Source of the DNA: Actinomycetes bacterium
GTDB taxonomy: Bacteria; Actinomycetota; Thermoleophilia; BMS3ABIN01
NCBI GenBank assembly: GCA_021790115.1
Contig: JAJYIM010000003.1
Span: forward strand, 16,602 to 80,601
Direction: 5' to 3'
Length of the DNA: 64,000 nt
The notes under the pieces are model-generated. The model made no database searches. It was given only the letters and a program-made list of their open reading frames with translations, and had not been told where the DNA came from. Shown here piece by piece: positions 1-64,000 of this stretch. The number at the start of each line of letters is the position of its first letter. Position 1 is the first letter of the stretch. The translations under genes and the position numbers were made by a program.

Positions 1-1
1 C

Positions 2-481
2 AAGATTGCGATAAACTCAGCCGCGCTGGAGAACCCCGGCGTGATCGGCCGCTGCTCGAAGCGTTTCGGGGCGCAGTGCATCGTGGTGGCCATTGACGCC
101 AAACTGGTTCAGGCGGAGCCGGAAAAGAAGTGGGAGGCGTTCGTGCACGGGGGCCGCATCGCTACCGGCTGCGACGCTGTCCAGTGGGCAATTGAGGCGG
201 CCGGGCGGGGCGCCGGAGAAATCCTGCTCACCAGCATGGACACGGATGGCACCAAGCAGGGCTACGATATTGACCTGACGCGGGCGGTAACCACGGCCGT
301 AAATGTGCCCGTGATTGCCTCCGGCGGCGCCGGCAACCTTGACCATTTGGTCGAGGTAGTTAAAAAAGCAAATGCTGACGCCGTGCTGGCGGCCAGTATC
401 TTTCATTACGGAACTTATTCCATTGCTCAGGCCAAGGAGCACATGGCGGCCGCCGGGATACCGATGCGGCTGACAAAATAA
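2..481 (+). CDS. hisF: imidazole glycerol phosphate synthase cyclase subunit HisF, C-terminal part (5' truncated by window edge)
   Basis: Translation ...[23 protein letters not shown]...[16 protein letters not shown]... matches the HisF (beta/alpha)8 barrel C-terminal half. TAA stop at 479-481. Confidence 0.85.
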
Positions 482-530
482 CAGGTTTATTACAAGCTTC
501 TCACGGTGATCGTGTTTTCCCGTCATCCGC

Positions 531-578
531 TTTGGGTTTCCCAATATCCAAAATCCACCATCCACAATCCGCTTTTAT
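531..578 (+). repeat. heptamer-tandem intergenic element copy A (ATCCAAA ATCCACC ATCCACA ATCCGC), upstream of metK
   Basis: Four ATCCANN heptamers in tandem ending ATCCGC. Same architecture as copies at 22.9, 39.7, 43.7, 46.1 and 48.3 kb. Confidence 0.6.
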
Positions 579-687
579 GGCTTTTAAAAGACGTTGCTGC
601 TAGACTTGAACGAAACTGTAATTCTCAAGCTCAGTCATCTTCCAAATCGTTGAGGGTGTGGAGGGCTGTTACTGTCTGGAGGCAGCC

Positions 688-1941
688 ATGGCGGAAAAAA
701 ATTACCTTTTCACTTCGGAATCAGTCACTGAAGGGCACCCTGATAAAATCGCCGATCAGATATCTGACGGCGTTCTCGACGCCGTTCTTAAGGATGACCC
801 GTTCGGCCGTGTCGCGTGCGAAACTCTGGTTACAACCGGTCTGGTTGTGGTTGGCGGCGAGGTTACGACCGAGACGTATGTTGACATTCCCAGGCTGGTG
901 CGCGAAACAATTCTTGACATAGGCTACACGCGCGCCAAATATGGCTTTGACGGTGACACCTGCGGGGTAATTGTCGCCCTGGATGAGCAGTCGCCTGATA
1001 TCGCTCAAGGTGTCAACCAGGCTTTTGAGGTCCGCACTGACGCAGACGACGAAGATCCACTCGATCTTCAAGGCGCAGGTGACCAGGGCATGATGTTTGG
1101 TTATGCCTGCAATGAGACGCCTGAGCTGATGCCGATGCCGATCCTGCTGGCCCACCAGCTGGGCAAGCGGCTGGCCGAGGCGCGCAAGAGCGGCGTGCTG
1201 CCGTATCTGCGCCCCGATGGCAAGACCCAGGTCACAGTCCGTTATGAAAATGACAAACCGGTGGAAATCCAGACCGTGGTTATCTCCACGCAGCATAAAC
1301 CGAATATTGACATTGAAACGATGCTAAAGCCCGACCTGATCGAGCATGTTGTGACGCCGGTCCTGCCGGAGTCAATGTACGACCCCAAGCAGATTCAAAT
1401 TCTGGTAAACCCCACGGGAAAGTTCGTCATCGGCGGCCCCATGGGCGACTGTGGCCTCACGGGACGGAAGATAATCGTGGATACCTATGGCGGCGCCGCC
1501 CGCCATGGCGGGGGAGCTTTCTCGGGCAAGGATCCGACTAAAGTGGACCGCTCCGCCGCTTATGCCTGCCGTTACGTGGCCAAGAATATCGTGGCGGCGG
1601 GTCTGGCGGAAAAGTGCGAAGTGCAGGTGGCTTACGCGATCGGCGTCGCTCATCCTGTCTCCATCATGGTCGAATGTTTTGGCACGGAGAAGATTGCCCT
1701 GGAGAAGATGAGGGATTTGATCAAAAAGCATTTTGACCTCCGGCCGGCCGCAATTCTGCGCGACTTGGATCTGCGGCGTCCTATCTACCAAAAGACGGCT
1801 GTCTATGGCCACTTCGGTCGCCATGACCACGATTTTACCTGGGAGCGCACCGACAAGGCCGAGGTCCTGCGCAGTGATGCCGGCTTGGCTAAGGCTGCCA
1901 AGCAGAAGGAAAGAGACGCCTCGTTGCGGGCAGTGGAATAG
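688..1941 (+). CDS. metK: S-adenosylmethionine synthetase
   Basis: [27 protein letters not shown]..., GHPDK motif, full-length MetK similarity. Start placed at the ATG giving MAEKNY; the ORF opens 30 nt earlier. Confidence 0.9.
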
Positions 1942-1990
1942 TATGGCAGATACTGGATACCGGATGCTGGATACTGGATAAACCGAGAAT
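1942..1990 (-). repeat. heptamer-tandem intergenic element copy B (reverse orientation), between metK and priA
   Basis: Reverse complement reads GGTTTATCCAGT ATCCAGC ATCCGGT ATCCAGT ATCTGCC. 7-nt periodicity. Confidence 0.6.
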
Positions 1991-2141
1991 CGGTCACCGG
2001 AAGGGCCCTATCCTTCTCGAGGTTTATGCTGAGCTTCGCGAAGCGCTCGGGATGAGAAGCCAATCATATGTTGAAATGGCGCCGGCCGGCGCCATTTTCA
2101 TGTGTGCCGTTGACGTCCGCGCCGCGGGTTATAATGATGGC

Positions 2142-4412
2142 ATGAATTCTGCTTCAGGGACTGCCGGCGTCCATATTCAGATCAAGACCCGTTCTCTGGA
2201 TAAGCCGTTCCACTATAGCGTGCCCTCTCGCCTGAGAGGCAAGTTGACGAAGGGCTCGGTAGTGCTAGTGCGGTTCGGCCGCCAGTGGGCACTGGGAATT
2301 GTGACATCGCTGGAGGTTTTACCAGGTCTGCCTCCGGCAAAGCTGGTTGATATTGAAGACATTGTAGACTATCCGGCCATCCCGGCCGCACTGATTGATC
2401 TGGCCCTTTGGATCTCCGAGTACTATTATTGCTCACCCGCTGCGGCCCTGGGGTTGACTTTGCCACCGGGTGGCTTGCCGGGCCTGAAGCGAGCTGAAAA
2501 TGGCGGTTATTTGCTGAAGGCAGCGCCGATTAAACCAAAAACCGCCAGGTTTGTACGCCTGACGGAGCCACGAGCCAATGAGGCGGGGGAGGGGAAGGCG
2601 CAGCGCCGCGTTCTGGATGTTCTTAACGATGCCGGAGATCTGCCACTGGCGGAGCTCCGCGGCCGGGCAGGGGTGAGCGCCTCGCCGGTACAGACACTGG
2701 CGCGCCGCGGACTGGTCGAGATTTACGAGACAAAAATCAGCCGCAGCTGGTCTCGCTATTACAGCGGCAAGCCGGGCGGGAGCGGGCAGGACACCGCTGA
2801 CATGAGGCCGCTTAAGCTGAACCCTCCCCAGCGGGCGGCGCTGAAGGCCATCGCCGCCCGTCTGGAAGAGCCGGATGAGCGTCAGCGGAGCCGCCCGATA
2901 CTCCTGCAAGGGGTAGCGGGAGCAGGCAAGACCGAGGTTTATATTCGTGGCATTGAGGCCGCGGTGAAACTTGGCGGATCGGCCATAATCCTGGTGCCGG
3001 AAATATCACTTACGCATCAGTTGATCAAACGCCTGCAGAGGCGGTTTGGCCTGCGCGTCGGAGTTTACCACAGCGCCCTTGGTTTCGGTGAGCGCTTTGA
3101 TGAATACTCGCGCATCCGGGCCGGAGAAGTTGACGTGGTCGTCGGCCCCCGCTCGGCTCTGTTTGCACCCCTGCCTCACTTGAAGCTGATCATTATTGAC
3201 GAGGAGAACGACAGCTCATTCAAGCAGGAAAACGACCCCCGTTACGACGCCCGCCGGGTAGCGCTGCAACGGGCACGGCTGGAGGGCGCGGTGTTGGTTT
3301 ATGGCACCGCCACTCCCAGCCTGGAGAGCTATTTCCGCGTGCGCGACCGCTACATTCTTCCGGAGCGGGCGACTGGAGCGGCGATGCCCGAGGTGGAAAT
3401 TGTTGACATGCGCAAGGAGAATGACATGGTATTCAGCCGTCGGCTGTTGGACGGCATAAACGCGGCGGTCGGCGCCGGTGAAAAGGTAATCCTGTTGCTT
3501 AACCGCCGCGGCTACGCCAGCTACCTGCAATGCAGTCATTGTGGTCATGTTTGGGAATGCGGTAACTGTGATGTTTCGTTAACTATTCATGCTCGTGCGC
3601 GAATGCTGCTCTGTCATCACTGCGGCGCCAGTGAGCCGCTGCCGCATACCTGCCCGGTTTGCGGCTCAGCCGGACTGCGGCGCTGGGGGGTGGGCACAGA
3701 ACGCCTGGAGGAAGAGCTCAGGCGCCGCTTTCCCGAAGCTCCCGTTTACCGCCTGGATGCAGACACTTCCCAGGGGTATGGCGAAGGCCCGCGCATTCTG
3801 GAAAAATTCGGCAGCCCCGGCGCCGCCGTGCTGCTGGGCACACAGATGGTGGCCAAGGGGCACCACTTTCCTGCCGTCACCCTGGCGGCAGTCATCAATG
3901 CCGATCTGGCTTTGCAGTTCCCGGAATTTAGGGCTGAAGAGCAGACTTTTGCCATTTTAATGCAGCTGGCAGGCCGCAGCGGCCGCGCCGACAAGCCGGG
4001 AAAAGTCCTGATCCAGACGTGGAATGCGGACATTGATTGTATTAAAATGGCCGCGAACCAGGCAGTTAACGAGTTTTACCAGGCAGAGCTTGAGCGCCGC
4101 CGGCGGTTGAGTTATCCGCCTTATATCAACCTGATTAACGTTATCTGTTTGTCGCGCAGTAACGGCCGGCCACGCCAGGCGGCTGAGTTTCTGAAGCAAA
4201 AGCTCGCGGCTGCCGCGGACGGGGAAAAGCTGCTGGGGCCGGCCGACTTGTTTCGCCTGCAGGGTTGGTCACGCAGTCAAATTTTGGTAAAGACATGTAA
4301 CATAGAGCGTTGCTTAGCCGCCTTCAGGCCTGTAGTCGAGAAATTCCGGCAGCCTTTTTCTGCAAAGGGAATCAGGATTGTGGTTGATGTGGATCCTCAA
4401 TGGCTGTCATGA
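2142..4412 (+). CDS. priA: primosomal protein N' (replication restart helicase PriA)
   Basis: Walker A GVAGAGKTEVYI, DEEN(H)-box IIIDEENDSSF, Cys4 zinc-binding cluster CSHCGHVWECGNC...CHHCG...CPVCG, ~760 aa. Alternative upstream start at 2052. Confidence 0.85.
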   Translation: MNSASGTAGVHIQIKTRSLDKPFHYSVPSRLRGKLTKGSVVLVRFGRQWALGIVTSLEVLPGLPPAKLVDIEDIVDYPAIPAALIDLALWISEYYYCSPAAALGLTLPPGGLPGLKRAENGGYLLKAAPIKPKTARFVRLTEPRANEAGEGKAQRRVLDVLNDAGDLPLAELRGRAGVSASPVQTLARRGLVEIYETKISRSWSRYYSGKPGGSGQDTADMRPLKLNPPQRAALKAIAARLEEPDERQRSRPILLQGVAGAGKTEVYIRGIEAAVKLGGSAIILVPEISLTHQLIKRLQRRFGLRVGVYHSALGFGERFDEYSRIRAGEVDVVVGPRSALFAPLPHLKLIIIDEENDSSFKQENDPRYDARRVALQRARLEGAVLVYGTATPSLESYFRVRDRYILPERATGAAMPEVEIVDMRKENDMVFSRRLLDGINAAVGAGEKVILLLNRRGYASYLQCSHCGHVWECGNCDVSLTIHARARMLLCHHCGASEPLPHTCPVCGSAGLRRWGVGTERLEEELRRRFPEAPVYRLDADTSQGYGEGPRILEKFGSPGAAVLLGTQMVAKGHHFPAVTLAAVINADLALQFPEFRAEEQTFAILMQLAGRSGRADKPGKVLIQTWNADIDCIKMAANQAVNEFYQAELERRRRLSYPPYINLINVICLSRSNGRPRQAAEFLKQKLAAAADGEKLLGPADLFRLQGWSRSQILVKTCNIERCLAAFRPVVEKFRQPFSAKGIRIVVDVDPQWLS

Positions 4413-4504
4413 ATATAGTCAACGGAAGGCTGAATGAAAGTAAAAGCCATCGTGGGCCCTGGATTGAAAATTTTGTTATGGCGATGTGGAAAAGGATTTA
4501 GCTA

Positions 4505-5032
4505 GTGGGGATTGATGAAAAAACCAAGGCAGCGGCCTGGCAGCAGATCAGGCAGTTCGGCGATCCGGTTTTAAAAGAAGAGTCGCGGCTGGCAAAGCCA
4601 GGCGTAGATATGCGGCAGCTGGCGGAACGCATGATCAAGATCATGTACGCGGCAGACGGCGTCGGCTTGGCGGCGCCGCAGATCGGGATCCTGCAAAAAA
4701 TCATCGTTTTCCGTTTCGGTAAAGACGAGCCCAAGGTGCTGCTAAATCCGGAGGTTACCTGGCGATCCGAAGAAGTCATCACAGAGCCGGAAGGCTGCCT
4801 CAGTCTCGCCAACCTCGCAGTCGATGTGCCTCGCGCCGCCAGCATCAAAGTCAAAGGGCAAGACCTCGATGGCGAGGAGCATGAGTATGAGCTGGAGGGC
4901 CTGCAGGCGCGCATCCTTCAGCACGAGATTGATCACTTAAACGGCGTCATGATAAACAGCCGCACCAGCAGGGAACAGCGCAAGGACCTGATGGCCCGGC
5001 TGAGACAGGTAAAACTCCCCGGCGAGCGGTAG
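4505..5032 (+). CDS. def: peptide deformylase
   Basis: Motifs GVGLAAPQIG, EGCLS and HEIDHLNG. GTG start. Directly followed by fmt. Confidence 0.9.
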   Translation: MGIDEKTKAAAWQQIRQFGDPVLKEESRLAKPGVDMRQLAERMIKIMYAADGVGLAAPQIGILQKIIVFRFGKDEPKVLLNPEVTWRSEEVITEPEGCLSLANLAVDVPRAASIKVKGQDLDGEEHEYELEGLQARILQHEIDHLNGVMINSRTSREQRKDLMARLRQVKLPGER

Positions 5033-5037
5033 ACCTG

Positions 5038-5979
5038 GTGAAAATTGCCTTTGCCGGCACACCCCGGTTTGGCGCCCTGGTGTTGGAGGCGCTTATCGCT
5101 TCCCGCCATAAGGTCGTGGTGGTGTTCGCCCAGCCGGACCGCCCCGCCGGACGCAGCCGCCGGGTGACGCTGCCGCCGGTCAAGAAACTGGCGCTTGCTG
5201 CCGGGCTGCCCGTGGAGCAGCCGGAAAGCATCAACTCCCCAGAGGCAATTTGGCTACTGGAAAAGCTCGACGTCAATATCTTGGTCATAGCTGCTTTCGG
5301 CCAGATTCTCAAAAATGACCTGCTGGATGCCGTTCCCTGCATTAACGTGCATGGCTCGCTGCTGCCCAAGTACCGGGGCGCGGCGCCGGCGGAGCGCGCC
5401 ATTATGAATGGGGAGCGGGAAACCGGGGCATCGATCATGAAAGTCGTGCTGGCGCTTGATGCCGGCGAGGTTTTCTTAAGGAAAAAAGTCATCATTGATG
5501 ATGAGGATGATGCCGGCTCCTTATCCGAAAAAGTGGCGCGGGCCGGGGGGGTAGCGCTGGTGGAAGTGCTTGACCAGTTCGAAGCCGGCGCGCAGAAAGG
5601 TGAAGCGCAGAATGAATCAAAAGCCACTTACGCCGGGAAAATCATGCCGGCCGAGCGCCGCATCAACTGGTCTTTGCCGGCCCGCCGGATATTTAATCAA
5701 GTGAGGGCTTTATCACCACATATCGGGGCCTTTTCAAAAATCGACGGCAAAGTGTTGAAAATCTGGCGGGTTGCCCCCGCCGCCGCGACAGCGCCGTCTG
5801 AGGGCGCATCCGTGGGCGCCGCCGGCGCGGCCGTCATCGACGGGGAAAAGCTTTACATCCGATGCGGCGACGGCCTGCTTGAGATTATCGGGCTGCAGCC
5901 GGGAGACAAACGGCGCATGAGCGCCGCTGAGTTTTTACGGGGTTACAACCGGTTAATTCGTGGCGCCATACTGCGCTGA
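5038..5979 (+). CDS. fmt: methionyl-tRNA formyltransferase
   Basis: MKIAFAGTPRFGALVLEAL... and formyltransferase core NVHGSLLPKYRGAAP. GTG start 6 nt after the def stop. Confidence 0.9.
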   Translation: MKIAFAGTPRFGALVLEALIASRHKVVVVFAQPDRPAGRSRRVTLPPVKKLALAAGLPVEQPESINSPEAIWLLEKLDVNILVIAAFGQILKNDLLDAVPCINVHGSLLPKYRGAAPAERAIMNGERETGASIMKVVLALDAGEVFLRKKVIIDDEDDAGSLSEKVARAGGVALVEVLDQFEAGAQKGEAQNESKATYAGKIMPAERRINWSLPARRIFNQVRALSPHIGAFSKIDGKVLKIWRVAPAAATAPSEGASVGAAGAAVIDGEKLYIRCGDGLLEIIGLQPGDKRRMSAAEFLRGYNRLIRGAILR

Positions 5980-6081
5980 GCGCCGCTGATTACGGTTTGT
6001 TATAATCTTTTTCGGTACGGGGACGGGGGTTTCGGGCAACTGCCGCACCTGTTTGACCCTGAAGTGGTTTATGAATAGAGC

Positions 6082-6158
6082 CGGGGCGTGGCGCAGCTTG
6101 GTAGCGCGCTTGCTTTGGGAGCAAGAGGCCGGCGGTTCAAATCCGCCCGCCCCGACCA
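6082..6158 (+). tRNA. tRNA-Pro: tRNA-Pro (anticodon TGG)
   Basis: Cloverleaf: acceptor CGGGGCG/CGCCCCG, D-arm GCGCAGCTTGGTAGCGC, anticodon stem CTTGC/GCAAG with loop TTTGGGA (anticodon UGG, G37), T-arm GGCGGTTCAAATCCGCC, discriminator A plus encoded CCA. Confidence 0.85.
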
Positions 6159-6230
6159 GGTTTTCTTCCTTAACCTGAGAATAGTAATATTCAACTTTTG
6201 TTAACGCCGGCTTTGGGCCAGCGCGCCTTT

Positions 6231-6272
6231 CACCGGGCTTCCGGCAACGAAGCCGGGCCGCTAATTTTTTCC
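6231..6272 (+). terminator. putative intrinsic terminator downstream of tRNA-Pro
   Basis: GC hairpin CCGGGCTTCCGGCAACGAAGCCGGG followed by TAATTTTTTCCGCTTTTTG (T-tract). Confidence 0.45.
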
Positions 6273-6399
6273 GCTTTTTGTCGATGAGCAAGCAACGTTG
6301 CAGAACAAGCGTTTGACAAGGCACACTTTGAAAAAATAACTGACCATTCAACTGAGCAGGTGCTCTGATTGCTTCAACAGACAGCTCACTTAACATCAA

Positions 6400-7317
6400 T
6401 CACTTGACGTCAATCACGACCTTGCCCTTGGGGTGAACCGTCTCCAGGAACGTCATCGCATCGCCGGCGGCATCAAGTGGGAACGTTTTTTCCACGTGCA
6501 CTTTAATGCTGTCTTCGTCCACCAGCTGCGCCAGCCTGCCCAGGCGCTCGGTAGTTATCTCAAAATGTTGATAAATGGCTCTAACCTGGTGCTTTTGCAT
6601 CAGCTCCTCGTCAGGATCTTCCAGCGAGGAAACAATCATTCCTCCCGGCTTTAAAACCTTAAGTGAGCGCCGGTAAACATCGCCGCCGACCAGGTCATAA
6701 GCTGCATCATAATCATGGATTATGTTTTCAAACCGCTGTGCTTTGAAATCAATGGCCTCGTTGGCGCCCACATCTCTTACGTAGTCAAATTCATCGGCTG
6801 CGCAGGTGACGGCCACGTAAGCGCCCTGATGCGTGGCGATCTGAACCGCAATGCTGCCGATGCCGCCGGCGCCTCCCTGGATGAGAATCTTCTTTTCCTC
6901 TGAAAGTTGAAAATACTCCGTCAGCGCCTGCACGGCCATGACGCCTGCCAGCGGCAATGCTCCGGCTTCCGTCTCGTTTATTGTTTTCGGTTTTAACGCT
7001 ACCGAACGCGGCTCGGCCAAGTCATACTTGGCGAACGACCCCGTGCCGCCGTTAAAAAATCAAGCCATGCCGTAAATCTCGTCGCCGGGGCGAAAGCCGG
7101 CCACATCCTTCCCCACCGCCGCGACTGTCCCGGCAAAGTCTCCTCCTAAAGTGGCGGGGAGCGGCGCCCCCATGCCGCCGGCGGTCCTGATTTTCCAGTC
7201 GAACGGATTAACGCCGGCTTCGTGAACTTCCACCAGCAACTTTCCAGGCGCGACGGCAGGCGGTAGTGCCCCTAATCCTGTGGAAAAACAAAATGGCGTA
7301 GAATTCCGGGTGAACAA
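6400..7317 (-). pseudogene. Zn-independent quinone oxidoreductase / MDR-family NAD(P)H oxidoreductase (Qor-like), interrupted by an in-frame TGA at 7060-7062
   Basis: N-terminal ORF (7063-7317: ...GAPLPATLGGDFAGTVAAVGKDVAGFRPGDEIYGMA) and C-terminal ORF (6400-7020: ...ILIQGGAGGIGSIAVQIA...) are in the same frame. They are separated only by one TGA codon: ...EIYGMA*FFNGGTGSFAKYDLAEPRS... The Rossmann GGAGGIG motif is intact. Confidence 0.7.
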
Positions 7318-7518
7318 AGGTCCGAAAGGACATAAACCGGAAAGGACTACGCCATGGAAAATCTTATCACGAGTACCAGCAAGACTACAGCAACCCTCGA
7401 CCTGACCCTGCTGATCCGCGGCAGGATCAGACAGTCCATCGAGAACATCCTTTATGAGGAACTGGCCATCGCCTTAGGAGCCGATAAATCCGAACGCACA
7501 GATGAGCGAAAGGGCTGC

Positions 7519-8547
7519 CTAGTAAGCGTCTTCATCCTTGATTACTTCTTCTTGCAACAGGCGGCTCTTAAAGACCCCGTAAACCCAGAGCTGGTAGCCA
7601 ACCACCAGTGGCATGAAGATGATCAGCGCCGCTGCAATGATCACAAGAGCGTAGGTGCTGGCGGCGGCATTGGCGATTGTAACGCTGTTGGCGCCGCTGC
7701 TCGTCGAGGGAAGCATGTTCGGATAGAGCCCGGCCAAGGCAAAAAAGACAAACACGACGATGGCGGCGGCAGATGACAAGAACGCCGCCAGGTCATTTTT
7801 AACCAGCAGAAAATATTTGTTTAAAAACACGGCGGCAACGGTAGCAAACGGAACCGCCAGCCAGGCAGGATGGTTGACATAATTGCCATAAAGTGTGGTC
7901 GCGTATCCAGTGTAAACCGCGAAAGCCGCTCCCACAAGCAGCAGCAAGTACCAGGTTCTGCCGGCCGCCGCTTCCGCCCGCCCTTTTAAATCGCCGCTCG
8001 TTTTTGCCGACAGCCACAGGGCGCCGTGATGCAAAAACAGGGCCAGGAACAACAGGCCGGCAAGCAGACTGTAGGGATTAAGAAAAGACAGCGCCGAGCC
8101 CGCAAAACCGTCACTTCCCAACGCAAGCCCCCGGAAAATATTGCCGAAGACAAGGCCAAAAAGAAAGGCGGGGGCGATACTTCCCAAAGCAAAGGCTGTA
8201 TCCCAGGCCCTGGCCCAGTGGCGGTGCTTCAGCTCGCCTCTGAAGTCGAAAACAACCCCGCGCAGGATCAGCGCCGCGACCAGAATCCCGAGCAGCGAAT
8301 AAAAACTGCTGAAAATGGAGGCGTAAGCATTAGGGAATGCCGCGAACGTGACCGCCCCGGCGGCAATCAGCCAGACCTCGTTGCCGTTCCAGACGGGGCC
8401 GATGCTGTTGATCATCAGCCGCCGCTCATCGCTGCTCCTGGCCAGAAAGGCGGAAAGCATGCCGACGCCAAAATCAAAGCCGTCCAGGGCAAAGTAGCCG
8501 GCCCAGAGAAATCCCCACAGGGCAAAGAGCAGGATCTGGAGCCTCAT
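7519..8547 (-). CDS. cydB: cytochrome bd ubiquinol oxidase subunit II
   Basis: MRLQILLFALWGFLWAGYFALDGFDFGVGML..., polytopic membrane protein. Start overlaps the cydA stop (ATGA). Confidence 0.9.
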   Translation of the reverse strand: MRLQILLFALWGFLWAGYFALDGFDFGVGMLSAFLARSSDERRLMINSIGPVWNGNEVWLIAAGAVTFAAFPNAYASIFSSFYSLLGILVAALILRGVVFDFRGELKHRHWARAWDTAFALGSIAPAFLFGLVFGNIFRGLALGSDGFAGSALSFLNPYSLLAGLLFLALFLHHGALWLSAKTSGDLKGRAEAAAGRTWYLLLLVGAAFAVYTGYATTLYGNYVNHPAWLAVPFATVAAVFLNKYFLLVKNDLAAFLSSAAAIVVFVFFALAGLYPNMLPSTSSGANSVTIANAAASTYALVIIAAALIIFMPLVVGYQLWVYGVFKSRLLQEEVIKDEDAY

Positions 8548-9896
8548 CTTGGCCTCCGCAGTTTTTCAGGACTGATAATCCGGGCCAGGTCTTCATCCGG
8601 CCCTTTTTTGGCGAATCTGGCTAAAAGGTAAACGTCAGTTACCGTCAGGCCGGAGTATAACAGACCTAATCCAATGATTGAGGTTAAAACCTGAGCAGTT
8701 GAGACATTAGCGGAGACGCCGTTGGCGGTGCGGAAAATATGATAGACGATCCAGGGCTGGCGGCCCACTTCCGCCACCACCCAGCCCAGCTCACAGGCGG
8801 CGTAGGGGAGAGGCAATGCGGCCAGCATTATCCAGAGGAACCGCCGCCGCCGGATAAATCCGGGCTTGCGGATATAGTAAACTGCCGCCAGGCCAAGCAG
8901 CATGAACAGCAGCCCCAGACCCACCATCAGCCGGAAGCTGATAAAAACGGGAATGACGGGCGGTCTCTCGTTGACGGGTATGTCATTCATCCCGGTTACC
9001 TTGCCGTTAAGGCTGTGTGTCGCCAGCAGGCTTTCGCCCCAGGGCAGAGATAGCGTTTGGATCAAGTTTTTGTTATGGCCGGGCCAGGGGATAACCAGCA
9101 GGTTATAGTCGGCCGGCTGTTTTGTGTCCCAATAGGATTCCATTGCTGCCAACTTGGCCGGCTGTGTCTGCGCCACTTCGTAAGCGTGCTCGTCCCCGAC
9201 CAGAAAGACCAGGAAAGAACTGACGAGGCCAAAGATGGCCGCCATCTTGAATGATTTGAGGAAAAAATCACTGTGCCGCTTGAGCAAATGATAAGCGGAA
9301 ATGCCGGTGACAAAAAAGGCGGCCACCACGAAGCCGGCGAACATCGTGTGCAGGAATTTAAGCCAGCCATACGGATTTGTGAAAAAGGCCAGGAAGTCCA
9401 CCATGCGCACGCGCCCCTGGCTGATCTGCTCGCCCACCGGGTGCTGCATCCAGCTGTTGGCAAGCAGAATCCAGAGGGCGGAAAGGTTTGCCCCCAGCAC
9501 CAGCATCCAGGCGGCAAACAAGTGTGTCTTTCTGGAAACGCGGTTCCAGCCCAGCACCCAGACGCCAATGAATGATGACTCCAGGAAAAAGGTGAGCAGC
9601 GATTCGATCGCCAGCGGGGCACCAAAAACGTCCCCGGCAAAGCTGGAGAACCGGGACCAGTTCATGCCGAACTGAAACTCGAGGAAGAGGCCGGTGGCGA
9701 CGCCGAGGGCAAAGTTGATCAGAAACAGCCGGCCCCAGAATTTTGTCATCTTCAGGTAAAGGCGGCTGCCGCTGCGCACGTAGCTGGTCTCCATAATCGC
9801 CACCAGCACGGAAAGTCCCAATATCAAAGGGACAAATATGAAATGGAACATCGTGGTCAGGCCGAACTGGATCCGGCTCAGCTCCAGTGTGTTCAT
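8544..9896 (-). CDS. cydA: cytochrome bd ubiquinol oxidase subunit I
   Basis: MNTLELSRIQFGLTTMFHFIFVPLILGL..., conserved CydA N-terminus and Q-loop region. 450 aa. Confidence 0.9.
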   Translation of the reverse strand: MNTLELSRIQFGLTTMFHFIFVPLILGLSVLVAIMETSYVRSGSRLYLKMTKFWGRLFLINFALGVATGLFLEFQFGMNWSRFSSFAGDVFGAPLAIESLLTFFLESSFIGVWVLGWNRVSRKTHLFAAWMLVLGANLSALWILLANSWMQHPVGEQISQGRVRMVDFLAFFTNPYGWLKFLHTMFAGFVVAAFFVTGISAYHLLKRHSDFFLKSFKMAAIFGLVSSFLVFLVGDEHAYEVAQTQPAKLAAMESYWDTKQPADYNLLVIPWPGHNKNLIQTLSLPWGESLLATHSLNGKVTGMNDIPVNERPPVIPVFISFRLMVGLGLLFMLLGLAAVYYIRKPGFIRRRRFLWIMLAALPLPYAACELGWVVAEVGRQPWIVYHIFRTANGVSANVSTAQVLTSIIGLGLLYSGLTVTDVYLLARFAKKGPDEDLARIISPEKLRRPR

Positions 9897-9917
9897 CGGG
9901 CAGCGGCTTCCTCTCCG

Positions 9918-11552
9918 TCACCGGCCGGCGGCCGGCTCAAAGCGGCAATCCGTGACGGGCTCGGCGGCCAGGCTTCCGGGCAACGACGTGGGATTTGGCC
10001 AGGCGCAGCCGCCCCGGGCCAGCAGCACTTCAGCATTCTGTGGGCCCATTGTGCCGGCGGCATAATTGGGAAAATCATCAGCCGGCAGGGATTGCCAATA
10101 CTCAAGAACGGGCGTCAGAATCGTCCAGGCAGCCTCCACCTGATCGGCGCGCATGAAAATGGTGGCGTCGCCCATCATCAAATCCCAAAGCAGGGTTTTG
10201 TAGGCATCCGGCAATGGCTCGCGGAAGGCGTCCCCGTAATTGAAATGCATGCTTACCGGCTGCAGGATAAGCTGCGCCCCCGGCTTCTTTGCCTGGAATC
10301 TCAAGGATATTCCTTCCTGCGGCTGAATGCAGAGAACCAGCGCCGCCGGCAGCCAGTTGCCGGCGGCCTCGGGAGGGAAAGATTGATGCGGCACCTGGCG
10401 AAAATGAATCACGATTTCCGACACCTGCTGGGCCAGCCGCTTGCCCGTGCGCAGGTAAAAGGGCACGTCTTGCCAGCGCCAATTGTCAACAAACAACTTC
10501 ATGGCGGCAAATGTTTCCGTGTTTGAGTCAGGGGCTACGCCCGGCTCCTGCCGGTATCCCGGCACCTGCTTGCCGTTGATTGTCCCGGCCCCGTACTGGC
10601 CGCGCGTCGCGAACTCCCAGACGGAATTTGACGGAATCTGGCGCACAGCGTGCAGAACGTCAACTTTCTTGTTCCGCAGCTCATCGGCGTCGAAGGAAAC
10701 AGGCGGCTCCATCGCAATCAGGCAAAGCAGTTGCAGCAGATGATTTTGCACCATGTCGCGCAGGGCGCCGGCGCCCTCGTAATAGCCGCCGCGGCGCTCC
10801 AATCCCACCTGCTCAGCCACTGTAATGGTGACGTAGTCAATATAGCGGCGGTTCCAGACAGGCTCGAACAAGACATTGGCAAACCGCAGGGCGAGGATGT
10901 TGCGCACGGTCTCCTTGCCCAGGTAATGGTCAATCCGGAATATCTGCGGCTCGTCAAACCTGCTTGAGATGGTGTGGTTGATTTCAAGCATCGATTTGAG
11001 ATCATGCCCGATAGGTTTTTCCACCAGGATGCGTGATTGCTTTCTTTTGCGGGCCAGCCGGGCCTTGCCCAGCATGTCGGCGATGACGCCGAAGAAACGG
11101 GGGGGAGTGGCGAGGTAAAAAATGCTGAGCGCCTTGCGCTCCCACTTTCTTTCCAGCCGGTCGAGGCGGTCCGCCAGTTGCGCAAATGCTTGTTTATTGG
11201 TAAAGTCCGCCCTAAAGTAACTAAAATGGCTGCCGAACTCTTTCCAGTCTTTCCCCCGGAGTTGGTGCTGGGCAAAGCGCTTGGCCCCGCTCCGGAACCG
11301 CTCCAGCAGCTCGTCTTCTCTGATCTGGACTGCGTCTACGATGACAATGGCAAAATAATCAGGCAGGCAGCCATCCTTAAAGAGGTCAAACAGCGCCGGC
11401 ACCAGCTTGCGCCAGGCCAGGTCGCCGGCCCCGCCGAAGATCACGAGCACGGTGGGCTCAGACGGCGGTTGATAGGAAGAAAGACCCGTTAGCGCGACTG
11501 CAGCTGACCCTTTTCGCTTTTGTGCTCTTGCTTGTGTTTTGACGGTTTGCAT
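9918..11552 (-). CDS. zwf: glucose-6-phosphate 1-dehydrogenase
   Basis: VIFGGAGDLAWRKLVPALFDL (dinucleotide-binding motif), RIDHYLGKE (substrate/catalytic motif), 544 aa. Lies 25 nt after nuoN and 21 nt before cydA on the same strand. Confidence 0.9.
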   Translation of the reverse strand: MQTVKTQARAQKRKGSAAVALTGLSSYQPPSEPTVLVIFGGAGDLAWRKLVPALFDLFKDGCLPDYFAIVIVDAVQIREDELLERFRSGAKRFAQHQLRGKDWKEFGSHFSYFRADFTNKQAFAQLADRLDRLERKWERKALSIFYLATPPRFFGVIADMLGKARLARKRKQSRILVEKPIGHDLKSMLEINHTISSRFDEPQIFRIDHYLGKETVRNILALRFANVLFEPVWNRRYIDYVTITVAEQVGLERRGGYYEGAGALRDMVQNHLLQLLCLIAMEPPVSFDADELRNKKVDVLHAVRQIPSNSVWEFATRGQYGAGTINGKQVPGYRQEPGVAPDSNTETFAAMKLFVDNWRWQDVPFYLRTGKRLAQQVSEIVIHFRQVPHQSFPPEAAGNWLPAALVLCIQPQEGISLRFQAKKPGAQLILQPVSMHFNYGDAFREPLPDAYKTLLWDLMMGDATIFMRADQVEAAWTILTPVLEYWQSLPADDFPNYAAGTMGPQNAEVLLARGGCAWPNPTSLPGSLAAEPVTDCRFEPAAGR

Positions 11553-11577
11553 TTTCCTTCCTTGTCTCGAGGAGCTG

Positions 11578-13005
11578 TTATTTCAGGGCGGCCGTCTTCT
11601 GTATCATGTCAATCAACGGCGCAGGATAAACACCCAGCCAGAAAATCACCGCCAGCAGCGCCGTCAGCATCAGGCTGCCGGCCCAGGGACAGGAAGCGGT
11701 GGCCTCGCCTGAGCTTGCCCCGCGCGGCCGCATGTACATCACCACGACCAGCCGCAGATAATAATAAAGGCTGATGCCGCTGCCGGCCACGAGCGAAAAG
11801 ACAAGCAGCCACAGCGATGAGCCCACGCCCGCGTCCAGCAGGTAGAACTTGCCGATAAAACCGGCTGTCAGCGGGATCCCTGCCAATGAAAAAAGCATGG
11901 CGGCAAATATCGCCGCCAGCCAGGGGCGGCGCCAGAAAAGCCCGCGGTAATCTTCCACGGCGTCTGCTTCGCGGCCGCGGCAAGGCGTCATCCCTACCAC
12001 TCCAAACGCACCCAGCGTTGTCGCCGTATAGGCAGACAGGTAAAAAGTGACGGCGGTGATGGCAAGGGGGCCGCTGGCCAGAAAAGCAACCAACAGATAA
12101 CCGAGATGAGCAATAGAAGAATATGCCAGAATCCTTTTTACGTTGTCCTGAGTTAGCGCCAGCAAATTACCGGCCAGCATTGAGGCAATGGCAATCAGCG
12201 CAAACATCAGAAACAGGTGCGCCTGCGGCCGGATGCCGACCTGGCTGAAGAACCTCAGCGCCAGGGCAAAGACGCCAACCTTGGAAACCGTGGCCACAAA
12301 CGCTGTCACCGGCGCCGGCGCTCCCTGATAAACATCCGCAGTCCACATGTGAAACGGCACCAACGCCAGCTTGAAACCAAGGCCAACCGCGAGCAAACCA
12401 AGGCCGGTTGTAAACAAGACACCGGCGTTCGCATCGGCTAAAGCCGCCATGCGGGAAAACTGCATGGTTCCTGTTTGATCATAAATGAAAGCCATGCCAA
12501 AAAGAAGAACAGAAGTTGATACCGAAGCCAAAATCAGGTACTTGACACCGGCTTCAATATTAAGGCGGCCGCGCGGGTAAGCAATCAGGATAAAGAGGGA
12601 TGAGCTGAGCAGCTCCAGCCCCAGGAACAGCGAAGCAAAGTGGCTGCTGGCGGCCATGACGGCGGCGCCAAGGGCGGCCAGCAGCAGCAGCAGGTAAAGT
12701 TCCTCCTGTTGCCCCTGCTGTTTGCGCAGATAGACAAAGGAAAAAACTGCCACAACAAACGTTGCCGCCAGGATGACGCCGGTATAAAACAGGGCGTAGC
12801 CGTCAACAACAAGGAGCGAGGTTACCCGGCGCGGGCCGCTACCAGCCGCCAACGGCAGCATCGCGGCGGCGGCCGTCAGCCCTGCCAGTGTGATCAGCAA
12901 GACCAGGATGTGGCTGCGGTAAACCGAAACCGCCAGCATGATCAGGACCACAGTTGCGGCAAGCACCGTCAGCGGCAACAGCGAGATAAAATCCTGGCCG
13001 CTCAA
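11578..13005 (-). CDS. nuoN: NADH-quinone oxidoreductase subunit N
   Basis: 14-TM antiporter-like subunit, last gene of the nuo block. Overlaps the nuoM stop. Confidence 0.85.
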   Translation of the reverse strand: MSGQDFISLLPLTVLAATVVLIMLAVSVYRSHILVLLITLAGLTAAAAMLPLAAGSGPRRVTSLLVVDGYALFYTGVILAATFVVAVFSFVYLRKQQGQQEELYLLLLLAALGAAVMAASSHFASLFLGLELLSSSLFILIAYPRGRLNIEAGVKYLILASVSTSVLLFGMAFIYDQTGTMQFSRMAALADANAGVLFTTGLGLLAVGLGFKLALVPFHMWTADVYQGAPAPVTAFVATVSKVGVFALALRFFSQVGIRPQAHLFLMFALIAIASMLAGNLLALTQDNVKRILAYSSIAHLGYLLVAFLASGPLAITAVTFYLSAYTATTLGAFGVVGMTPCRGREADAVEDYRGLFWRRPWLAAIFAAMLFSLAGIPLTAGFIGKFYLLDAGVGSSLWLLVFSLVAGSGISLYYYLRLVVVMYMRPRGASSGEATASCPWAGSLMLTALLAVIFWLGVYPAPLIDMIQKTAALK

Positions 13006-14567
13006 GAACCGCTCCCCGGTTTTGTGGCGCCTGCCTGGGGGTCCTTGTGCGCCACCGCGCCTGATGCTTCCGGCTGATGGTGCCCGGGCGCGTAACTGCC
13101 GAGCTTTTTCAGAGCTCCGCGCGCTGTACTTAAAACCGGCTGCGGGTAGAGGCCCAGTGCAGTGATCACCACAATCATGACCGCCATGATCGCGCTTTCA
13201 CGCAGGTTGTAATCAGGCAGTTGCCGGTGGTGCTTGTTCCGGCCCAGAAACACCCGCTGAACCAACCAAAGGGCGTAGACCGTGGAAACGATAAAACCAA
13301 GCGACGCCAGCACTGCCAGCGGAATGCTAACCTGGTAAACGCCCAGGAGCACCAGGAATTCACCGACAAAATTTCCCAGCCCCGGCAGCCCCAGCGAAGC
13401 GAGCGCAAACAGCAGCCCGGCTCCGCTCAGCCGCGGCATCACTGACCAAAGGCCACCCATGCGGTCAAGATCGCGCGTATGGATGCGGTCCTGGAGGTCG
13501 CCCACGATCACGAACAGCGCCCCGGTGCTGACCCCGTGCGCAATCATGATGACAATTGCTCCCTGCAGAGCCAGCTGGTTCCAGGCAAAGATCCCCAGCA
13601 GCACGAAACCCATGTGGCTGATGCTGGTGTAAGCGACCATGCGCTTAAGGTCAGTCTGGGAAAATGCCAGCAAGGCGCCGTAAATGATGCCCGCTACCGC
13701 CAGCGACATCGCCAGCGTGGAAAAATCAGAGGCGGCGCGGGGAAAAAGCGGCAGCAAAAAACGGAGCATGCCAAAAGCGCCCACTTTCAGCACCAGGCCA
13801 GCCAGGGCAACGCTGCCTGCCGTAGGCGCCTCTGTGTGGGCGTCGGGCAGCCAGGTGTGCAGCGGTAGCACCGGCAGCTTCACGGCAAAGGCGATGAAGA
13901 ACCCCAGCATCAACGCCATTTCCGTGAACGATGACATCGGTGTTCCCAACAGCCCGAGATAATCAAAAGTGTAAACGCCGCTGCTGTTTGCATGAGCAAA
14001 ATAGAGGCCCAGGATCGCCACCAGCATCACGAGGCTGCTGGCCTGGGTAAAGATAAAAAATTTAAGCGCCGCGTAAACGCGGTTCTGGTGCCCCCAGATG
14101 CCAATCAGAAAATAAAGCGGCACCAGCATCAGCTCCCAGAAAAAATAAAACAGAAACAGGTCAACAGCTAAAAAAACGCCGTCAATCGCCGCCAGAATCC
14201 AGAGCAGGTTAAAATGGAAAAATCCAACCCGGTGCTGGATGCCCTGCCACGAGGCGGCCACGGCCACGATCCCGAGAAAGCTTGTCAGCAGAATCATCAA
14301 CAGGCCAACGCCGTCCAGGGCCAGGTGAAACCTGGCGCCCCAGGCCGGGATCCAGGGCAGATTAAGCTCAGCCAGCCACTGTCCCGGAGCAGCCACAGCC
14401 AGGTTTCCGTGGCTAAAAAAGCCAATCCAGAGGCCGGTCAGCGCCGCCAGTTGCACCAGCAGCGTTATCAGCGAAATCCAGCGCGGCCAGGCATTGCCCC
14501 ACCGGGCCGAAAACCAGGCCAGCAGGCCTCCGGCAAGCAGCCACAGAATTAGCCAGGCCAGGATCAC
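13002..14567 (-). CDS. nuoM: NADH-quinone oxidoreductase subunit M
   Basis: Antiporter-like subunit, 521 aa, conserved NuoM core (…WLPDAHTEAPTAGSVALAGLVLK…). Confidence 0.85.
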   Translation of the reverse strand: MILAWLILWLLAGGLLAWFSARWGNAWPRWISLITLLVQLAALTGLWIGFFSHGNLAVAAPGQWLAELNLPWIPAWGARFHLALDGVGLLMILLTSFLGIVAVAASWQGIQHRVGFFHFNLLWILAAIDGVFLAVDLFLFYFFWELMLVPLYFLIGIWGHQNRVYAALKFFIFTQASSLVMLVAILGLYFAHANSSGVYTFDYLGLLGTPMSSFTEMALMLGFFIAFAVKLPVLPLHTWLPDAHTEAPTAGSVALAGLVLKVGAFGMLRFLLPLFPRAASDFSTLAMSLAVAGIIYGALLAFSQTDLKRMVAYTSISHMGFVLLGIFAWNQLALQGAIVIMIAHGVSTGALFVIVGDLQDRIHTRDLDRMGGLWSVMPRLSGAGLLFALASLGLPGLGNFVGEFLVLLGVYQVSIPLAVLASLGFIVSTVYALWLVQRVFLGRNKHHRQLPDYNLRESAIMAVMIVVITALGLYPQPVLSTARGALKKLGSYAPGHHQPEASGAVAHKDPQAGATKPGSGS

Positions 14568-16441
14568 CAGTTCACCATCATCGCCAGGACGACGATCACG
14601 CCGGCGGCAATGCCGGCGGCGTACCAGCGTGTCCGGCCGGTCTGGGTTTTACCTAGCAGCCTTCCCGCACCGGCCGCCGTCCGGGCCATGCCCGTAAAAA
14701 TGAGATCAAGCAGGTCGTTCTTGCCGGCATGGGCAAGACATGTGTAGGGCATGACAATAATACGCTCGTAAATCCAGTCAAAGCCCCAGCCGGCAAACCA
14801 CCAGCGGTGAAGCAGCCTTCCCGGGGCTGAAGCCGCCAGCGCTTCGGCGTGGCTTGGCCGGCGCAAAAACAGGTGGTAGGCCAGGTAAATGCCGGACAGG
14901 CTGGCGGCGGCGGCGATCAGACCGAACGCAAACTGAGCTGTGGCGCTGCCGGCCTGCTGCATGGCCGGCAGGGAGTGATGCAAAAAGCGTGACAAAACCG
15001 GCAGTCCCGGCGCCTCCACAAATCCGCCCGCCAGGGAAAGCACGGCAAGCGCCACCAGGGGTGCCTGCATGGAAAAACCCGGCAGGCTGCCAATACGGCC
15101 GCGGCTGCGTCCAAAAAAGGTAAGGAAAACCATGCGAAAAGTGTAAATGGATGTCAAAAAAGCCCCGGCCAGACCGGCCGCCCACAGCCAAACGCTGCCC
15201 GAGGCCGATGACCAGGCATCCCAAAGGATAAGGTCCTTGCTGTAAAAACCGGCAGTGATGAGCGGCAGCGCAGATAGGGAAGCCGCGCCGGCCAGGAAAG
15301 TCCAGAAGGCAAGCGGAAGCTGTTTGCGAAGTCCTCCCATCCGGAACATGTCATGCTCCTCGCCCAGGGCTTTTATCACCACTCCCGCGCCAAGGAACAA
15401 GAGCGCCTTAAAAAAGGCGTGGGTCATGAAATGGAAGATTGCCGCCGACCACGCGCCCACTCCCAGCGCCAGGAACATGTAGCCGATCTGGCTGATGGTG
15501 GAATAGGCAAGCACCCGCTTGATATCCCTCTGGACAAGAGCGCTAAAACCGGCCAACAGCAGAGTTGCGGCGCCAATTACGGCCACCAGCAGGCGCACGT
15601 GCGGCGCCAGGCTGAAAAGCGCGTTTGTGCGGGCAATCAGGTAGACGCCGGCTGTAACCATGGTGGCGGCATGAATGAGGGCGCTCACGGGAGTGGGGCC
15701 GGCCATCGCGTCCGGCAGCCAGGTTTGCAGCGGCAACTGCGCCGATTTTCCCAAGGCTCCGGTCAGCAGGAGGGCGGCGGCCGCCACCGCTAGGCCGGAG
15801 CCGGCCTGCCAGTGGGCGGAAGCCAGTCGCATCAGCGCCTGGATTTGCAGCGTGCCCAGCTTGTTAAACAGGAGGAAAAGGGCGATTGCCATGGCGGCAT
15901 CGCCCACGCGCGTAACGATAAAGGCCTTGCGGGCGGCCCGGCCGTTGGCGGCGTCCTTGTACCAGAAGCCGATCAACAGGTAGCTGCAAAGGCCCACACC
16001 CTCCCAGCCAAGGTATAGCAGGACGAGATTGTCCGCCAGCACCAGCGTCAGCATGAACCCCACAAACAGGTTCATGTAAGCGAAGAAGCGCCGGCGGCCT
16101 TCATCGGCAGACATGAATCCGCTGGAATAGATATGGATAAGAAAGCTGACAACCGAAATTACGAGGATCATTACCAGCGAAAGCGCATCCAGGTAAAAGG
16201 AAATGCCCGGGTCGAATCCTCCGACCTTCATCCATGTCCACAGCGTTTGGGAGTAGGAGTACCCTGCAGGCGGGGAAATCAGAAAATCGAGGGAAAGCGC
16301 CAGCGACGCCAGCGCCGACAGGCCCACCGATCCGGCGCCGATGGCGGCGCTGCCCCGCCGGCCGAGCCGGCGGCCTCCCAGCGCCAAGAGCGCAAAGCCG
16401 GCAAAAGGAAAGAAGGGTATCAGGAAAAGCAGCCTTAGCAC
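14564..16441 (-). CDS. nuoL: NADH-quinone oxidoreductase subunit L
   Basis: 625 aa antiporter-like subunit with the long C-terminal extension typical of NuoL (…WLPDAMAGPTPVSALIHAATMVTAGVYL…). Confidence 0.85.
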   Translation of the reverse strand: MLRLLFLIPFFPFAGFALLALGGRRLGRRGSAAIGAGSVGLSALASLALSLDFLISPPAGYSYSQTLWTWMKVGGFDPGISFYLDALSLVMILVISVVSFLIHIYSSGFMSADEGRRRFFAYMNLFVGFMLTLVLADNLVLLYLGWEGVGLCSYLLIGFWYKDAANGRAARKAFIVTRVGDAAMAIALFLLFNKLGTLQIQALMRLASAHWQAGSGLAVAAAALLLTGALGKSAQLPLQTWLPDAMAGPTPVSALIHAATMVTAGVYLIARTNALFSLAPHVRLLVAVIGAATLLLAGFSALVQRDIKRVLAYSTISQIGYMFLALGVGAWSAAIFHFMTHAFFKALLFLGAGVVIKALGEEHDMFRMGGLRKQLPLAFWTFLAGAASLSALPLITAGFYSKDLILWDAWSSASGSVWLWAAGLAGAFLTSIYTFRMVFLTFFGRSRGRIGSLPGFSMQAPLVALAVLSLAGGFVEAPGLPVLSRFLHHSLPAMQQAGSATAQFAFGLIAAAASLSGIYLAYHLFLRRPSHAEALAASAPGRLLHRWWFAGWGFDWIYERIIVMPYTCLAHAGKNDLLDLIFTGMARTAAGAGRLLGKTQTGRTRWYAAGIAAGVIVVLAMMVNW

Positions 16442-16444
16442 GGC

Positions 16445-16753
16445 TCAGCCTTTCATTCTGCTTGCTTTGTCGATGTCCAGGGATTTGAGATGGTGATAAA
16501 GCTGCAGCACCAGCGCCAGCCCCAGTGAAACCTCCACTGCCGCCATGGCCAAGATGAAGATGAACATCAACTGCCCGTCGGGCTGCCGCCAGCGGGAGCC
16601 GCCGACAACAAACGCGAGGCCGGACGCGTTTACCATGATCTCAATCGACAACAGCATGAAAATGATGTTGCGGCGCGCCAGCACGCCGGCGAACCCGAGG
16701 ACAAACAGCGCCGCCGCCAGCAGCAGCCCGTAATTGGCGGGGATGGACGCCAT
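16445..16753 (-). CDS. nuoK: NADH-quinone oxidoreductase subunit K
   Basis: 102 aa, 3 TM, ...FMLLSIEIMVNASGLAFVV... Confidence 0.85.
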   Translation of the reverse strand: MASIPANYGLLLAAALFVLGFAGVLARRNIIFMLLSIEIMVNASGLAFVVGGSRWRQPDGQLMFIFILAMAAVEVSLGLALVLQLYHHLKSLDIDKASRMKG

Positions 16754-17301
16754 TAGACTTTCTCTCCATTTGGCCGACCGGAGCCTGGACTGTCGGAGCC
16801 TTCACTGCCGGAGCGGCGGCCCAGGTGGTAGGCTCCCACCAGCCCGGCCAGCAGCAGCAGCGAGGCCAGCTCAACCCCAAGCAGGTATGGCCCAAACAGG
16901 GCGATGCCCACTTCATTTGCGCCCACCACGGCCGTGCCGGCTTTGGGCTCCTGCTCGCCCCCGGAGATAAGGATGTAGATGAGCTCTCCCGCCAGGATCA
17001 GCGCCAGCGCGGCCGGACCCAGCCAGGTCCTCGGCTTGAGCCAGATGCGCTCCACCCGCGCCGCCTGGGGGCCAAGGTTAAGGATCATGATTACGAAAAT
17101 AAACAGCACCATAATCGCCCCGGCGTAGATGATCGCCTCAAGCGCCGCCGCAAAAGGCGCCCCCAGGATGAAAAAAATCAGCGATACGGCCAGCAGCGAG
17201 ACAATCAGGTAAAGGAGCGCGTGAACGGCGTTATAGCGGGTGATCACGGCAAGTGTGGCCACAACCGCAACCGCCGCCGAGATGTAAAAAGTGACGTCCA
17301 A
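16753..17301 (-). CDS. nuoJ: NADH-quinone oxidoreductase subunit J
   Basis: 182 aa membrane subunit between nuoI and nuoK. C-terminal Ser/Gly-rich tail. Confidence 0.8.
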   Translation of the reverse strand: MDVTFYISAAVAVVATLAVITRYNAVHALLYLIVSLLAVSLIFFILGAPFAAALEAIIYAGAIMVLFIFVIMILNLGPQAARVERIWLKPRTWLGPAALALILAGELIYILISGGEQEPKAGTAVVGANEVGIALFGPYLLGVELASLLLLAGLVGAYHLGRRSGSEGSDSPGSGRPNGEKV

Positions 17302-17319
17302 GCTATTCTCCGTAGGTCA

Positions 17320-17835
17320 TTACGGCGCAAGCTCCAGTGGGTCGGTGGGGCGTTCTTCCTCTTGAGCCCCGCCTTTATCCTTGCCGCCAATAGCCACGCC
17401 GGCCACCCGGTAAAAATTATAATCATGATACTTGCCAGGACCGCTGATCAACAGGTCTTCCTTTTCATAAACAAGGTTCTGGCGGTCGTATTCACACATC
17501 TCGAAATCAGGAGTCAGCTGGATGGCGTCAGTGGGGCAGGCTTCTTCACAGTAGCCGCAGAAAATGCAGCGCGAAAAGTTAATCCGGAAAAATGAGGGAT
17601 AACGGCGGCCCTGCCTGTCTTCCGTGGCCTGCAGGGAGATGCAGTCAACCGGGCAGGCGGCGGCGCAAAGATAACAGGCAACGCAGCGCTCCCGGCCGTC
17701 AGGATCGCGGGAAAGGATGATCCGGCCCCGCCATCGCGGCGGCAAGTAATCCTTGTGCTCGGGGTACTGGATCGTGGCACGCTTCCTGAACGCATGCAAA
17801 AAGACCTGCCACATGCTTTTAAACAGGCTAATCAT
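17320..17835 (-). CDS. nuoI: NADH-quinone oxidoreductase subunit I (2x[4Fe-4S] ferredoxin-like)
   Basis: Two CxxCxxCxxxCP motifs: [16 protein letters not shown] and [16 protein letters not shown]. Confidence 0.9.
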
Positions 17836-17843
17836 ATGATCTC

Positions 17844-18797
17844 CTACCGGGTGGCAAGCACGATTCCTCCCGTAACTACCAGATTCAGGAGCGCCAGCGG
17901 CAGCATCACCTTCCAGCCAAACGACATCAGCTGATCGTAGCGAGGCCGGGGAAAGGTGGCCCTGAGCAGAATGAAGAAGCAGATAAAAAACAGCGTTTTA
18001 ATCGCCAGCCATGCCAGCGGCGGCAGCAGCGGGCCCTGCCAGCCGCCAAAGAATAGCACGCAGATGAGGACGGAGATCAGCGTGATGCCCAGGTATTCTT
18101 CCACGAAGAAGAGGGCGAATTTCATCCCTGAATATTCGGCGTGAAAACCGGCAACCAGCTCACCCTCCGCTTCCGGAAGATCAAATGGCAGCCGGCGGGT
18201 CTCGGCAATACCCGCGGTGAGGAAAATAAGCATGCCGGAAAACTGGGGCACCACGTACCAGAGTCCCTTCTGGGCTTCGACAATGTTTTTCAGGTCAAAG
18301 GAGCCGGCCAGCATGACGACACCCATCAGCGACAGGCTCATAAATACTTCATAGCTGAGCATCTGGGCCGCGGCCCGCATGCTGCCCAGCAGCGAGTACT
18401 TGCTGTCCGAGGCCCAGCCCGCCAGAACGACCCCGTACACGGCCAGCGAAGACATCGCCAGGAAAAAAAGCAGGCCGATGTTAAGATCGGCCACTGCAAT
18501 TCCGGGCGCGTAGGTGATTATGGCAAATGTAAGCAGCACGGGAACAATGATTGCAGCCGGCGCCACGACAAACACAGCCGCGTCGGCAAAGGGAGGCACC
18601 CAGTCTTCCTTGGAAAGAATCTTGATCATGTCCGCCAGCACCTGCAGCAGGCCAAACGGCCCGACCCGGTTGGGACCGTACCGGTCCTGCCACAGCGCCA
18701 GCAGCCGCCGTTCCAGCCAGATAAGGCCGGCGCTGACAGAAAGCGCCGCGATGATGACGCCGAAGATCGTGATAAGTGAAATGACTGCGCTATACAT
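17844..18797 (-). CDS. nuoH: NADH-quinone oxidoreductase subunit H
   Basis: 317 aa, 8 TM, conserved ...[26 protein letters not shown]... Confidence 0.9.
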
Positions 18798-18871
18798 TGA
18801 TGCGCTTCCTGTTTGTCAATGCGGTCATGCCTGAACTTTCATCACATGTGACCGCCGGGTGCAGGCCCCCT

Positions 18872-21583
18872 CTACGCACCGCCCGCTCCCTCGGAGACTG
18901 CATTTATCCCGGCAAAAATCCCTGGGCTAACGATGCCCTCCAGTCCCGGCAGGCAAACTGGCACTCCGGCGACGCCAGCCGGCAGGGCGTCAATCAATCT
19001 GACAGGCAGACGAATGAAGCCTGCCGGCGTCTGTAGCTCAACAAGGCCACCGGCTGTGATGTTTAGTCCAGCGGCGTCAGAGGGGCTTAGGGCTAGGTAT
19101 GGGGACGGGGCCAGCTGTCTGATCCCGGGGGAAAAGACACTGAGCTCTTCGGAGCCAAAGATATGATAAAGCGGCACCAGCAGCCACCGGCCGGCGCTAC
19201 GGGAAAACGGGCCGGGCGCCTGCTGAAAATAATGCGGCCGCCGGCGCGCCGGCTCGATCAGGCGCTTGCCCGGATCTCCTCCCCGCAGGGGGCCGCCAAC
19301 TTCTTCCTGGAACTTGTTAAGCGCCTGCGCCGAGTTCCAGCCCGGCTCCCAGTAGCGGGGAATCAGCGGCGGCGGCGGCTGCCCCTGAAAGCCTTCCATG
19401 GAGAATGCTAGCGGGCTGTCACGATCGGCAGGAGACTGGGGCTCGTTGACGCTCAAGTTTGCCGACATCGCCGTGCGGCCGCTGTAGCTTCGCGCCTGGC
19501 GGGCGACTTTCTGGCCGCCGATGCGGAAATCGGCGCCAGGGGCCGCCAGGCCGGCGCCTGTGAAAACAGGCAACTCTTTTTCAAGGTCGCCGATTACATC
19601 GTCAATTGTCTGCCAGGCCGCCTCGGCTGCCGGCGTTATGCCGGCCAACCAACGCCAGCTCTCCATCACATCTCCCAAAGGAGGCATCACCTTGAAATAA
19701 CGCTGCGCCCGGCCTTCGCTGTTTACAAGCGTGCCGTCGCTTTCAGCAAAAGTAGCAGCAGGCAGCACGACTGAGGCCCTCTCTGTGGTTGAGTTATCAA
19801 GGCTGTCAATCGCGATTACGTGGCGGGCTTTAAACAGCCTGTTCACAATGGATGGTTCAGCGCGGCGGTAAAGGTCGTTCTCCAGGATGACAACGGTGTC
19901 GGCCTCGCCACTTTCAACTGCCTCCACGGCGAGGCTGAGGGGGCCGCCCTCCATGAGGGCGGCCCCCATGCTGTTGGCCTCCGGCAACGTCAGGCAAAGG
20001 CCGGCCGGCCGGCCACTCTCAGCCAAAGCCCAGGCCACGTTGGCAGCAGCCTCCAGCACCGCTTCGCTTCCCAGTCCGGCGCCCGAGATAACCAGGGGGC
20101 GCTCCGCTTCCTCAAGGGCGTTTGCAATAGCGGCTGCCAGGGTGCGCTCCTCCGCACCCTGGCCGGCGGCTGCCGGAGCGTCCTGGTCAAGCAGGGAGGC
20201 AACCATAAATCCCAGGCGGGCAATTTCAGCGGGGGCTGCCCGCCAGGCGGCCGTCGCAATAGCGTCCAGCCTGGCGGCCGCCGGCGTAGCGATAAAAAGC
20301 GGTCCCCGCCGCTGCTGAACTGCCCCGCGGCTGGCCGTATCATCCCATGGTGGGATGGCGCCGGCCGCGTCTCTGAGCGGCCTTTGCCGCACAGACTGGC
20401 GCAGGGCCAGGTCCAGCATCGGCGCAAAATTCGTTACGTCCTCGCCCAGAACAAGCACGGCGTCGGACTTGTGTATGTCACCTGGGGGAACGGAGCGCGC
20501 TGGCCCTGTTTGCAGAATCCGGACCGCCAGGCGGGCCAGCCGCTGCCCGCCGTCGCTTACGCCGGACACAAACCTGTCCGGCCCCGCCAGACGGCGCAGG
20601 GCATAATTTGCTTCCAGGGAAGCCCGCGGCGATCCAATCCCAACGATGCCCCTGCATCCGGCAATGATTCCCCGCAGCCGCCTGAGCGCCGCCGCGGCCG
20701 AAACAGGCGCCGGGGCGCCCCCGGCCTTGCGCAGCAAGGGACGGCGCAGGCGCCTGGCGCTGTTTACAAATTCATAACCGAAACGGCCCCGGTCGCAAAG
20801 GAAATAGCCGTTCACCTGGCCATTGAAGCGGTTGCTAATCCGCCTCAGCGAGCCGTAGCGGCTGCCGGGAATGATGTTGCATCCAAGCGCGCAATGCATG
20901 CAGACCGATGGCGCCGTCTGCATGTCCCATTTGCGCGTGTAATGGCGCTTCAGGCTTTTGTCGGTAAAAACGCCCGTGGGGCAGACCTCCGCCAGGTTGC
21001 CGCTAAACTCGCTTTCCAGGACTCCACTCTCATGGCGGCCAAAATATACCTGGCTCCTTAGTGAAAAAGCGCCCAGATCGCTGCCGCCGGCGTAGTCGCG
21101 GTAAAAGCGGACACAGCGGTAGCACTGAATGCAGCGGTTCATCTCGTGGTTGACAAATGGACCCAGATCCTGATTGTGGAACGTCCTTTTCTTGCCACGG
21201 TAACGGCGGCGGCTGTGGCCGGTCATGACGGTCATGTCCTGCAGGTGGCATTCGCCGCCCTCGTCACAGACTGGGCAGTCATGGGGATGGTTCAGCATCA
21301 TTAACTCAATGACGCCGGCGCGGAAGGCGCGTGCCTCCGGGTCGTCAATTGAGATGCGGACGCCCTCACCGGCAGGAGTCATGCAGGCCATTACGATTCT
21401 GCCCCTCGTGTCATGCTCGTCCCGGAACTGCTTGACGGCGCACTGGCGGCAGGCGCCCACCGAATGCAGCGCCGGATGCCAGCAAAAATATGGCAGGTCA
21501 AAACCGAGCGAGAGGCACGCGGCGAGCAGGTTCTGGCCAGCCTCGATTTCATGTTGCTTGTTGTCAACAAAAATGCGCACCAT
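18872..21583 (-). CDS. nuoG: NADH-quinone oxidoreductase subunit G (75 kDa Fe-S subunit)
   Basis: N-terminal 2Fe-2S/4Fe-4S ferredoxin-like cysteine motifs (CWHPALHSVGACRQCAV; HPHDCPVCDEGGECHLQ), molybdopterin-oxidoreductase-like C-terminal domain. 903 aa. Confidence 0.9.
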   Translation of the reverse strand: MVRIFVDNKQHEIEAGQNLLAACLSLGFDLPYFCWHPALHSVGACRQCAVKQFRDEHDTRGRIVMACMTPAGEGVRISIDDPEARAFRAGVIELMMLNHPHDCPVCDEGGECHLQDMTVMTGHSRRRYRGKKRTFHNQDLGPFVNHEMNRCIQCYRCVRFYRDYAGGSDLGAFSLRSQVYFGRHESGVLESEFSGNLAEVCPTGVFTDKSLKRHYTRKWDMQTAPSVCMHCALGCNIIPGSRYGSLRRISNRFNGQVNGYFLCDRGRFGYEFVNSARRLRRPLLRKAGGAPAPVSAAAALRRLRGIIAGCRGIVGIGSPRASLEANYALRRLAGPDRFVSGVSDGGQRLARLAVRILQTGPARSVPPGDIHKSDAVLVLGEDVTNFAPMLDLALRQSVRQRPLRDAAGAIPPWDDTASRGAVQQRRGPLFIATPAAARLDAIATAAWRAAPAEIARLGFMVASLLDQDAPAAAGQGAEERTLAAAIANALEEAERPLVISGAGLGSEAVLEAAANVAWALAESGRPAGLCLTLPEANSMGAALMEGGPLSLAVEAVESGEADTVVILENDLYRRAEPSIVNRLFKARHVIAIDSLDNSTTERASVVLPAATFAESDGTLVNSEGRAQRYFKVMPPLGDVMESWRWLAGITPAAEAAWQTIDDVIGDLEKELPVFTGAGLAAPGADFRIGGQKVARQARSYSGRTAMSANLSVNEPQSPADRDSPLAFSMEGFQGQPPPPLIPRYWEPGWNSAQALNKFQEEVGGPLRGGDPGKRLIEPARRRPHYFQQAPGPFSRSAGRWLLVPLYHIFGSEELSVFSPGIRQLAPSPYLALSPSDAAGLNITAGGLVELQTPAGFIRLPVRLIDALPAGVAGVPVCLPGLEGIVSPGIFAGINAVSEGAGGA

Positions 21584-21590
21584 TATTTGA

Positions 21591-22877
21591 TCACGCGTGT
21601 TTCCACGGGCACCTTTTCTGATGGACGTGGCGCTCGAAATCTTCCCGGAAGAAACGCAGGGCGCTGGCTAGGGGCTCGGCCGCCCCAGGAGCGAGAGCGC
21701 AATAAGTGTGGCCGGGAGCAAGCATGCCCGCCAGCGAAGCCAGCATGTCAATGTCTTCCATCCGGCCCCTGCCGGCTTCGATGTCACCCAGCAGCTGAAC
21801 GATAAACTGCAGGCCTCCCCAGCAAGGAGTGCACCAGCCGCATGATTCCCTGGCAAAGAAACGCTCAAGGTTAAGAACCATGCCAACGGGACAGGAACGG
21901 TCGTCCAGGACGATAATGGTGCCTGTGCCCAGCCGGCTGCCGGCGGCTTCCACAGAACCAAAATCCATCTTCACGTCAAGGTGCGCCGGGGTAAGAAAAT
22001 CCGTCGAAGCGCCGCCGGGCAAAAGGCCGCGCAGGCTGTAACCTTCCTGCATCCCGCCCGCGTGCTCCTCCAGAACTTCTTTTAAGGTCGTTCCCATCGG
22101 CAGTTCCCAGGCGCCCGGGGAGCGGACGCGGCCGCTGGCGCCGTATATTTTCGTGCCGCCCTCGGCGCTGCGGCTCAGCCCCTTAAACCAGCCGGCGCCA
22201 TTGTTGACGATATGCGGAATATTACAGATGGTCTCAACGTTGTTTACGACAGTGGGCTTGCCCCAGAGTCCGGATGTTTGCGGGTAAGGCGGCTTGGAGC
22301 GGGGGTTGGCCCGTTTGCCTTCTATGGCGTTAAGCAGCCCCGTCTCCTCGCCGCAAATATAGCGGCCGCCGCTGATATGAAGATAAAGATCGAGGCTGAA
22401 GCCGGAACCGATGATATTGCGCCCCAGGAGGCCGCGGCTATAGGCTTCGGCGACCGCCTGTTTAAGCTGCCTGGCGGCTAGCCGGTATTCCCAGCGCAGG
22501 AATACAAAGGCAACTTCCGCCTGAACGGCGTAGGCGGCCAGAATCGCACCCTCAACCAGCTGGTGCGGGTCGCCTTCCAACAGCAACCTGTCTTTAAAAG
22601 CGCCGGGCTCCATCTCATCAGCGTTGACAACCAGGTATTTTGGATGGGGCGCATCCTCTCCCATCGGGACGAAGCTCCATTTCTGACCGGCGTCAAAGCC
22701 GGCGCCGCCCCTGCCTTTAAGGCCGGCGTCCTTGACGGCCCCGGTGACCTCCGCCGGCGCCATGCCCTTAAGCGCCTTGCGCACGGCCCGGTAGCCGCCG
22801 TTTTTCTCGTAGGCGGCGATATCCGGCGGCCGGCGCCCAGGACGGATGTTCATTGTCAGAGGCGTTTCCATTTCCAT
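21591..22877 (-). CDS. nuoF: NADH-quinone oxidoreductase subunit F (NADH-binding, FMN, 4Fe-4S)
   Basis: GRGGAGF (NADH/FMN site), C-terminal ESCGWCTPC Fe-S motif. 428 aa. Confidence 0.9.
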   Translation of the reverse strand: MEMETPLTMNIRPGRRPPDIAAYEKNGGYRAVRKALKGMAPAEVTGAVKDAGLKGRGGAGFDAGQKWSFVPMGEDAPHPKYLVVNADEMEPGAFKDRLLLEGDPHQLVEGAILAAYAVQAEVAFVFLRWEYRLAARQLKQAVAEAYSRGLLGRNIIGSGFSLDLYLHISGGRYICGEETGLLNAIEGKRANPRSKPPYPQTSGLWGKPTVVNNVETICNIPHIVNNGAGWFKGLSRSAEGGTKIYGASGRVRSPGAWELPMGTTLKEVLEEHAGGMQEGYSLRGLLPGGASTDFLTPAHLDVKMDFGSVEAAGSRLGTGTIIVLDDRSCPVGMVLNLERFFARESCGWCTPCWGGLQFIVQLLGDIEAGRGRMEDIDMLASLAGMLAPGHTYCALAPGAAEPLASALRFFREDFERHVHQKRCPWKHA

Positions 22878-22948
22878 TGGTTCAAAGTTTCAGGTTTAGG
22901 TTTTGTCCAGCATCCATAATCCAGCATCCAGCATCCGTTTACTCGTAC
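22878..22948 (+). repeat. heptamer-tandem intergenic element copy C, in the 61-nt nuoE-nuoF intercistronic gap
   Basis: GGTTCAAAGTTTCAGGTTTAGGTTTTGTCCAGC ATCCATA ATCCAGC ATCCAGC ATCCGTTTACTCG. Confidence 0.7.
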
Positions 22949-23403
22949 TTATCAAGGATCTCGCCGATTCTGTCCGGGTCGACGTTGGTGTGCAAATCTT
23001 CGTCGATCATCATTGCCGGCGCCCGGTCGCAGGCGCCCAGGCAGACAACCGGCAAAAGAGTGAAGCGGCCGTCTGCGGTTGTCCGGCCCGGGTCGACTCC
23101 GAGGCAGCCGGCAATGTGGCTCATCAACTTCTTCGAATCCATCAGCCAGCAGCTGACGCTGTCACAGGCGAGGATCACGTGCCTGCCCACAGGCCGTCTG
23201 AATATCAAGTTGTAGAAGCTGGCGGTTCCGTCCAGCTCGGCAATGGGCATCTCCAGCAGTTTGCTCAGCTCAGCGATGGCCTCGTCAGAAACCCATCCCT
23301 GGTGGCGCTGCACTATCCTGAGGGCGTCGATGGCGGCTGCCTGCCTGACCGGGTAAGGAGCCATTGCCGCTTCTATTTCCATTTTTACTTCTCTTTTTAA
23401 CAT
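22939..23403 (-). CDS. nuoE: NADH-quinone oxidoreductase subunit E (2Fe-2S)
   Basis: Thioredoxin-like 2Fe-2S motif ACDSVSC...VVCLGACDRAP. 154 aa. Confidence 0.9.
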   Translation of the reverse strand: MLKREVKMEIEAAMAPYPVRQAAAIDALRIVQRHQGWVSDEAIAELSKLLEMPIAELDGTASFYNLIFRRPVGRHVILACDSVSCWLMDSKKLMSHIAGCLGVDPGRTTADGRFTLLPVVCLGACDRAPAMMIDEDLHTNVDPDRIGEILDKYE

Positions 23404-23430
23404 TGTTAGTTTATCTTTGCTGCTTTTCGA

Positions 23431-25188
23431 TTAGCGGTCCACATCCGCCAGGACGTAATCGATGCTTCCCAGGATCGCCAGCAGGTCAGGGATCATGGCG
23501 CCGCCGCTGATAAAGGGGATCATCTGCAAGTGGGGGAAGGAGGGGGTGCGGATGCGCAGCCGGTAGGGTCCGCTGCCGCCATCGCTGATCAGATAGTAGC
23601 TGTTTATCCCTTTCGCCGCCTCAACGGCGGCGGTTGCTTCCCCGGGCGGAATAACAGGCCCCCAGCCGGCCTGAAGAAAATGGGTGATCAGGGTCTCGAT
23701 GTCAGCCAAGGTTCGCTGCTTTGGCGGCGGCGCCGCCAAGGGATGGCCAGCCTTGTATGGCCCTGGGGGCATGTTTTCCACGCACTGGCTGATGATCCTC
23801 AGGCTCTGGCTGATTTCCGCTACCCGCACTGCCGCCCGGTCATAGCAGTCGCCGGCGTCAGCGGTGGGAATGTCAAACTCGAACTGGTCATAACCGCTGT
23901 AGGGGCGCTGCTTGCGCAAATCCCATTCCAGCCCGCAGGCGCGCAGTCCGGGGCCGGTGACGCCCCACTCGACTGCTTCCTTAAGCGAGTAGGCGCCAAT
24001 GCCCTTGGTGCGGGCCTTGAAAATGCGGTTCTGCATTACGATGCGGTCATATTCCTGCAGCCGCCGGGGCAGATAAGCCAGAAAGTCACGCACTCCCGCG
24101 TCCCAGCCCCGGGGCAGGTCCTGGGCGACACCGCCGATGCGGAACCAGTTGGGGTGCATGCGGTCCCCGCAGATGGCGGCAATGATGTCAAAGAGGCGTT
24201 CGCGGTCGGTAAACATGTAAAACACCGGCGACATCGTCCCCACGTCCTGGGCAAAGGTGCCGTACCAGACCAGATGGCTGGCGATGCGGAACAGCTCCGA
24301 CAGCATCACCCTGATCACCTGCGCCCGCTCCGGGACCTCGATGCCGGCCAACTGCTCCACCGCCATCACGTACGGCAGGTTGTTCAGAACGCCGCCCAGA
24401 TAGTCAATGCGGTCAGTGTAAGGAATGTAAGTATGCCAAGTCTGCCGCTCGCCCATTTTTTCCGCGCCGCGGTGGTGATAGCCAATATCAGGAACAGCGT
24501 CAACGATCACTTCACCGTCCAGCTGCAGAACGATGCGCAACAGGCCATGCGTGCCAGGGTGCTGCGGGCCGACATTGAGGAAAAGAAAATCTGTATCACC
24601 GTGGCGCCGGCTGATGCCCCAGTCCTCAGGACGAAACTTGAGCGCCTGCTCCTCTTTCTCTTCCCTGGCTTCAGGCAGCCGGTACGGCTCCATTTCGGTG
24701 GCCCGGGCGGGATGCTCCTTCCGCAGCGGGTGGCCTTCCCAGGTGGGCGGCATCAGGATGCGGCGCAGGTGCGGATGCCCGTTAAAGACAATGCCAAACA
24801 TGTCCCAGGCTTCCCGCTCATACCAGTTGGCTGCGGGCCAGATATTGACAATGCTTTGGGCGGCGGGGCTTTCCCCCTTCAACGCAGTTTTGACGCAAAT
24901 ATCCTCAGCGCGGTCAAGGGAGAAAAGATGGTAGGCGAGCGTAAAATCACCCTCCGGCTGGTCACGGCGGTGGCTGCGCAGGCGCTCATCGATGGCGGTC
25001 AGGTTGTAAAGCATTGGGAAGGGGCTGCCGGCCTCGCTTTTTAGATACCGTAACAGCTGTGGCAATTTGTCAGCGGGCGCCCAGATAACGGGGGGGCCGC
25101 CCTGCACCTGCTGGCGGGTGAAACCCGGGCCGCCGAATTTCTGCTCGGCTGCCGCAAGTGCATCGGCGCTGCTTTCCTGGACTTTCAC
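23431..25188 (-). CDS. nuoCD: NADH-quinone oxidoreductase subunit C/D fusion
   Basis: 585 aa: N-terminal ~170 aa NuoC-like (30 kDa subunit) fused in frame to the NuoD 49-kDa domain ([16 protein letters not shown]... to C-terminal ...YVLADVDR). Confidence 0.85.
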
Positions 25189-25193
25189 CTTGC

Positions 25194-25829
25194 CTAGACC
25201 TCGCCGGGGGGCCTGAGCCTGTCGGTTTTTTGCCTCTCGGCACGCATGCGGTCGCGGCGGGCGGGAAATGGGGGGCGCACAGTATCCTGCCGGGCGGCAT
25301 GCCAGCTAAGCGGCCGCCGCTCCCGTCCGACAGCGCTGCTGAGCATCAGCAGCCCTTCCATGAAAGCATCGGGGCGGGGGGGACAACCGGGCACGTAAAC
25401 GTCGACGGGCAGAAACTTGTCAACTCCCTGGACAACGCTGTAAATGTCGTACATGCCGCCGGAGTTGGCGCACGAGCCCATTGAGATCACCCAGCGCGGC
25501 TCCATCATCTGCTCGTAGAGAAGCTTGATGATGGGCGCCATTTTCGCAAAGACGGTGCCGGCAATTACCATCAGGTCAGCCTCCCTGGGCGTTCCCCTGA
25601 TCACCTCGGCGCCAAAGCGGGCGATATCATACTTGCTGGTAATGCAGGTGGCCATCTCCACGTAGCAGCATGAAAGGCCGAAGTTAAAAGGCCAGATTGA
25701 GTTTTTGCGGCCCCAGGAGATCAGATCCTGAAGCCGGGAGAGCAAAAGCACGCGCCCAACCGTCTCTGCCGGCGAATCTGTCCAGGCCGCCATTTTGGCG
25801 CCTTCTCCGTCTCCGGCCGAAGCGATCAT
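25194..25829 (-). CDS. nuoB: NADH-quinone oxidoreductase subunit B (4Fe-4S N2)
   Basis: CCYVEMA...[10 protein letters not shown]...GCPPRP cysteine ligands. Has a ~50-aa Arg-rich C-terminal tail beyond the conserved core. Confidence 0.85.
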
Positions 25830-26266
25830 GACCTGCCTTTTTCCGGTGGTCCGGCGTTACCGCCGCCCGGCCGGAGCCCAGCACCCGGCTTTGGCCGCCG
25901 CGGTCCCCAATCAAGGGCGCCCTGCCGCCACAGATACGCCAACGCCGCGCCGAGGATGCCGATAAAGACGACAATTTCAATATATCCCTGCCAGCCGGCG
26001 GCGCGGATGGCGACAGCCCAGGAAATAATAAACATGGCCTCCAGATCAAAGATGACAAAGAAAATCGCGTTCTGATAAAACTTGACATCAAAGCGCACCC
26101 GCGCAGTACCCGTTGATATAATCCCAGATTCGTATGGTTTGCCGGTCTCTGTTTCCCGGTGCCGTTGCCCGAGGATGTAGGAAAGCGCCAGCAGCCCCCC
26201 GGTGATGAACACGGTCGCGCCAAAATAAACAGCCAGCGGCCAAAGCGGAATCCGGGCTACGTCCAT
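25826..26266 (-). CDS. nuoA: NADH-quinone oxidoreductase subunit A
   Basis: 3-TM NuoA core (…[21 protein letters not shown]…) plus a Gly/Pro-rich C-terminal tail. Start overlaps the gnd stop by 10 nt. Confidence 0.85.
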
Positions 26267-27663
26267 TGCGTGTGAAAAACCCCCTCCGCATCCACGCGCT
26301 CGTACTTATGGGCGCCGAAATAATCGCGCTGCGCCTGGATCAGATTGGCAGGCAGCCGGGCGCTGCGGTAGCCGTCAAAATACGCCAGGCAGGCCATGAA
26401 GGCCGGCGACGGAATATGCAGGCGGGCGGCGGCGCTGGCAACATCGCTCAGGGCGTCAAGCCGTTTCCGCGCTTCGCCACCGATCTCCCTGTCCAGGAGA
26501 ATATTGGGCAGGTCCGGCCGCTGCCGGTAAGCCGCGCGGATAGTTTCCAGCAGGCTGGCCCTGATGATGCAGCCGCCGCGCCAGATGCGGGCGACCGCCT
26601 CCAGGTCGAGGCCGTAACCATATGAATCCGAAGCCCTTTTCAAATGGGCCATTCCCTGGGCGTAGGCGATAATGACGGCAGCATAAAAAGCATCCCTGAG
26701 CCGGGACAGAAACTGGTCCCGGCCGCCCTCCAGGCCATGGCCGGCGCCGCCCAGCGCGCCCGCGGCGGCCAGCCGCTCGCTTTTAAAAGCAGACAGGTTG
26801 CGCATGGCAACGGCGGCGTCCATGGCCGGCGCCGGCACGCCCAGGTTCATGGCGTCCTGGGATGTCCACATTCCCGTTCCCAACTGTTTTGCTTCGTCGC
26901 GAATCATGTTGACAAGAGGGTTGCCAGTGTCATCATCAACCCTGGCGAGGATGTCAACAGTTATCTCAAGCAGGAAAGAGGCAGCCTCGCCCTGGTTCCA
27001 GTTGCCAAAAGCAGCCTGCATCTGAGCAGCGCTCAGACCCAGGCCCTGCTTCATCAGGTCGTAGGATTCGGCAATTAACTGCATCACGGCGTATTCGATG
27101 CCGTTATGGACCATCTTGACGTAGTGGCCGGCCGACCGCGGCCCTAGGTAGGTGACGCAAGGATCGCCGCCCACCCGGGCGGCGGCCGCCTCGAGGACGG
27201 ACTGCACCTGCCCGTAGGCTTTCTTGCTGCCGCCCGGCATGATGCTGGGGCCATGCCGGGCGCCGCTCTCGCCGCCGGAGACGCCGGCGCCCATGAAGTG
27301 GATGCCACTGCCGGCCAGCATCTGCTCGCGGCGGTCGGTATCCTTGAAAAAAGAGTTGCCGCAGTCGATAATCAGGTCGCCAGGCTTTAGCAGCGGCAGC
27401 AGATCGCCAATGACGGCGTCCACCGGCGGCCCTGCCGGAACCAGCATCATCACCGCCCGGGGCTGGCGCAGCGCCGAAACAAGCTCCGCCGGGCTTTGAG
27501 CCGCCAGGACCGGCCGGCCGGCGGCCTCTTCCCGCATGGCTTGCAATTGGGACTGGTCCTTGTCGTAACCTGCGACGCTGAAGCCATGGTCGGCAATGTT
27601 GAGAACCAGGTTGCGTCCCATCACTCCCAGGCCGATCATGCCGATCTCGTATTGCCCGCTCAT
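26257..27663 (-). CDS. gnd: 6-phosphogluconate dehydrogenase (decarboxylating)
   Basis: N-terminal Rossmann IGMIGLGVMGRNLVLNI, 468 aa, full-length similarity to the Gnd family. The residues aligned to the NADP 2'-phosphate-binding N-R-S/T motif are D-K-D. Confidence 0.9.
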   Translation of the reverse strand: MSGQYEIGMIGLGVMGRNLVLNIADHGFSVAGYDKDQSQLQAMREEAAGRPVLAAQSPAELVSALRQPRAVMMLVPAGPPVDAVIGDLLPLLKPGDLIIDCGNSFFKDTDRREQMLAGSGIHFMGAGVSGGESGARHGPSIMPGGSKKAYGQVQSVLEAAAARVGGDPCVTYLGPRSAGHYVKMVHNGIEYAVMQLIAESYDLMKQGLGLSAAQMQAAFGNWNQGEAASFLLEITVDILARVDDDTGNPLVNMIRDEAKQLGTGMWTSQDAMNLGVPAPAMDAAVAMRNLSAFKSERLAAAGALGGAGHGLEGGRDQFLSRLRDAFYAAVIIAYAQGMAHLKRASDSYGYGLDLEAVARIWRGGCIIRASLLETIRAAYRQRPDLPNILLDREIGGEARKRLDALSDVASAAARLHIPSPAFMACLAYFDGYRSARLPANLIQAQRDYFGAHKYERVDAEGVFHTQWT

Positions 27664-27730
27664 GGTGACCTCCTAAGATTGCATTCGTCCCGGCTGCGCA
27701 ACGCAACAAAGGACGCAATTAATCCTTACT

Positions 27731-29473
27731 TCAAAAATCCAGCTTCACGTTTCGAACGATCTCTTCCACCCGCGCCAGCCCTTCTTTCGGGTCGCCGCCC
27801 AAATGCACCCGCATCACCTTTCTGCCATGGCGGCGCAGAGCCATGAAGTCGCCGAGCGCCTGCGCCTGCTTAAAGACGCTAAATCCGTAGGCCGCGCCGG
27901 GAATCAGGGCGTCCTCGGCGTCATCGCAGGTAAGCTGCAAAAACAGGCCGCCGGCCGGACCGCCTTTGTGAAACTGGCCCGTTGAGTGCAGGAACCTGGG
28001 GCCAAAACCCACAGTCACCGCCAGGTGCAGCCTGTCCCGGAGGGCGGCCTGCAGCCGGGCCAGAACGTGCGCAGTGGCCTTATCTTCAGCCAGATAAGCC
28101 ATCAAGGCCAGGTAGCCACCAGGCCGCCCTTCACTTAAAAAAGAACCGATAGCCTCGGCAACCGTGACAACCGGCGGCTTAAAGCTCTCGTAGTAGACGC
28201 CGAGCGGCGCCTCCACCAAAAGCGGGGTCTCCGGCGGCAGTTCTCCGGTTTTTGCCACCTGGTCCAGCAGGCGGTTGGTATTGTCCTTGCTTTCCTGAAC
28301 ATTGGGCTGATCAAACGGATTGACGCCCAAGACAATGCCGGCAACGGCGGTGGCTGCCTCCCAGCGGAAAAACTCCTGCCCCAGCTGATATGGCTCATCA
28401 ATCCTGATCGTCACAACCGGCTGGCCGGCGGCTTTTAGCTTGTCCACGGCCGCTTCCAGGGCGGGGTCACCGCCTGCCCAAAGATAAACAAACAGCCGGT
28501 CAGTGCCGTAAACACCGGGGGAGCCGACCGCCTCGCCGGCCACCGGCAGCAGGCCTCTGCCTTTTTTCCCAGTGCTTTCCGCCAGCAACTGCTCCAGCCA
28601 CATGCCCAAGGGAGCGATTGACTCTGCCGACAGAAACGTCACCTTATCCCGACCCTGAAGCGCCAGCTCGCCAAGAGCCGCCCCCAGCACCAGGCCGGGA
28701 TTTGCCTGGACCGGGACTTCCGCGGCGCAGGCGCGCTGCATGCCAAGCGCCTGCTTAAGCAACGCTTCCGTGTCCGCGCCCGCCAAGGCGGCTGGCACGA
28801 GGCCGAAGAACGACAGGGCCGAATAGCGCCCGCCAATGTCGGGAAAATTTAAGAAGACGTGGCGAAAATCCCTGCCGGCGGCCGATTGGGCCAGCGGGGA
28901 TCCAGGGTCGGTGATGGCGATAAAATTTTCTCCTGCCCGCCCGCCCTTTGCCTCTGAGACCCGCCGGAAAAAATATTCTGCAAAAGCCCGCGGCTCGGCC
29001 GTGGTGCCGGATTTGCTGGCAACGATAAAGATGGTCTCCGTCAGCGGGGCTTCCTTTTCTATCTTTAGAATAGTCGCCGAATCTGTCGTATCCAGCACCG
29101 TCAGCGGCAGCCCCTGGTTTTTCCCGGGAAGAATTTTGGCCATCACCAGCGGCGCCAGGCTGCTTCCTCCCATGCCCATGTGAACCACACGGCGAAAGCC
29201 GGCAGCCAGTACTTCCTGCCTCAGTTTTAAAAGCAAATCCTGGTTGGCCGCCATGGTTGCAGCGGCGTCAAGCCAGCCGAGGGAATCTCCAACCTGACTG
29301 TGCTCTTTGGCGTTCCCGCTCCACAGCGAGGCATCCTTGCGCCAAAGCCGCCCGCCAATATCTGCGTCTTTAAAGCCGTCCAGCCGGACCTCAACCGCCT
29401 GGCGGTACGAGCCCAGATCAAGCGTCTGCCGGCCGGCCACTTTCACAACCGCATCATTTTCTTTCTTTACCAT
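27731..29473 (-). CDS. pgi: glucose-6-phosphate isomerase
   Basis: 580 aa. C-terminal PGI signature ...VGFGPRFLHSTGQFHKGGP... and sugar-isomerase (SIS) domains. Confidence 0.75.
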   Translation of the reverse strand: MVKKENDAVVKVAGRQTLDLGSYRQAVEVRLDGFKDADIGGRLWRKDASLWSGNAKEHSQVGDSLGWLDAAATMAANQDLLLKLRQEVLAAGFRRVVHMGMGGSSLAPLVMAKILPGKNQGLPLTVLDTTDSATILKIEKEAPLTETIFIVASKSGTTAEPRAFAEYFFRRVSEAKGGRAGENFIAITDPGSPLAQSAAGRDFRHVFLNFPDIGGRYSALSFFGLVPAALAGADTEALLKQALGMQRACAAEVPVQANPGLVLGAALGELALQGRDKVTFLSAESIAPLGMWLEQLLAESTGKKGRGLLPVAGEAVGSPGVYGTDRLFVYLWAGGDPALEAAVDKLKAAGQPVVTIRIDEPYQLGQEFFRWEAATAVAGIVLGVNPFDQPNVQESKDNTNRLLDQVAKTGELPPETPLLVEAPLGVYYESFKPPVVTVAEAIGSFLSEGRPGGYLALMAYLAEDKATAHVLARLQAALRDRLHLAVTVGFGPRFLHSTGQFHKGGPAGGLFLQLTCDDAEDALIPGAAYGFSVFKQAQALGDFMALRRHGRKVMRVHLGGDPKEGLARVEEIVRNVKLDF

Positions 29474-29825
29474 GCCGGCGCTCCGGTGATGTTCGCGATG
29501 CGCCCGTCATGACTTTTTTGATAATATGTAGTGTTGTGTCATAATGTTTTTAATCAGTTTACGTACTTTGCCAAATTTAGGCAAGCGCACGGTGTGCTCA
29601 AAAAGAACACGTTGAAAAGACTTTCCCCGGCAGGCAGAAACAAAAACCTGCAGGCCGATGAGCGTAAGTTGATATCAATCCTATATTTAATATATCGCCG
29701 CCGCTCCCCGCCGTTTGCTTCCAGGTCGCCGATCCCTTCTTGCTGTGATATCTTAGAATTCACCGTAGAGTCTGTCCCGACCTCCGGAGGCTGCCCTGGT
29801 TACCACTGCTAATGCTCTTACCTGC
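29474..29825. promoter_or_regulatory. 352-bp AT-rich divergent intergenic region between pgi (-) and the CDP-alcohol phosphatidyltransferase gene (+)
   Basis: Local GC ~45% versus ~64% for the window. Several short hairpins (TTGCCAAATTTAGGCAA; GGCAGGCAG...CCTGCAGGCC). No convincing ORF. Confidence 0.4.
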
Positions 29826-30401
29826 TTGCGCATTCTTGCCATGCCGGCAATTTTCCTGCTTGTGCTGCTTTCCGGCGGAGCCAGCAACATTGCGATGGCA
29901 ATTTTTCTGGCGGCGGCCCTAACAGACTTCCTCGATGGCCGCCTGGCGCGGCTAACCGGCACCGTCACCGAGCTGGGCAAATCACTCGATCCCGTAGCTG
30001 ACCGGATTTTTGTCGGCGGCACAATTATCGCCCTGACGGTTTCCGGCAGATTGCCGGTTCCCGGCATGGCTTTAATCGCTGTCCGGGATATCTCCATGAT
30101 TGTTGGGTATAAACTGTTCAAGCGCCGCGGCGTCATCATCAGGGTATCCAGACTGGGTAAGACTTACACGGCCGTGTTGATGCTCGCGGTGACGATGGCT
30201 CTGGCCGACATCGGCCCCGGGCGCTGGCATGCGGCTGTTTTCGGGATCTGGCCCTGGCTGTTTTGGGCCGGCGTTGGCGGCTCTTTGTTAACGGGCGCCG
30301 CCTATCTGTCAAAGGCATTTAAGAGCCTGCCCCGGCGGGCTGCTCGCGACGAGGTGGCGGCAAGCTTGGGCAAACGGCAGGAGAAAAGCCGGGGCGGTTG
30401 A
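29826..30401 (+). CDS. CDP-alcohol phosphatidyltransferase family protein (candidate eukaryote-like cardiolipin synthase / PgsA-like)
   Basis: CAP motif D-x2-DG-x2-AR-x8-G-x3-D-x3-D: ALTDFLDGRLARLTGTVTELGKSLDPVADR. 191 aa, ~5 TM. Confidence 0.8.
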   Translation: MRILAMPAIFLLVLLSGGASNIAMAIFLAAALTDFLDGRLARLTGTVTELGKSLDPVADRIFVGGTIIALTVSGRLPVPGMALIAVRDISMIVGYKLFKRRGVIIRVSRLGKTYTAVLMLAVTMALADIGPGRWHAAVFGIWPWLFWAGVGGSLLTGAAYLSKAFKSLPRRAARDEVAASLGKRQEKSRGG

Positions 30402-30443
30402 TTTTCAACCCGGCGAGCCAGGCTGTCAGCCCCGGGAATTTGT

Positions 30444-30471
30444 TTTCAACTGCAAGGGGTTGCAATATAAT
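30444..30471 (+). promoter_or_regulatory. candidate sigma70-like promoter (TTTCAA-16-TATAAT) for the nucleotidyltransferase/PMM-like gene
   Basis: TTTCAA at 30444-30449 and TATAAT at 30466-30471, ~135 nt upstream of the ATG at 30606. Confidence 0.35.
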
Positions 30472-30605
30472 TAATCTCCTGAAGCCGGGCTTAAGATGGA
30501 ACCCATTGCGATAGGCTGCTTGGAGCAAGGCCGAGCGCGAAAAAGCTTTGCCGTCCTCTGTGGCAGAAATACCTATCGAGACAGGCTCACCAAGGAAAGG
30601 ATTAA

Positions 30606-33119
30606 ATGAAGGCGGTAGTGATGGCCGGGGGAGAGGGCACGAGGCTGCGGCCGCTCACCAGCAACCAGCCCAAGCCCATGGTCCCCATCGTGAATAAGCC
30701 GTGCATGGAGCACATCATCGAGTTGTTGAAGCAGCACGGCCTCAACGACATCGTTGTCACCGTTGCCTTCCTACCTCAAAGCGTGCGCGCCTATTTCGGC
30801 GACGGCACTTCTCTGGGCGTCTCCATTGCATATTCCGTGGAGGAAAGCCCCCTTGGGACAGCAGGCAGTGTCCGCAACGCCGCCGAGCACCTTGACGAGA
30901 CTTTTATCGTCATCAGCGGCGACGCCCTCACGGACTTCAATCTTGGCGAGATCATAAATTTTCATAACAGCAAGCAGTCACTGATCACGATCGCCCTGAA
31001 ATCCGTTGAGAATCCGCTTGAGTTTGGCGTTGTTATCATCGATGACGAGAACCAGATCAAACAATTCCTGGAAAAACCCAGTTGGGGCCAGGTTTTTAGC
31101 GATTATGTCAACACCGGCATTTACGTCCTTGAACCGGAGATCTTTGATTATATTCCCGAGGGCGAAAAATATGATTTCAGCCAGCAGTTTTTCCCCAAGA
31201 TGCTGGAGCGGGGCAAGCCAATGTTCGGCTACCCTTGCGACGGCTACTGGCAGGACATCGGTAACGTCAACCAGTACCTGAGGGCAAACCACGACGCGCT
31301 CGACGGCAAAGCGAAATTAAACATCCCCGGAATCAGGCTGCAGGAAAATATTTATATCGGCGAGAAGCTGAATCTTGACAGCCTTGACAACATCCGCGGC
31401 CCGGCACTGATCGGCAATTACGCCAAAATCGATCCGGAAGCGAAGATACAGCCCTATTCCATTTTTGGCAACAACGTCGTTGTCAAGGACAATGCCGAGA
31501 CAGATCATTGCGTCGTTGATTCCAATACCTATATCGGCTCAGGCGCCAAGATAAGCGGCTCCCTCATCGGCAAGAACTGTGAAATCAAGCCAAGCGCCAC
31601 CATTCATGCCAACGCCGCCATCGGCGATGAATGCAGTATTGGCGAGCACAGCATGATTGCCAGCAATGTCAAGATTTATCCCTTCAAGGTGATTGAAGCC
31701 GGCGCCCACGTCTACAGCAGCATTATCTGGGAGTGGCGGGCGCTGAGCACGCTGTTTGGCAAGGATGGCGTTTCCGGCCTGGTGAATGTTGACATCACCA
31801 CGGAGCTGGCGCTGAAGCTGGGTATGGCGTATGGAACAGCTCTTGATAAAGGCGCTCAGGTGACCTGCAGCCGGGATGAGCATCCGGCTTCCCGCATGAT
31901 CAAGCGGGCGATCATCGCGGGGCTTACTTCGACGGGGGTGGGGGTGCGGGACCTCAGGGTAACGCCGGCCGCGGTCAACCGCTTCAGCCTAAAAAGCGGC
32001 CGCGCCGCCGGCGGCATTCATGTGCGGGCGTCAGCCTGGCATCCCGAGCTAATGCAGATCCTCTTCTTCGAGCCGCCGGGAAGTCCAATCTCGCAGGCAA
32101 CCGAGCGCGAGATAGAAAAGTATTACAATCAACATAATTACCGCCGCGCATTTTACTCTGAGATTGGCCAGATTGTCTACCCGGCCCGCTCCACGGAGGA
32201 ATACATCCAGGGCCTGCTCTCCAGTTGGGACACGGACAAGATCCGCTCCCGCGGCTTTCGTTTTTTGCTCGATTACAGTTTCAGCTCCGCCTCGCTGATC
32301 GCCAGCCGCATGCTTTCCAGGCTGGGGGCAGAGATTATCGCCCTGAACGCCTTCCTGGATGAAGATAAAAGTTCAACCATATCATCACGGTATGAGGCCA
32401 GCTCTGGACGCATGCAGAAGCTGGTTCTCTCGGCTGGCGCCGACATGGGAATTACAATCGACAATGCGGCCGAGAAAATATTTCTTGTGGATGAGCATGG
32501 CGCTGAGATATCAACTGAAAAAACCCTGTTCTTGCTGCTCAGGTTGATTGCCGCTTCAGAAGGCAGGGGAAAAATTGCGGTGCCGCTAACAGTGTCACGG
32601 CTGGCCGAGGACCTGGTGGAGGGGACAGGCTGCGAAATACTGAGGACCAAAGTGTCCCAGGCGGCTTTAACCGAGGCGGCTTCCCGGCAGGACGTTATCT
32701 TTGCCGGCGCCATCGGTGGCGATTACATCTTTCCCAGGTTTCTGCCGGCGCAAGACGCGCTGATGAGCATGGGCAAGGTGCTGGAGCTGCTGGCGCTTTC
32801 AGAAAAACCGCTGTCGCAGCTGGTGGCGGATATCCCCGGCACAACCCTGCTGCATGAAACAAAAAGCTGCCCCTGGTCGCTTAAGGGCGCCGCCATGCGG
32901 GAAATTTCTGAAAGCGTTCTGGATGAAGAAAACGTGGACAGGCTGGATGGCGTCAAGGTTTTTTATGACGAGGGCTGGGTGCAGATATTGCCGTCTCCCG
33001 ATGAGCCCCTGTTTGAGATTTTTGCGGAAGGGGACACAGTCGACGATTCCCGTGAGCTGCTGGAGCGTTTTTCAGCCAAGCTCGACGAGGTGATGGCGGC
33101 GCACGAGCAGGAAGTCTAG
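30606..33119 (+). CDS. sugar-phosphate nucleotidyltransferase (GlmU/ManC-like) - left-handed beta-helix - phosphohexomutase(PGM/PMM)-like fusion protein
   Basis: N-terminus [27 protein letters not shown] (NTP-transferase G-loop), hexapeptide-repeat segment (~res 250-380), C-terminal 4-domain phosphohexomutase fold. PMM catalytic motifs look degenerate: TASHNP -> RASAWHP, DGDGDR -> DNAAEK, RPSGTEP -> LPSPDEP. Confidence 0.75.
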
Positions 33120-33141
33120 CTTCTCGCATTCCGCATCAGGA

Positions 33142-33756
33142 TTAGGACTGTTCTGCGCAGCTAGGCGCCGCCTGCTCTTCCGAGGTTCTGGCAATCACCT
33201 GTTTGCTTATACTTCTTAACGCTTCAAACACTCCTTCACCGGTAAGGGCGCAGGACTCTACCGACGGCGAGCCGGTCTGGTTAAGCAGTTCGTTCAGGTC
33301 CTGGACACGGAAGATATCGGTCAGGTCCCGCTTGTTGTACTGCATCACCAGCCCCAGATCAAGGGGGCTGTCACCCTGGTCTGCGAGATTGTCCCACATG
33401 TTGAGGTACGCTTCCACGTTGTCGTCGAGCCGGTCCAACTGGGAGTCAACCACGAAGACGATGCCGTCAACGCCCTGGATTACCAGCTTGCGGCTGGCGT
33501 TATATTGCGGCTGCCCGGGCACGGTGTACAAATGGAATCTGGTTTTCAGGCCCCGGACCTTATCCAGTGTCAGCGGCAAAAAATCAAAGTAGAGGGTTCT
33601 TTCTTCCTCCGTGGCAATGGAGACGAGCTTGCCTTTCACCTGCGGCGTGATCTTCCTGTAGACGTACTGGATACTCGTGGTTTTGCCGCCGAGGGCGCAG
33701 CCGTAATAGACAATCTTGTAATTGATCTCACCTGCTGCCAGATTAATCAGCGCCAC
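33142..33756 (-). CDS. mglA: MglA-family Ras-like small GTPase
   Basis: MALINLAAGEINYKIVYYGCALGGKTTSIQYVY...TRFHLYTVPGQPQYNASRKLVIQGVDGIVFVVDSQ...QYNKRDL. Very close in pattern to Myxococcus/Thermus MglA (P-loop, Thr switch I, PGQ switch II, NKxD). Start overlaps the upstream roadblock gene. Confidence 0.85.
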   Translation of the reverse strand: MALINLAAGEINYKIVYYGCALGGKTTSIQYVYRKITPQVKGKLVSIATEEERTLYFDFLPLTLDKVRGLKTRFHLYTVPGQPQYNASRKLVIQGVDGIVFVVDSQLDRLDDNVEAYLNMWDNLADQGDSPLDLGLVMQYNKRDLTDIFRVQDLNELLNQTGSPSVESCALTGEGVFEALRSISKQVIARTSEEQAAPSCAEQS

Positions 33757-34300
33757 GGCGTTCTCCTTGGGCGTTAAAAAGTTCGTCGATGGCCTGCCTG
33801 ATCCCTTCGGCGCAGCCCGGCTCCTCGTCCATGCTGCCGGGCTTGTCTGGCAGCATATTGAGGGCCTCGCAAAGGGAGCGGGCCGCCCTTGCGGCTAGCA
33901 GGCGCACCTTGCCTAGTTCTGTGACCCTGCCAAAGCATATCACCAGCAGAACATCCCCGGTAACCTGTTCAATATATACCTTGATTCTGCTTCCTTCCTG
34001 GAACATGACGCTAAAATCGTAGTCGTCCATCATCTGCGTCAGCTGGCGCGTTGCGGCAAATGAACCGGAAGCAAGTGAAGCCAGCGAGTCAATATCGCCC
34101 TTAAACCCCGCAGCAGAGTAATACATTATGGTCTGGCCACTGGTTGTGATCAGGCCCAGAAACTGCGCCAGCAGCTCTTCGCTCAGCTGCCGGAGAACGC
34201 GGTCGGCGGCTTCCAGCTGGGACTTTAAGACTGTTTGGTTTCTGCTCAAAAAATAGCTCCCCAAATTTCGCCTCAAGCGGCGCGGGTTTCCTTTTTGCAA
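33743..34300 (-). CDS. mglB: MglB-like roadblock/LC7-domain protein (GTPase-activating partner of MglA)
   Basis: Roadblock/LC7 fold pattern ...LGLITTSGQTIMYYSAAG...SRIKVYIEQVTGDVLLVICFG... Sits immediately upstream of mglA with a 14-nt overlap (classical mglBA order). TTG start. Confidence 0.7.
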   Translation of the reverse strand: MQKGNPRRLRRNLGSYFLSRNQTVLKSQLEAADRVLRQLSEELLAQFLGLITTSGQTIMYYSAAGFKGDIDSLASLASGSFAATRQLTQMMDDYDFSVMFQEGSRIKVYIEQVTGDVLLVICFGRVTELGKVRLLAARAARSLCEALNMLPDKPGSMDEEPGCAEGIRQAIDELFNAQGERRGAD

Positions 34301-34479
34301 ACGAGGCGCAAAACGACGGGGGGAAATATTTTTTCTCTTTGCCGCCGGCCCGGTTGCTTGCCTTCATTACTGCTATCGGCAATGATGCCGGCCGTCCCTA
34401 GTTCCTCTAAGGGTAAAGTTGAACCTTTGCCCGTGGGAGAATATAATGACATTAAAGTCTGCTGACCCGGGAGGTCAAG

Positions 34480-34749
34480 TTGGTTAATCTACCAGAACTT
34501 TCGAGCCTGTCCGACCAGGACCTTAAAAAAATGATCCATGAGCTCGCTTCCCAGGAACAAGAGCTAAGTTACCAGCGCCGCATTTTACATGGCAAGATCG
34601 ATATTCTCAGGGCCGAGCTGGTTCAAAGGCTTTCCCGGAAAAGGGGAGAGGGGGAATCCTTGATAAACGACGACGATGTGACGATGCTTAGTGAGATTCT
34701 CTCCCGCAGGGAACCTTTTCCCATGGGCGGCACGCCCAGCGGCAAATAA
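34480..34749 (+). CDS. hypothetical small coiled-coil protein (89 aa)
   Basis: TTG start with a GGGAGG RBS 5 nt upstream. Heptad-rich LSDQDLKKMIHELASQEQELSYQRRILHGKIDILRAELVQRL. Divergent from mglBA. Confidence 0.5.
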   Translation: MVNLPELSSLSDQDLKKMIHELASQEQELSYQRRILHGKIDILRAELVQRLSRKRGEGESLINDDDVTMLSEILSRREPFPMGGTPSGK

Positions 34750-34926
34750 CGCCGCTGACCGCAGCCGGTGGTTCGCAAAAAGGCGGCGGCACTATGCCGG
34801 GCTTTGAGATAGGCTCCAGGATCCATACCACTAAGAATCTGTCTCGAAAGGTTGTTCGCAGCGAGGCCGGCCGCAGCAGAATATATGCCTTTTGAGATAG
34901 ATTCTAAAGAGAAAAGGGGAGTTGCT

Positions 34927-35181
34927 GTGCCCGACCGAGTTATCCCGGCAATTGAGAGGCTTTTTAAGGACCTTGGCGTTGAAGTAGTCGAAGAAAGGGT
35001 CCTTCATTTTGTCATCCAGGAAATACATGACGGCAAAACACTGGCAGAGGCTCTGGAAGAGCCCTACGTAAAAAATAACACCACTGCCGCCTGGCGGCGC
35101 CAGGTGCTTGAGCGGCCCCAGCTGGTCAAGGCGGTCGAGGAAGAAATTCAGAAGTCATTTAAAGCGCGCGGCGGCGGGTAA
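34927..35181 (+). CDS. hypothetical small acidic protein (~84 aa from GTG; ORF open from 34852)
   Basis: AAAGGGGAG RBS 7 nt before the GTG. VPDRVIPAIERLFKDLGVEVVEERVLHFVIQEIHDGKTLAEALEE... Precedes the FHA gene by 5 nt. Confidence 0.4.
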   Translation: MPDRVIPAIERLFKDLGVEVVEERVLHFVIQEIHDGKTLAEALEEPYVKNNTTAAWRRQVLERPQLVKAVEEEIQKSFKARGGG

Positions 35182-35186
35182 GATTC

Positions 35187-35654
35187 ATGACCAGGGTCTA
35201 TTGTCAAGAATGCGGCTACCGGAACACAGCAGAGGGCAAGTACTGCAGCAAATGCGGGGCGCTGCTGCCGGAAGCAGACGCCGGCTCGGAAACGACGATC
35301 AGGTTCTCTCCCGAGGCAGATGAAGAGCCGGACACCGCCGAGGTCGGTGAAATCACCAGCGAGGGCGTTTCCCTGGTTGTCCGCAGCGGCGGCGGCATGG
35401 CCGGAGAAAGTTTTAGCCCACAGAAAGATGAAACCACTATCGGCCGCCATCCCGACAGCGATATTTTCCTCGATGACATTACCGTCTCGCGGAGGCATGC
35501 GCTGCTGATTCATAAAAGCGGCGGATACTTTATCCAGGACCGCGGCAGCCTGAACGGCACCTATGTCAACCGGGTGCGGGTCGAGACCCAGAAGCTTTCT
35601 GATGGCGACCAGCTTCAGATTGGAAAGTACAAGCTAACGTTTATCGAGCGATGA
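35187..35654 (+). CDS. zinc-ribbon + FHA-domain protein
   Basis: N-terminal CQECGYRN...CSKCG zinc ribbon. C-terminal FHA core TTIGRHPDSDIFLDDITVSRRHALL...GSLNGTYVNRVRV. 155 aa. Confidence 0.85.
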   Translation: MTRVYCQECGYRNTAEGKYCSKCGALLPEADAGSETTIRFSPEADEEPDTAEVGEITSEGVSLVVRSGGGMAGESFSPQKDETTIGRHPDSDIFLDDITVSRRHALLIHKSGGYFIQDRGSLNGTYVNRVRVETQKLSDGDQLQIGKYKLTFIER

Positions 35655-36370
35655 TCAGCCAGCAAGGCGGGAAGGGCGCGCCATCAAAACCCTTGACTAT
35701 CGGCGCTGTCGTCAATCTGCTAAAGCCCGACTTCAACAACGTTAGCATTAGCAAGATTCGCTACCTTGAAGACGAAAAACTGATATCACCCCGGCGGACG
35801 CCCGGAGGCTACCGCCTTTTTTCCAAGGCTGACATCGAGCGATTGCGCACGGTGCTCACCCTTCAACGCGATGAATTTCTGCCGCTCAAGGTTATCCGTC
35901 AGGAGCTTTCCCGGAAAGGAACGGTGGCCGTCCGGCCTGCCGGCACCCGCCGCTTTAAAAAAATCAGCCTGCAAACACCGGCTTCTGAATCCCGCTCCTA
36001 CACCCTCGATGAGGCCCTGGAAACAGCAGGAGCAGATGCCAAATTGGTCAGGGAGCTTGAGGATTATGGCCTGATTGCCGGCGTCTCGGAAGGCGGCGTC
36101 AAACACTACGATCAGACGGACGTGGAAGTAATGGCGGCTGCTTCGGATCTGGCCCGCTATGGCGTCGCTGCCAGGAATCTGCGCACACTCAAAAGCTCTG
36201 TTGACCGCGAATCTTCTTTGTTGTTACAAATACTTGCGCCGGCGCTGCACTCCCGGAATCCACAGGCGCGCAAACAGGCAATTGCGGCGCTGGAGAATTT
36301 GGCAACTGTCTCTTCCCACCTTAAGCACCTGCTGTTGATCAAAGACTTGCGGAATTTTACCTCCGGTTGA
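35651..36370 (+). CDS. MerR-family transcriptional regulator (FHA-associated, Rv1828-like)
   Basis: N-terminal MerR HTH LTIGAVVNLLKPDFNNVSISKIRYLEDEKLISPRRTPGGYRLFSKADIERL. Start overlaps the FHA gene stop. 239 aa. Confidence 0.8.
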   Translation: MISQQGGKGAPSKPLTIGAVVNLLKPDFNNVSISKIRYLEDEKLISPRRTPGGYRLFSKADIERLRTVLTLQRDEFLPLKVIRQELSRKGTVAVRPAGTRRFKKISLQTPASESRSYTLDEALETAGADAKLVRELEDYGLIAGVSEGGVKHYDQTDVEVMAAASDLARYGVAARNLRTLKSSVDRESSLLLQILAPALHSRNPQARKQAIAALENLATVSSHLKHLLLIKDLRNFTSG

Positions 36371-36419
36371 CTCATCCGCCACGCGCCCGAAGCACAAGGC
36401 TAAACAGAAAGGAGAACTA

Positions 36420-36935
36420 ATGGACCTTGCCGCCAGAATTCGCGACATACCCGATTTCCCCAAAAAAGGCATCATTTTTAAAGACATTACGCCGCTGCTT
36501 CAAGATGCGGAATCGCTCCGTTATGCCGTAGATCAGATGGCCGAGTTTGGAGTGGGGAGGAAGGTTGACATTGTCCTTGGGGCTGAGGCCAGGGGGTTTA
36601 TCCTGGGCGCGACGCTCGCTTACACGCTGGGGGCGGGTTTTGTGCCGGCCAGAAAGCCGGGAAAGCTGCCGTTCACCACAGTGGCCACGGAATACGAGCT
36701 GGAATACGGCACCGACAGCCTGGAAATTCACGAGGACGCCATCAGGCCCGGGAGCCGCGTGCTTGTACACGACGACCTGCTGGCCACCGGGGGCACCGCC
36801 AGGGCCAAATGCGACCTGGTCGAAAAGCTGGGCGGAGAAGTAGTGGGGCTCGCTTTCATCATCGAGCTTTCATTTCTGAGCGGCAGGGAAAAGCTGAAAG
36901 ACTACGACCTGCTCAGCCTGGTAAAAGTGGCGTAG
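36420..36935 (+). CDS. apt: adenine phosphoribosyltransferase
   Basis: PRPP-binding motif VLVHDDLLATGGTARA, full-length Apt similarity. 171 aa. Confidence 0.9.
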   Translation: MDLAARIRDIPDFPKKGIIFKDITPLLQDAESLRYAVDQMAEFGVGRKVDIVLGAEARGFILGATLAYTLGAGFVPARKPGKLPFTTVATEYELEYGTDSLEIHEDAIRPGSRVLVHDDLLATGGTARAKCDLVEKLGGEVVGLAFIIELSFLSGREKLKDYDLLSLVKVA

Positions 36936-36960
36936 GGGCGACCCGGCGGGTCGCCCCTAC
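36933..36960. terminator. perfect GC-rich palindrome GTAGGGGCGACCCGGCGGGTCGCCCCTAC between convergent apt and the RlpA-like gene
   Basis: 13-bp inverted repeat around a GGC centre. An inverted near-identical copy lies at 37368-37395 inside the downstream gene. Confidence 0.5.
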
Positions 36961-37011
36961 GCCCACTTGTCAAAAAGCATTTTTACCTGTGACATGATGT
37001 CCCCGGTAAAT

Positions 37012-38082
37012 TTAGTCATAGATTTCCGCCGTCACGTAACCGATGCCATCCAGCCCCAACGACTGGGCGGCGGCGTAAGAGAGGTCAAGGATGCGGCCGC
37101 CGACGTACGGTCCGCGGTCGTTTATCCTGACAAAAACTGAGCGGCCGTTGAAGCTGACCTTCAGCCAGGTTCCAAAAGGCAGGGTCTTGCTGGCCGCCGT
37201 GTATGCGTACATGTTGTAAGTCTCGCCGCTGGCGGTGCTCTGACCGTTAAAGCCGGGCCCATACCAGCTGGCCACTCCGGCCAGGGTTATGCCCGAGGGC
37301 TTTAGACCGGATGGCGGGCTATCGCCAACATCAATTGTTGCCGGGCCTGTTCCCGTTGCTGGCCCGGCAGTAGGGGCGACCCGCCGGGTCGCTCCTTCTT
37401 CTCGCGCCTGTGCCTGGGCCAGTGCGGCAGTGGCGGCGTTGATATTGTACAGATCGGCATCTATTTTGGCCTGCAGTTGCTCTTTTTGCGCCTCCAGTCC
37501 GGCAAGGTTTGCGGCGCTGTCCTGTTTAAGCGCATCGACCTGTTTTTGAAGCGCCCGCACCTCTTCAGCCTGCGACTTAACCCTGTCAACAAGCTTTTGG
37601 TCATTTTCAGAAATGGTCGCCAGGTAAGAAAAACGGGAAAGGGCATCCGCGAAGCTTTCACTTGACAAAATCACTGAATAGGCGTCATCATTGCCGAGCT
37701 TGTAGATGGCCGACAGCCTGCCATTAAACATATTTAATGAGTTGTAATAAGCGTTCTCAGCTTCGTCAAGGCGGTCATTGGCATCCGCCAGCTGAAGCCG
37801 GCGCTGACCCAGGTATTGCTCGGCGTCGGCGATATTCAGGTCCAGCACCGCCATCTGCGAGCGGTCCTGCGCCAGCGCCACTTGCTGATATTCAATCCTG
37901 GCGGCAATATCGGCTGAACTTGCCTGGGAAGAACCGGTTCCAACCGAATTGTCCGGAAGCTGCTGAGCCAGTGACAAAGAGGCAACCGTGAATGTAAACG
38001 CAGCTGCAATTATTGCGGCGAGCAGCACCTTGCTTAATTTTCCTGTGCAGATGTTTTTCAAATTATGAGGACCGTTAACCAC
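37012..38082 (-). CDS. secreted coiled-coil protein with C-terminal RlpA-like double-psi beta-barrel (DPBB) domain
   Basis: N-terminal TM/signal (LLAAIIAAAFTFTV), long coiled coil (res ~60-230). C-terminal GITLAGVASWYGPGFNGQSTASGETYNMYAYTAASKTLPFGTWLKVSFNGRSVFVRINDRGP...GRILDLSYAAAQSLG matches RlpA/DPBB_1. Confidence 0.75.
   Translation of the reverse strand: MVNGPHNLKNICTGKLSKVLLAAIIAAAFTFTVASLSLAQQLPDNSVGTGSSQASSADIAARIEYQQVALAQDRSQMAVLDLNIADAEQYLGQRRLQLADANDRLDEAENAYYNSLNMFNGRLSAIYKLGNDDAYSVILSSESFADALSRFSYLATISENDQKLVDRVKSQAEEVRALQKQVDALKQDSAANLAGLEAQKEQLQAKIDADLYNINAATAALAQAQAREEGATRRVAPTAGPATGTGPATIDVGDSPPSGLKPSGITLAGVASWYGPGFNGQSTASGETYNMYAYTAASKTLPFGTWLKVSFNGRSVFVRINDRGPYVGGRILDLSYAAAQSLGLDGIGYVTAEIYD
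37368..37395. repeat. second (inverted) copy of the GGGGCGACCCGSCGGGTCGC palindrome, inside the RlpA-like CDS
   Basis: GTAGGGGCGACCCGCCGGGTCGCTCC is the reverse complement of the 36933-36960 copy with 2 mismatches. The two copies bracket the DPBB-coding 3' end of the gene. Confidence 0.5.
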
Positions 38083-38323
38083 GCTCGTACTATCGTCTTC
38101 AAAGTAAAAGAGTTTAACAGTTAATAAAGGCGGAGCAACAGGGCCAGTTTGTTATTAGCTTAGTTCTGTTCACCATGTTTACATAAGATATATTATCGTG
38201 CATGGCTGGGGGCGCTGCTTTTATATGGGCACCGCCATCCTAGCTTATCAGCTATTGCGGACATCTCCATGCGGTTAGATTCTCCCGTTGCTATACTAAC
38301 GGGAATAATCTAATTCTGGAAAA

Positions 38324-39745
38324 ATGCTGGACAAAATACAGAACTCCATACCAGGTATAAGCACCAAAGTGGCTTTGTCACGCGGCATAGTTGCTCTCAG
38401 CGGCCGGATTGGCCATGGCGGCACAACGCTTCCCGGGCGCGTCGTCCGCGTTCTGGACGGCGATATTGCCCCGCGCCTGGGACGCAAGCTGGATCAGGGA
38501 TGCGTACTCGTTTCAGCAACCAATGGTAAAACTACAACCAGCGCCATGATTGCCGCGATTTTAAAAGAAAGCGGTCTGGTTGTAGCTAGGAACCGGGAGG
38601 GAGCCAATCTGGCGGCAGGGGTGGCCACAGCACTGCTGAAGAACGCCTCTTTGGCGGGCAGGCCCACTGCCGATATCGGCCTATTTGAAGTTGACGAGGC
38701 CGTATTTCCCGCGATAGCCGGGCAGCTTGATCCCCGGGCAGTGTTGCTTATGAACCTGTTCAGGGACCAGCTCGACCGCTATGGAGAGCTTGAGCATATT
38801 GCAGACATGTGGCGGGATGCAGTAAAGAAACTGGATCAGCGCCGGACAATCGCGATCGTCAACGCTGATGATCCCCTGGTGGCGGAAATGTCGAAGCTGA
38901 AGCGGGACGCCTTCCTTTGTTTCGGTATTGAGGACTCAACCGCCGGCGGCCTTGTCATGCAGCATGCATCCGACTCAAAGTACTGCACTGTTTGCGGAAC
39001 GCCGTTCAAATATGAAGTCCTTTTCATGGGGCATCTGGGCAAATACCACTGTCCAAATTGCGGCAACCGGCGCCCCTCCCCAACCATTTTTGCCGAAAAC
39101 GTGCATTTGGACGGCATGCGCGGCTCCTCTTTTGACCTGGTTACGCCAGATTGGCGCCAGGCTGTCGCTGTTGCCCTGCCCGGCCTTTACAACGTCTATA
39201 ACGCTCTGGGCGCAGCTGCCTGCTGTTTTGGCCTGAAGGTGGCTCCAGACCAAATCAAAAACGGCCTGAAGTCTTTTGGCGCTGCCTTTGGCAGAGTTGA
39301 GCGGCTGATAATTGGCGAAAAGAAAGTCTGCCTGCTTCTTGTAAAAAATCCCGCCGGTTTTAACGAGGTCGTGCGCACCCTCCTGATCGAGCCGGGCCAA
39401 AAAAACCTGCTGCTGGCATTAAATGACAAGATTGCCGACGGACGCGACATCTCATGGATCTGGGACGTTGACCTGGAGGCGCTGGCCGGCGAGGTGCTGA
39501 GTGCCACCTGCAGCGGCACCAGGGCCGCCGAAATGGCGATGCGGCTAAAATACGCCGGCCTGAACGCAAAAACGCTTAAGGTCAGGCCAGATCTTAAAAC
39601 GGCCCTCAGGGTGGCCCTGGCCCATACAAAGGATGATGAAACACTCTACGTGCTGCCTACCTATACAGCCATGCTGGCCCTCAGGCAGACCATCCACAAG
39701 CATTTTCAGACCGAAAATGAAATGGCAGACCTGGTATGGAAGTAA
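38324..39745 (+). CDS. murT: Mur-ligase-family lipid II isoglutaminyl synthase subunit MurT
   Basis: Mur ligase ATP-binding VSATNGKTTTSAMIA. MurT-specific Cys4 ribbon YCTVCGTPF...YHCPNCG. C-terminal DUF1727-like region. 473 aa. Confidence 0.8.
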   Translation: MLDKIQNSIPGISTKVALSRGIVALSGRIGHGGTTLPGRVVRVLDGDIAPRLGRKLDQGCVLVSATNGKTTTSAMIAAILKESGLVVARNREGANLAAGVATALLKNASLAGRPTADIGLFEVDEAVFPAIAGQLDPRAVLLMNLFRDQLDRYGELEHIADMWRDAVKKLDQRRTIAIVNADDPLVAEMSKLKRDAFLCFGIEDSTAGGLVMQHASDSKYCTVCGTPFKYEVLFMGHLGKYHCPNCGNRRPSPTIFAENVHLDGMRGSSFDLVTPDWRQAVAVALPGLYNVYNALGAAACCFGLKVAPDQIKNGLKSFGAAFGRVERLIIGEKKVCLLLVKNPAGFNEVVRTLLIEPGQKNLLLALNDKIADGRDISWIWDVDLEALAGEVLSATCSGTRAAEMAMRLKYAGLNAKTLKVRPDLKTALRVALAHTKDDETLYVLPTYTAMLALRQTIHKHFQTENEMADLVWK

Positions 39746-39805
39746 ACCGGATGCTGGATGGTGGATGGTGGACAAACCCGAAACCTTAAACCCGAAACCG
39801 AAGTA
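39745..39805 (-). repeat. heptamer-tandem intergenic element copy D (reverse orientation) between murT and gatD
   Basis: Reverse complement reads CGGTTTCGGGTTTAAGGTTTCGGGTTTGTCCACC ATCCACC ATCCAGC ATCCGGTTTAC. Confidence 0.7.
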
Positions 39806-39836
39806 GCGGATCGCCGGTAAAACCAACAATAAGAGG

Positions 39837-40574
39837 ATGCAAATGGAACTAAGGATTGCCCATCTTTACCCGGAACTGATGAATATTTATGCCGATCGCG
39901 GCAACATCATTACGCTGGTCAGCCGTTGCCGCTGGCGCGGCGTCGACGTGCGCGTCGATAATTTTGGCCCCGGAGAGACACCCGCCTGGCGTGAGTATGA
40001 CTTCTTCTACCTTGGCGGCGGCCAGGACCGCGAGCAGCGCCTGGTGGCGCGCGACCTTGCCTCCAAGGGCGCCGGATTGGCCGATGCCGTTGAGCGCGGC
40101 GCAGCTCTGCTTGCAATTTGCGGCGGTTTCCAACTGCTGGGCCAATACTACCGCACGTCAGCCGGCGAGACCATGGAAGGCGTGGAACTGTTTAAAGCTT
40201 ACACCGTTGCGGGACGAAGGCGGCTGATCGGCAACGTGGTGGTGGAGTCCCGCATGGACGGCAATATCTTTGAGCTGGCCGGGTTCGAGAACCACTCCGG
40301 GAAAACCTATCTGACTGAGGAAGGCCAGCCGCTGGGCCGGGTTGTTGCCGGCTTCGGCAACAATGCCGAAGACAAAACCGAGGGAATAATATACCGGAGC
40401 GCCATCGGCACCTATTTGCACGGGCCCCTGCTTCCCAAGAACCCGGAGCTGGCCGATTTCCTCCTGCAGCGCTCGCTCCGGCGCCGCTACGGGGCCGAAG
40501 CTGTTCTTGCGTCTTTGGAAGACGGCCTGGAGCGCGAGGCTCACTCAGTGGCGATCAAACGGGCCGGGCGCTAA
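39837..40574 (+). CDS. gatD: glutamine amidotransferase GatD (CobB/CobQ-like GATase partner of MurT)
   Basis: ...YADRGNIITLVSRCRWRG...LLAICGGFQLLGQYY... (catalytic Cys in ICGGFQ). Adjacent to murT. 245 aa. Confidence 0.8.
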   Translation: MQMELRIAHLYPELMNIYADRGNIITLVSRCRWRGVDVRVDNFGPGETPAWREYDFFYLGGGQDREQRLVARDLASKGAGLADAVERGAALLAICGGFQLLGQYYRTSAGETMEGVELFKAYTVAGRRRLIGNVVVESRMDGNIFELAGFENHSGKTYLTEEGQPLGRVVAGFGNNAEDKTEGIIYRSAIGTYLHGPLLPKNPELADFLLQRSLRRRYGAEAVLASLEDGLEREAHSVAIKRAGR

Positions 40575-40585
40575 AGCGCGGCCTT

Positions 40586-40625
40586 TCCTTGCCCATGATC
40601 TTTTCGCTCGGCCTCGCTGCGAACA
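40586..40625. repeat. 37-nt GC-rich repeat unit (CCTTGCCCATGRTCTTTTCGCTCGGCCTCGCNNCGAA), copy 1, between convergent gatD and proS
   Basis: Near-identical to 53046-53082 (35/37 identical). Confidence 0.6.
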
Positions 40626-40631
40626 GCGATT

Positions 40632-42359
40632 CTAAGAACTCTCTTCCGAAGCGGACTCACATTCCGCCTCGCCCTCAAGGGTTTTGAGCAGGCCGATGAT
40701 TTCCCGGGCCGCCACACCGGCCTCAAATTTGTACTCTTCCCCCCCGCGCCGGAGCTGCACTTCGACAGCGCCGCCGGCAATGGCCCGCTTGCCAACCGTG
40801 ACCCGCACCGGGCATCCCAGCAGCTCGGCCTCGGCGAACTTGACGCCGGGCGAGACGGCGCGGTCATCAAGAAGCACCTCAATTCCTGACGACATCAGCT
40901 CCGAGTATAGCTTCTGCGCCATCGCAGCCTGCCGGCTGTCGGCAGGCTGCACCAGCACAAGATGAGCAGCAAACGGGGCAATTGCGGGCGGCCAGACAAT
41001 CCCCATTTCATCCGCCAGCTGCTCGATGGCGGCGGCGGCCACACGGGCCGGGCCGATGCCGTAACTACCCATGATTACGGGCTTCTCTTTGCCCCGTTCG
41101 TCCAGGTAGCTGGCCCCGAGGGGCTGACTGTATTTAACGCCCAGCTTGAAAATGTTTCCAATCTCGATACAGCGCTCCAGTTTGAGGGAGGCGTTGCAAT
41201 GCGGGCACTTTTCTCCCTGGCGCACGCGCCTGATATCAGCAAACTCGGCCTGAAAGTCCTGTCCGGGCACCACGCCCCCAACGTGGAAGCCGTTCCGGTT
41301 TGCGCCAACGATATAGACGCCCTCCTCCAAGCCTTTGTCGGCAACCTTGCGGATAGCCAGTTTGAGCGGCCCGGTAAATCCGGTCCCGGCGCCCGTGATC
41401 TCTTTAATCTCTGCCGGCTCTGCCAGGCGGTAGCCTCCGATCAGGCGCGCCAGCTTCGATTCCATCAGCTCCTGATCGCCCCGGACCATCGCCAGCACCG
41501 GGCCTGCGTCCGTTATGAGCAGCAATGATTTAATAAGAAGATCAGGCGTAACATTGAGGAATGCAGAGACTTGTTCGATCGTGCGCGCGTTTGGCGTTTC
41601 AATTTCTTTCATCCCCGCCGCCGGAAACTGCGGCTGGGCCGGCTGGGAGCGGGCCAGCTCCATATTGGCTGCGTAGCCGCAGGCCGGGCAAAGCGCCACT
41701 TCATCCTCACCAGCGCTGCTGGGCGCCATGAACTCATGCGCGGTGGCTCCTCCCATCATGCCTGGATCGCTTTCAACCATGTAAAACCTGACGCCCGCGC
41801 GCCCAAAGATGCGCTTGTATGCCTGGATGTGGAGCTGGTAGCTTTTCTCCAGAGCTTCCTCATCGGCGTCAAAGCTGTAGGAGTCTTTCATAATGAACTC
41901 GCGCGTTCTAAGAACGCCGCTCTTGGGCCGGGCTTCATCGCGCAGCTTTGTCTGAATCTGATACCAGACCTGCGGCAGGTCGCGGTAGGAACGGATCTCG
42001 CGGGCGGCCAGCCAGGTGACGATCTCCTCATGGGTCATCCCCAGGACCATGTCGCGTCCCCCCCGGTCCCTGAGCCGGAACATCTCCTCGCCGATCTCAC
42101 TGTAGCGCCCGCTCTCCTGCCAGATCTCCGCCGGCTGCAGCACCGGCATCGACAACTCCTGAGCGCCAATGGCGCTCATCTCCTCACGAATAATTTTGTT
42201 AACCTTGTTAATTACACGCAGTCCCAGAGGCAGATATATGTAAAGACCGGCTGCCAGTTGGCGCACCAGGCCGGCGCGGATCATCAGCTTATGGCTGGCA
42301 GCCTCCGCCTCAGCGGGATTTTCTTTCTGTGTGGGGAAAAACAATTTTGACGCACGCAT
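40632..42359 (-). CDS. proS: proline--tRNA ligase (bacterial type with editing INS domain)
   Basis: 575 aa. MRASKLFFPTQKENPAEAEAASHKLMIRAG..., class II motifs and anticodon-binding C-terminus. Confidence 0.9.
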   Translation of the reverse strand: MRASKLFFPTQKENPAEAEAASHKLMIRAGLVRQLAAGLYIYLPLGLRVINKVNKIIREEMSAIGAQELSMPVLQPAEIWQESGRYSEIGEEMFRLRDRGGRDMVLGMTHEEIVTWLAAREIRSYRDLPQVWYQIQTKLRDEARPKSGVLRTREFIMKDSYSFDADEEALEKSYQLHIQAYKRIFGRAGVRFYMVESDPGMMGGATAHEFMAPSSAGEDEVALCPACGYAANMELARSQPAQPQFPAAGMKEIETPNARTIEQVSAFLNVTPDLLIKSLLLITDAGPVLAMVRGDQELMESKLARLIGGYRLAEPAEIKEITGAGTGFTGPLKLAIRKVADKGLEEGVYIVGANRNGFHVGGVVPGQDFQAEFADIRRVRQGEKCPHCNASLKLERCIEIGNIFKLGVKYSQPLGASYLDERGKEKPVIMGSYGIGPARVAAAAIEQLADEMGIVWPPAIAPFAAHLVLVQPADSRQAAMAQKLYSELMSSGIEVLLDDRAVSPGVKFAEAELLGCPVRVTVGKRAIAGGAVEVQLRRGGEEYKFEAGVAAREIIGLLKTLEGEAECESASEESS

Positions 42360-42562
42360 CAGCCTGGAACCTCTTCATTTTTTTGAATTGTAGGAATCAT
42401 ACAACAATTTTACTTCTGCGAGCGCCATACCGCGGTTCCCCGGAAGACGGCCAAGGCGGTGTTTCAAGGAACAGCGAAAATTTGCTAGAATAAGAAATTG
42501 TAGCGTAATGGAGCTCGATTTTACCGTGACGCAATCGGTTCCTAGCGCTATCTTTCGCATGA

Positions 42563-42588
42563 GCCGGGGCGCGCCGCGCCCCGGCCTT
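42563..42588 (-). terminator. GC-rich palindromic hairpin immediately downstream of the ispG stop
   Basis: GCCGGGGCGCG(C)CGCGCCCCGGC, ~10 nt after the ispG stop codon. No strong U-tract. Confidence 0.35.
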
Positions 42589-42594
42589 ATGCTG

Positions 42595-43665
42595 TTAAGG
42601 TCGGGAGGCACGCTGACTTTGCCGCGCTTTTTCGATCTCCTCAAAGAGAGCCTCCACCAGCAGGGCGGCGGGCGCTTTTTTCACCGGCTTCCCGTGTGCG
42701 AAAATGAGGCCCTCTCCCCTGCCGCAGGCGATGCCGAAATCGGCATGGCGGGCCTCGCCGGGTCCATTGACAACGCAGCCCATCACTGCTACTTCAAAAC
42801 TGGAGCCGTACTCTTGCAGCCGTTGTTCAACCTGAAGTGCAATTGCTTCCACGTCAACCTCGCTTCTGCCACATGTAGGACATGCTATTAAATTGGGACC
42901 GCGCTGGCGCAGCCCCAGGCTCTTCAGGATTTCATAAGCGGCCCGGACTTCTTCAACGGGGTCACCCGTCAGCGACACCCTGATCGTGTCCCCCACTCCT
43001 TGAGCCAGGAGCGCCCCGATACCGACGGCGCTTTTGACAACGCCGGCCCTGATGGTGCCCGCCTCCGTTATCCCGAGATGGATCGGGTAGCTGATGCCGG
43101 CCGCCAGAGCCAGGTTGGTGTCAATAGTCTCGCGCACGGATGATGACTTAGCCGACACCTTGAATTCTGTAAATCCGAGATCCTCAAACATATGCACGTA
43201 TTCAAGCGCAGTGTTAACCAGCGCCTGAGACCGGTCCCTTTCCGCCAGCTGGCACATTTCTTTTGGCAGGGAGCCAGAGTTGACGCCGATGCGAATGGGC
43301 GCCGCAGCTTCCTGGGCGGCTTTGATTACTTCCGCCACCTTCGCGCGGCTGCCGATGTTGCCGGGATTAATGCGCACCCCGGCCGCGCCCGCAGCCAGGG
43401 CGCCAACCGCCAGCCGCGCATGAAAGTGAACGTCCGCCACAACCGGCAGTGGCGACTCGGCGATGATTCCCCCCAGTTGGCTCAGGGCGGCTTCATCAGG
43501 CAAGGCCACGCGCACGATCTCGCAGCCGTAAGCCGCCAGGCTGCGGATCTGGCCCAGGGTGGCTTCGGCGTCGCGGCTGTCGGTATTGGTCATTGACTGC
43601 ACCGACACCGGCGCACCACCGCCAACGGCAACATTGCCTACATGGATTTGGATTTTGCTGGCCAT
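42595..43665 (-). CDS. ispG: 4-hydroxy-3-methylbut-2-en-1-yl diphosphate synthase (GcpE)
   Basis: VGNVAVGGGAPVSVQSMTNTDSRDAEATLGQI..., C-terminal 4Fe-4S Cys ligands (CPTCGR...C). 356 aa. Confidence 0.9.
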   Translation of the reverse strand: MASKIQIHVGNVAVGGGAPVSVQSMTNTDSRDAEATLGQIRSLAAYGCEIVRVALPDEAALSQLGGIIAESPLPVVADVHFHARLAVGALAAGAAGVRINPGNIGSRAKVAEVIKAAQEAAAPIRIGVNSGSLPKEMCQLAERDRSQALVNTALEYVHMFEDLGFTEFKVSAKSSSVRETIDTNLALAAGISYPIHLGITEAGTIRAGVVKSAVGIGALLAQGVGDTIRVSLTGDPVEEVRAAYEILKSLGLRQRGPNLIACPTCGRSEVDVEAIALQVEQRLQEYGSSFEVAVMGCVVNGPGEARHADFGIACGRGEGLIFAHGKPVKKAPAALLVEALFEEIEKARQSQRASRP

Positions 43666-43830
43666 AATGAGACTAGTTCCGAGTTCCGAAAGATTATAAC
43701 GATTGTTTTCTATTTATCAAGTGAATTTCTGGTTTTAGGTTTTTATCCAGCGTCCATGATCCAGGATCCACCATCCGGGTTTTTGTGTTTATCCACCATC
43801 CACCATCCAATGTCCGGTTTACGGATTTAG
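43666..43830 (+). repeat. heptamer-tandem intergenic element copy E (tandemly duplicated core) between rseP and ispG
   Basis: AGTTCCGAGTTCCGAAAG...GGTTTTAGGTTTTTATCCAGC GTCCATG ATCCAGG ATCCACC ATCCGGGTTTTTGTGTTTATCCACC ATCCACC ATCCAAT GTCCGGTTTACGG. Two heptamer arrays in tandem. Confidence 0.75.
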
Positions 43831-44883
43831 GCCGAACCCCGGCCCCATCAGCTTCTGGATATCATTCATTAACCCCATGATAAACAGGAGCGCGAACAAG
43901 GCCAGGCCCACAATGGAAACCCTTTCAAAAGTCTCCCTCCGGATTGGCGAGCCCTTCACTTTCTCAATCAAGTTAAAAAGCACGTGCCCTCCATCGAGCG
44001 GCAGCAGCGGCAGCAGGTTGAAGATGGCCAACTGCAGGCTGATAAGGCCAAGGACGCGAATGTAGATTCCCCAGCCCAGGCTGATCGTTTCTGAGGAGAT
44101 GGCAACAATGCCGATCGGCGAGGAAAGCTGCGAGCGGCTTTGCGCGCTGACAAAAAGGTTTTTTATTGCTACAAAAACCTCCTTCGTGATAAAACCAAGG
44201 TCGGAAACCGCATCCTTGCCCGCCTGAAAGATTGGCATTGGCAATGTGCCCACCAGGTCCTGACCAAAACCAATTCCCAATTGCCCCTGGCTGGAATTGT
44301 CCGGATCGCGGCCGACCGTGGCGCTAATTACCATTTGCCGGCCGCCCCGTTCCACCGCCACAGTTACTTTTTGATCTGGGTGCCTCTGGAGGAATGAGCG
44401 CATCGCCTCCGGATCATTGGAGCGGACCCCATTTATCGCCAACACCTTGTCACCAGACTGGATGCCGGCGGCCTGCGCCCCGGAACCGGAGACCACCTGC
44501 GCCACTGTCGTGTTCGGGCGAAAGTCCGGCACTCCCTGATAATAAAAAACAAAAAAAAGCAGCCCCGCGATGAGCACGTTCATCAGCGGCCCGGCGGCAA
44601 TTGTCAGCACTCTTTGCCAGACCGGCTGGGAGAAGTAAGCGCGCCCCTCCTCACCCGCCGGAACCTCTTCCTCCCGGGTCATCCCCATGATTTTTACGTA
44701 TCCTCCCAAGGGGATGAAGCCAACGCCGTATTCTGTCTCTCCGATTTTCTTTTTAACAAGAGCCGGCGGAAAGCCAATGTAGAACTTTTCGGCCTTCATG
44801 CCAAATGACTTGGCTGCGAGGAAATGGCCGGACTCATGAAACAAAATCAGCAGGCCAATGCCGATGATTGAGATAAAAACAAG
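43819..44883 (-). CDS. rseP: RIP metalloprotease RseP (site-2 protease, M50 family, PDZ domain)
   Basis: HESGHF zinc motif in TM1, PDZ segment (...GIQSGDKVLAINGV...), second LDGG motif region. Start placed at the internal ATG giving MLVFISIIG...; the ORF opens at 45000 and would overlap dxr. Confidence 0.8.
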   Translation of the reverse strand, partial: LVFISIIGIGLLILFHESGHFLAAKSFGMKAEKFYIGFPPALVKKKIGETEYGVGFIPLGGYVKIMGMTREEEVPAGEEGRAYFSQPVWQRVLTIAAGPLMNVLIAGLLFFVFYYQGVPDFRPNTTVAQVVSGSGAQAAGIQSGDKVLAINGVRSNDPEAMRSFLQRHPDQKVTVAVERGGRQMVISATVGRDPDNSSQGQLGIGFGQDLVGTLPMPIFQAGKDAVSDLGFITKEVFVAIKNLFVSAQSRSQLSSPIGIVAISSETISLGWGIYIRVLGLISLQLAIFNLLPLLPLDGGHVLFNLIEKVKGSPIRRETFERVSIVGLALFALLFIMGLMNDIQKLMGPGFGLNP

Positions 44884-44896
44884 CATGACCGCCAGC

Positions 44897-46042
44897 CTAA
44901 CCGATAAGGGCCTCAGCCTGGCGGCGGGCCTCAGCGTCAATCGCCTCAATTTCCTCGAAACTGGCAAGGCGGGTGGGCAAGCCGCCGTCCATGGCGGCAA
45001 GGGCGCCTTCTACCACGGCGGCAATGCCCGGGAATCCGACACGGCCGGTGAGGAAGGAAGCCACAGCTATTTCATTGGCGGCGTTAAGCGCTATGGGAGC
45101 GCCGCCGCCGCGCCTGCCGGCTTCGACAGCCAGTTGCAGGCAGGGAAACGCTTCCAGATCGGGCTTGAAAAAAGTCAGCTCTTTTTGCTTTATCAGATCC
45201 AGCTTTGGCATCTTTACCGGCCGGCGCCGGGGATAACCAAGGGCGTAGGCAATCGGCAGCTTCATCGACGGCAGTCCCAGTTGCGCCAGAACCGAACTGT
45301 CGGCAAACCTGACCAGCGAATGAATCACCGACTGCGGGTGAACGATTACCTCGATGTCATCGTAGCCGACGCCAAACAGATAATGAGCCTCGATTACCTC
45401 CAGGCCCTTGTTCATCAGCGTAGCTGAATCAATCGTGATCTTGTTGCCCATTTGCCAGCGGGGGTGCAAGAGCGCCTGATCGCGCGTGACTGACTCCAGC
45501 TGTTCGCGGCTGAGGCCAAAGAAAGGACCCCCCGACGCGGTCAGCATGATGCGCTCGGGCAGGGGCTGCCCCTCCAAACACTGGAAGATGGCGCTGTGTT
45601 CGCTGTCAACAGGCAGTATGCGGGCGCTGCGCTTGCGGGCCATCTCCATCACAAGTGCGCCGCCGATAACCAGGCTCTCCTTGTTGGCCAGCGCCAAATC
45701 CAGGCCGTGCTCCAGGGCTGCGATCGTCGCTTCCAGGCCGGCCGCGCCAACCACCGCGTTTAACACCAGATCGGCCTCGGTCTCGTCCACCAGACCATGA
45801 ATACAGCCGGGGCCGGCGCAGACAGTCACGCCGGGCAGGGCTTCGGCAACTTTGCCGCCGGTGTTTTCATCCATGATGGCGACGCTTTTTACCGAGAACT
45901 GCCGCGCCTGCTCAATCAGCAGTAGGAAGTTGGCGCCGGCGGCCAGGCCGGCAACTTCCAGCTCCGGGTCCTCGGCAATGACCTCAAGCGCCTGGGTGCC
46001 GATCGATCCTGTTGATCCGAGTATAAGTATGCGTTTTGGCAC
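44897..46042 (-). CDS. dxr: 1-deoxy-D-xylulose 5-phosphate reductoisomerase
   Basis: RILILGSTGSIGTQALEVI NADPH motif, full-length Dxr. GTG start. 381 aa. Confidence 0.9.
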   Translation of the reverse strand: MPKRILILGSTGSIGTQALEVIAEDPELEVAGLAAGANFLLLIEQARQFSVKSVAIMDENTGGKVAEALPGVTVCAGPGCIHGLVDETEADLVLNAVVGAAGLEATIAALEHGLDLALANKESLVIGGALVMEMARKRSARILPVDSEHSAIFQCLEGQPLPERIMLTASGGPFFGLSREQLESVTRDQALLHPRWQMGNKITIDSATLMNKGLEVIEAHYLFGVGYDDIEVIVHPQSVIHSLVRFADSSVLAQLGLPSMKLPIAYALGYPRRRPVKMPKLDLIKQKELTFFKPDLEAFPCLQLAVEAGRRGGGAPIALNAANEIAVASFLTGRVGFPGIAAVVEGALAAMDGGLPTRLASFEEIEAIDAEARRQAEALIG

Positions 46043-46047
46043 AATCT

Positions 46048-46127
46048 CTGCCCGAGTTTAAAGTTCCAAGTTTAGGGTTGGTTAAATCCATCATCCAGGA
46101 TCCAGGATCCACCATCCGGTTTCACGT
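46048..46127 (+). repeat. heptamer-tandem intergenic element copy F between cdsA and dxr
   Basis: GAGTTTAAAGTTCCAAGTTTAGGGTTGGTTAA ATCCATC ATCCAGG ATCCAGG ATCCACC ATCCGGTTTCACG. Confidence 0.75.
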
Positions 46128-46916
46128 TTATCTTCCCACCATGGCGGTCACGATGTAATAAGCCGCCACTGCGGCAAACAGGAGGGAGTCAAAGCGGTCC
46201 AGGATGCCGCCATGCCCCGGAATTATCGTACCCGCATCCTTGACTTGCGAAGCCCGTTTCACGTAAGACTCGAACAGGTCGCCCAACGGCGCGGCAATGG
46301 CAAGGACAAGACCAAGAACAAAAAACTGGCCCGAGGTCATCCATCCCAGCGACTTGCCCGCCACCAGCACCACCAGAATCGTTCCCAGAAAGCCGGCCAA
46401 AGTTCCCTCGACGGTCTTCTTCGGCGAGACCACCGGGGAAACCTGATGCTGGCCGTAAAAATGCCCCACGGCGTAAGCCACGGTGTCGGATGTCCAGGTA
46501 GCAAGCAGGACGACAATAGCCAGGCTGATGCCGTAGGCGGGGTTTCGCAAGAGCAACAGGTGAGCGAAGCCAACACTGACATAAAAAGAACCAAAGAAAG
46601 TGACCGCCATTTCTTCCACCATTTCCGGCCTCAGGCCCCGGATGGCATGAAAGAGAAACGTTACGCCAAAAAGCAGCACAGCGCCACGCAGTGCGCCTTC
46701 AAGCTGGCCGGTATAAGCACCCAGCAAGATAAAGACTGCGCCCAGATAGCCGGCCAGACGGACCGGCTTGTATTTCCTCGTCATCCGGTAAAATTCATGC
46801 AGCCCCAGCAAAGTCAGCAATATCAGGGAAACCAGCAGGGCAATGCCGCCGGTGTAAATGACTATGATTGCCAGGGGAACGCCCAGGATGCCAATTAAGG
46901 CCCTCGTGATCAGCAT
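46128..46916 (-). CDS. cdsA: phosphatidate cytidylyltransferase
   Basis: 262 aa polytopic membrane protein. C-terminal CTP-transferase signature ...SYVKRASQVKDAGTIIPGHGGILDRFDSLLF. Confidence 0.85.
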   Translation of the reverse strand: MLITRALIGILGVPLAIIVIYTGGIALLVSLILLTLLGLHEFYRMTRKYKPVRLAGYLGAVFILLGAYTGQLEGALRGAVLLFGVTFLFHAIRGLRPEMVEEMAVTFFGSFYVSVGFAHLLLLRNPAYGISLAIVVLLATWTSDTVAYAVGHFYGQHQVSPVVSPKKTVEGTLAGFLGTILVVLVAGKSLGWMTSGQFFVLGLVLAIAAPLGDLFESYVKRASQVKDAGTIIPGHGGILDRFDSLLFAAVAAYYIVTAMVGR

Positions 46917-46922
46917 GGCCGC

Positions 46923-47666
46923 CTACCGGGCTCCAAAACGGCGGCTGCGAAAATTGAATTCATCGAAGGCGGCAGCCAGATCATCCAGCCCAAAGTCGGG
47001 CCACAATTTGTCGGAAAAGTAAAGCTCGCTATAGGCGCATTGCCACAGGAGAAAATTGCTTATTCTTTGCTCGCCGCTGGTGCGGATCAGCAACTCGGGG
47101 TCGTGCATCTCTGGCGCATACAGAAACTTTGCAAATTCCGGCTCGCCGCCGGTAAAGCCGTAGGCGGCGGCCGTCCGCGCCGCATCCGCGATCTCGGCCC
47201 GGCCTCCATAATTGAACGCCACGTACAAGCTCATGGCACAGTTGGCGCCGGTGAGGCTCTCCGCCCAGTCGATCTGGCCGCGGACGCCCGCCGGCAGTTC
47301 GGCGCGCCGGCCGATAAACCTGACCCGCACCTGCTGCTCGTGAAGCTCAGGCACTTCCTTTTTTATCAGCTCACTGAACATTTCCATTAGCGCATCAACC
47401 TCTGTTTTTGGCCGCCGCCAGTTTTCGGTTGAAAAAGCATAGACGCTCAGCTCGCGGACGCCAGCCTTGCGAGCAGCGCGTATCGTGCGCTTTAGCGCCT
47501 TGGCGCCTTCCCGATGCCCGGCGATGGCCGGCAGCTGCCTGCGCTCCGCCCAGCGGCCATTGCCATCCATAATCACGGCCACATAACGCGGCCCGCCGGT
47601 CAATAAAAAATCTTCGCGTCTGGATTTCCGCCGGCGAAGATTCTTGAGGAGGTAAAACCAGCTCAT
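46923..47666 (-). CDS. uppS: undecaprenyl diphosphate synthase (cis-prenyltransferase)
   Basis: HVAVIMDGNGRWA and ...SVYAFSTENWRRP motifs. 247 aa. Confidence 0.9.
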   Translation of the reverse strand: MSWFYLLKNLRRRKSRREDFLLTGGPRYVAVIMDGNGRWAERRQLPAIAGHREGAKALKRTIRAARKAGVRELSVYAFSTENWRRPKTEVDALMEMFSELIKKEVPELHEQQVRVRFIGRRAELPAGVRGQIDWAESLTGANCAMSLYVAFNYGGRAEIADAARTAAAYGFTGGEPEFAKFLYAPEMHDPELLIRTSGEQRISNFLLWQCAYSELYFSDKLWPDFGLDDLAAAFDEFNFRSRRFGAR

Positions 47667-47667
47667 C

Positions 47668-48234
47668 TTACACCTCCAGGATCTCCGCCTCCTTGTGTTT
47701 GAGCAGGTCGTCGATCTGCTTCACGTGCTCGTCCGTGACTTTCTGCAACTCATCTTCCGCCCAGTGAAGCTCGTCCTCGGAAATCTCTCCTTCTTTTTGC
47801 AACTTCTTGATCTCATGAATGACGTCGCGGCGGATATTCCTGACGGCAATACGCCCGTTTTCCGCCAGGCCTTTAACAACTTTTACCAGCTCGCGGCGGC
47901 GCTCCTCAGTCAGCTCCGGGATTGACAGGCGGACTACATTTCCATCATTGTTTGGGTTGAGCCCCAGCTCTGACTCCATAATTGCATGCTCGATCTCCTT
48001 GATGACAGCCTTGTCATAAGGGGTGATAACCAGCAGCCGTGCTTCCGGGGAGCTAATGTTGGCCAATTGCTTCAGCGGCGTCCTGGCTCCGTAATAATCT
48101 ACAGTGATGCGGTCCAGCAAGGTGGTGGAGGCCCGGCCGGTGCGAATGGAATTAAACTCGTTCTGGCAGGCGGCGACGGTCTTATTCATCCGCTCCCCCC
48201 CGTCATTCAGGAATTCCTCCACCATTTCATTCAT
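47668..48234 (-). CDS. frr: ribosome recycling factor
   Basis: 188 aa, ...RTGRASTTLLDRITVDYYG...LSIPELTEERRRELVK... Confidence 0.9.
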   Translation of the reverse strand: MNEMVEEFLNDGGERMNKTVAACQNEFNSIRTGRASTTLLDRITVDYYGARTPLKQLANISSPEARLLVITPYDKAVIKEIEHAIMESELGLNPNNDGNVVRLSIPELTEERRRELVKVVKGLAENGRIAVRNIRRDVIHEIKKLQKEGEISEDELHWAEDELQKVTDEHVKQIDDLLKHKEAEILEV

Positions 48235-48249
48235 GCAACCCTGCCCTTT

Positions 48250-48325
48250 ATTAATTGCAACCAGGATTAATTATAATCCAATATCCAATATCCAACGTCC
48301 AACAGCCAAAGTCCGGTTTACGATC
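48250..48325 (+). repeat. heptamer-tandem intergenic element copy G between pyrH and frr
   Basis: CCAGGATTAATTATA ATCCAAT ATCCAAT ATCCAAC GTCCAAC AGCCAAA GTCCGGTTTACG. Confidence 0.7.
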
Positions 48326-49073
48326 TTACTATCGTTCCCGCCCTTTCGCCAGACAGCACCCGCTGGATGTTTTGCCTGTCGGCCATATTAAATACAAAAA
48401 TGGGCAGCTTGTTGTCCATACAGAGCGACAACGCAGTGGTATCCATCACCTTCAGGCCGCGCTCGATTGCCTCCAAATGCGTGACCTCGGGCAAGAAGGC
48501 TGCCTGGGGGTTGACTTCCGGATCGGAATCATAAACGCCATCGAACTTGCGCTTCGCCATCAGGATTGCCTCGGCATTTATCTCAAGGGCCCGCAACGCC
48601 GCGGCGGTATCTGTGGTGAAGTAGGGATTCCCGGTGCCAGCTGCAAAGATGACAACCCGCTTTTTTTCCAAATGGCGGATAGCGCGCCGGCGGATGTACG
48701 GTTCAGCTACCTCTTGCATGTGAATCGCGGAAAGCACGCGGGTCTCCAGGTTTATTTTTTCCAGGCCATCCTGAAGCGCGAGGGCGTTAAGGACAGTGGC
48801 AATCATGCCCATGTAGTCACCGGTGGCGCGGTCCATGCCGTGGGCGCTGCCGGCGACCCCGCGGAAAATATTGCCGGCGCCAACGACAATGGCAATTTCT
48901 ACCTGGCGCGCAGCCGCCGCATTGATCTGCTCGCAAATTGAATTAATCTTTTCAGGGTCGATGCTGTGCCGGTCTTCACCTTGAAGCGCCTGGCCTGAAA
49001 GCTTGATCAACACCCGCCTGAAGACAGCCGGTGCAGCAGCCTGGCCGGTCGAAGATCTGGTGCTTCCGGACAA
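48318..49073 (-). CDS. pyrH: UMP kinase
   Basis: ...RVLIKLSGQALQG...VVGAGNIFRG... amino-acid-kinase fold. 251 aa. Confidence 0.9.
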   Translation of the reverse strand: MSGSTRSSTGQAAAPAVFRRVLIKLSGQALQGEDRHSIDPEKINSICEQINAAAARQVEIAIVVGAGNIFRGVAGSAHGMDRATGDYMGMIATVLNALALQDGLEKINLETRVLSAIHMQEVAEPYIRRRAIRHLEKKRVVIFAAGTGNPYFTTDTAAALRALEINAEAILMAKRKFDGVYDSDPEVNPQAAFLPEVTHLEAIERGLKVMDTTALSLCMDNKLPIFVFNMADRQNIQRVLSGERAGTIVRS

Positions 49074-49670
49074 CTAGCCCTTGCCCAGCTCGAAGCGGGC
49101 GAACCGCTTGATCTCGATGTTCTCACCCAGTTTCCCGACCAGCTCTCCCCGCAGCTGTTCGACTGTCAACTTATCGTCCTTGACAAAAGGCTGCTCCAGG
49201 AGGCAGACCTGCTGGTAGTATTTATCCAGCTTCCCCTGGGCAATTTTTTCGAGGATGTTTTCAGGCTTGCCGGTTTCCCTGGCTTGCTCCTTGTAAATGC
49301 AGAGCTCTGCCTCTGTCTCGTCGGCGGGCACGTCATCGCGGCCGACATACTTGGGGTCTGCGGCCGCCACGTGCATGGCGACATCGTGAACGAAAGTCTT
49401 AAATTCCCCCGTTTTGGCAACAAAATCAGTCTCACAGCCAATCTCGACAAGAACCCCAATTTTGCCGCCGGCATGGATATAGCTGTCAACCAGTCCCTGG
49501 GTAGTCGTGCGGCCGCTGCGTTTTGCGGCAGCGGCAAGGCCTTTGGTCCTCAACAGCCGCACAGCCTCCTCAACGTCGCCGCCTGATTCCGCCAGGGCTT
49601 TCTTGCAATCCATCATTCCGGCCCCGGTCTGGTCCCGCAGTTGTTTTACTTCTTTGGCGCTAACTGCCAC
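49074..49670 (-). CDS. tsf: translation elongation factor Ts (short form)
   Basis: MAVSAKEVKQLRDQTGAGMMDCKKALAESGGDVEEAVRLLRTKG... UBA-like N-terminus. 198 aa. Confidence 0.9.
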   Translation of the reverse strand: MAVSAKEVKQLRDQTGAGMMDCKKALAESGGDVEEAVRLLRTKGLAAAAKRSGRTTTQGLVDSYIHAGGKIGVLVEIGCETDFVAKTGEFKTFVHDVAMHVAAADPKYVGRDDVPADETEAELCIYKEQARETGKPENILEKIAQGKLDKYYQQVCLLEQPFVKDDKLTVEQLRGELVGKLGENIEIKRFARFELGKG

Positions 49671-49705
49671 TTGAACACCTCGCTGGCTTCCATGCTTTCT
49701 GGCTT

Positions 49706-50782
49706 CTATTCCTGTTCCTTGTTTTCTGTTTGTTTGCCACCCTCATCGCCGGCTTTCTTTTCATCATCCGCGGCCGCCTTTGGCTTTCTCATTGAAGGAG
49801 CCTTACTTTTTGACGGGCCAGTTTTTGACTTGGCGACAGCCTTAGGCTTAACTTGAGCTTTGGCAGCAGATGCTTTCCCCTGCTTGGCATCAGTTTTTTC
49901 TGCTTTCGCCGCCGGCTTCCGGGCCGTTTTTACCGGGGCATCTGCTTTCGCCGGGGCGGCTTCCCCTTTTGCTCCGGCGCCGGCTCCTGCCGCGGCGGCC
50001 ATTTCTGCCTGGGTCTTGACGGTTTCCTCAGCCGCAGCCTTCGCTTCAGCTTCTTGCTTGGCGGCGGCGGCCGCGGCCGCCTGCACCTCTTTCTCCAAAA
50101 AGAGTTGCCTGCCCTCAACGACGCCATCGGCGATAGCCCTGATAATGAGGGCGCAGGAACGAATGGCGTCATCGTTTCCAGGAATGACGAAATCGACTTC
50201 GTCAGGATTGCAGTTGGTATCAACCAACGCCACCACCGGCACCCCCAGCTTCCTGGACTCGCGAATTACAATGGTCTCGCGGCGCGGGTCGATCACAAAC
50301 ACGGCCGCCGGCAGCTTATCCATGTCTGCCACGCCGCCCAGGTTTTGCTCCAGTTTGCGCAGCTCTGCCAGCCGGTTCATCTGCTCTTTGGTGGGAAGGA
50401 GGTCGAGCTGGCCCTCGTCCCGCAGCCGCCGCAATTCATGCATCATTTTGATGCGCTGAGAAATCGTCGCATAGTTGGTAAGAAGACCTCCCAGCCAGCG
50501 GTGGGAAACAAAGGGCATGCTGGCCCGCTGCGCTTCTGCGGTGATGGTGTCCTGGCACTGTTTCTTGGTGCCCACAAACAGCACCATTTTGCCATCGGCG
50601 GCCAGCCCCCGGACGAAGTCGTACGCTTCCTCAATCAGCCTGATCGTCTTTTGCAGGTCGATGATGTAGATCCCGCCGCGCTCCGTGAAGATGTAAGGCT
50701 TCATGCGCGGATTCCAACGGCGGGTCTGGTGTCCGAAGTGGACGCCTGATTCCAGCAGTTCCTTCATTGTTACAGCAGGCAA
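49706..50782 (-). CDS. rpsB: 30S ribosomal protein S2 with ~110-aa Ala/Lys-rich C-terminal extension
   Basis: MPAVTMKELLESGVHFGHQTRRWNPRMKPYIF... S2 core (~245 aa). Low-complexity tail AAAAAAAKQEAEAKAAAEE...KAQVKPKAVAKSK... Confidence 0.9.
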   Translation of the reverse strand: MPAVTMKELLESGVHFGHQTRRWNPRMKPYIFTERGGIYIIDLQKTIRLIEEAYDFVRGLAADGKMVLFVGTKKQCQDTITAEAQRASMPFVSHRWLGGLLTNYATISQRIKMMHELRRLRDEGQLDLLPTKEQMNRLAELRKLEQNLGGVADMDKLPAAVFVIDPRRETIVIRESRKLGVPVVALVDTNCNPDEVDFVIPGNDDAIRSCALIIRAIADGVVEGRQLFLEKEVQAAAAAAAKQEAEAKAAAEETVKTQAEMAAAAGAGAGAKGEAAPAKADAPVKTARKPAAKAEKTDAKQGKASAAKAQVKPKAVAKSKTGPSKSKAPSMRKPKAAADDEKKAGDEGGKQTENKEQE

Positions 50783-50994
50783 ACCGAGATCCTTTCACTC
50801 GACTTTAAATTGCCGCTCCTCGACTGGCGGCTGCGGCAGGGCGGCTTCCGCCGCAGCGTTTTTTGCATTCAAACACGGGCGACGGCCATGTGGCCGCGCC
50901 TAGAGCTACGGTATTTTAACATATAAAAAAGTTCCGAGTTTTGAGTCCGCCCCGCAACCGCCGGCTGCGGGGCATGTATGATAGCCTACACGGC

Positions 50995-51393
50995 ATGTCA
51001 GAAGAACAAATCAAATCGATTTTAGTGGTGACAAGAACAATCGCTATTGTCGGCGCCTCTCCCAATCCCGCCAGGCCCAGTCATAAGGTGGCCGAATATC
51101 TGATCAGGCATGGCTACGATGTCATCCCGGTCAGACCTAAAGTCAACGAAATCCTGGGCAGGAAGTGCTATGCTACCCTTGAGGACATCCCTGCCCATGT
51201 TGATATTGTGGACGTTTTCCGCCGGCCGGAGGCCTGTCCTGAGGTGGCCCGCGCAGCGGTTGCCATCGGCGCCCGGGTGCTATGGCTGCAGGAAGGAATC
51301 GTCAGCGGGGAAGCCGCCCGGATTGCCAGGTCTGGCGGCCTGGTGGTATTTATGGACCGCTGCATCAAAAAGGCGCACCAGGAATTTCTGTGA
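50995..51393 (+). CDS. CoA-binding domain protein (YccU/YneT family)
   Basis: ...IAIVGASPNPARPSHKVAEYLIRHGYDVIPVRP...DIVDVFRRPE... Rossmann-like CoA-binding fold. ORF opens at 50941; start placed at the ATG giving MSEEQ. Confidence 0.7.
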   Translation: MSEEQIKSILVVTRTIAIVGASPNPARPSHKVAEYLIRHGYDVIPVRPKVNEILGRKCYATLEDIPAHVDIVDVFRRPEACPEVARAAVAIGARVLWLQEGIVSGEAARIARSGGLVVFMDRCIKKAHQEFL

Positions 51394-51454
51394 TCCCTAT
51401 CCTGTCTTTCAGTGTAAAAATATTATTATTACAGGTGGTATAGTATAATAAGAT

Positions 51455-51907
51455 ATGCCCGAGCCGCGAAAGCCAATCAAACGCCTGATTAATCTGAAAA
51501 CCTCACGTAAAGGTATCCGTCAGGTTCTTGGCGACCTGGAAGCCGACATCATGGAGCTTCTCTGGAAAAGCAGCCCCGCCAGCGTCCGCGAGATTCACGG
51601 GAAGCTGGCAAAGAAACGCTCAATTGCCTACACCACCGTCATGACAGTAATGAGCCGGCTGGCGGAAAAAGGCCTGCTCAGGCGCGAACATCACGGACGG
51701 GCATACCTTTACTCCCCCACCCAAAGCCGGGAAGAATTTTGCTCTGACACCATCAGCACGGTGATGACAGGCCTGCTCGGAGGTTTTGGTGAGCCGGTGC
51801 TGTCGCACTTTGTCGATACTGTAGGTTCTAAAGACAGGAAGAACCTGGACGAGCTGATTCGTCTGGTTGAAGCCAAGAAAAGGAATACGGAAAAATCGGC
51901 TACCTGA
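51455..51907 (+). CDS. BlaI/MecI/CopY-family transcriptional repressor
   Basis: Winged-helix N-terminus ...LGDLEADIMELLWKSSPASVREIHGKLAKKRSIAYTTVMTVMSRLAEKGLLRREHHGRAYLYSP... 150 aa. Followed by an M56 peptidase gene. Confidence 0.8.
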   Translation: MPEPRKPIKRLINLKTSRKGIRQVLGDLEADIMELLWKSSPASVREIHGKLAKKRSIAYTTVMTVMSRLAEKGLLRREHHGRAYLYSPTQSREEFCSDTISTVMTGLLGGFGEPVLSHFVDTVGSKDRKNLDELIRLVEAKKRNTEKSAT

Positions 51908-51996
51908 CGCTGACTATCTCCTACCTTGTCATCCTTGCCGGCCCCTGGATTATCAAGCGCTGGCTGGCCGGCCATCTGCGCCCGCGCACGGTAGCC

Positions 51997-53103
51997 TTGC
52001 TTTATTTTTTTTCAATCATGGCTGCCGGCCTGGCGACATGCGTCAGCTTGGCCCTGGTCTTGCTGAGGTTTCTGTCCGCTTCTTTGCTGGTGGAAATGGG
52101 AAACGCCTGCGGCGGAATTTTCGCATTCGGGCATGGCTTTCTGGCAACAAGCCACTGGAACTACCTGCTTGCCGCAGGGCTGGCGGCAGTGTTTCTGCTC
52201 CAGCTTACATTTCTGCTCGGCGGCGGCGCCAGGCTGCTTCGCGCCAGCTACCGCCTGGGGAAAAAACATCTTTTGGCCGGGACCCGCTGTCCGGCACTTC
52301 CTCGCATAACGGGCAAATCCTGGGCCGGGCACGTTTATCTAACTTCAGCTACAACCGTGGAAGCGCATACTTCAGGATTGATCCGGTCCCGGATCCACAT
52401 CTCCCAGGCCATGGTCCGCCGGCTTCCTGGGGATGAGCTTATGGCTGTCATCTATCACGAGAGGGCCCACTGCTCAGGCAAGGACAATTTCCTGGCAGCG
52501 GCGGCCAAAACGGTTTCGCTCGCCATGTTTTATCTTCCCGGACCACGCATGGCCTACCAGGAAATGCGCATCTACCTGGAGAAGGCGGCCGACAGAACAG
52601 CCGCCGCTCAAACCGGCGGCCCGCTGGTAATTGCTAGGGCCCTGGCCCGCATTGCCACTGCCGGGCAAATATTCAGCAAAGAAGTTCCGGCCATGCCTGC
52701 CTCCGGTCATGGGGACGTAACCTCCCGCCTGCAGGTGCTGGCCAATGACTATCGGGAAAACGGCAGCGGATGGAAGCGCCTGTGCCTTTTTATTCTCCTG
52801 GCTGCGGCTGCGCTTGCCTTTTTCTCCGTCAGCGCCCTGGTCGTTACCGGCGCCGACCAGCGCCAGGCTTTTATTTGCTACATGAAGCACCAGCAGGGCG
52901 GCGCGGGCGTTTGCAAGCTAAGAGCCTATTTCGATAGGCGTATTCTGCTGCGGCCGGCTGCAAAGACCATCGGCGGCGTCCTCGGAGCAAAAAGTCCTCG
53001 ACGTACCGCAGCGGGTACGACTGCGGGCTTTTTACTCCTGCATCCTTGCCCATGGTCTTTTCGCTCGGCCTCGCAACGAATTACCTATCGAAATAGGCTC
53101 TAA
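51997..53103 (+). CDS. BlaR1-like M56-family membrane metallopeptidase (no C-terminal sensor domain)
   Basis: HExxH zinc motif AVIYHERAH, multiple TM segments, downstream of a BlaI-family repressor. TTG start; the frame is open upstream to 51871, so the true start may be non-canonical or overlap the repressor stop. The last ~20 codons are made of two short repeat elements. Confidence 0.65.
   Translation: MLYFFSIMAAGLATCVSLALVLLRFLSASLLVEMGNACGGIFAFGHGFLATSHWNYLLAAGLAAVFLLQLTFLLGGGARLLRASYRLGKKHLLAGTRCPALPRITGKSWAGHVYLTSATTVEAHTSGLIRSRIHISQAMVRRLPGDELMAVIYHERAHCSGKDNFLAAAAKTVSLAMFYLPGPRMAYQEMRIYLEKAADRTAAAQTGGPLVIARALARIATAGQIFSKEVPAMPASGHGDVTSRLQVLANDYRENGSGWKRLCLFILLAAAALAFFSVSALVVTGADQRQAFICYMKHQQGGAGVCKLRAYFDRRILLRPAAKTIGGVLGAKSPRRTAAGTTAGFLLLHPCPWSFRSASQRITYRNRL
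53046..53082. repeat. 37-nt GC-rich repeat unit copy 2 (inside the 3' end of the BlaR1-like ORF)
   Basis: CCTTGCCCATGGTCTTTTCGCTCGGCCTCGCAACGAA. Compare 40586-40625. Confidence 0.6.
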
Positions 53104-53282
53104 ACCACTGACTCGATCATTCACCGCACTTGAAGAAGTAGCCTGCTAATCATTTTCGCATTGACATGGGCTTGCTCAACAGCCAATGACTGCCGGCGGC
53201 GGAAAAACCATCAGCCTGTGGATAAAGCACGTCCCATAGGCAGGTTGGAAAACCCGCCATCTACCAAAGTTTTACCATCTTT

Positions 53283-53819
53283 CTAATCAGCCGCCTCTTC
53301 CAGCAGCCAGCACTCGATGACGTCTGAGAAGCAATCATCTTCCTGAATCTCAAATCCGCGACAATCGCAGCTTGCGGCGCTAGAAGCTGGGAAGTCCCTG
53401 CATCTCCCCAGATTACGGCTTCGGCAATCCAGCTGCCTGTCGGAAAGCTTCAGGATGTCGCCGCCGCCGGTGTCTTCCGTGTTTAGCCCGCCGAAAGGCG
53501 TGCCTGCGCTGGTTCCGGCGATGGCGCCCCTCTGCTCTTGGCGGGTTGAATCCGTGGCGCTGCGCAGCTTCCAGGCAGCTACCCAAACCATCTTGTCTTC
53601 CGGGGCGATGATTAGAAATCTTTCTAGCCAAGTATCATCCTGCATCTGCGGAATGACCGTGCATGTTATCCCAAAAGCAGTCATGAGGCCTCCCTTTCCG
53701 CCCAAATACGTCTTATTAAACCGAGTATTTCCACTTTTGCTTCTTACTAACACTTTCGGCCGGCTGGAAGAAGGCGATAAATATTTTTCCCGCAAGGATT
53801 TGCAGCCGGCTGCAATCAT
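53283..53819 (-). CDS. hypothetical Cys-rich acidic protein (weak call; real start may be the internal Met giving ~133 aa)
   Basis: ORF only. C-terminal CxC...C...C pattern and acidic tail. No recognisable family. Confidence 0.25.
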   Translation of the reverse strand: MIAAGCKSLREKYLSPSSSRPKVLVRSKSGNTRFNKTYLGGKGGLMTAFGITCTVIPQMQDDTWLERFLIIAPEDKMVWVAAWKLRSATDSTRQEQRGAIAGTSAGTPFGGLNTEDTGGGDILKLSDRQLDCRSRNLGRCRDFPASSAASCDCRGFEIQEDDCFSDVIECWLLEEAAD

Positions 53820-53851
53820 GCCGGCCCGGGATGCACAAGAGGAGGTTAATT

Positions 53852-54508
53852 CTAAGACTGCCCGGCGAGGGCGTCTTTAGCCTGTTTTAGGCAGTGGATG
53901 ACTTCCTCGTCAGTTACCTGGGTGAAGTTGCGATAAAACTCCCCCACAGCGCCAAAATATGAAGGGGTAGAAAGGCAGGCAACCTCGTCCGCCATCTTGT
54001 CCAGCTTTTTTTTAACCCGCGGGGAGGCAACAGGAATAACACAGTCTATTTTCGCGGCGCCGGCATTCCTGACCGACTGAAGCGCCGCCATCATCGTGTA
54101 CCCGGTGGCGACGCCGTCGTCAACCACCAGCGCCGTTTTGCCGCTCACATCAGGGGCGGTATCAACGCCACGGTACTTCAGATAGCGGCGTTTTATCTCT
54201 TCTTTTTGCAGCTCGGCTTCTTCCCGGATATAACGGTCGCTGACCTCGTAGAGCCTGACCGTGTTCTCATCCAGCAGCAGGTTGCCATCTGAGTCTACCG
54301 AGCCAATCGCCAGCTCTGGATTTAATGGGGCTCCAATTTTACGTGTCACCCAGACGTCAAGCGGCAGCTTTAGCGCCAGCGCAATCTCCAGGGCGACAAC
54401 GACGCCTCCCCGAGGCAAACCTAAAACAATGCCGCCAGTCCCATCAGCGAATGATTCCACCAAAGAGACCATCCGTTGACCCGCGTCTTTTCTGTCTTCA
54501 AAAAACAT
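53852..54508 (-). CDS. phosphoribosyltransferase-family protein (type I PRTase, COG1926-like)
   Basis: PRPP-binding motif ALVVDDGVATGYTMMAA. N-terminal ...GGIVLGLPRGGVVVA... 218 aa. Confidence 0.7.
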   Translation of the reverse strand: MFFEDRKDAGQRMVSLVESFADGTGGIVLGLPRGGVVVALEIALALKLPLDVWVTRKIGAPLNPELAIGSVDSDGNLLLDENTVRLYEVSDRYIREEAELQKEEIKRRYLKYRGVDTAPDVSGKTALVVDDGVATGYTMMAALQSVRNAGAAKIDCVIPVASPRVKKKLDKMADEVACLSTPSYFGAVGEFYRNFTQVTDEEVIHCLKQAKDALAGQS

Positions 54509-54609
54509 TCTTCCCCCGTAGTTGCAGCACGAAGTTTGACCTGCACTTACGTATTACGCGGCTCGAGCAAATATTACCTGCATCGTTCCCAAAAAACAGC
54601 ATCAAGTTC

Positions 54610-55638
54610 TTAAACAAGCAACCCGCCCGTGGCCCTGGCTCCCATTGACAACCACTCCGGATGGGGAGCGTCAGGCAAAAATCTGGCGGCGCTGGCGATC
54701 ATGGCGGCGTTGTCCGTGCAAAGCTCCGGTGGCGGAATCCTCAAGCTGATGCCGCGTGAAGTACATTCCTGCCCCAGCCGCCGCCGCAGCACGGTGTTGG
54801 CGCTTACACCACCGGCAAGACAAATTTGACTGCAGTTCAGTGATCGGGCAGCGGCGATAACTTTTTTAACCAAGGCTGAAATTACTGCTTTTTGGTAGGA
54901 TGCAGCGATGTCAGCGCGGCGCCGCTGAACCATTTCCGCGCCGGCATCCCTCAGGTAATAGTAAAGGGCGGTCTTCACGCCGCTAAAACTGAAATCAAAA
55001 TTTCCGGCGCGGTCAAGGCCGATGGGAAAACTGGCAAAGGCGGGGTCTCCAGAAGACGCCAGGGCGTCCAGCGCTGCGCCCCCCGGGTAATCCAGGCCCA
55101 ACAGCCTGGCGCCCTTGTCGAGCGCCTCCCCGGCCGCATCATCAAGCGTTCGGCCTATCAATCTGAAATCACGTTCCGCGGCAACGTAAATCATTGAAGT
55201 GTGGCCTCCGGAAGCAATCAGGCATAAAAAGGGAGGCGATGCGGGCTCGGGCTGCAGATAATTAGCGGCGATGTGGCCTTCCAGGTGACTTACCCCGACC
55301 AGCCCGGCGCCGCATGCAAATGCGATCGCCTTGGCCGTGGCTACGCCAACCAGCAAGGCTCCGATCAGCCCCGGCCGCGTTGTCACAGCAAGGCGCCGGA
55401 TCTGCCCCAACTCCACGCCCGCTACGGTCAGCGCCTCGGCCACCACCAGATTTATCAGCTCGAGGTGGCGCCTCGAAGCTACTTCCGGAACCACACCGCC
55501 ATAACGGGCATGGAACCGGGTTTGCGAGGAAACAATGTTAGCCAGCAGATTATCCCCATCGAGAATGGCGGCGCAGGTGTCGTCACAGGAAGTTTCAATA
55601 GCCAGGATCAAGCCGACATGTCCTCTGAATCCTTCCAC
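54610..55638 (-). CDS. tsaD: tRNA N6-adenosine threonylcarbamoyltransferase
   Basis: LILAIETSCDDTCAAIL... Kae1/TsaD ASKHA fold, metal-binding HxxxH region. 342 aa. Confidence 0.9.
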   Translation of the reverse strand: MEGFRGHVGLILAIETSCDDTCAAILDGDNLLANIVSSQTRFHARYGGVVPEVASRRHLELINLVVAEALTVAGVELGQIRRLAVTTRPGLIGALLVGVATAKAIAFACGAGLVGVSHLEGHIAANYLQPEPASPPFLCLIASGGHTSMIYVAAERDFRLIGRTLDDAAGEALDKGARLLGLDYPGGAALDALASSGDPAFASFPIGLDRAGNFDFSFSGVKTALYYYLRDAGAEMVQRRRADIAASYQKAVISALVKKVIAAARSLNCSQICLAGGVSANTVLRRRLGQECTSRGISLRIPPPELCTDNAAMIASAARFLPDAPHPEWLSMGARATGGLLV

Positions 55639-56060
55639 ATGATGAGCGCATCCTCTCCATTATCACTGTAATAACCTTTGCGCAAGCCCGTGCAGATAAA
55701 ACCGAAACTCTCGTACATTTTAATGGCGCCGCGGTTGGACTTTCTCACTTCCAGCGTATAACCGCGGTGCTTTGCCTGGCCGCATAGCTCGAAAATCTGC
55801 TCCAGCAGCTCCGTGGCGATATATCTGCGGCGGTAACCTTTGTTAACGGCCAGATCGAGCAAATGCCACACCTCGACATACTGAGTGGCAATCGTATAGC
55901 CGACCACGCGGCCGTCAACTTCAGCCACCAGGCATATGCTTGCGTCTTTGGCAATCTGTGTTAAAAAAGTATTGGCGGACCAGGGCCGAGGGAAGGAAGA
56001 CTCTTCAATCTGAATAACTTCCTTCAGGTCAGCGAGGCGCATGGGCCTGATTATTGCCAT
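55608..56060 (-). CDS. rimI: ribosomal-protein-alanine N-acetyltransferase (GNAT)
   Basis: GNAT motifs ...VVGYTIATQYVEVWHLLDLAVNKGYRRRYIATELL... Sits between tsaB and tsaD. 150 aa. Confidence 0.85.
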   Translation of the reverse strand: MAIIRPMRLADLKEVIQIEESSFPRPWSANTFLTQIAKDASICLVAEVDGRVVGYTIATQYVEVWHLLDLAVNKGYRRRYIATELLEQIFELCGQAKHRGYTLEVRKSNRGAIKMYESFGFICTGLRKGYYSDNGEDALIMWKDSEDMSA

Positions 56061-56782
56061 GGCTGTCTCTTTCTCAAGAGTACGGTCTTGTCTGCGTCCG
56101 GCTCCCTGACGTACTCAGGGAGCACCTCCATAAGATCCTGCGGGCTGTACTTTTTTTTACATCCTGCTTCCGGTAAATGATGAGCCGCCTGCACCTGATG
56201 GCGCTTGTCCTGAGGCGGCAGCGCCTGAATAGCCGGCGCAGAATAAAAGATCTCCGGGTAAGCAAGCACGCCGTCGCCGGCGGCGACCATGGGGCCGGAA
56301 GCCGCCTTCGTGACAACTTCCACCAGATCTCCCGGATCCAAACAATAAATCTCCGAAAGCGGAGTAACCTTTCGGTTGTGCTTTCTGTAAATTTGGGCGA
56401 AAACCTGGCCGCGCCGGGCATTGATCGCCGCCATCAGCAGCGGCTGGCCCTGCAAGCCCGGGGAACCGGCCGCGCCAGCCGCAAGCGCTGCCAGCGAGCT
56501 TGACCCCTGAAGCGGAATACCGAGCGATTGGGACAACGCCCGGCAGGTTGCAATGCCAACCCTGAGGCCGCTAAAATTTCCCGGCCCGGTTCCGACGGCG
56601 ATAAACTCCAGCCGGCGGGCATCAATATTTTGCCGGCCAAGCAGCTGCTCGACAGCAGGAAACAGCATCTCCAGATGCGACCTGCCTGCCTCGAAAGAGA
56701 TGCTGCCAATTACATTTTCGCTATTGCCTAGCGCAATACTACAAATTTCAGTGGCGGTGTCAATGGCGAGTGCCAGCAACAA
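56051..56782 (-). CDS. tsaB: tRNA threonylcarbamoyladenosine biosynthesis protein TsaB (YeaZ)
   Basis: MLLALAIDTATEICSIALG... inactive Kae1-like paralog. 243 aa. Confidence 0.85.
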   Translation of the reverse strand: MLLALAIDTATEICSIALGNSENVIGSISFEAGRSHLEMLFPAVEQLLGRQNIDARRLEFIAVGTGPGNFSGLRVGIATCRALSQSLGIPLQGSSSLAALAAGAAGSPGLQGQPLLMAAINARRGQVFAQIYRKHNRKVTPLSEIYCLDPGDLVEVVTKAASGPMVAAGDGVLAYPEIFYSAPAIQALPPQDKRHQVQAAHHLPEAGCKKKYSPQDLMEVLPEYVREPDADKTVLLRKRQPWQ

Positions 56783-57230
56783 GCTCCTCCAGGCTTTTTT
56801 TCAGGTCTTCCCTGGGCCGCAAAAATGAAATGCGGCGGCTATGCTCATCAACATGCTCCAGCTTCACGACAACAGCCGGCTCTTCCAGAAAAAGCTTTGC
56901 CTGCTCCGGCCATTCGATAAAGGTAATGGCGTCCTTATCAAAGAAAGGCTCCAAATCAACAGCGTCATCAGCGTCAAAGCCGTCAAGCCGGTAGAGGTCA
57001 AGATGATGAATGGTTGCCCGGCCGGCATAGGTTTGAGCAATTGTAAAGCTGGGGCTGGTCACGAGCTCGCCAACCCCCAGTTCATGAGCGGCGGCCCTGA
57101 TAAACACGGTCTTGCCGGCACCAAGCTGACCGGAAACGAAAACAACGTCGCCTGGTTTAAGCAGCCGCGCCAGGCTGGCCGCCATTGCTGCCGTCACGGC
57201 CACGGAGCTTGAGACAATGCTCAACATCAA
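56760..57230 (-). CDS. tsaE: tRNA threonylcarbamoyladenosine biosynthesis ATPase TsaE (YjeE)
   Basis: Walker A VSGQLGAGKT, ...SPSFTIAQTY...HLDLYRL... 156 aa. Confidence 0.85.
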   Translation of the reverse strand: MMLSIVSSSVAVTAAMAASLARLLKPGDVVFVSGQLGAGKTVFIRAAAHELGVGELVTSPSFTIAQTYAGRATIHHLDLYRLDGFDADDAVDLEPFFDKDAITFIEWPEQAKLFLEEPAVVVKLEHVDEHSRRISFLRPREDLKKSLEELVAGTRH

Positions 57231-57937
57231 AACAGGCCCAGTTGCCCGCCACCGGCATCGTCTTTAATGCCCCCTTCCGCGCCGGTCTCACTTTCTGCCA
57301 CAGGTTTAGGATGCCTGCTGTCATCCTTCGGTCTTCGCCGGGCCGCCCCCCGCGCATTTGCCCCAATAATAACGGCGAGCCGGTCAAAATCTGCTTCCAG
57401 TCCTTTTAAGTTTGACGGCGAGTAAAGGGCGGCGGCCGGATGAAAGACAGGAAACAACAGCGCCGGCTGCTGAGGGCCGGGCATTTTCTGCAGGGCGCCG
57501 TGCACTCTGGAAATGCCATCCGGCCTGCCGCTCAGAAGCTTGGTGGCGAAGTTGCCTAAAGTGCAAATGACGCCCGGCCTGACCAGAGAGATCTGCCTCT
57601 CAAGAAAGGCCCGGCACTTTTCGATCTCGTCCGGCTGCGGATCACGGTTACCGGGTGGACGGCATTTTAGTACGTTAGCGATGTAAACATCACCGCGGCT
57701 CAGGCCCATCTGACCCAGCAGCCTGTCAAGCAGCCCGCCAGCCTTCCCCGCAAAAGGCTCGCCCAGCCTGTCTTCGTGGTAGCCAGGAGCCTCGCCCACA
57801 AACATCAGCCCGGCAGAGCAGCTGCCGGCGCCAAAAACAGTGTTGGTGCGGCTTGTGTGGAGTGAGCACCGGCGGCAGGAGCCGACCTCCTGCCGGAGCG
57901 CTTCCAGGGCGCCTGAGCGCGAGCGGGCGTCAGCCAC
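57227..57937 (-). CDS. uracil-DNA glycosylase, family 4 (UdgA-type, Fe-S)
   Basis: CRRCSLH...TNTVFGAGSCSAGLMFVGEAPGYHEDRLGEPFAGKAGGLLD...NVLKCRPPGNRDP...HPAAALY signature. The ORF opens at 58138, but that extension overlaps a bona fide FmdB gene. Start tentatively the GTG at 57937. Confidence 0.7.
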   Translation of the reverse strand: MADARSRSGALEALRQEVGSCRRCSLHTSRTNTVFGAGSCSAGLMFVGEAPGYHEDRLGEPFAGKAGGLLDRLLGQMGLSRGDVYIANVLKCRPPGNRDPQPDEIEKCRAFLERQISLVRPGVICTLGNFATKLLSGRPDGISRVHGALQKMPGPQQPALLFPVFHPAAALYSPSNLKGLEADFDRLAVIIGANARGAARRRPKDDSRHPKPVAESETGAEGGIKDDAGGGQLGLF

Positions 57938-58148
57938 AGCTGGAACAGGCGCTACTTGAACAGGAGCCGCAATTTTTCCCAGAGCTACCGCCAGCACCCT
58001 GGGACGAAAATGAAAACGAGGAGAGCAACCGGTCCAGCTCAGTCGAGCCGCAGGCAGGGCATGCCAACCCCGCCTCAGCATCGGGCGACCGAACCAGCTC
58101 TTCAAACCCGCTCTGGCAAGAGCGGCAATAAAATTCATAAATTGGCAT
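57930..58148 (-). CDS. FmdB-family zinc-ribbon protein (putative regulatory protein)
   Basis: MPIYEFYCRSCQSGFEELVRSPDAEAGLACPACGS... canonical FmdB CxxC...CPxCG signature. 72 aa with a Ser/Cys-rich tail. Confidence 0.75.
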   Translation of the reverse strand: MPIYEFYCRSCQSGFEELVRSPDAEAGLACPACGSTELDRLLSSFSFSSQGAGGSSGKNCGSCSSSACSSCG

Positions 58149-58364
58149 GATAATCTAACCTATGTTTTATCCTGCAAAACAAGGCGTTACTTAAATCGCC
58201 CCGCTCAATTTAACTCTAGTTTATAAAAATGGCCTTTGCAAGAATGCCGCCCGTGCATTATTCTTTTTAATAATGGTTTGAAGTAACCTTGAGTTTGGCA
58301 ATGCAGATCAATTCCAGCCAGCCAATGTCTGGTATCTCCCTGAGAACTGGAACGGAGGAAGACT

Positions 58365-59342
58365 GTGCAAAACGTCCTAAGCGAAAGTCCTTTCGGCGCC
58401 GGCGGCTTCGCCGGCTCACTCACCGGCCAAGATAAAGGTCGCACCAACCTTCCCCCGGGCACGGGCGCCTCTGGGGGGGCCACAACTGTAACCCGCACCA
58501 TTGCTGATATCCGCGCCAGGATGGAGGCGTGCGCAAAAGATGGTGTGCTTGTCGGCCTCGTGCCTACCATGGGATTTTTTCATGAGGGCCATTTGAGCCT
58601 GATGCGTGCCGCCCGCCCCGAATGCACGCTGGTGGTGGTAAGCATTTTTGTAAATCCGATCCAGTTTGGCGCCGGCGAGGATTTTAACACCTATCCGCGC
58701 GACTTTGACCGCGACTTTGAGATGGCCGCCGCCGCGGGCGCCGACATCATCTTTGCGCCGGCGGCAGCCGAGCTTTATCCTGACGCCTTTGACACTATGG
58801 TTGTGCCGGGAAACCTTGCCGAGGGCCTCTGCGGCGCCGCCCGCCCCGGACATTTCCGGGGCATTGCCACCGTGGTCGCCAAGCTGTTTAACATCGTCAG
58901 GCCCGGCATTGCCTATTTTGGCCAGAAGGACGCCCAGCAAGTCGCAGTGATCAGGCACATGGCCCGGGACCTGAATTATAATGTGGGAATCAGGGTATGC
59001 CCTACTGTCAGGGAGCCGGACGGGCTGGCAATGAGCTCCCGGAATATTTACTTAAGCAAAGATGAGCGCAGCCAGGCGTCCGTTCTTTACGAAGCATTGC
59101 TTGAAGCAAAGGCAGCCGCGTCCGCCGGCCAGACAAGCGCAGCCGGCATAAGGCGGCAGATAAAAAGAAAAATCGCCAGCCAATACCTGGCAGACCTGGA
59201 GTATGTCGGAATTGTAAGCCCCGATACACTGGAGCCTGTCTCTGAAATAAAGGCAGAAGTTCTGGCCGCCGTGGCCGCAAAGTTTGGCCGCGCCAGGCTG
59301 ATTGATAGCATGACCCTGTCACCGGGAGGAGACAATGCTTAG
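58365..59342 (+). CDS. panC: pantoate--beta-alanine ligase (with ~45-aa N-terminal extension)
   Basis: PTMGFFHEGHLSLMRAAR (HIGH-type motif), ...GQKDAQQVAVIRHM... GTG start with a GGAGGA RBS 8 nt upstream. 325 aa. Confidence 0.85.
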   Translation: MQNVLSESPFGAGGFAGSLTGQDKGRTNLPPGTGASGGATTVTRTIADIRARMEACAKDGVLVGLVPTMGFFHEGHLSLMRAARPECTLVVVSIFVNPIQFGAGEDFNTYPRDFDRDFEMAAAAGADIIFAPAAAELYPDAFDTMVVPGNLAEGLCGAARPGHFRGIATVVAKLFNIVRPGIAYFGQKDAQQVAVIRHMARDLNYNVGIRVCPTVREPDGLAMSSRNIYLSKDERSQASVLYEALLEAKAAASAGQTSAAGIRRQIKRKIASQYLADLEYVGIVSPDTLEPVSEIKAEVLAAVAAKFGRARLIDSMTLSPGGDNA

Positions 59343-59730
59343 AACAATGCTAAAAAGCAAGATTCATTGTGCCACGGTTACGGCTGCCAGAATTGAGTAT
59401 GAGGGCAGCATCACTATTGACCAGGATCTGCTCGAGGCTGCCGGCATCTTTCCGTATGAGCAAGTCCATGTCCTGGACCTGGATAACGGCGCCCGTCTGA
59501 CCACCTACGCCCTGCCCGGCGGTTCCGGCGAGGTCTGCATAAACGGCGCCGCCGCCCGGCTTGTAAGGACTGGCGACCGGGCCATCATATTGGCTTATGC
59601 ATCATTGCAACCCGGGGAGCTGGAAGAATTTGAGCCACTTGTGATCCGGGTGGATGAAAATAACAACCCTGTTTCAGCGGCCAAAATACAGCCGGCATTG
59701 AACCAGGCCCAAGGCAGGCTCCGGCAATGA
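59335..59730 (+). CDS. panD: aspartate 1-decarboxylase (pyruvoyl-dependent)
   Basis: MLRTMLKSKIHCATVTAARIEYEGSITIDQDLLEAAGI... Gly-Ser self-cleavage site. Overlaps the panC stop. Confidence 0.9.
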   Translation: MLRTMLKSKIHCATVTAARIEYEGSITIDQDLLEAAGIFPYEQVHVLDLDNGARLTTYALPGGSGEVCINGAAARLVRTGDRAIILAYASLQPGELEEFEPLVIRVDENNNPVSAAKIQPALNQAQGRLRQ

Positions 59731-60182
59731 CTGTAAAAAAGAAGCCTCAGGCTGGCGGCTCCGAAGGGGTGTACACTCATGAGCTTGAATATTTGCTGCG
59801 GGAAGAACTTGATCTTGCCGACATAACCGCCGGCGTTGCCGCGGCGGTAACAAAAAGTGGCTTCAACAGCGGCTCGGCAACGGTTTTCGTGCCGGGAGCT
59901 ACCGGCGCCGTCACTTGCCTTGAGTATGAGCCGGGAGTGATCGCTGATTTTAAAGACGCGCTGGAGCGGATTGCGCCGCGCTCCATGCAATATGAGCACA
60001 ACCGCTTCCAAGCCGACGGGAACGGCCATTCCCATGTGCGGGCCGGGCTCCTGGGGCCTTCGTTGGCCATCCCGTTTGTGGATGGGCAGCTGACCCTGGG
60101 GGTTTGGCAGCAGGTTACCCTGGTTAATTTTGACAACCGCAGCCGCAGGCGGCGGGTCATCGTTCAGGTCATCGGCGCCTGA
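59727..60182 (+). CDS. YjbQ/UPF0047-family protein (secondary thiamine-phosphate-synthase-like)
   Basis: ...YEHNRFQADGNGHSHVRAGLLGPSLAIPFVDGQLTLGVWQQVTLVNFDNRSRRRRV... matches the YjbQ signature. 151 aa. Confidence 0.75.
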   Translation: MTVKKKPQAGGSEGVYTHELEYLLREELDLADITAGVAAAVTKSGFNSGSATVFVPGATGAVTCLEYEPGVIADFKDALERIAPRSMQYEHNRFQADGNGHSHVRAGLLGPSLAIPFVDGQLTLGVWQQVTLVNFDNRSRRRRVIVQVIGA

Positions 60183-60190
60183 CTGTCACA

Positions 60191-61477
60191 GTGGCTCCCG
60201 TTCTCCAACTTGCACTTGATTTTCTCGACCTCCCCCGCGCCCTGGCCGTGGCTGCAGAAGCCGTCCGTGGCGGCGCAGACTGGCTGGAGGCAGGCACGCC
60301 GCTAATTAAAAGCGAGGGGCTGGAAGCAGTGCGCGAGCTGAAGCGCAGCTTTCCCGGCAGGGTGATAGTGGCCGACCTGAAAACGATGGACGCAGGCCGC
60401 TTTGAAATGGAATCGGCGGCAAAAGCCGGCGCCTGCATAGCCGGGGTCCTGGGCGCCGCTTCTGATGCAACCATCACTGAATGCATCGAAGTTGGCGGCA
60501 ATTACGGCCTTGAGATCATTGTTGACATGATTGAGGTGCCGGATCCTGTACAGCGCGCCCGCGAGGTGGAGCAGATGGGCGCCGATTATATTGGCATCCA
60601 TACCGCGATTGACCAGCAAATGCGCGGGGAAGCCCCCATGGACCTGCTGCGCCGGGTGAAGGCGGCGGTGGAGATGCCGGTTGCCGTCGCGGGCGGCATC
60701 AATTCAGAAACGGCCGCTGAAGCAGCCCGGGCGGGAGCCGATATCGTCATTGTCGGCGGAGCAATCATCAAGGCCGCCGATGCCGAAGCCGCGGCCCGCC
60801 AGATAAAGCAGGCGATATCAACAGGCAAAGGCGTAAAGACCACTCTCTACAAACGGGCAACGGTCAAATCGATTCGCACGGCGCTGGCGCATGTGTCCAC
60901 AGCCAATCTCTCCGACGCCATGCACAGAAGTGGAGATCTCCCCGGCTTAAAACCTGTCTTTCCTGGAATCCGGCTGCAGGGGCCGGCGTTGACCGTGAGG
61001 ACTTTCCCCGGAGACTGGGCCAAGCCGGTGGAAGCCATCGACCTTGCCCGCGAGGGAGATGTGCTGGTGATCGATGCCGGCGGTGCCGGCCCTGCTGTCT
61101 GGGGCGAACTGGCCACTCACAGCGCCCTCAAGCGCGGCCTGGCAGGGGTTATCATTATTGGCGCCGTCAGGGACACGCCGGAAATTCGCGAGCTTGGATT
61201 CCCCGTCTTTGCAAGCATGGTGACGCCCACGGCCGGGGAGCCAAAAGGGTTTGGAGAAATTGGTGTGCCAGTGATGGCCAGCGCCGTCAAGATCAATCCC
61301 GGGGATTGGCTTGTTGGCGATGACGACGGCCTGGTCCGCCTGCCAAAAGCAAAGGCGGCCGAGATTGCCAACCGGGCGATGGACGTGCTGGAGCGGGAAA
61401 ACCGCCTGCGGCGCGAGATAGAGGACGGCAGCACGCTCAGCCAGGTCGCCTACCTGGAAAAGTGGGAAAAAACCTAG
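60191..61477 (+). CDS. fusion protein: 3-hexulose-6-phosphate synthase/OMP-decarboxylase-like (HPS/KGPDC) domain + RraA-like (4-hydroxy-4-methyl-2-oxoglutarate aldolase / RNase E regulator family) domain
   Basis: N-terminus LQLALDFLDLPRAL...VADLKTMDAG...IGIHTAID...VAVAGGINSE (ribulose-phosphate-binding barrel, HPS-like). C-terminus ...TANLSDAMHR...VLVIDAGGAGPAVWGELATHSALKRGLAGVIIIGAVRDT... (RraA/MenG fold). 428 aa. Confidence 0.75.
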   Translation: MAPVLQLALDFLDLPRALAVAAEAVRGGADWLEAGTPLIKSEGLEAVRELKRSFPGRVIVADLKTMDAGRFEMESAAKAGACIAGVLGAASDATITECIEVGGNYGLEIIVDMIEVPDPVQRAREVEQMGADYIGIHTAIDQQMRGEAPMDLLRRVKAAVEMPVAVAGGINSETAAEAARAGADIVIVGGAIIKAADAEAAARQIKQAISTGKGVKTTLYKRATVKSIRTALAHVSTANLSDAMHRSGDLPGLKPVFPGIRLQGPALTVRTFPGDWAKPVEAIDLAREGDVLVIDAGGAGPAVWGELATHSALKRGLAGVIIIGAVRDTPEIRELGFPVFASMVTPTAGEPKGFGEIGVPVMASAVKINPGDWLVGDDDGLVRLPKAKAAEIANRAMDVLERENRLRREIEDGSTLSQVAYLEKWEKT

Positions 61478-61543
61478 CGCTTAATCAAGTTCAAGAACTT
61501 CATAAACATCTGCTTTGCGGCCGGCCGCAGTAAATAAAATACG

Positions 61544-61563
61544 CCTATTGAAATAGGCTCTAG
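61544..61563. repeat. palindromic CCTATTGAAATAGG(CTCTAG) motif overlapping the stop of the ANTAR regulator gene
   Basis: Perfect 5-N4-5 inverted repeat. Related copies at 53084-53102 (CCTATCGAAATAGGCTCTA) and 30572-30589 (CCTATCGAGACAGGCTCA). Confidence 0.5.
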
Positions 61564-62138
61564 AGGAAATCACTGGTTTCTACTATCATCCCGGCCAACT
61601 GGGCCATCTTCACATTGCGGCAGGAGCTTTGTTTCTGCAGCAGCTTGAAGGCTTCCTCCTCAGAAAGTCCCTGCCGTTTCATGATGATGCCCTTGGCCCG
61701 TTCCACCAATTTCCGCGTTTCCAGCGCCTCCTGCAAGGTGTCCACCTCTTTTCTGAGCCGCTGAAGTTCGCTGAAGCGGGAGGCCGCCAGGGCGATGGCG
61801 GGCCTCAGCGTTGCCTCCATGACGGGCTTTGTCAGGTAAGACGCTACCCCGATTTCATTGGCTTCCTTGACTAAATCTTCTTCGCTAAAGGCAGACAATA
61901 TGATGATCGGCATTGGCGTTTTTGTCAGTATGGCTTTGGCCGCGGCGAGCCCGTCCATTCCCAGCATTTTTATGTCCATGATAGCCAGATCGGGATTTGT
62001 CTTGGCCGCCATGGCGACCGCCTCGGAGCCTGTTTTGGCTTTTCCCACTACCTCATGCCCAAGATGCGCAAGCATCGTCTCCAAACCCATTGCCTCCAGC
62101 GCCTCGTCTTCGGCGATCAGTATTTTAAAGCTTTTCAC
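61560..62138 (-). CDS. ANTAR-domain response regulator (PdtaR/AmiR-like)
   Basis: Receiver domain ILIAEDEALEAMGLE...LAIMDIKMLGMDGL (phospho-acceptor Asp). C-terminal ANTAR ...LVERAKGIIMKRQGLSEEEAFKLLQKQS... 192 aa. Confidence 0.85.
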   Translation of the reverse strand: MKSFKILIAEDEALEAMGLETMLAHLGHEVVGKAKTGSEAVAMAAKTNPDLAIMDIKMLGMDGLAAAKAILTKTPMPIIILSAFSEEDLVKEANEIGVASYLTKPVMEATLRPAIALAASRFSELQRLRKEVDTLQEALETRKLVERAKGIIMKRQGLSEEEAFKLLQKQSSCRNVKMAQLAGMIVETSDFL

Positions 62139-62186
62139 GGCTAAGCGTCTCCCCCGCCCTGTTGACTAACTGGCGCACGTAAGCGT

Positions 62187-63812
62187 TCAGGCAGGAAGAG
62201 GGAGGCGGATGTCTGCTTTACAACCATTGTCAAAACTGATATCCCAGTCGCCACCCAGATCGTCCCTGACTAGATTATTAATGATCTGCGTACCCAGGCC
62301 CTGCCCGGACGTCGCTTTGGGGCCGGTTGATTCCGAGCCTGTGTCTCTGTAACCAATTCTTATTATATCATTGCTTTCTCTATTGAAAAAAATAGAGACA
62401 TGTCCTCCCTGCCCGCCGAAACCATGTTTCATGCTGTTGATGATCAGCTCATTAATGATAATAGCCAGCGAGGTCGCCAGCTTTGCCGGCAGCTTGAATT
62501 CGGGTCCCCGGACCTCGAGCCCGATTTCGGCGGCGCTGTTTGCCGCAACCGTTGAGAGGGCAACCTGCCGGATCATGTTTACGATTTCAACATCGCTATT
62601 GGTCTTGCCTGTCAGCAGGCGCTGCACCTGAGCGATGCTGTTAATTCTGGTGAGATTGTCCCCGATCACTTTGATCGCCTCTGGGCTGTCCGATTTGATG
62701 AGCTGCATTGACAAAACCGAACTGAGGGCGGCGAGGTTATTGGCAATCCGGTGCTGGGTCTCCATCAGCAGGGTTGCCATCTGATCACTGCGCTGCTTTT
62801 CGAGGCTGATCTCTCTAGACATATTATTAAAGTTATCGGACAAAACCGACAACTCATCCCGCCGTTTTTGTGGCGGCAAATTGATGGCCTCGCCGGCGGC
62901 CATGCGCTGGCTCGCCTCTGTAATTCTTTCAACAGGACGGCTGACCAGGCGCGCCAGGTAATGGGCGATGAAGAGCCCGATGGAAAGAGCAGCGACGACC
63001 AGGCCCAGCAGGGGGCTATTGGAACCGGAGCTGCCCTGAGCGGGCTCCTCAACCACCAGCGCCGCTGCCGTCTTGCCGCTCAAACCGGCCAGCGGATAAA
63101 AGCCCTTTCTCAGTGAAGTTCCGGCGGCAGAAGTCGTCCTGGCTATTGTTTGGCCTTGAGCAAGGGCATTAAGATCCTGACCGGAAAGCGGAAAAATGGC
63201 AACCGCGGGACCATTCCAATGCGCGCCATCCAAGAAAATCCAATAGGCGCGGTCCGGGCCTCCTTTGATTACGTCGACGGCTGAGGAAGCATCAACCGAT
63301 ACGGACAGAAGGCCTACGGTTGCCCCTCCATTCTTGACTGGCGAAAGCACCGTCGCTTGCGGTCTTCCGTCTTTTACGGTCAGGCCGGAATAAGCGCGGC
63401 CGCTTTGCAACGATGACAGGCCCAAGGCATTAAAATAAGCGTTTACATCAGTTATATAGGAAGCCACTGCCCTGTCGGGAATCGCCCTGCCGTCGCTGCC
63501 GGTTGCCGGACCCATTGCCACAACTCCCCGGCTGGCGATGTCTGCCATGACGTTCGGCGTTTCGGCCGCCAGGTTGACGACCGCAAGCGACCGTTCCAGG
63601 CGCCGGTCGAACTCCTGCTTCACCACGTTATATGATTCGTCCATCCTCAAGGAACTTTCTTGCGCGCTCCTGTCTCCAGCCTGATTGAACGAGTAAAAAG
63701 AAGCAAGGGCGAGAATCACCGAAGCCAAAGCCAGGTATGAAAGCATCAGCTTCAGATGGAGCGGAAAAAAGCGCCTTCGCATCAGGGGAACCGACTGCAT
63801 CGTGAGGCTCAA
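62187..63812 (-). CDS. membrane sensor histidine kinase with HisKA_2-type H-box (PdtaS-like kinase core), extracytoplasmic sensor domain and HAMP
   Basis: H-box THRIANNLAAL (HisKA_2), HATPase_c ...IINELIINSMKHGF...GQGLGTQI... N-terminal TM, ~250-aa periplasmic region, second TM and HAMP-like linker. Adjacent to the ANTAR RR. 541 aa. Confidence 0.8.
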   Translation of the reverse strand: MSLTMQSVPLMRRRFFPLHLKLMLSYLALASVILALASFYSFNQAGDRSAQESSLRMDESYNVVKQEFDRRLERSLAVVNLAAETPNVMADIASRGVVAMGPATGSDGRAIPDRAVASYITDVNAYFNALGLSSLQSGRAYSGLTVKDGRPQATVLSPVKNGGATVGLLSVSVDASSAVDVIKGGPDRAYWIFLDGAHWNGPAVAIFPLSGQDLNALAQGQTIARTTSAAGTSLRKGFYPLAGLSGKTAAALVVEEPAQGSSGSNSPLLGLVVAALSIGLFIAHYLARLVSRPVERITEASQRMAAGEAINLPPQKRRDELSVLSDNFNNMSREISLEKQRSDQMATLLMETQHRIANNLAALSSVLSMQLIKSDSPEAIKVIGDNLTRINSIAQVQRLLTGKTNSDVEIVNMIRQVALSTVAANSAAEIGLEVRGPEFKLPAKLATSLAIIINELIINSMKHGFGGQGGHVSIFFNRESNDIIRIGYRDTGSESTGPKATSGQGLGTQIINNLVRDDLGGDWDISFDNGCKADIRLPLPA

Positions 63813-63872
63813 TTCAATTCCCCCTGCTCATGATGAAATCAGTCCGTTATAGAAGCGACGGAGCTTTGAGTC

Positions 63873-64000
63873 CTACGAGGGAGTTTGAGCAAGATGAATC
63901 TTTCTGGCATAACCCAAGAAGGATGAAATCGCGACAAATGCGCAGACGATACCCAGTAGAGGAAGCGTCGCCATAGCCAGCGGCATCAAACCAAGGTTGG
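63873..64000 (-). CDS. 3' end (C-terminal ~41 codons) of a membrane protein gene continuing beyond the window
   Basis: Minus-strand frame reads ...NLGLMPLAMATLPLLGIVCAFVAISSFLGYARKIHLAQTPS* (hydrophobic TM). Confidence 0.3.
   Translation of the reverse strand, partial: NLGLMPLAMATLPLLGIVCAFVAISSFLGYARKIHLAQTPS

Follow-up and report, generated by a model that had tools for sequence, protein, structure and literature searches.

A degenerate phosphohexomutase domain fused to a predicted sugar nucleotidylyltransferase and encoded behind a CAP-family phosphatidyltransferase in Actinomycetota

What is the role of a phosphohexomutase fold with degenerate signature loops that is joined to an apparently intact nucleotidyltransferase, and why is its gene placed directly behind that of a CDP-alcohol phosphatidyltransferase? 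The question is raised by two genes of a Thermoleophilia genome (BMS3ABIN01). The window analysed is the whole 64,000-nt stretch of contig JAJYIM010000003.1 (assembly GCA_021790115.1, positions 16,602 to 80,601, forward strand), and its translation returns both ORFs at the coordinates and lengths first reported, 191 and 837 aa. Both are genuine genes, since their homologs number in the thousands and pN (0.06–0.17) is far below pS (~0.7) in comparison with the ortholog at a second Thermoleophilia locus, L001. The features, in window positions, are as follows.

29826..30401, plus strand: CDP-alcohol phosphatidyltransferase (CAP family), 191 aa; PF01066, CAP motif, synteny and ClsA score gradient.
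30402..30605, plus strand: spacer between the genes, 204 nt; promoter-like site and SD-like AAGGAAAGGA ahead of the ATG, by consensus scan only.
30606..33119, plus strand: fusion protein, 837 aa, NTP-transferase, left-handed beta-helix and phosphohexomutase fold; Pfam, phmmer and Foldseek.
30606..31310, plus strand: NTP-transferase catalytic domain, aa 1–235; PF00483, intact G-loop of the pattern GGxGTRLxPLT, D106, LEKPSWG and WQDIG.
31338..31700, plus strand: left-handed beta-helix (LbH), aa 245–365; Pfam LbH_EIF2B and Hexapep, and a short ladder of strands modelled by AF2.
31752..33095, plus strand: four-domain alpha-D-phosphohexomutase fold, aa 383–830; Pfam PGM_PMM_I/II/III, phmmer to 9du5 and 1wqa, Foldseek.
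32025..32045, plus strand: former phosphoserine loop RASAWHP, aa 474–480, against TASHNP; canonical T/S-A/G-S-H-N/L-P; Ser kept, His to Ala, Asn to Trp.
32460..32477, plus strand: former metal-binding loop DNAAEK, aa 619–624, against DGDADR; canonical D-G-D-x-D-R.
32706..32723, plus strand: former sugar-binding loop GAIGGD, aa 701–706, against GEENGG; canonical GEENGG or GExSG.
32868..32900, plus strand: family-specific C-P-W-x2-K-G-x2-M-R, aa 755–765, part of domain IV; not shared by active mutases.
32988..33008, plus strand: former phosphate-binding loop LPSPDEP, aa 795–801, against RASGTEP; canonical R-x-S-G-T-E-P.

The explanation that we favour, and hold as a whole to be somewhat better than an even bet, is that Actinomycetota share a conserved operon and that the locus is its form in Thermoleophilia; in this operon a transferase in the position of the cardiolipin synthase ClsA is followed by a working pyrophosphorylase fused to a dead mutase module of structural or regulatory use.

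The 191-aa ORF matches CDP-OH_P_transf (PF01066) with 98.9 bits, and its translation carries an intact CAP motif, D34-x2-D-G-x2-A-R-x8-G-x3-D-x3-D59. The longest canonical ORF begins at TTG 29826, and the true start is probably CTG 29796. The first-pass annotation took this small type of transferase for a eukaryote-like cardiolipin synthase. This is right for Nonomuraea, Actinomadura and Nocardiopsis, whose genes in the corresponding slot, ahead of the fusion gene, score 254–266 bits against NCBIfam ClsA NF053678 (cutoff 240), but the window gene itself reaches the cutoff neither of ClsA (83 bits, 89.6 with the N-terminal extension) nor of PgsA TIGR00560 (83.2 and 91.5 bits, cutoff 109.1). The ClsA score of same-slot genes drops in deeper lineages, with 160 in Acidimicrobiia, 107 in Gaiellaceae and 86 in L001; the window gene stands at 90 or less. 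By its position, the window transferase is an ortholog of ClsA whose own scores lie under both cutoffs. The reaction of ClsA, which the window enzyme may share, joins CDP-diacylglycerol and phosphatidylglycerol into cardiolipin; Sco1389 uses CDP-DAG as the phosphatidyl donor and its product is cardiolipin (PMC4966929).

The pairing of such transferases with a large ManC-like gene proved to be widespread. Among 80 Actinomycetota loci spanning Thermoleophilia, Acidimicrobiia and Actinomycetes, 72 have a CDP-OH transferase directly upstream of the fusion gene and on the same strand, and a start/stop overlap was verified in 39 of these 72 (ATGA in 25, GTGA in 14). Aquihabitans daechungensis (L078) has an apparently complete fusion of all three modules in a single ORF; two of three such 'triple fusions' look like frameshift artefacts. 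Outside Actinomycetota, no CDP-alcohol transferase neighbours the fusion gene in any of four lineages (Cyanobacteria, Armatimonadota and two others). Most Actinomycetota have an (A/G)TGA overlap in place of the spacer seen here. By consensus scan only, the spacer of the window holds a promoter-like TTTTCA-17-TATAAT at 30443–30471, and such a gap suggests that coupling may be looser in the window clade. The spacer has no match in Rfam, its sequence is not conserved against L001, L002 and L004, and its folding gives z = −1.26. In Actinomycetota generally, the two genes would be co-transcribed and often translationally coupled, and lipid-headgroup chemistry and NDP-sugar supply would thus be produced together.

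The N-terminal half looks intact and is followed by a beta-helix, as was noted at the outset. NTP_transferase (PF00483) covers aa 2–232 with 199 bits, and LbH/Hexapep matches cover aa 247–352. The G-loop, K23, D106, EKP and D217 are invariant in an alignment of 39 sequences (33–82% identity), and the motifs of the domain, including the G-loop and LEKPSWG, are near-invariant among about 255 relatives. The best PDB match is the UTP-glucose-1-P uridylyltransferase 8x7s (254 bits), GMPPB and VTC1 score about 145 bits, and the alignment to 8x7s, 7whr and 7d72 extends through the LbH. The domain lies under every curated equivalog cutoff (man1P_GTase_Rv 255 vs 440, rmlA_long 186 vs 320, glgC 127 vs 425), and is nearly as close to the UDP-glucose enzyme as to the Rv3264c-type ManC model that gives this sub-cutoff 255. 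All of its strong matches are UDP-, GDP-, dTDP- or ADP-sugar pyrophosphorylases; the sole CDP-sugar model, G1P_cyt_trans, is weak (108 vs 300), and there is no cytidylyltransferase or IPCT model among the 25 best of 59 NCBIfam matches. In our reading this half still functions as a sugar-1-phosphate nucleotidylyltransferase of the CugP/ManC/GMPPB type and would form UDP- or GDP-hexose.

The C-terminal half has the complete phosphohexomutase fold and probably no longer catalyses phosphoryl transfer. In the profile comparison, PGM_PMM_I (aa 383–511), II (aa 531–632) and III (aa 639–743) were matched, and domain IV, without a Pfam hit in the 837-aa protein, shows up when the sequence is aligned to PDB entries and when the AF2 model is compared by Foldseek. 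HMMER aligns this half to two archaeal PGM/PMMs that are active enzymes, 9du5 and 1wqa, with E of 1e-60, and Foldseek superposes the AF2 model on 9du5 with TM 0.89, rmsd 3.0 Å and 29% identity, the model being of moderate confidence (pLDDT 79, pTM 0.54) with undefined inter-domain geometry. The alignment to both archaeal enzymes reproduces exactly the three altered loops first reported, RASAWHP, DNAAEK and LPSPDEP. Lost are the His and Asn after the Ser, two of three metal Asp residues, the sugar-loop Glu, the Arg and Thr of the phosphate loop and the N-terminal Arg (GVRG of 9du5 and 1wqa aligns to GVSG). PGM/GlmM equivalog cutoffs are missed widely (Arch_GlmM 273 vs 439, glmM 143 vs 448, PMM/PGM 103 vs 618). 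The suspected degeneracy of the catalytic motifs was correct for the loops, with a correction for two residues: the Ser at 476 (S476) and D619, the first Asp of the metal loop, are retained, as is E623. The loops are therefore degenerate yet not wholly erased, and with S476, D619 and E623 surviving, residual or altered phosphotransfer chemistry is conceivable from the sequence alone.

The degeneracy had been treated as a feature of one gene. It is real here, and it is also a property of a whole, very large family. Mutase motifs are lost in every one of the roughly 255 full-length relatives, which come from several phyla (33–93% identity); P0129 alone has a DGDADR loop, and the full catalytic set survives in no relative. 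In a residue table of 136 representatives, the phosphoserine-loop Ser is present in 56 (41%), with Ala in 17 of 119 close relatives. The first Asp of the metal loop is found in 73 representatives, the second in 21, and the third is replaced by Glu in 96. The sugar loop is deleted in 34–57 of the 136, depending on position (about a quarter to two-fifths). In the phosphate loop, Arg is changed to Leu in 78 (Arg remains in 8), Ser to Asp in 101 and Thr to Glu or Asp in 81, giving the acidic family consensus L-P-D-x-D/E-E-P. Other positions are kept by the family: C755 (82%), K760 (78%), G761 (91%) and R765 (93%) of domain IV, where 1wqa and 9du5 read V-E-G..H/K-A..V-N/A at the CPW-KG-MR positions. 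Most of the residues conserved specifically in this family are basic (R459, K760, R765, R430).

Against L001, pN is 0.12–0.17 for the mutase domain, 0.105 for the NTP-transferase and lowest, 0.063, for the LbH. The mutase domain persists in full length across 5,236 representative clusters at E <= 1e-30, and the best 150 are nearly all 790–860 aa long. Judged by these patterns, the C-terminal half is a pseudoenzyme domain under strong purifying selection throughout the family, and databases very probably mislabel the protein as 'guanylyltransferase/phosphomannomutase'. The literature searched contains no biochemical data on any family member. New here are the family-wide degeneracy of the mutase half, its linkage to the transferase in Actinomycetota and the lack of that partner in other phyla.

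Since the catalytic and ancestral sugar-phosphate loops are gone and the basic R459, K760 and R765 are conserved, a structural or regulatory role of the dead domain is inferred: it may control assembly or activity of the pyrophosphorylase or dock a partner, and probably does not sense a ligand via the old active site. The original proposal of a pseudo-mutase holds for the degeneracy and probably for a non-catalytic role; its suggestion of sugar-phosphate binding is doubtful, the binding loops and the N-terminal Arg being lost.

A sensor is nevertheless a reading to be weighed. The dead cleft could bind a hexose phosphate or bisphosphate, or an NDP-sugar, and tune the N-domain as GMPPA does for GMPPB. 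Strong purifying selection on the mutase domain would fit this, the conserved basic residues R459, K760, R765 and R430 could hold an anionic ligand, and 7d72 provides a pseudoenzyme-sensor precedent for GMPP-type enzymes. However, the ancestral binding determinants are unconserved and the phosphate loop is acidic, so that any ligand site must be new; in GMPPA the pattern is the opposite, as ligand-binding residues stay and catalysis alone is lost. We regard a sensor as unlikely.

The dead mutase might also be a docking or sensing module whose putative basic surface (R459, K760, R765) binds either the transferase of ClsA type or the anionic membrane formed by ClsA. NDP-sugar synthesis in Actinomycetota would then be physically placed where cardiolipin or anionic lipid is made, in a complex that couples lipid and glycan. 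The genomic footprint of such docking would be the translational coupling of the genes together with the Aquihabitans ORF, if that is a natural fusion of three modules; we put this forward as a speculation of rather low probability.

Pairing an NTP-transferase with a CDP-alcohol transferase is a known logic, as in IPCT/DIPPS, and it speaks for a third reading, in which the two genes form a two-step pathway: an alcohol or sugar is nucleotide-activated and the CAP transferase then puts it on a lipid, like the IPCT/DIPPS or LicC/CPT-type Kennedy pathways, yielding an unusual phospholipid or glycolipid. The tight, translationally coupled adjacency and the Aquihabitans single ORF agree with it, and the substrates of the window transferase are left open by its failure to reach either the ClsA or the PgsA cutoff. 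The first-pass annotation had proposed such a unit for an unusual headgroup, and the idea fared poorly because the fusion lacks a CAP partner in all four non-actinobacterial lineages. Moreover, the N-domain and LbH are homologous over their full length to UDP-glucose and GDP-mannose pyrophosphorylases and unlike cytidylyltransferases, judged by the 25 best of 59 NCBIfam matches, and most of the supposed triple fusions are likely artefacts. Same-slot transferases of Actinomycetes pass the ClsA model and Sco1389 takes CDP-DAG (PMC4966929), and hence a soluble nucleotide-activated donor is not needed. Disruption of sco1388 changed nothing in the one readout reported. A headgroup pathway is improbable on this evidence.

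The weakest reading, a genuine bifunctional ManC/ManB (the JGI/KEGG annotation, assumed for SCO1388) in which a non-canonical active mutase supplies sugar-1-phosphate to the N-domain, can draw on the whole fold with its identity to an active archaeal enzyme, on Ser476, Asp619 and Glu623, on the metabolic sense of fusing consecutive steps and on source names that say 'mannose-1-phosphate guanylyltransferase/phosphomannomutase', and is highly improbable, because conserved catalysis would need conserved catalytic residues and here all canonical functional loops are altered, at positions that the family does not conserve, and equivalog scores are far under cutoff.

Should the mutase half indeed be a pseudoenzyme, as we favour, the consequences extend to thousands of genes of Actinomycetota, Cyanobacteria and other phyla, which carry that two-part name and enter metabolic reconstructions as a two-step enzyme; those annotations and models would be wrong. 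A large family would be added to the pseudoenzyme domains under strong selection, and it would be one fused in cis to GMPP-like pyrophosphorylases, a class that eukaryotes regulate with trans partners. The tight and often translationally coupled linkage to the actinobacterial cardiolipin synthase offers a handle on how the supply of membrane-lipid and envelope-glycan precursors might be coordinated.

Among known systems, the two-gene arrangement is like that of SCO1389 (ClsA) and SCO1388 in Streptomyces coelicolor, by gene numbering. SCO1388 is reported to have nucleotidyltransferase and phosphomannomutase-like domains, as in the window, and has been read in print as a bifunctional ManC/ManB; sco1388::Tn5062 left sensitivity to phage phiC31 unchanged, the one readout reported, with no added phenotype in double mutants (PMC5982138). 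In contrast to that pair, the window transferase is far more divergent from the ClsA model and the window has a spacer instead of an overlap.

CugP/tlr0611-type enzymes (8x7s), ManC (Rv3264c), GMPPB and VTC1 align end to end with the N-terminal 340–370 aa and share the G-loop, the EKP motif and the C-terminal LbH, the last also found in GlgC-type pyrophosphorylases. They end after the LbH, whereas the window protein has about 460 further residues of PGM fold. The pair also recalls IPCT/DIPPS, where a CDP-alcohol phosphotransferase goes together with an enzyme of NTP-transferase fold. IPCT is a short cytidylyltransferase that lacks both LbH and PGM fold, and its partner transferase uses a soluble CDP-alcohol; among the NCBIfam matches listed, neither window gene is placed in the IPCT or DIPPS families by sequence.

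The archaeal PGM/PMMs (Thermococcus kodakarensis 9du5, Pyrococcus horikoshii 1wqa; TIGR03990) have the same four-domain fold, and the window protein keeps in common with them a GRD-like SRD, the domain II D-x-x-G Asp, D717, DG782 and W791. It differs in its four degenerate signature loops and N-terminal Arg position, in its fusion to a pyrophosphorylase and in the CPW-KG-MR motif. Structural neighbours of the model in Foldseek include 7d72, 8yre and 7olh (GMPPA/GMPPB, VTC1-KJC2 and GlmM-CdaA). What GMPPA, KONJAC (KJC2 with VTC1) and GlmM-CdaA share with the window protein is a concept, that an inactive or moonlighting homolog of a sugar enzyme regulates another enzyme by contact. GMPPA and KONJAC are dead pyrophosphorylase copies that act in trans, whereas the dead module of the window is a mutase fold in cis; GlmM is a still active mutase whose PGM fold doubles as a protein-binding regulator of CdaA, in contrast to the degenerate mutase half described here.

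The locus consists of two open reading frames on the same strand, as the first-pass annotation had described, and translation of the window confirms both. Their domain content, by Pfam, is as follows, with aa positions referring to the fusion protein.

29826–30401 (+): transferase, 191 aa with a TTG start, CDP-alcohol phosphatidyltransferase of the CAP family (PF01066, 98.9 bits)
30606–33119 (+): fusion protein, 837 aa
aa 2–232: NTP_transferase domain (199 bits)
aa 247–352: left-handed beta-helix (LbH)
aa 383–511, 531–632 and 639–743: PGM_PMM domains I, II and III

The CAP motif of the transferase is complete (D34-x2-D-G-x2-A-R-x8-G-x3-D-x3-D59). PGM_PMM domain IV has no Pfam match in the fusion protein. 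All four domains of the mutase half are nevertheless present, because the sequence aligns with solved PGM/PMMs as far as about residue 830 and the AlphaFold2 model (pLDDT 79, pTM 0.54) superposes on Thermococcus kodakarensis PGM with a target-normalised TM of 0.89 (rmsd 3.0 Å, ~454 columns, 29% identity). No PDB chain spans both halves of the protein, and by tblastn the rest of the window contains no canonical mutase and no further CAP transferase or NTP-transferase.

The N-terminal half, including the LbH, aligns end to end with three groups of enzymes: 8x7s, a "UTP-glucose-1-phosphate uridylyltransferase" (tlr0611), at 254 bits; the NCBIfam Rv3264c-type ManC model at 255 bits, below the cutoff of 440; and GMPPB and VTC1 at about 145 bits. 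All its catalytic motifs are intact, so that the intact NTP-transferase N-terminus and beta-helix proposed earlier are upheld by Pfam, motifs and end-to-end alignments alike. We conclude that this half is, by prediction from its sequence, an active sugar-1-phosphate nucleotidylyltransferase that would make a UDP- or GDP-hexose. Neither half of the protein scores above the cutoff of any curated family model, in agreement with the database names of its relatives, which are generic at NCBI ("sugar phosphate nucleotidyltransferase") and domain-derived at JGI ("mannose-1-phosphate guanylyltransferase/phosphomannomutase").

To read the motifs of the mutase half, it was aligned by HMMER with two active enzymes, 9du5 and 1wqa, at E ~1e-60 and with high posterior across the loops.

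Mutase motifs in active enzymes and in the fusion protein
N-terminal Arg loop: GVRG in active enzymes, GVSG in the fusion protein
Phosphoserine loop: TASHNPPE in active enzymes, RASAWHPE in the fusion protein
Metal loop: DGDADR in active enzymes, DNAAEK in the fusion protein
Sugar loop: GEENGG in active enzymes, GAIGGD in the fusion protein
Phosphate loop: RASGTEP in active enzymes, LPSPDEP in the fusion protein

The three degenerate motifs read in the first pass (RASAWHP, DNAAEK, LPSPDEP) are thus correct. Loss of the catalytic Ser and Asp residues is only partial in this one protein: the third Asp is replaced by Glu, but the serine S476 survives, as does D619, the first Asp, and some residual chemistry may persist here.

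This degeneracy is a property of the whole family. Among 1.84 billion cluster representatives searched, 5,236 matched at E ≤ 1e-30; the top 150 are nearly all full-length fusions (790–860 aa, 33–55% identity). When 255 full-length members were aligned with MAFFT, the N-terminal G-loop (M/L)AGGxG(T/S)RLRPL and the motif (L/V)EKPxW(G/S) proved almost invariant, and a complete mutase motif set occurred in none. The DGDADR metal loop is kept by a single member, the 830-aa metagenomic protein P0129, which also has a near-canonical sugar loop (GGENGG), lacks the phosphoserine and phosphate loops, and may be an intermediate in mutase decay. Catalytic positions were tabulated for 136 representatives, with two active archaeal sequences added as reference. 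The Arg of GVRG is replaced by Thr, Ser, Ala or Val, and the phosphoserine-loop His by Pro, Ser or Ala. The phosphoserine position is Ser in 56 of the 136 and Ala in 17 of 119 close relatives. The first and second metal-binding Asp residues are kept in 73 and 21 representatives, and the third has become Glu in 96. The sugar loop is deleted in 34–57, depending on the position counted. In the phosphate loop, Arg has changed to Leu in 78 and is kept in 8, Ser has changed to Asp in 101, and Thr to Glu or Asp, giving an acidic consensus, L-P-D-x-(D/E)-E-P. Since conserved catalysis requires conserved catalytic residues, and none are found family-wide, the bifunctional ManC/ManB enzyme implied by the annotation is unlikely.

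The pseudo-mutase domain nevertheless appears, from its conservation, to be functional. It is kept at full length across phyla. Relative to the Thermoleophilia ortholog in L001, a related locus used as reference, non-synonymous divergence is 0.12–0.17 in PGM domains I–IV, against 0.105 for the NTP domain and 0.063 for the LbH; with synonymous sites saturated (pS ~0.7), dN/dS is about 0.1 or below throughout. The positions that the family shares with real mutases are mostly structural. Other residues are conserved among the 136 representatives and absent from real mutases: R459 (88%), P660 (94%), P796 (93%) and the motif C755-P-W-x2-K760-G761-x2-M-R765 (82, 65, 65, 78, 91, 76 and 93%, respectively). 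These family-specific residues, mostly basic or structural, suggest a new surface or site.

The nearest relatives of the fusion protein (78–93% identity) are from Thermoleophilia MAGs, and more distant members were assigned by exact sequence match to Parathermosynechococcus (Cyanobacteria), Deltaproteobacteria, Calditrichota, Fimbriimonas (Armatimonadota) and one Thermoprotei MAG. The transferase has a 100% identical counterpart on an NCBI contig of 122,872 nt. Pattern scanning, with each species represented by one genome, gave at least 597 confirmed relatives of the fusion protein, and the best 80 were taken for synteny. These 80 are all from Actinomycetota, comprising Thermoleophilia/Gaiellaceae, Acidimicrobiia and Actinomycetes (e.g. 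Nonomuraea, Actinomadura, Glycomyces, Nocardiopsis). The pairing proposed as typical extends well beyond this genome: in 72 of the 80 loci, the gene immediately upstream, in the same orientation, encodes a CDP-alcohol transferase. Stop and start codons overlap in 39 of the 72 (25 ATGA, 14 GTGA); the remaining gaps are 4–236 nt, and that of the window is 204 nt. Of the eight other loci, three lie on contigs that break off no more than 560 nt from the gene, one shows a gap of 904 nt, two lack a transferase inside 6 kb, and two carry transferase and fusion in one open reading frame. The window locus is an unexceptional example of a conserved pair that is found in model streptomycetes too.

Single open reading frames (1021–1058 aa) joining CDP-alcohol transferase, NTP-transferase and pseudo-PGM were found in three loci.

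L078, 5311–8487
L033, 5449–8514
L087, 5001–8165 (protein P0506)

Those of L033 and P0506, both from long-read MAGs, were rejected as evidence of fusion: the transferase C-terminus is replaced by a Gly/Arg/Pro-rich, apparently out-of-frame sequence, and they are probably frameshift artefacts. The 1058-aa frame of L078, on the complete chromosome of Aquihabitans daechungensis, contains an entire transferase domain and, after it, a linker of ~25–30 aa; the close relatives of its fusion are all ~828 aa. Either a genuine fusion or an indel error may account for this frame.

Beyond Actinomycetota, the fusion gene has no CAP transferase nearby in any of four lineages; in two of them its neighbours include polysaccharide or sugar-modification genes (Poly_export, GFO oxidoreductase, hexapeptide transferase, DegT aminotransferases). 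To our knowledge, mycobacteria retain pgsA2 and lack the fusion gene. The coupling is thus not obligate in either direction. The earlier suggestion of a two-step unit, in which the nucleotidyltransferase product and the CAP transferase would together yield an unusual nucleotide-activated headgroup, finds little support. CdsA (46128–46916), which makes CDP-DAG, places the donor-producing enzyme for CAP transferases 13 kb from the pair.

ClsA is a cardiolipin synthase that depends on CDP-DAG, an activity established first with Sco1389, as PMC4966929 summarises. The window transferase scores 83 bits against both ClsA (cutoff 240) and PgsA (cutoff 109). ClsA scores of same-position transferases form a gradient: 254–266 bits in Nonomuraea, Actinomadura and Nocardiopsis, which pass, 160 in Acidimicrobiia, 107 in Gaiellaceae and 86 in L001. 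The proposed identity with the small actinobacterial cardiolipin synthase thus holds as positional orthology, although the curated cutoff is missed; the predicted reaction is CL or PGP synthesis.

Transferase orthologs have an ATG start upstream of a conserved N-terminal element, (T)AANALTxLRIL. The window copy of this element (TTANALTCLRIL) is in frame downstream of a stop codon (TAG 29766–29768), and no ATG, GTG or TTG of that frame lies between this stop and TTG 29826. Because GGAGG (29786–29790) stands 5 nt ahead of in-frame CTG 29796, a CTG start is suggested, with a putative product of ~201 aa. The database version (P0271, 186 aa) begins at ATG 29841 and would be without the element. The idea that the 204-nt spacer or the region upstream hides an RNA element was rejected, as there was no Rfam match at E ≤ 1; the spacer is also unconserved among clade members and has a fold z-score of −1.26.

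Conservation extends downstream to an FHA protein (68 of 80 loci) and a MerR regulator (65 of 80). In the window the neighbourhood is arranged as follows.

~13000–26266: complete nuo operon, including nuoA (25826–26266)
26257–27663 (−): 6-phosphogluconate dehydrogenase, its start abutting nuoA
27731–29473 (−): adjoining glucose-6-phosphate isomerase
33142–34300 (−): MglA-like small Ras/Arf-type GTPase (204 aa) and MglB/Roadblock-LC7 protein (185 aa)
34852–35181 (+): 109-aa open reading frame between the MglB and FHA genes, without Pfam match, homologs detected only in L001 and L025
35187–36370 (+): zinc-ribbon, FHA protein (GarA/OdhI-like) and MerR regulator
38324–40574 and 42595–47666: envelope and lipid housekeeping genes, MurT/GatD (peptidoglycan amidation), IspG, RseP, Dxr, CdsA and UppS

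The order in L087 (fusion, GCV_H, FHA, Rv1828_C, BFN_dom; downstream part 8234–10909) matches what we take to be the M. tuberculosis order, gcvH-garA-Rv1828-Rv1829, so the pair would belong to a larger, ancient synteny block. The MglA/MglB pair separates the window fusion gene from the FHA and MerR genes; as it occurs in only 6 of 80 loci (L001–L005, L025), it is read as a clade-specific insertion into this block. Its MglB protein scores 55 bits against NCBIfam MglB, below cutoff. The isomerase scores 662 bits against the "bifunctional transaldolase/PGI" model (cutoff 712) and lacks the transaldolase half, since only model positions 371–946, the C-terminal PGI part, are matched.

SCO1388, the fusion protein paired with ClsA in S. 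coelicolor, was one of three ManC candidates of Howlett et al. 2018; sco1388::Tn5062 stayed phiC31-sensitive, the single mutant's one reported readout, and showed no further phenotype in double mutants (PMC5982138). It is also among actinorhodin-affecting genes in a transposon screen (PMC6585502). The literature searched contained no biochemical study of any family member, no mention of the degenerate mutase domain, and nothing on a pseudoenzyme phosphoglucomutase with a nucleotidyltransferase, on the fused name or on tlr0611. Two leads were set aside: CipG (PMC13506006) is a pentapeptide-repeat protein unrelated to the family, and sll1496 of Synechocystis, a possible cyanobacterial member, appears in mutation lists only, as "mannose-1-phosphate guanyltransferase".

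The observation that began this analysis is confirmed, and its interpretation only partly supported. In the best-supported reading, an active NDP-hexose pyrophosphorylase would bear a pseudo-mutase module in cis and, in Actinomycetota, would share an operon, often with translational coupling, with a ClsA-type transferase. The dead domain had been thought to serve sugar-phosphate binding or regulation rather than catalysis. Because catalytic and ancestral ligand-binding residues are lost and new residues conserved, we favour a structural or regulatory module, which may serve assembly, control of activity or docking of a partner, rather than sensing at the old site. The family-wide pseudoenzyme nature of the mutase half, the conserved motif peculiar to it and the closeness of its link with ClsA were not met with in the literature searched; the pseudo-mutase finding would correct an annotation in wide use and poses a pseudoenzyme problem that can be tested. 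The nearest concepts for such a module, both among the structural neighbours of the fusion model, are the regulation of GMPP enzymes by GMPPA/KONJAC and that of CdaA by the protein GlmM.

Follow-up and report, generated by a model that had tools for sequence, protein, structure and literature searches.

A predicted Group 1 MglA/MglB pair beside rsiG and a garA-like/ftsR operon in uncultured Thermoleophilia

The question raised by this locus is what a small GTPase and a roadblock/LC7 protein, encoded by two overlapping genes, would do in an uncultured member of the Thermoleophilia (Actinomycetota). The original prediction read the genes as an MglA/MglB module that may be wired to cell-envelope or division polarity. 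Actinobacteria are absent from the phyla given for Group 1 MglA in the 2014 survey of Wuichet and Sogaard-Andersen (PMC4316618). The window analyzed here is the whole 64,000-nt stretch of DNA, i.e., 64 of the 122.9 kb of one contig of the host genome.

The mglA gene (33142..33756, minus strand) encodes a 204-aa predicted Group 1 MglA small GTPase and begins with GTG, with an AAGGAG ribosome-binding site 6 nt upstream. Group 1 MglA proteins are defined by an intrinsic arginine finger directly N-terminal to the conserved G2 threonine and by a G3 motif in which TVPGQ replaces DxxGQ (PMC4316618). Both features are present: R53 directly precedes T54 (EERTLYFD), and G3 reads T78VPGQ82. The P-loop is GCALGGKTT (residues 19-27), just as predicted, and G4 is N141KRD144. 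The R53-T54 pair, TVPGQ, and NKRD are found in 81/81 MglA sequences. In a phmmer search of the PDB, the closest chains are Myxococcus xanthus MglA (1.3e-62) and Thermus thermophilus MglA (2.2e-60), well apart from the best non-MglA chain, an Arf (6e-06). The protein has the same length as these two MglA proteins, and the P-loop, R53/T54, T78VPGQ82, and NKRD lie at the same positions. The claim that the GTPase is of the Myxococcus/Thermus kind rather than a generic Ras-like protein is thus upheld, and its motifs identify it as a true Group 1 MglA. PGAP labels an orthologue from its 90% cluster "ADP-ribosylation factor-like protein". A CvnD (Group 2) identity was rejected given R53, NKRD, and the neighboring genes, an NTP-transferase/PGM gene and rsiG.

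The mglB gene (33743..34249, minus strand) encodes a roadblock/LC7 protein that is the predicted GAP of MglA. Both open reading frames lie where they had been placed, with mglB upstream of mglA and overlapping it by 14 nt. The mglB frame reaches 34300, but the likely start is a TTG at 34249 (168 aa), 7 nt downstream of a GGGGAG ribosome-binding site. MglB orthologues align only from residue 17-18 onward, and a public gene call puts the start at 34264 (173 aa). Eight significant PDB matches (1e-11 to 6e-09) cover residues 29-176; all are MglB chains, and the alignment to them extends into the C-terminal helix. These matches and the gene overlap support MglB as the partner of MglA. The Pfam Robl_LC7 profile scores 22.7 bits, just short of its 23-bit cutoff. 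The NCBIfam MglB equivalog NF052242 gives 55.1 bits (9.3e-15) against a cutoff of 200; this model is Thermus-specific, so the miss lowers confidence in equivalog-level naming and not in family membership. The mglB-mglA order is shared with the operons of Myxococcus and Thermus, and in each of the 80 other loci mglB also precedes mglA.

The pair is widespread among relatives of the host. It was recovered in 77 Thermoleophilia/Actinomycetota loci from metagenome-assembled genomes, with 64-92% MglA identity, and these loci are monophyletic against three outgroups in a neighbor-joining tree. MglA and MglB are inherited across a large Thermoleophilia clade. Unlike in Myxococcus and Thermus, the host is an actinobacterium and the pair is fixed beside rsiG and a garA-ftsR operon. 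This arrangement is seen in ~70/77 loci, i.e., nearly all with enough flanking sequence. The distance between mglBA and the rsiG/gcvH-garA-ftsR genes is 0.2-1.3 kb, and the linkage holds down to 64% MglA and ~40% FtsR identity.

The operon begins with rsiG (34480..34749, plus strand), which encodes an 89-aa protein. The original prediction called it a coiled-coil protein; the frame is real, but the generic description gives way to RsiG (Pfam PF22802, 6.6e-19, 67.8 bits against a cutoff of 27). By homology, it is a putative c-di-GMP-dependent anti-sigma factor of sigma-WhiG. PDB matches are the RsiG proteins of Streptomyces venezuelae (5.7e-12) and Rubrobacter radiotolerans (1.1e-07). Single-motif RsiG proteins are defined as members of the Pfam RsiG family of ~90-120 aa with one E-x3-S-x2-R-x3-[Q/H]-x3-D motif, and the protein falls under this definition. 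Its motif, E26-x3-S-x2-R-x3-H-x3-D41, is intact (EQELSYQRRILHGKID, residues 26-41), and the motif is present in 74/75 orthologues, of which 64 have His and 10 have Gln. A candidate sigma70-type promoter (TTGAAC-17-TATAAT; 34419..34447, plus strand) precedes rsiG, matches 10/12 consensus positions, and is conserved in the subclade alignment.

Single-motif RsiG is known only from Rubrobacteria and Thermoleophilia, and the His variant binds c-di-GMP in RsiG of C. woesei (PMC8325347). In Rubrobacter, of the sister class Rubrobacteria, the output of the RsiG/sigma-WhiG switch is the type IV pili genes (PMC8325347). The protein encoded here shares the single-motif signature of the R. radiotolerans (RsiG)2-(c-di-GMP)2-sigma-WhiG complex and has the His variant of Conexibacter (PMC8325347). 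The RsiG paper makes no mention of MglA, roadblock, or GTPase genes or of the garA/ftsR context (PMC8325347). No whiG gene was found in the window or the locus flanks.

A conserved GCCGATAG element (34373..34380, minus strand) lies upstream of mglB and resembles the -10 consensus of sigma28/WhiG, without the TAAA -35. It is kept as TGCCGATA[A/G/T] in 10/10 subclade loci while the surrounding intergenic DNA has diverged; the chance expectation is 0.025 per 150 nt. The G[AC]CGATA core is present upstream of mglB in 45/76 loci, compared with 0.018 expected. The published criterion for a sigma-WhiG promoter is a -35 of TAAA and a -10 of GCCGATAA, with a total of two mismatches or fewer, no more than 200 bp from the start codon (PMC8325347). 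The element of the window falls outside it, with one mismatch in the -10 (GCCGATAG) and two in the best -35, for a total of three. In most loci of the subclade, the -10 departs from the consensus at 0-1 positions and the -35 at 2-3. Compared with the Rubrobacter switch, then, the WhiG consensus is represented upstream of mglB by its -10 half alone, and the whiG gene is missing from the window and flanks.

Downstream of rsiG is a gene for an acidic, all-helical protein of ~84 aa (34927..35181, plus strand). The small acidic protein of the original prediction is real and conserved (~35 loci), but its start is moved: the frame opens at 34852, and public gene calls of 83-90 aa place the start at ~34927. 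Searches of Pfam, PDB sequences, and folds gave no match for the protein, whose AF2 model has a pLDDT of 87.7. The stop codon is 5 nt before the start of the next gene, and in one locus (L023) the two frames are in phase with no stop between them.

The next gene (35187..35654, plus strand) encodes a GarA/OdhI-like protein with an N-terminal zinc ribbon, a SETTI motif (residues 34-38), and an FHA domain. The FHA (1.8e-21) and Zn_Ribbon_1 (3.4e-05) matches bear out the domain pair that had been predicted. The closest PDB chains are GarA (1.8e-25) and OdhI (4.5e-24), and the OdhI model of NCBIfam gives 120.4 bits (4.5e-35), short of its cutoff of 200. The CxxC...CxxC pattern is present in 70/73 orthologues, and an ETT-type motif, like that of the N-terminal ETTS phospho-acceptor site of GarA/OdhI, is found by regular expression in only about one third of them. 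The ftsR gene (35651..36370, plus strand) follows with a 4-nt overlap and encodes a MerR family protein of the Rv1828 type. It passes NF050798 (TF_FtsR_Actino) with 217.3 bits against a cutoff of 150 and covers 222/223 model positions, so the Rv1828-like regulator of the original prediction is now named FtsR. The co-oriented string from rsiG through ftsR ends with apt (36420..36935, plus strand), an adenine phosphoribosyltransferase gene (NF002633, 244 bits against a cutoff of 224) that is syntenic in nearly all loci.

The gcvH-garA-ftsR order is the pan-actinobacterial Rv1826-1828 arrangement, found as gcvH-garA-Rv1828 in Mycobacterium and Corynebacterium. The locus resembles it in that GarA and OdhI are the solved proteins nearest to the FHA protein and in that the FHA gene is followed by ftsR, whose product scores above the equivalog cutoff. 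In sister loci, gcvH precedes the FHA gene, and pgsA is upstream. It differs in that the FHA protein has a zinc ribbon and misses the OdhI cutoff, rsiG and the acidic-protein gene are inserted upstream, and mglBA flanks the operon.

On the other side of mglBA, a plus-strand gene (30606..33119) is convergent with mglA across a 22-nt gap. It encodes a fused sugar-1-phosphate nucleotidyltransferase/phosphohexomutase of 837 aa (NTP_transferase, 9.8e-59; PGM_PMM I-III) and adjoins mglA in nearly all loci. A pgsA-like CDP-alcohol phosphatidyltransferase gene (29826..30401, plus strand; PF01066, 4.7e-28) marks the edge of a conserved actinobacterial backbone. In two metagenomic contigs, L082 and L083, rsiG, the zinc-ribbon-FHA gene, ftsR, and apt are present without mglBA; the nucleotidyltransferase/phosphohexomutase gene is also absent, and the pgsA-like gene directly abuts rsiG. 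Since the garA-like/ftsR operon occurs without mglBA, the presence of FHA and MerR genes says little about the role of MglAB. The RlpA-like, MurT, and GatD genes that had also been noted are confirmed by profile matches, and their synteny is confined to the subclade of the window.

Type IV pilus genes are linked to the locus in relatives. Sister Thermoleophilia loci, 22-23 in number, have aroE-pilB-pilT-pilC across the operon from mglBA, 5-7.5 kb from mglA and near rsiG, whose Rubrobacter counterpart has type IV pili as its output. These loci share the mglBA/rsiG/garA/ftsR synteny and make up a grade at the base of the sister branch in the neighbor-joining tree. In locus L034, PilT scores 504 bits on TIGR01420 (cutoff 319), PilB has an MshEN domain with a c-di-GMP motif (68 bits, cutoff 38), and PilC matches T2SSF (2e-72). 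The sigma gene beside pilC in relatives is sigmaF-like. A DUF4388/PATAN gene adjoins mglB in ~35 loci and is absent from the window's own subclade. PATAN genes are noted as neighbors of Group 1 MglA (PMC4316618), and their position in these relatives matches earlier sightings near mglB/mglA. PATAN regulators contact the type IV pilus motor in cyanobacteria (Synechocystis; bioRxiv 10.1101/2021.06.11.447907). Compared with PixG and PixE of cyanobacteria, the PATAN proteins of the relatives are stand-alone, have 136-214 aa, and lack a receiver domain.

The original prediction remarked that no motility genes are visible at the locus, and this is the case. No pil, glt, agl, or fla gene is among the 39 larger annotated open reading frames of the window (a scan of 0-11.5, 26-46, and 51-64 kb), tblastn with PilB, PilT, and PilC has no match in its 64 kb, and pil genes are likewise absent from the sequence flanking the locus in its ten closest relatives. 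It also named a finding that would speak against its own reading, a genome that encodes a full type IV pilus or gliding apparatus. For the clade, the 22-23 sister loci come close to this, although with motor genes (pilBTC) only; no pil gene is found in the window.

By all their sequence hallmarks, which are those of the Myxococcus/Thermus switch, the mglBA genes encode a canonical Group 1 MglA and its MglB GAP, and they probably serve as a type IVa pilus polarity switch. This reading is favored because pilBTC and PATAN genes are near mglBA in relatives, the c-di-GMP motif of RsiG is intact, and the -10 core is sigma28-like. By analogy with homologues in other phyla, MglA-GTP would mark one cell pole and be kept off the opposite one by the GAP activity of MglB. 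As in Myxococcus, Thermus, and Bdellovibrio, this would give the type IVa pilus motor (PilB/PilT/PilC) its polarity. The same machine would also respond to c-di-GMP, via RsiG/sigma-WhiG at the level of pil gene expression and, in relatives, via the MshEN-type PilB as well. The PATAN protein encoded beside mglB in relatives may be an adaptor from switch to motor. The housekeeping operon of ftsR, apt, and the garA-like FHA gene would be flanked by mglBA by chance and would not be a target of MglAB. Several observations count against the pilus reading: the window and its ten closest relatives have no nearby pil genes and the subclade no PATAN gene; the mglB-upstream element falls outside the WhiG criterion, whiG is missing from the window and flanks, and the sigma gene on the pilC side in relatives is sigmaF-like; and a pure pilus role leaves the clade-wide mglBA/garA-ftsR linkage unaccounted for.

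That linkage is one argument for MglAB being rewired to cell-division or envelope-growth polarity, acting with the FHA protein, FtsR, and cell-wall genes instead of a motility machine. Such close retention (0.2-1.3 kb in nearly all loci with enough flanking sequence) is often a sign of functional coupling, FtsR scores above its equivalog cutoff, RlpA-like, MurT, and GatD genes follow, and pil genes are not near the locus in the window or its ten closest relatives. The operon, however, is found without mglBA in the two metagenomic contigs, the cell-wall synteny is limited to the subclade, and pilBTC and PATAN share the neighborhood in sister clades. Moreover, the characterized Group 1 MglA proteins run motility, type IV pilus formation, or predation, and the papers on them describe none as running division (PMC4316618, PMC13343842). 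The original step from missing motility genes to division or envelope wiring is unsupported, with pilBTC, PATAN, and RsiG in or near sister loci and the operon occurring alone. The idea is weakened and quite improbable, although the clade-wide linkage remains in its favor; that MglAB steers type IV pili, and not cell division, is the most probable reading.

It is unlikely, if less so, that MglAB switches another polar function, e.g., adhesion, DNA uptake via pili, secretion, or a gliding machine, with its place beside rsiG-garA-ftsR a frozen accident. Group 1 MglA neighborhoods vary widely, with effectors usually encoded elsewhere (PMC4316618), the mglB promoter element gives no clear sigma-factor assignment, and none of the window's genes can be identified as an effector. 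Three independent neighbors in relatives (pilBTC, PATAN, and RsiG) nevertheless point to type IV pili and c-di-GMP, and a linkage kept in ~70/77 loci is hard to obtain by chance. A degenerate conservon (CvnD GTPase with CvnB roadblock) regulating gene expression can practically be set aside. The small-GTPase systems on record for Actinomycetota are conservons (PMC4316618, PMC13343842), and both they and the locus pair a small GTPase with a roadblock/LC7 protein in an actinobacterium. Here, however, the adjacent genes include neither a CvnA-type histidine kinase nor CvnC, the arginine finger and TVPGQ are without counterpart in Group 2, G4 is NKRD and not NxFD, and identity to Myxococcus MglA is far above that expected of CvnD.

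The locus places a predicted Group 1 MglA/MglB pair in a phylum for which the 2014 survey gave none. A joint circuit is also conceivable, if doubtful: RsiG would free sigma-WhiG to drive both mglBA, from the CGATA-core element, and the pil genes, with MglAB coupled both physically and in its regulation to the GarA/FtsR metabolic and division operon. If true, one conserved chromosomal neighborhood would serve to coordinate the polarity of pili with the state of the cell cycle, and early-branching Actinobacteria, conventionally Gram-positive, would possess a c-di-GMP-governed polarity switch.

By sequence, the window encodes a true Group 1 MglA/MglB pair, a Ras-like GTPase and its roadblock/LC7 GAP. 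All ORFs of the original prediction were found where it had placed them. The mglA gene (33142-33756, minus strand) encodes 204 aa from a GTG start that follows an AAGGAG ribosome-binding site at a distance of 6 nt, and it shares 14 nt with the end of mglB. As predicted, the sequence of the P-loop is GCALGGKTT. The mglB ORF is readable from TTG 34300, which gives the predicted extent of 33743-34300; the real start is probably further in. Orthologue alignments start no earlier than residue 17-18 of this ORF, a GGGGAG site stands 7 nt before a candidate start at TTG 34249, and one public gene call begins at 34264. MglB is thus probably 168-173 aa long, near the ~160 aa of solved MglBs.

Two features define Group 1 MglA proteins, a G3 motif of TVPGQ and an intrinsic arginine finger next to the G2 threonine; CvnD, the GTPase of the actinobacterial conservons, is a Group 2 protein with no such arginine and with NxFD as its G4 motif (Wuichet & Sogaard-Andersen, PMC4316618). 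The window MglA carries R53-T54, T78VPGQ82, and N141KRD144, features observed in 81/81 sequences examined. Among solved structures it matches M. xanthus MglA (1.3e-62) and T. thermophilus MglA (2.2e-60), and the best non-MglA chain is Arf (6e-06). Every significant PDB match of MglB is an MglB chain (1e-11 to 6e-09), and the alignment extends into the C-terminal helix; MglB scores under the cutoff of the NCBIfam equivalog, which is Thermus-specific. The Group 1 motifs and the structure matches rule out a grouping with CvnD, the outcome that would have counted against the original prediction.

MglA has only weak Arf and Ras matches in Pfam, and no MglA-specific match comes from Pfam (which has no MglA model) or NCBIfam. 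PGAP gives MCL6107006.1, an orthologue from the same 90% cluster, the name 'ADP-ribosylation factor-like protein'. As a result, the Group 1 MglA of these MAGs is mis-annotated and invisible to keyword searches.

MglAB is found throughout a large Thermoleophilia clade. A scan with one genome per species gave >560 MglA relatives, the best 77 of which (64-92% identity) are all MAGs labeled Thermoleophilia, Gaiellales, Actinomycetes, or Actinomycetota, with a few labeled just 'bacterium'. The following matches, at 56-57% identity, are from Desulfuromonadota, Eisenbacteria, and Proteobacteria. A neighbor-joining (NJ) tree of MglA and MglB unites the actinobacterial sequences in one monophyletic group apart from these three outgroups, with the window's subclade (the window and loci L002-L011) as one deep branch. 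A 2014 survey found Group 1 in about a dozen phyla, Actinobacteria not among them; its Actinobacteria entries belong to Groups 2 and 5 only (PMC4316618). For actinobacterial G-protein systems, a 2026 paper deals with conservons alone, and the characterized MglA/MglB systems in the cited literature are those of Myxococcus, Bdellovibrio, and Thermus.

To establish synteny, the window proteins were compared with all loci by tblastn. The common order, apt <- ftsR <- ZnR-FHA <- (acidic protein) <- rsiG / mglB -> mglA -> <- NTP-transferase/PGM, is kept in essentially all actinobacterial loci whose flanks are long enough. The gap between rsiG and mglB is empty in the window's subclade, is filled in about 33 loci by a DUF4388/PATAN gene of 214 aa, and in a third variant contains gcvH, at times with a short PATAN gene. 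No PATAN gene was found in the window.

Two other metagenomic contigs, L082 and L083, encode more distant RsiG homologues in the order proS-pgsA -> rsiG -> ZnR-FHA -> ftsR. The order continues to apt in L082, and the L083 contig stops inside the FHA gene. No mglA, mglB, PATAN, or pil genes are present near rsiG in either contig. Because the operon occurs there without mglBA, rsiG-garA-ftsR is a wider unit that mglBA flanks in one clade. In both contigs (L082 9328-12074, L083 9313-10738), a single-motif rsiG has pgsA as its immediate neighbor on one side and the ZnR-FHA-ftsR genes on the other, and the garA-ftsR operon therefore seems to begin with this c-di-GMP anti-sigma gene. The garA-ftsR context of rsiG is unmentioned in the RsiG literature cited.

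Other members of the operon agree with their predicted identities. The zinc-ribbon-FHA protein (35187-35654, plus strand) is closest to GarA/OdhI, and the MerR protein (35651-36370, plus strand) passes the FtsR equivalog cutoff. The pgsA...gcvH-garA-ftsR arrangement matches Rv1822-Rv1828 of M. tuberculosis. The predicted small acidic protein (34927-35181, plus strand) is real and conserved, ~84 aa in length, and all-helical (AF2 pLDDT 87.7). It has no Pfam, PDB sequence, or fold match and no detectable relative of known function. Its gene always immediately precedes the one for the GarA-like ZnR-FHA protein, ends 5 nt before it, and in one relative (L023 7776-8591, minus strand) is in frame with it with no stop between. 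Given this spacing and the in-frame arrangement, the acidic protein probably goes with the FHA protein and not with MglAB. It may be an uncharacterized partner of GarA-type FHA proteins.

Several other genes have features of their own. The gene convergent with mglA in nearly all loci (30606-33119, plus strand; absent from L082 and L083) encodes one 837-aa protein in which a sugar-1-phosphate nucleotidyltransferase, bearing a left-handed beta-helix domain, is fused to a phosphohexomutase. Along with pgsA next to it, the fusion may supply nucleotide sugar for an envelope glycoconjugate. In subclades other than the window's, a gene of ~577 aa lies between mglA and this fusion, e.g., at about 10624-12300 (minus) in L021 and 10659-12392 (minus) in L034; the C-terminal sequence of its product looks VanW-like by eye. 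At 37012-38082 (minus), the window encodes an RlpA-family DPBB lytic transglycosylase with an N-terminal PcsB-like coiled-coil domain, an unusual combination that is syntenic within the window's subclade only. At 61560-63812 (minus), a HAMP/HisKA_2 histidine kinase and the ANTAR response regulator that follows it form an RNA-binding antitermination two-component pair.

The ORF predicted to encode an 89-aa coiled-coil protein (34480-34749, plus strand) is real, and the generic label gives way to RsiG (Pfam PF22802, 6.6e-19). Structure matches are S. venezuelae RsiG (5.7e-12) and R. radiotolerans RsiG (1.1e-07). The protein has one intact c-di-GMP motif, E26-x3-S-x2-R-x3-H-x3-D41, present in 74/75 orthologues. 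Single-motif RsiGs are known from Rubrobacteria and Thermoleophilia only; they homodimerize, bind c-di-GMP (the His variant was assayed in Conexibacter RsiG), and sequester sigma-WhiG (PMC8325347). In Rubrobacter, the RsiG switch governs type IV pilus and DGC/PDE genes. The same paper mentions no MglA, roadblock proteins, GTPases, FHA, MerR, or synteny.

Across the window's subclade, the DNA between rsiG and mglB is divergent save for three islands. These are the rsiG ribosome-binding site, the rsiG promoter TTGAAC-17-TATAAT (34419-34447), and TGCCGATA[A/G/T] on the mglB strand (34373-34380), which has 0-1 mismatch to the sigma28/WhiG -10 consensus GCCGATAA. A G[AC]CGATA core is found <=120 nt from mglB in 45/76 loci vs 0.018 expected per locus, the loci being related and not independent events. 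The element has the architecture CTCATG-N14/15-GACGATAC in the PATAN subclade, and the pil-adjacent group has different conserved elements. The strict WhiG promoter TAAA-N14-18-GCCGATAA has no match within the window; the mglB-upstream element is without the TAAA -35 and exceeds the 2 mismatches that the published criterion allows at most. Since the conserved part is a -10-like core only, a WhiG promoter of mglBA is not claimed, and WhiG-dependent transcription of mglBA is a possibility. Elsewhere in the window, an intergenic element downstream of cydB (7456-7487, plus strand) has an exact GCCGATAA preceded by GGAACTGG, resembling the GGAACTAGG...GCCGATAG arrangement upstream of mglB, and no gene is obvious downstream on its strand. 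An Rfam search for c-di-GMP riboswitches and other RNAs gave tRNA-Pro alone.

No motility genes occur among the 39 larger annotated ORFs of the window, a set taken from outside 11.5-26 kb and 46-51 kb. The flanks are composed of housekeeping genes, namely those for SAM synthetase, PriA, cytochrome bd, pentose-phosphate enzymes, ProRS, IspG, Dxr, an RseP-like protease, Tsa proteins, and PanC. In 22 loci, tblastn with a PilT query places PilT and a second ATPase 5-7.5 kb from mglA. The query, P. aeruginosa PilT, is 50-54% identical to the PilT of the loci. The matches of this query and of a FliA query were confirmed with Pfam and NCBIfam.

One such relative, L034, has the order aroE-pilB-pilT-pilC-sigma-apt<-ftsR<-FHA<-acidic<-rsiG<-gcvH<-PATAN / mglB->mglA. 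Its PilT exceeds the TIGR01420 cutoff, and its PilC matches T2SSF (2e-72). PilB (834-2612, plus strand) contains an MshEN N-terminal domain, with the NCBIfam c-di-GMP-binding motif at 68 bits vs a cutoff of 38; the PilB sequence suggests that c-di-GMP may directly control pilus extension in these Thermoleophilia. The aroE-pilBTC arrangement is kept in 22-23 loci. On the sister branch of the NJ tree these loci make up a basal, paraphyletic grade, which suggests that the arrangement is old. Here pilB abuts aroE, without a separate intergenic region for motif comparison with the mglB upstream region.

The sigma gene between pilC and apt is present in seven loci (L034 4946-5908, plus strand; L031, L041, L045, L053, L064, and L075). 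It was rejected as the RsiG partner, being sigmaF/sigmaB-like by NCBIfam (TIGR02980 179 bits vs FliA_WhiG 83 bits) and PDB matches (sigmaF 6e-29, WhiG 1e-13).

The best-supported reading, held with moderate confidence, is a canonical MglA/MglB polarity switch with the type IVa pilus as its output. The neighborhood would then hold a c-di-GMP/RsiG layer of pilus control, joined in relatives by a putative PATAN adaptor and the pilus motor genes. Sequence identity, inheritance, and synteny of the pair are shown directly; the polar mechanism, the pilus output, and any control of mglBA by WhiG or c-di-GMP are inferred from homologues. The original prediction proposed that MglAB may be wired to division or envelope polarity, and named a full type IV pilus or gliding apparatus as what would make it an ordinary motility switch. 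In sister lineages, the pilB-pilT-pilC motor genes supply part of such an apparatus. With pilBTC and PATAN near the cluster in relatives and RsiG adjoining it, division or envelope wiring is not supported and is quite improbable; it keeps some weight because the linkage of mglBA to garA-ftsR holds clade-wide and is otherwise unexplained. Some other polar output, the linkage being accidental, is an unlikely alternative to the pilus. A conservon is excluded, its identity rejected by the motifs and the gene neighborhood.

MglAB here is a textbook switch, with no new mechanism or kind of system, in a phylum where it was unlisted and in a conserved, suggestive context of RsiG, PATAN, and MshEN-type PilB. 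The presence of canonical MglAB across a Thermoleophilia clade extends the switch to that phylum. Its fixed position beside an ancestral single-motif RsiG, with pilBTC and PATAN nearby in relatives, leads to a hypothesis relevant to bacterial polarity, type IV pili, and actinobacterial c-di-GMP signaling. It suggests that in basal Actinobacteria, c-di-GMP signaling and a Ras-like polarity switch may act on the same type IV pilus.
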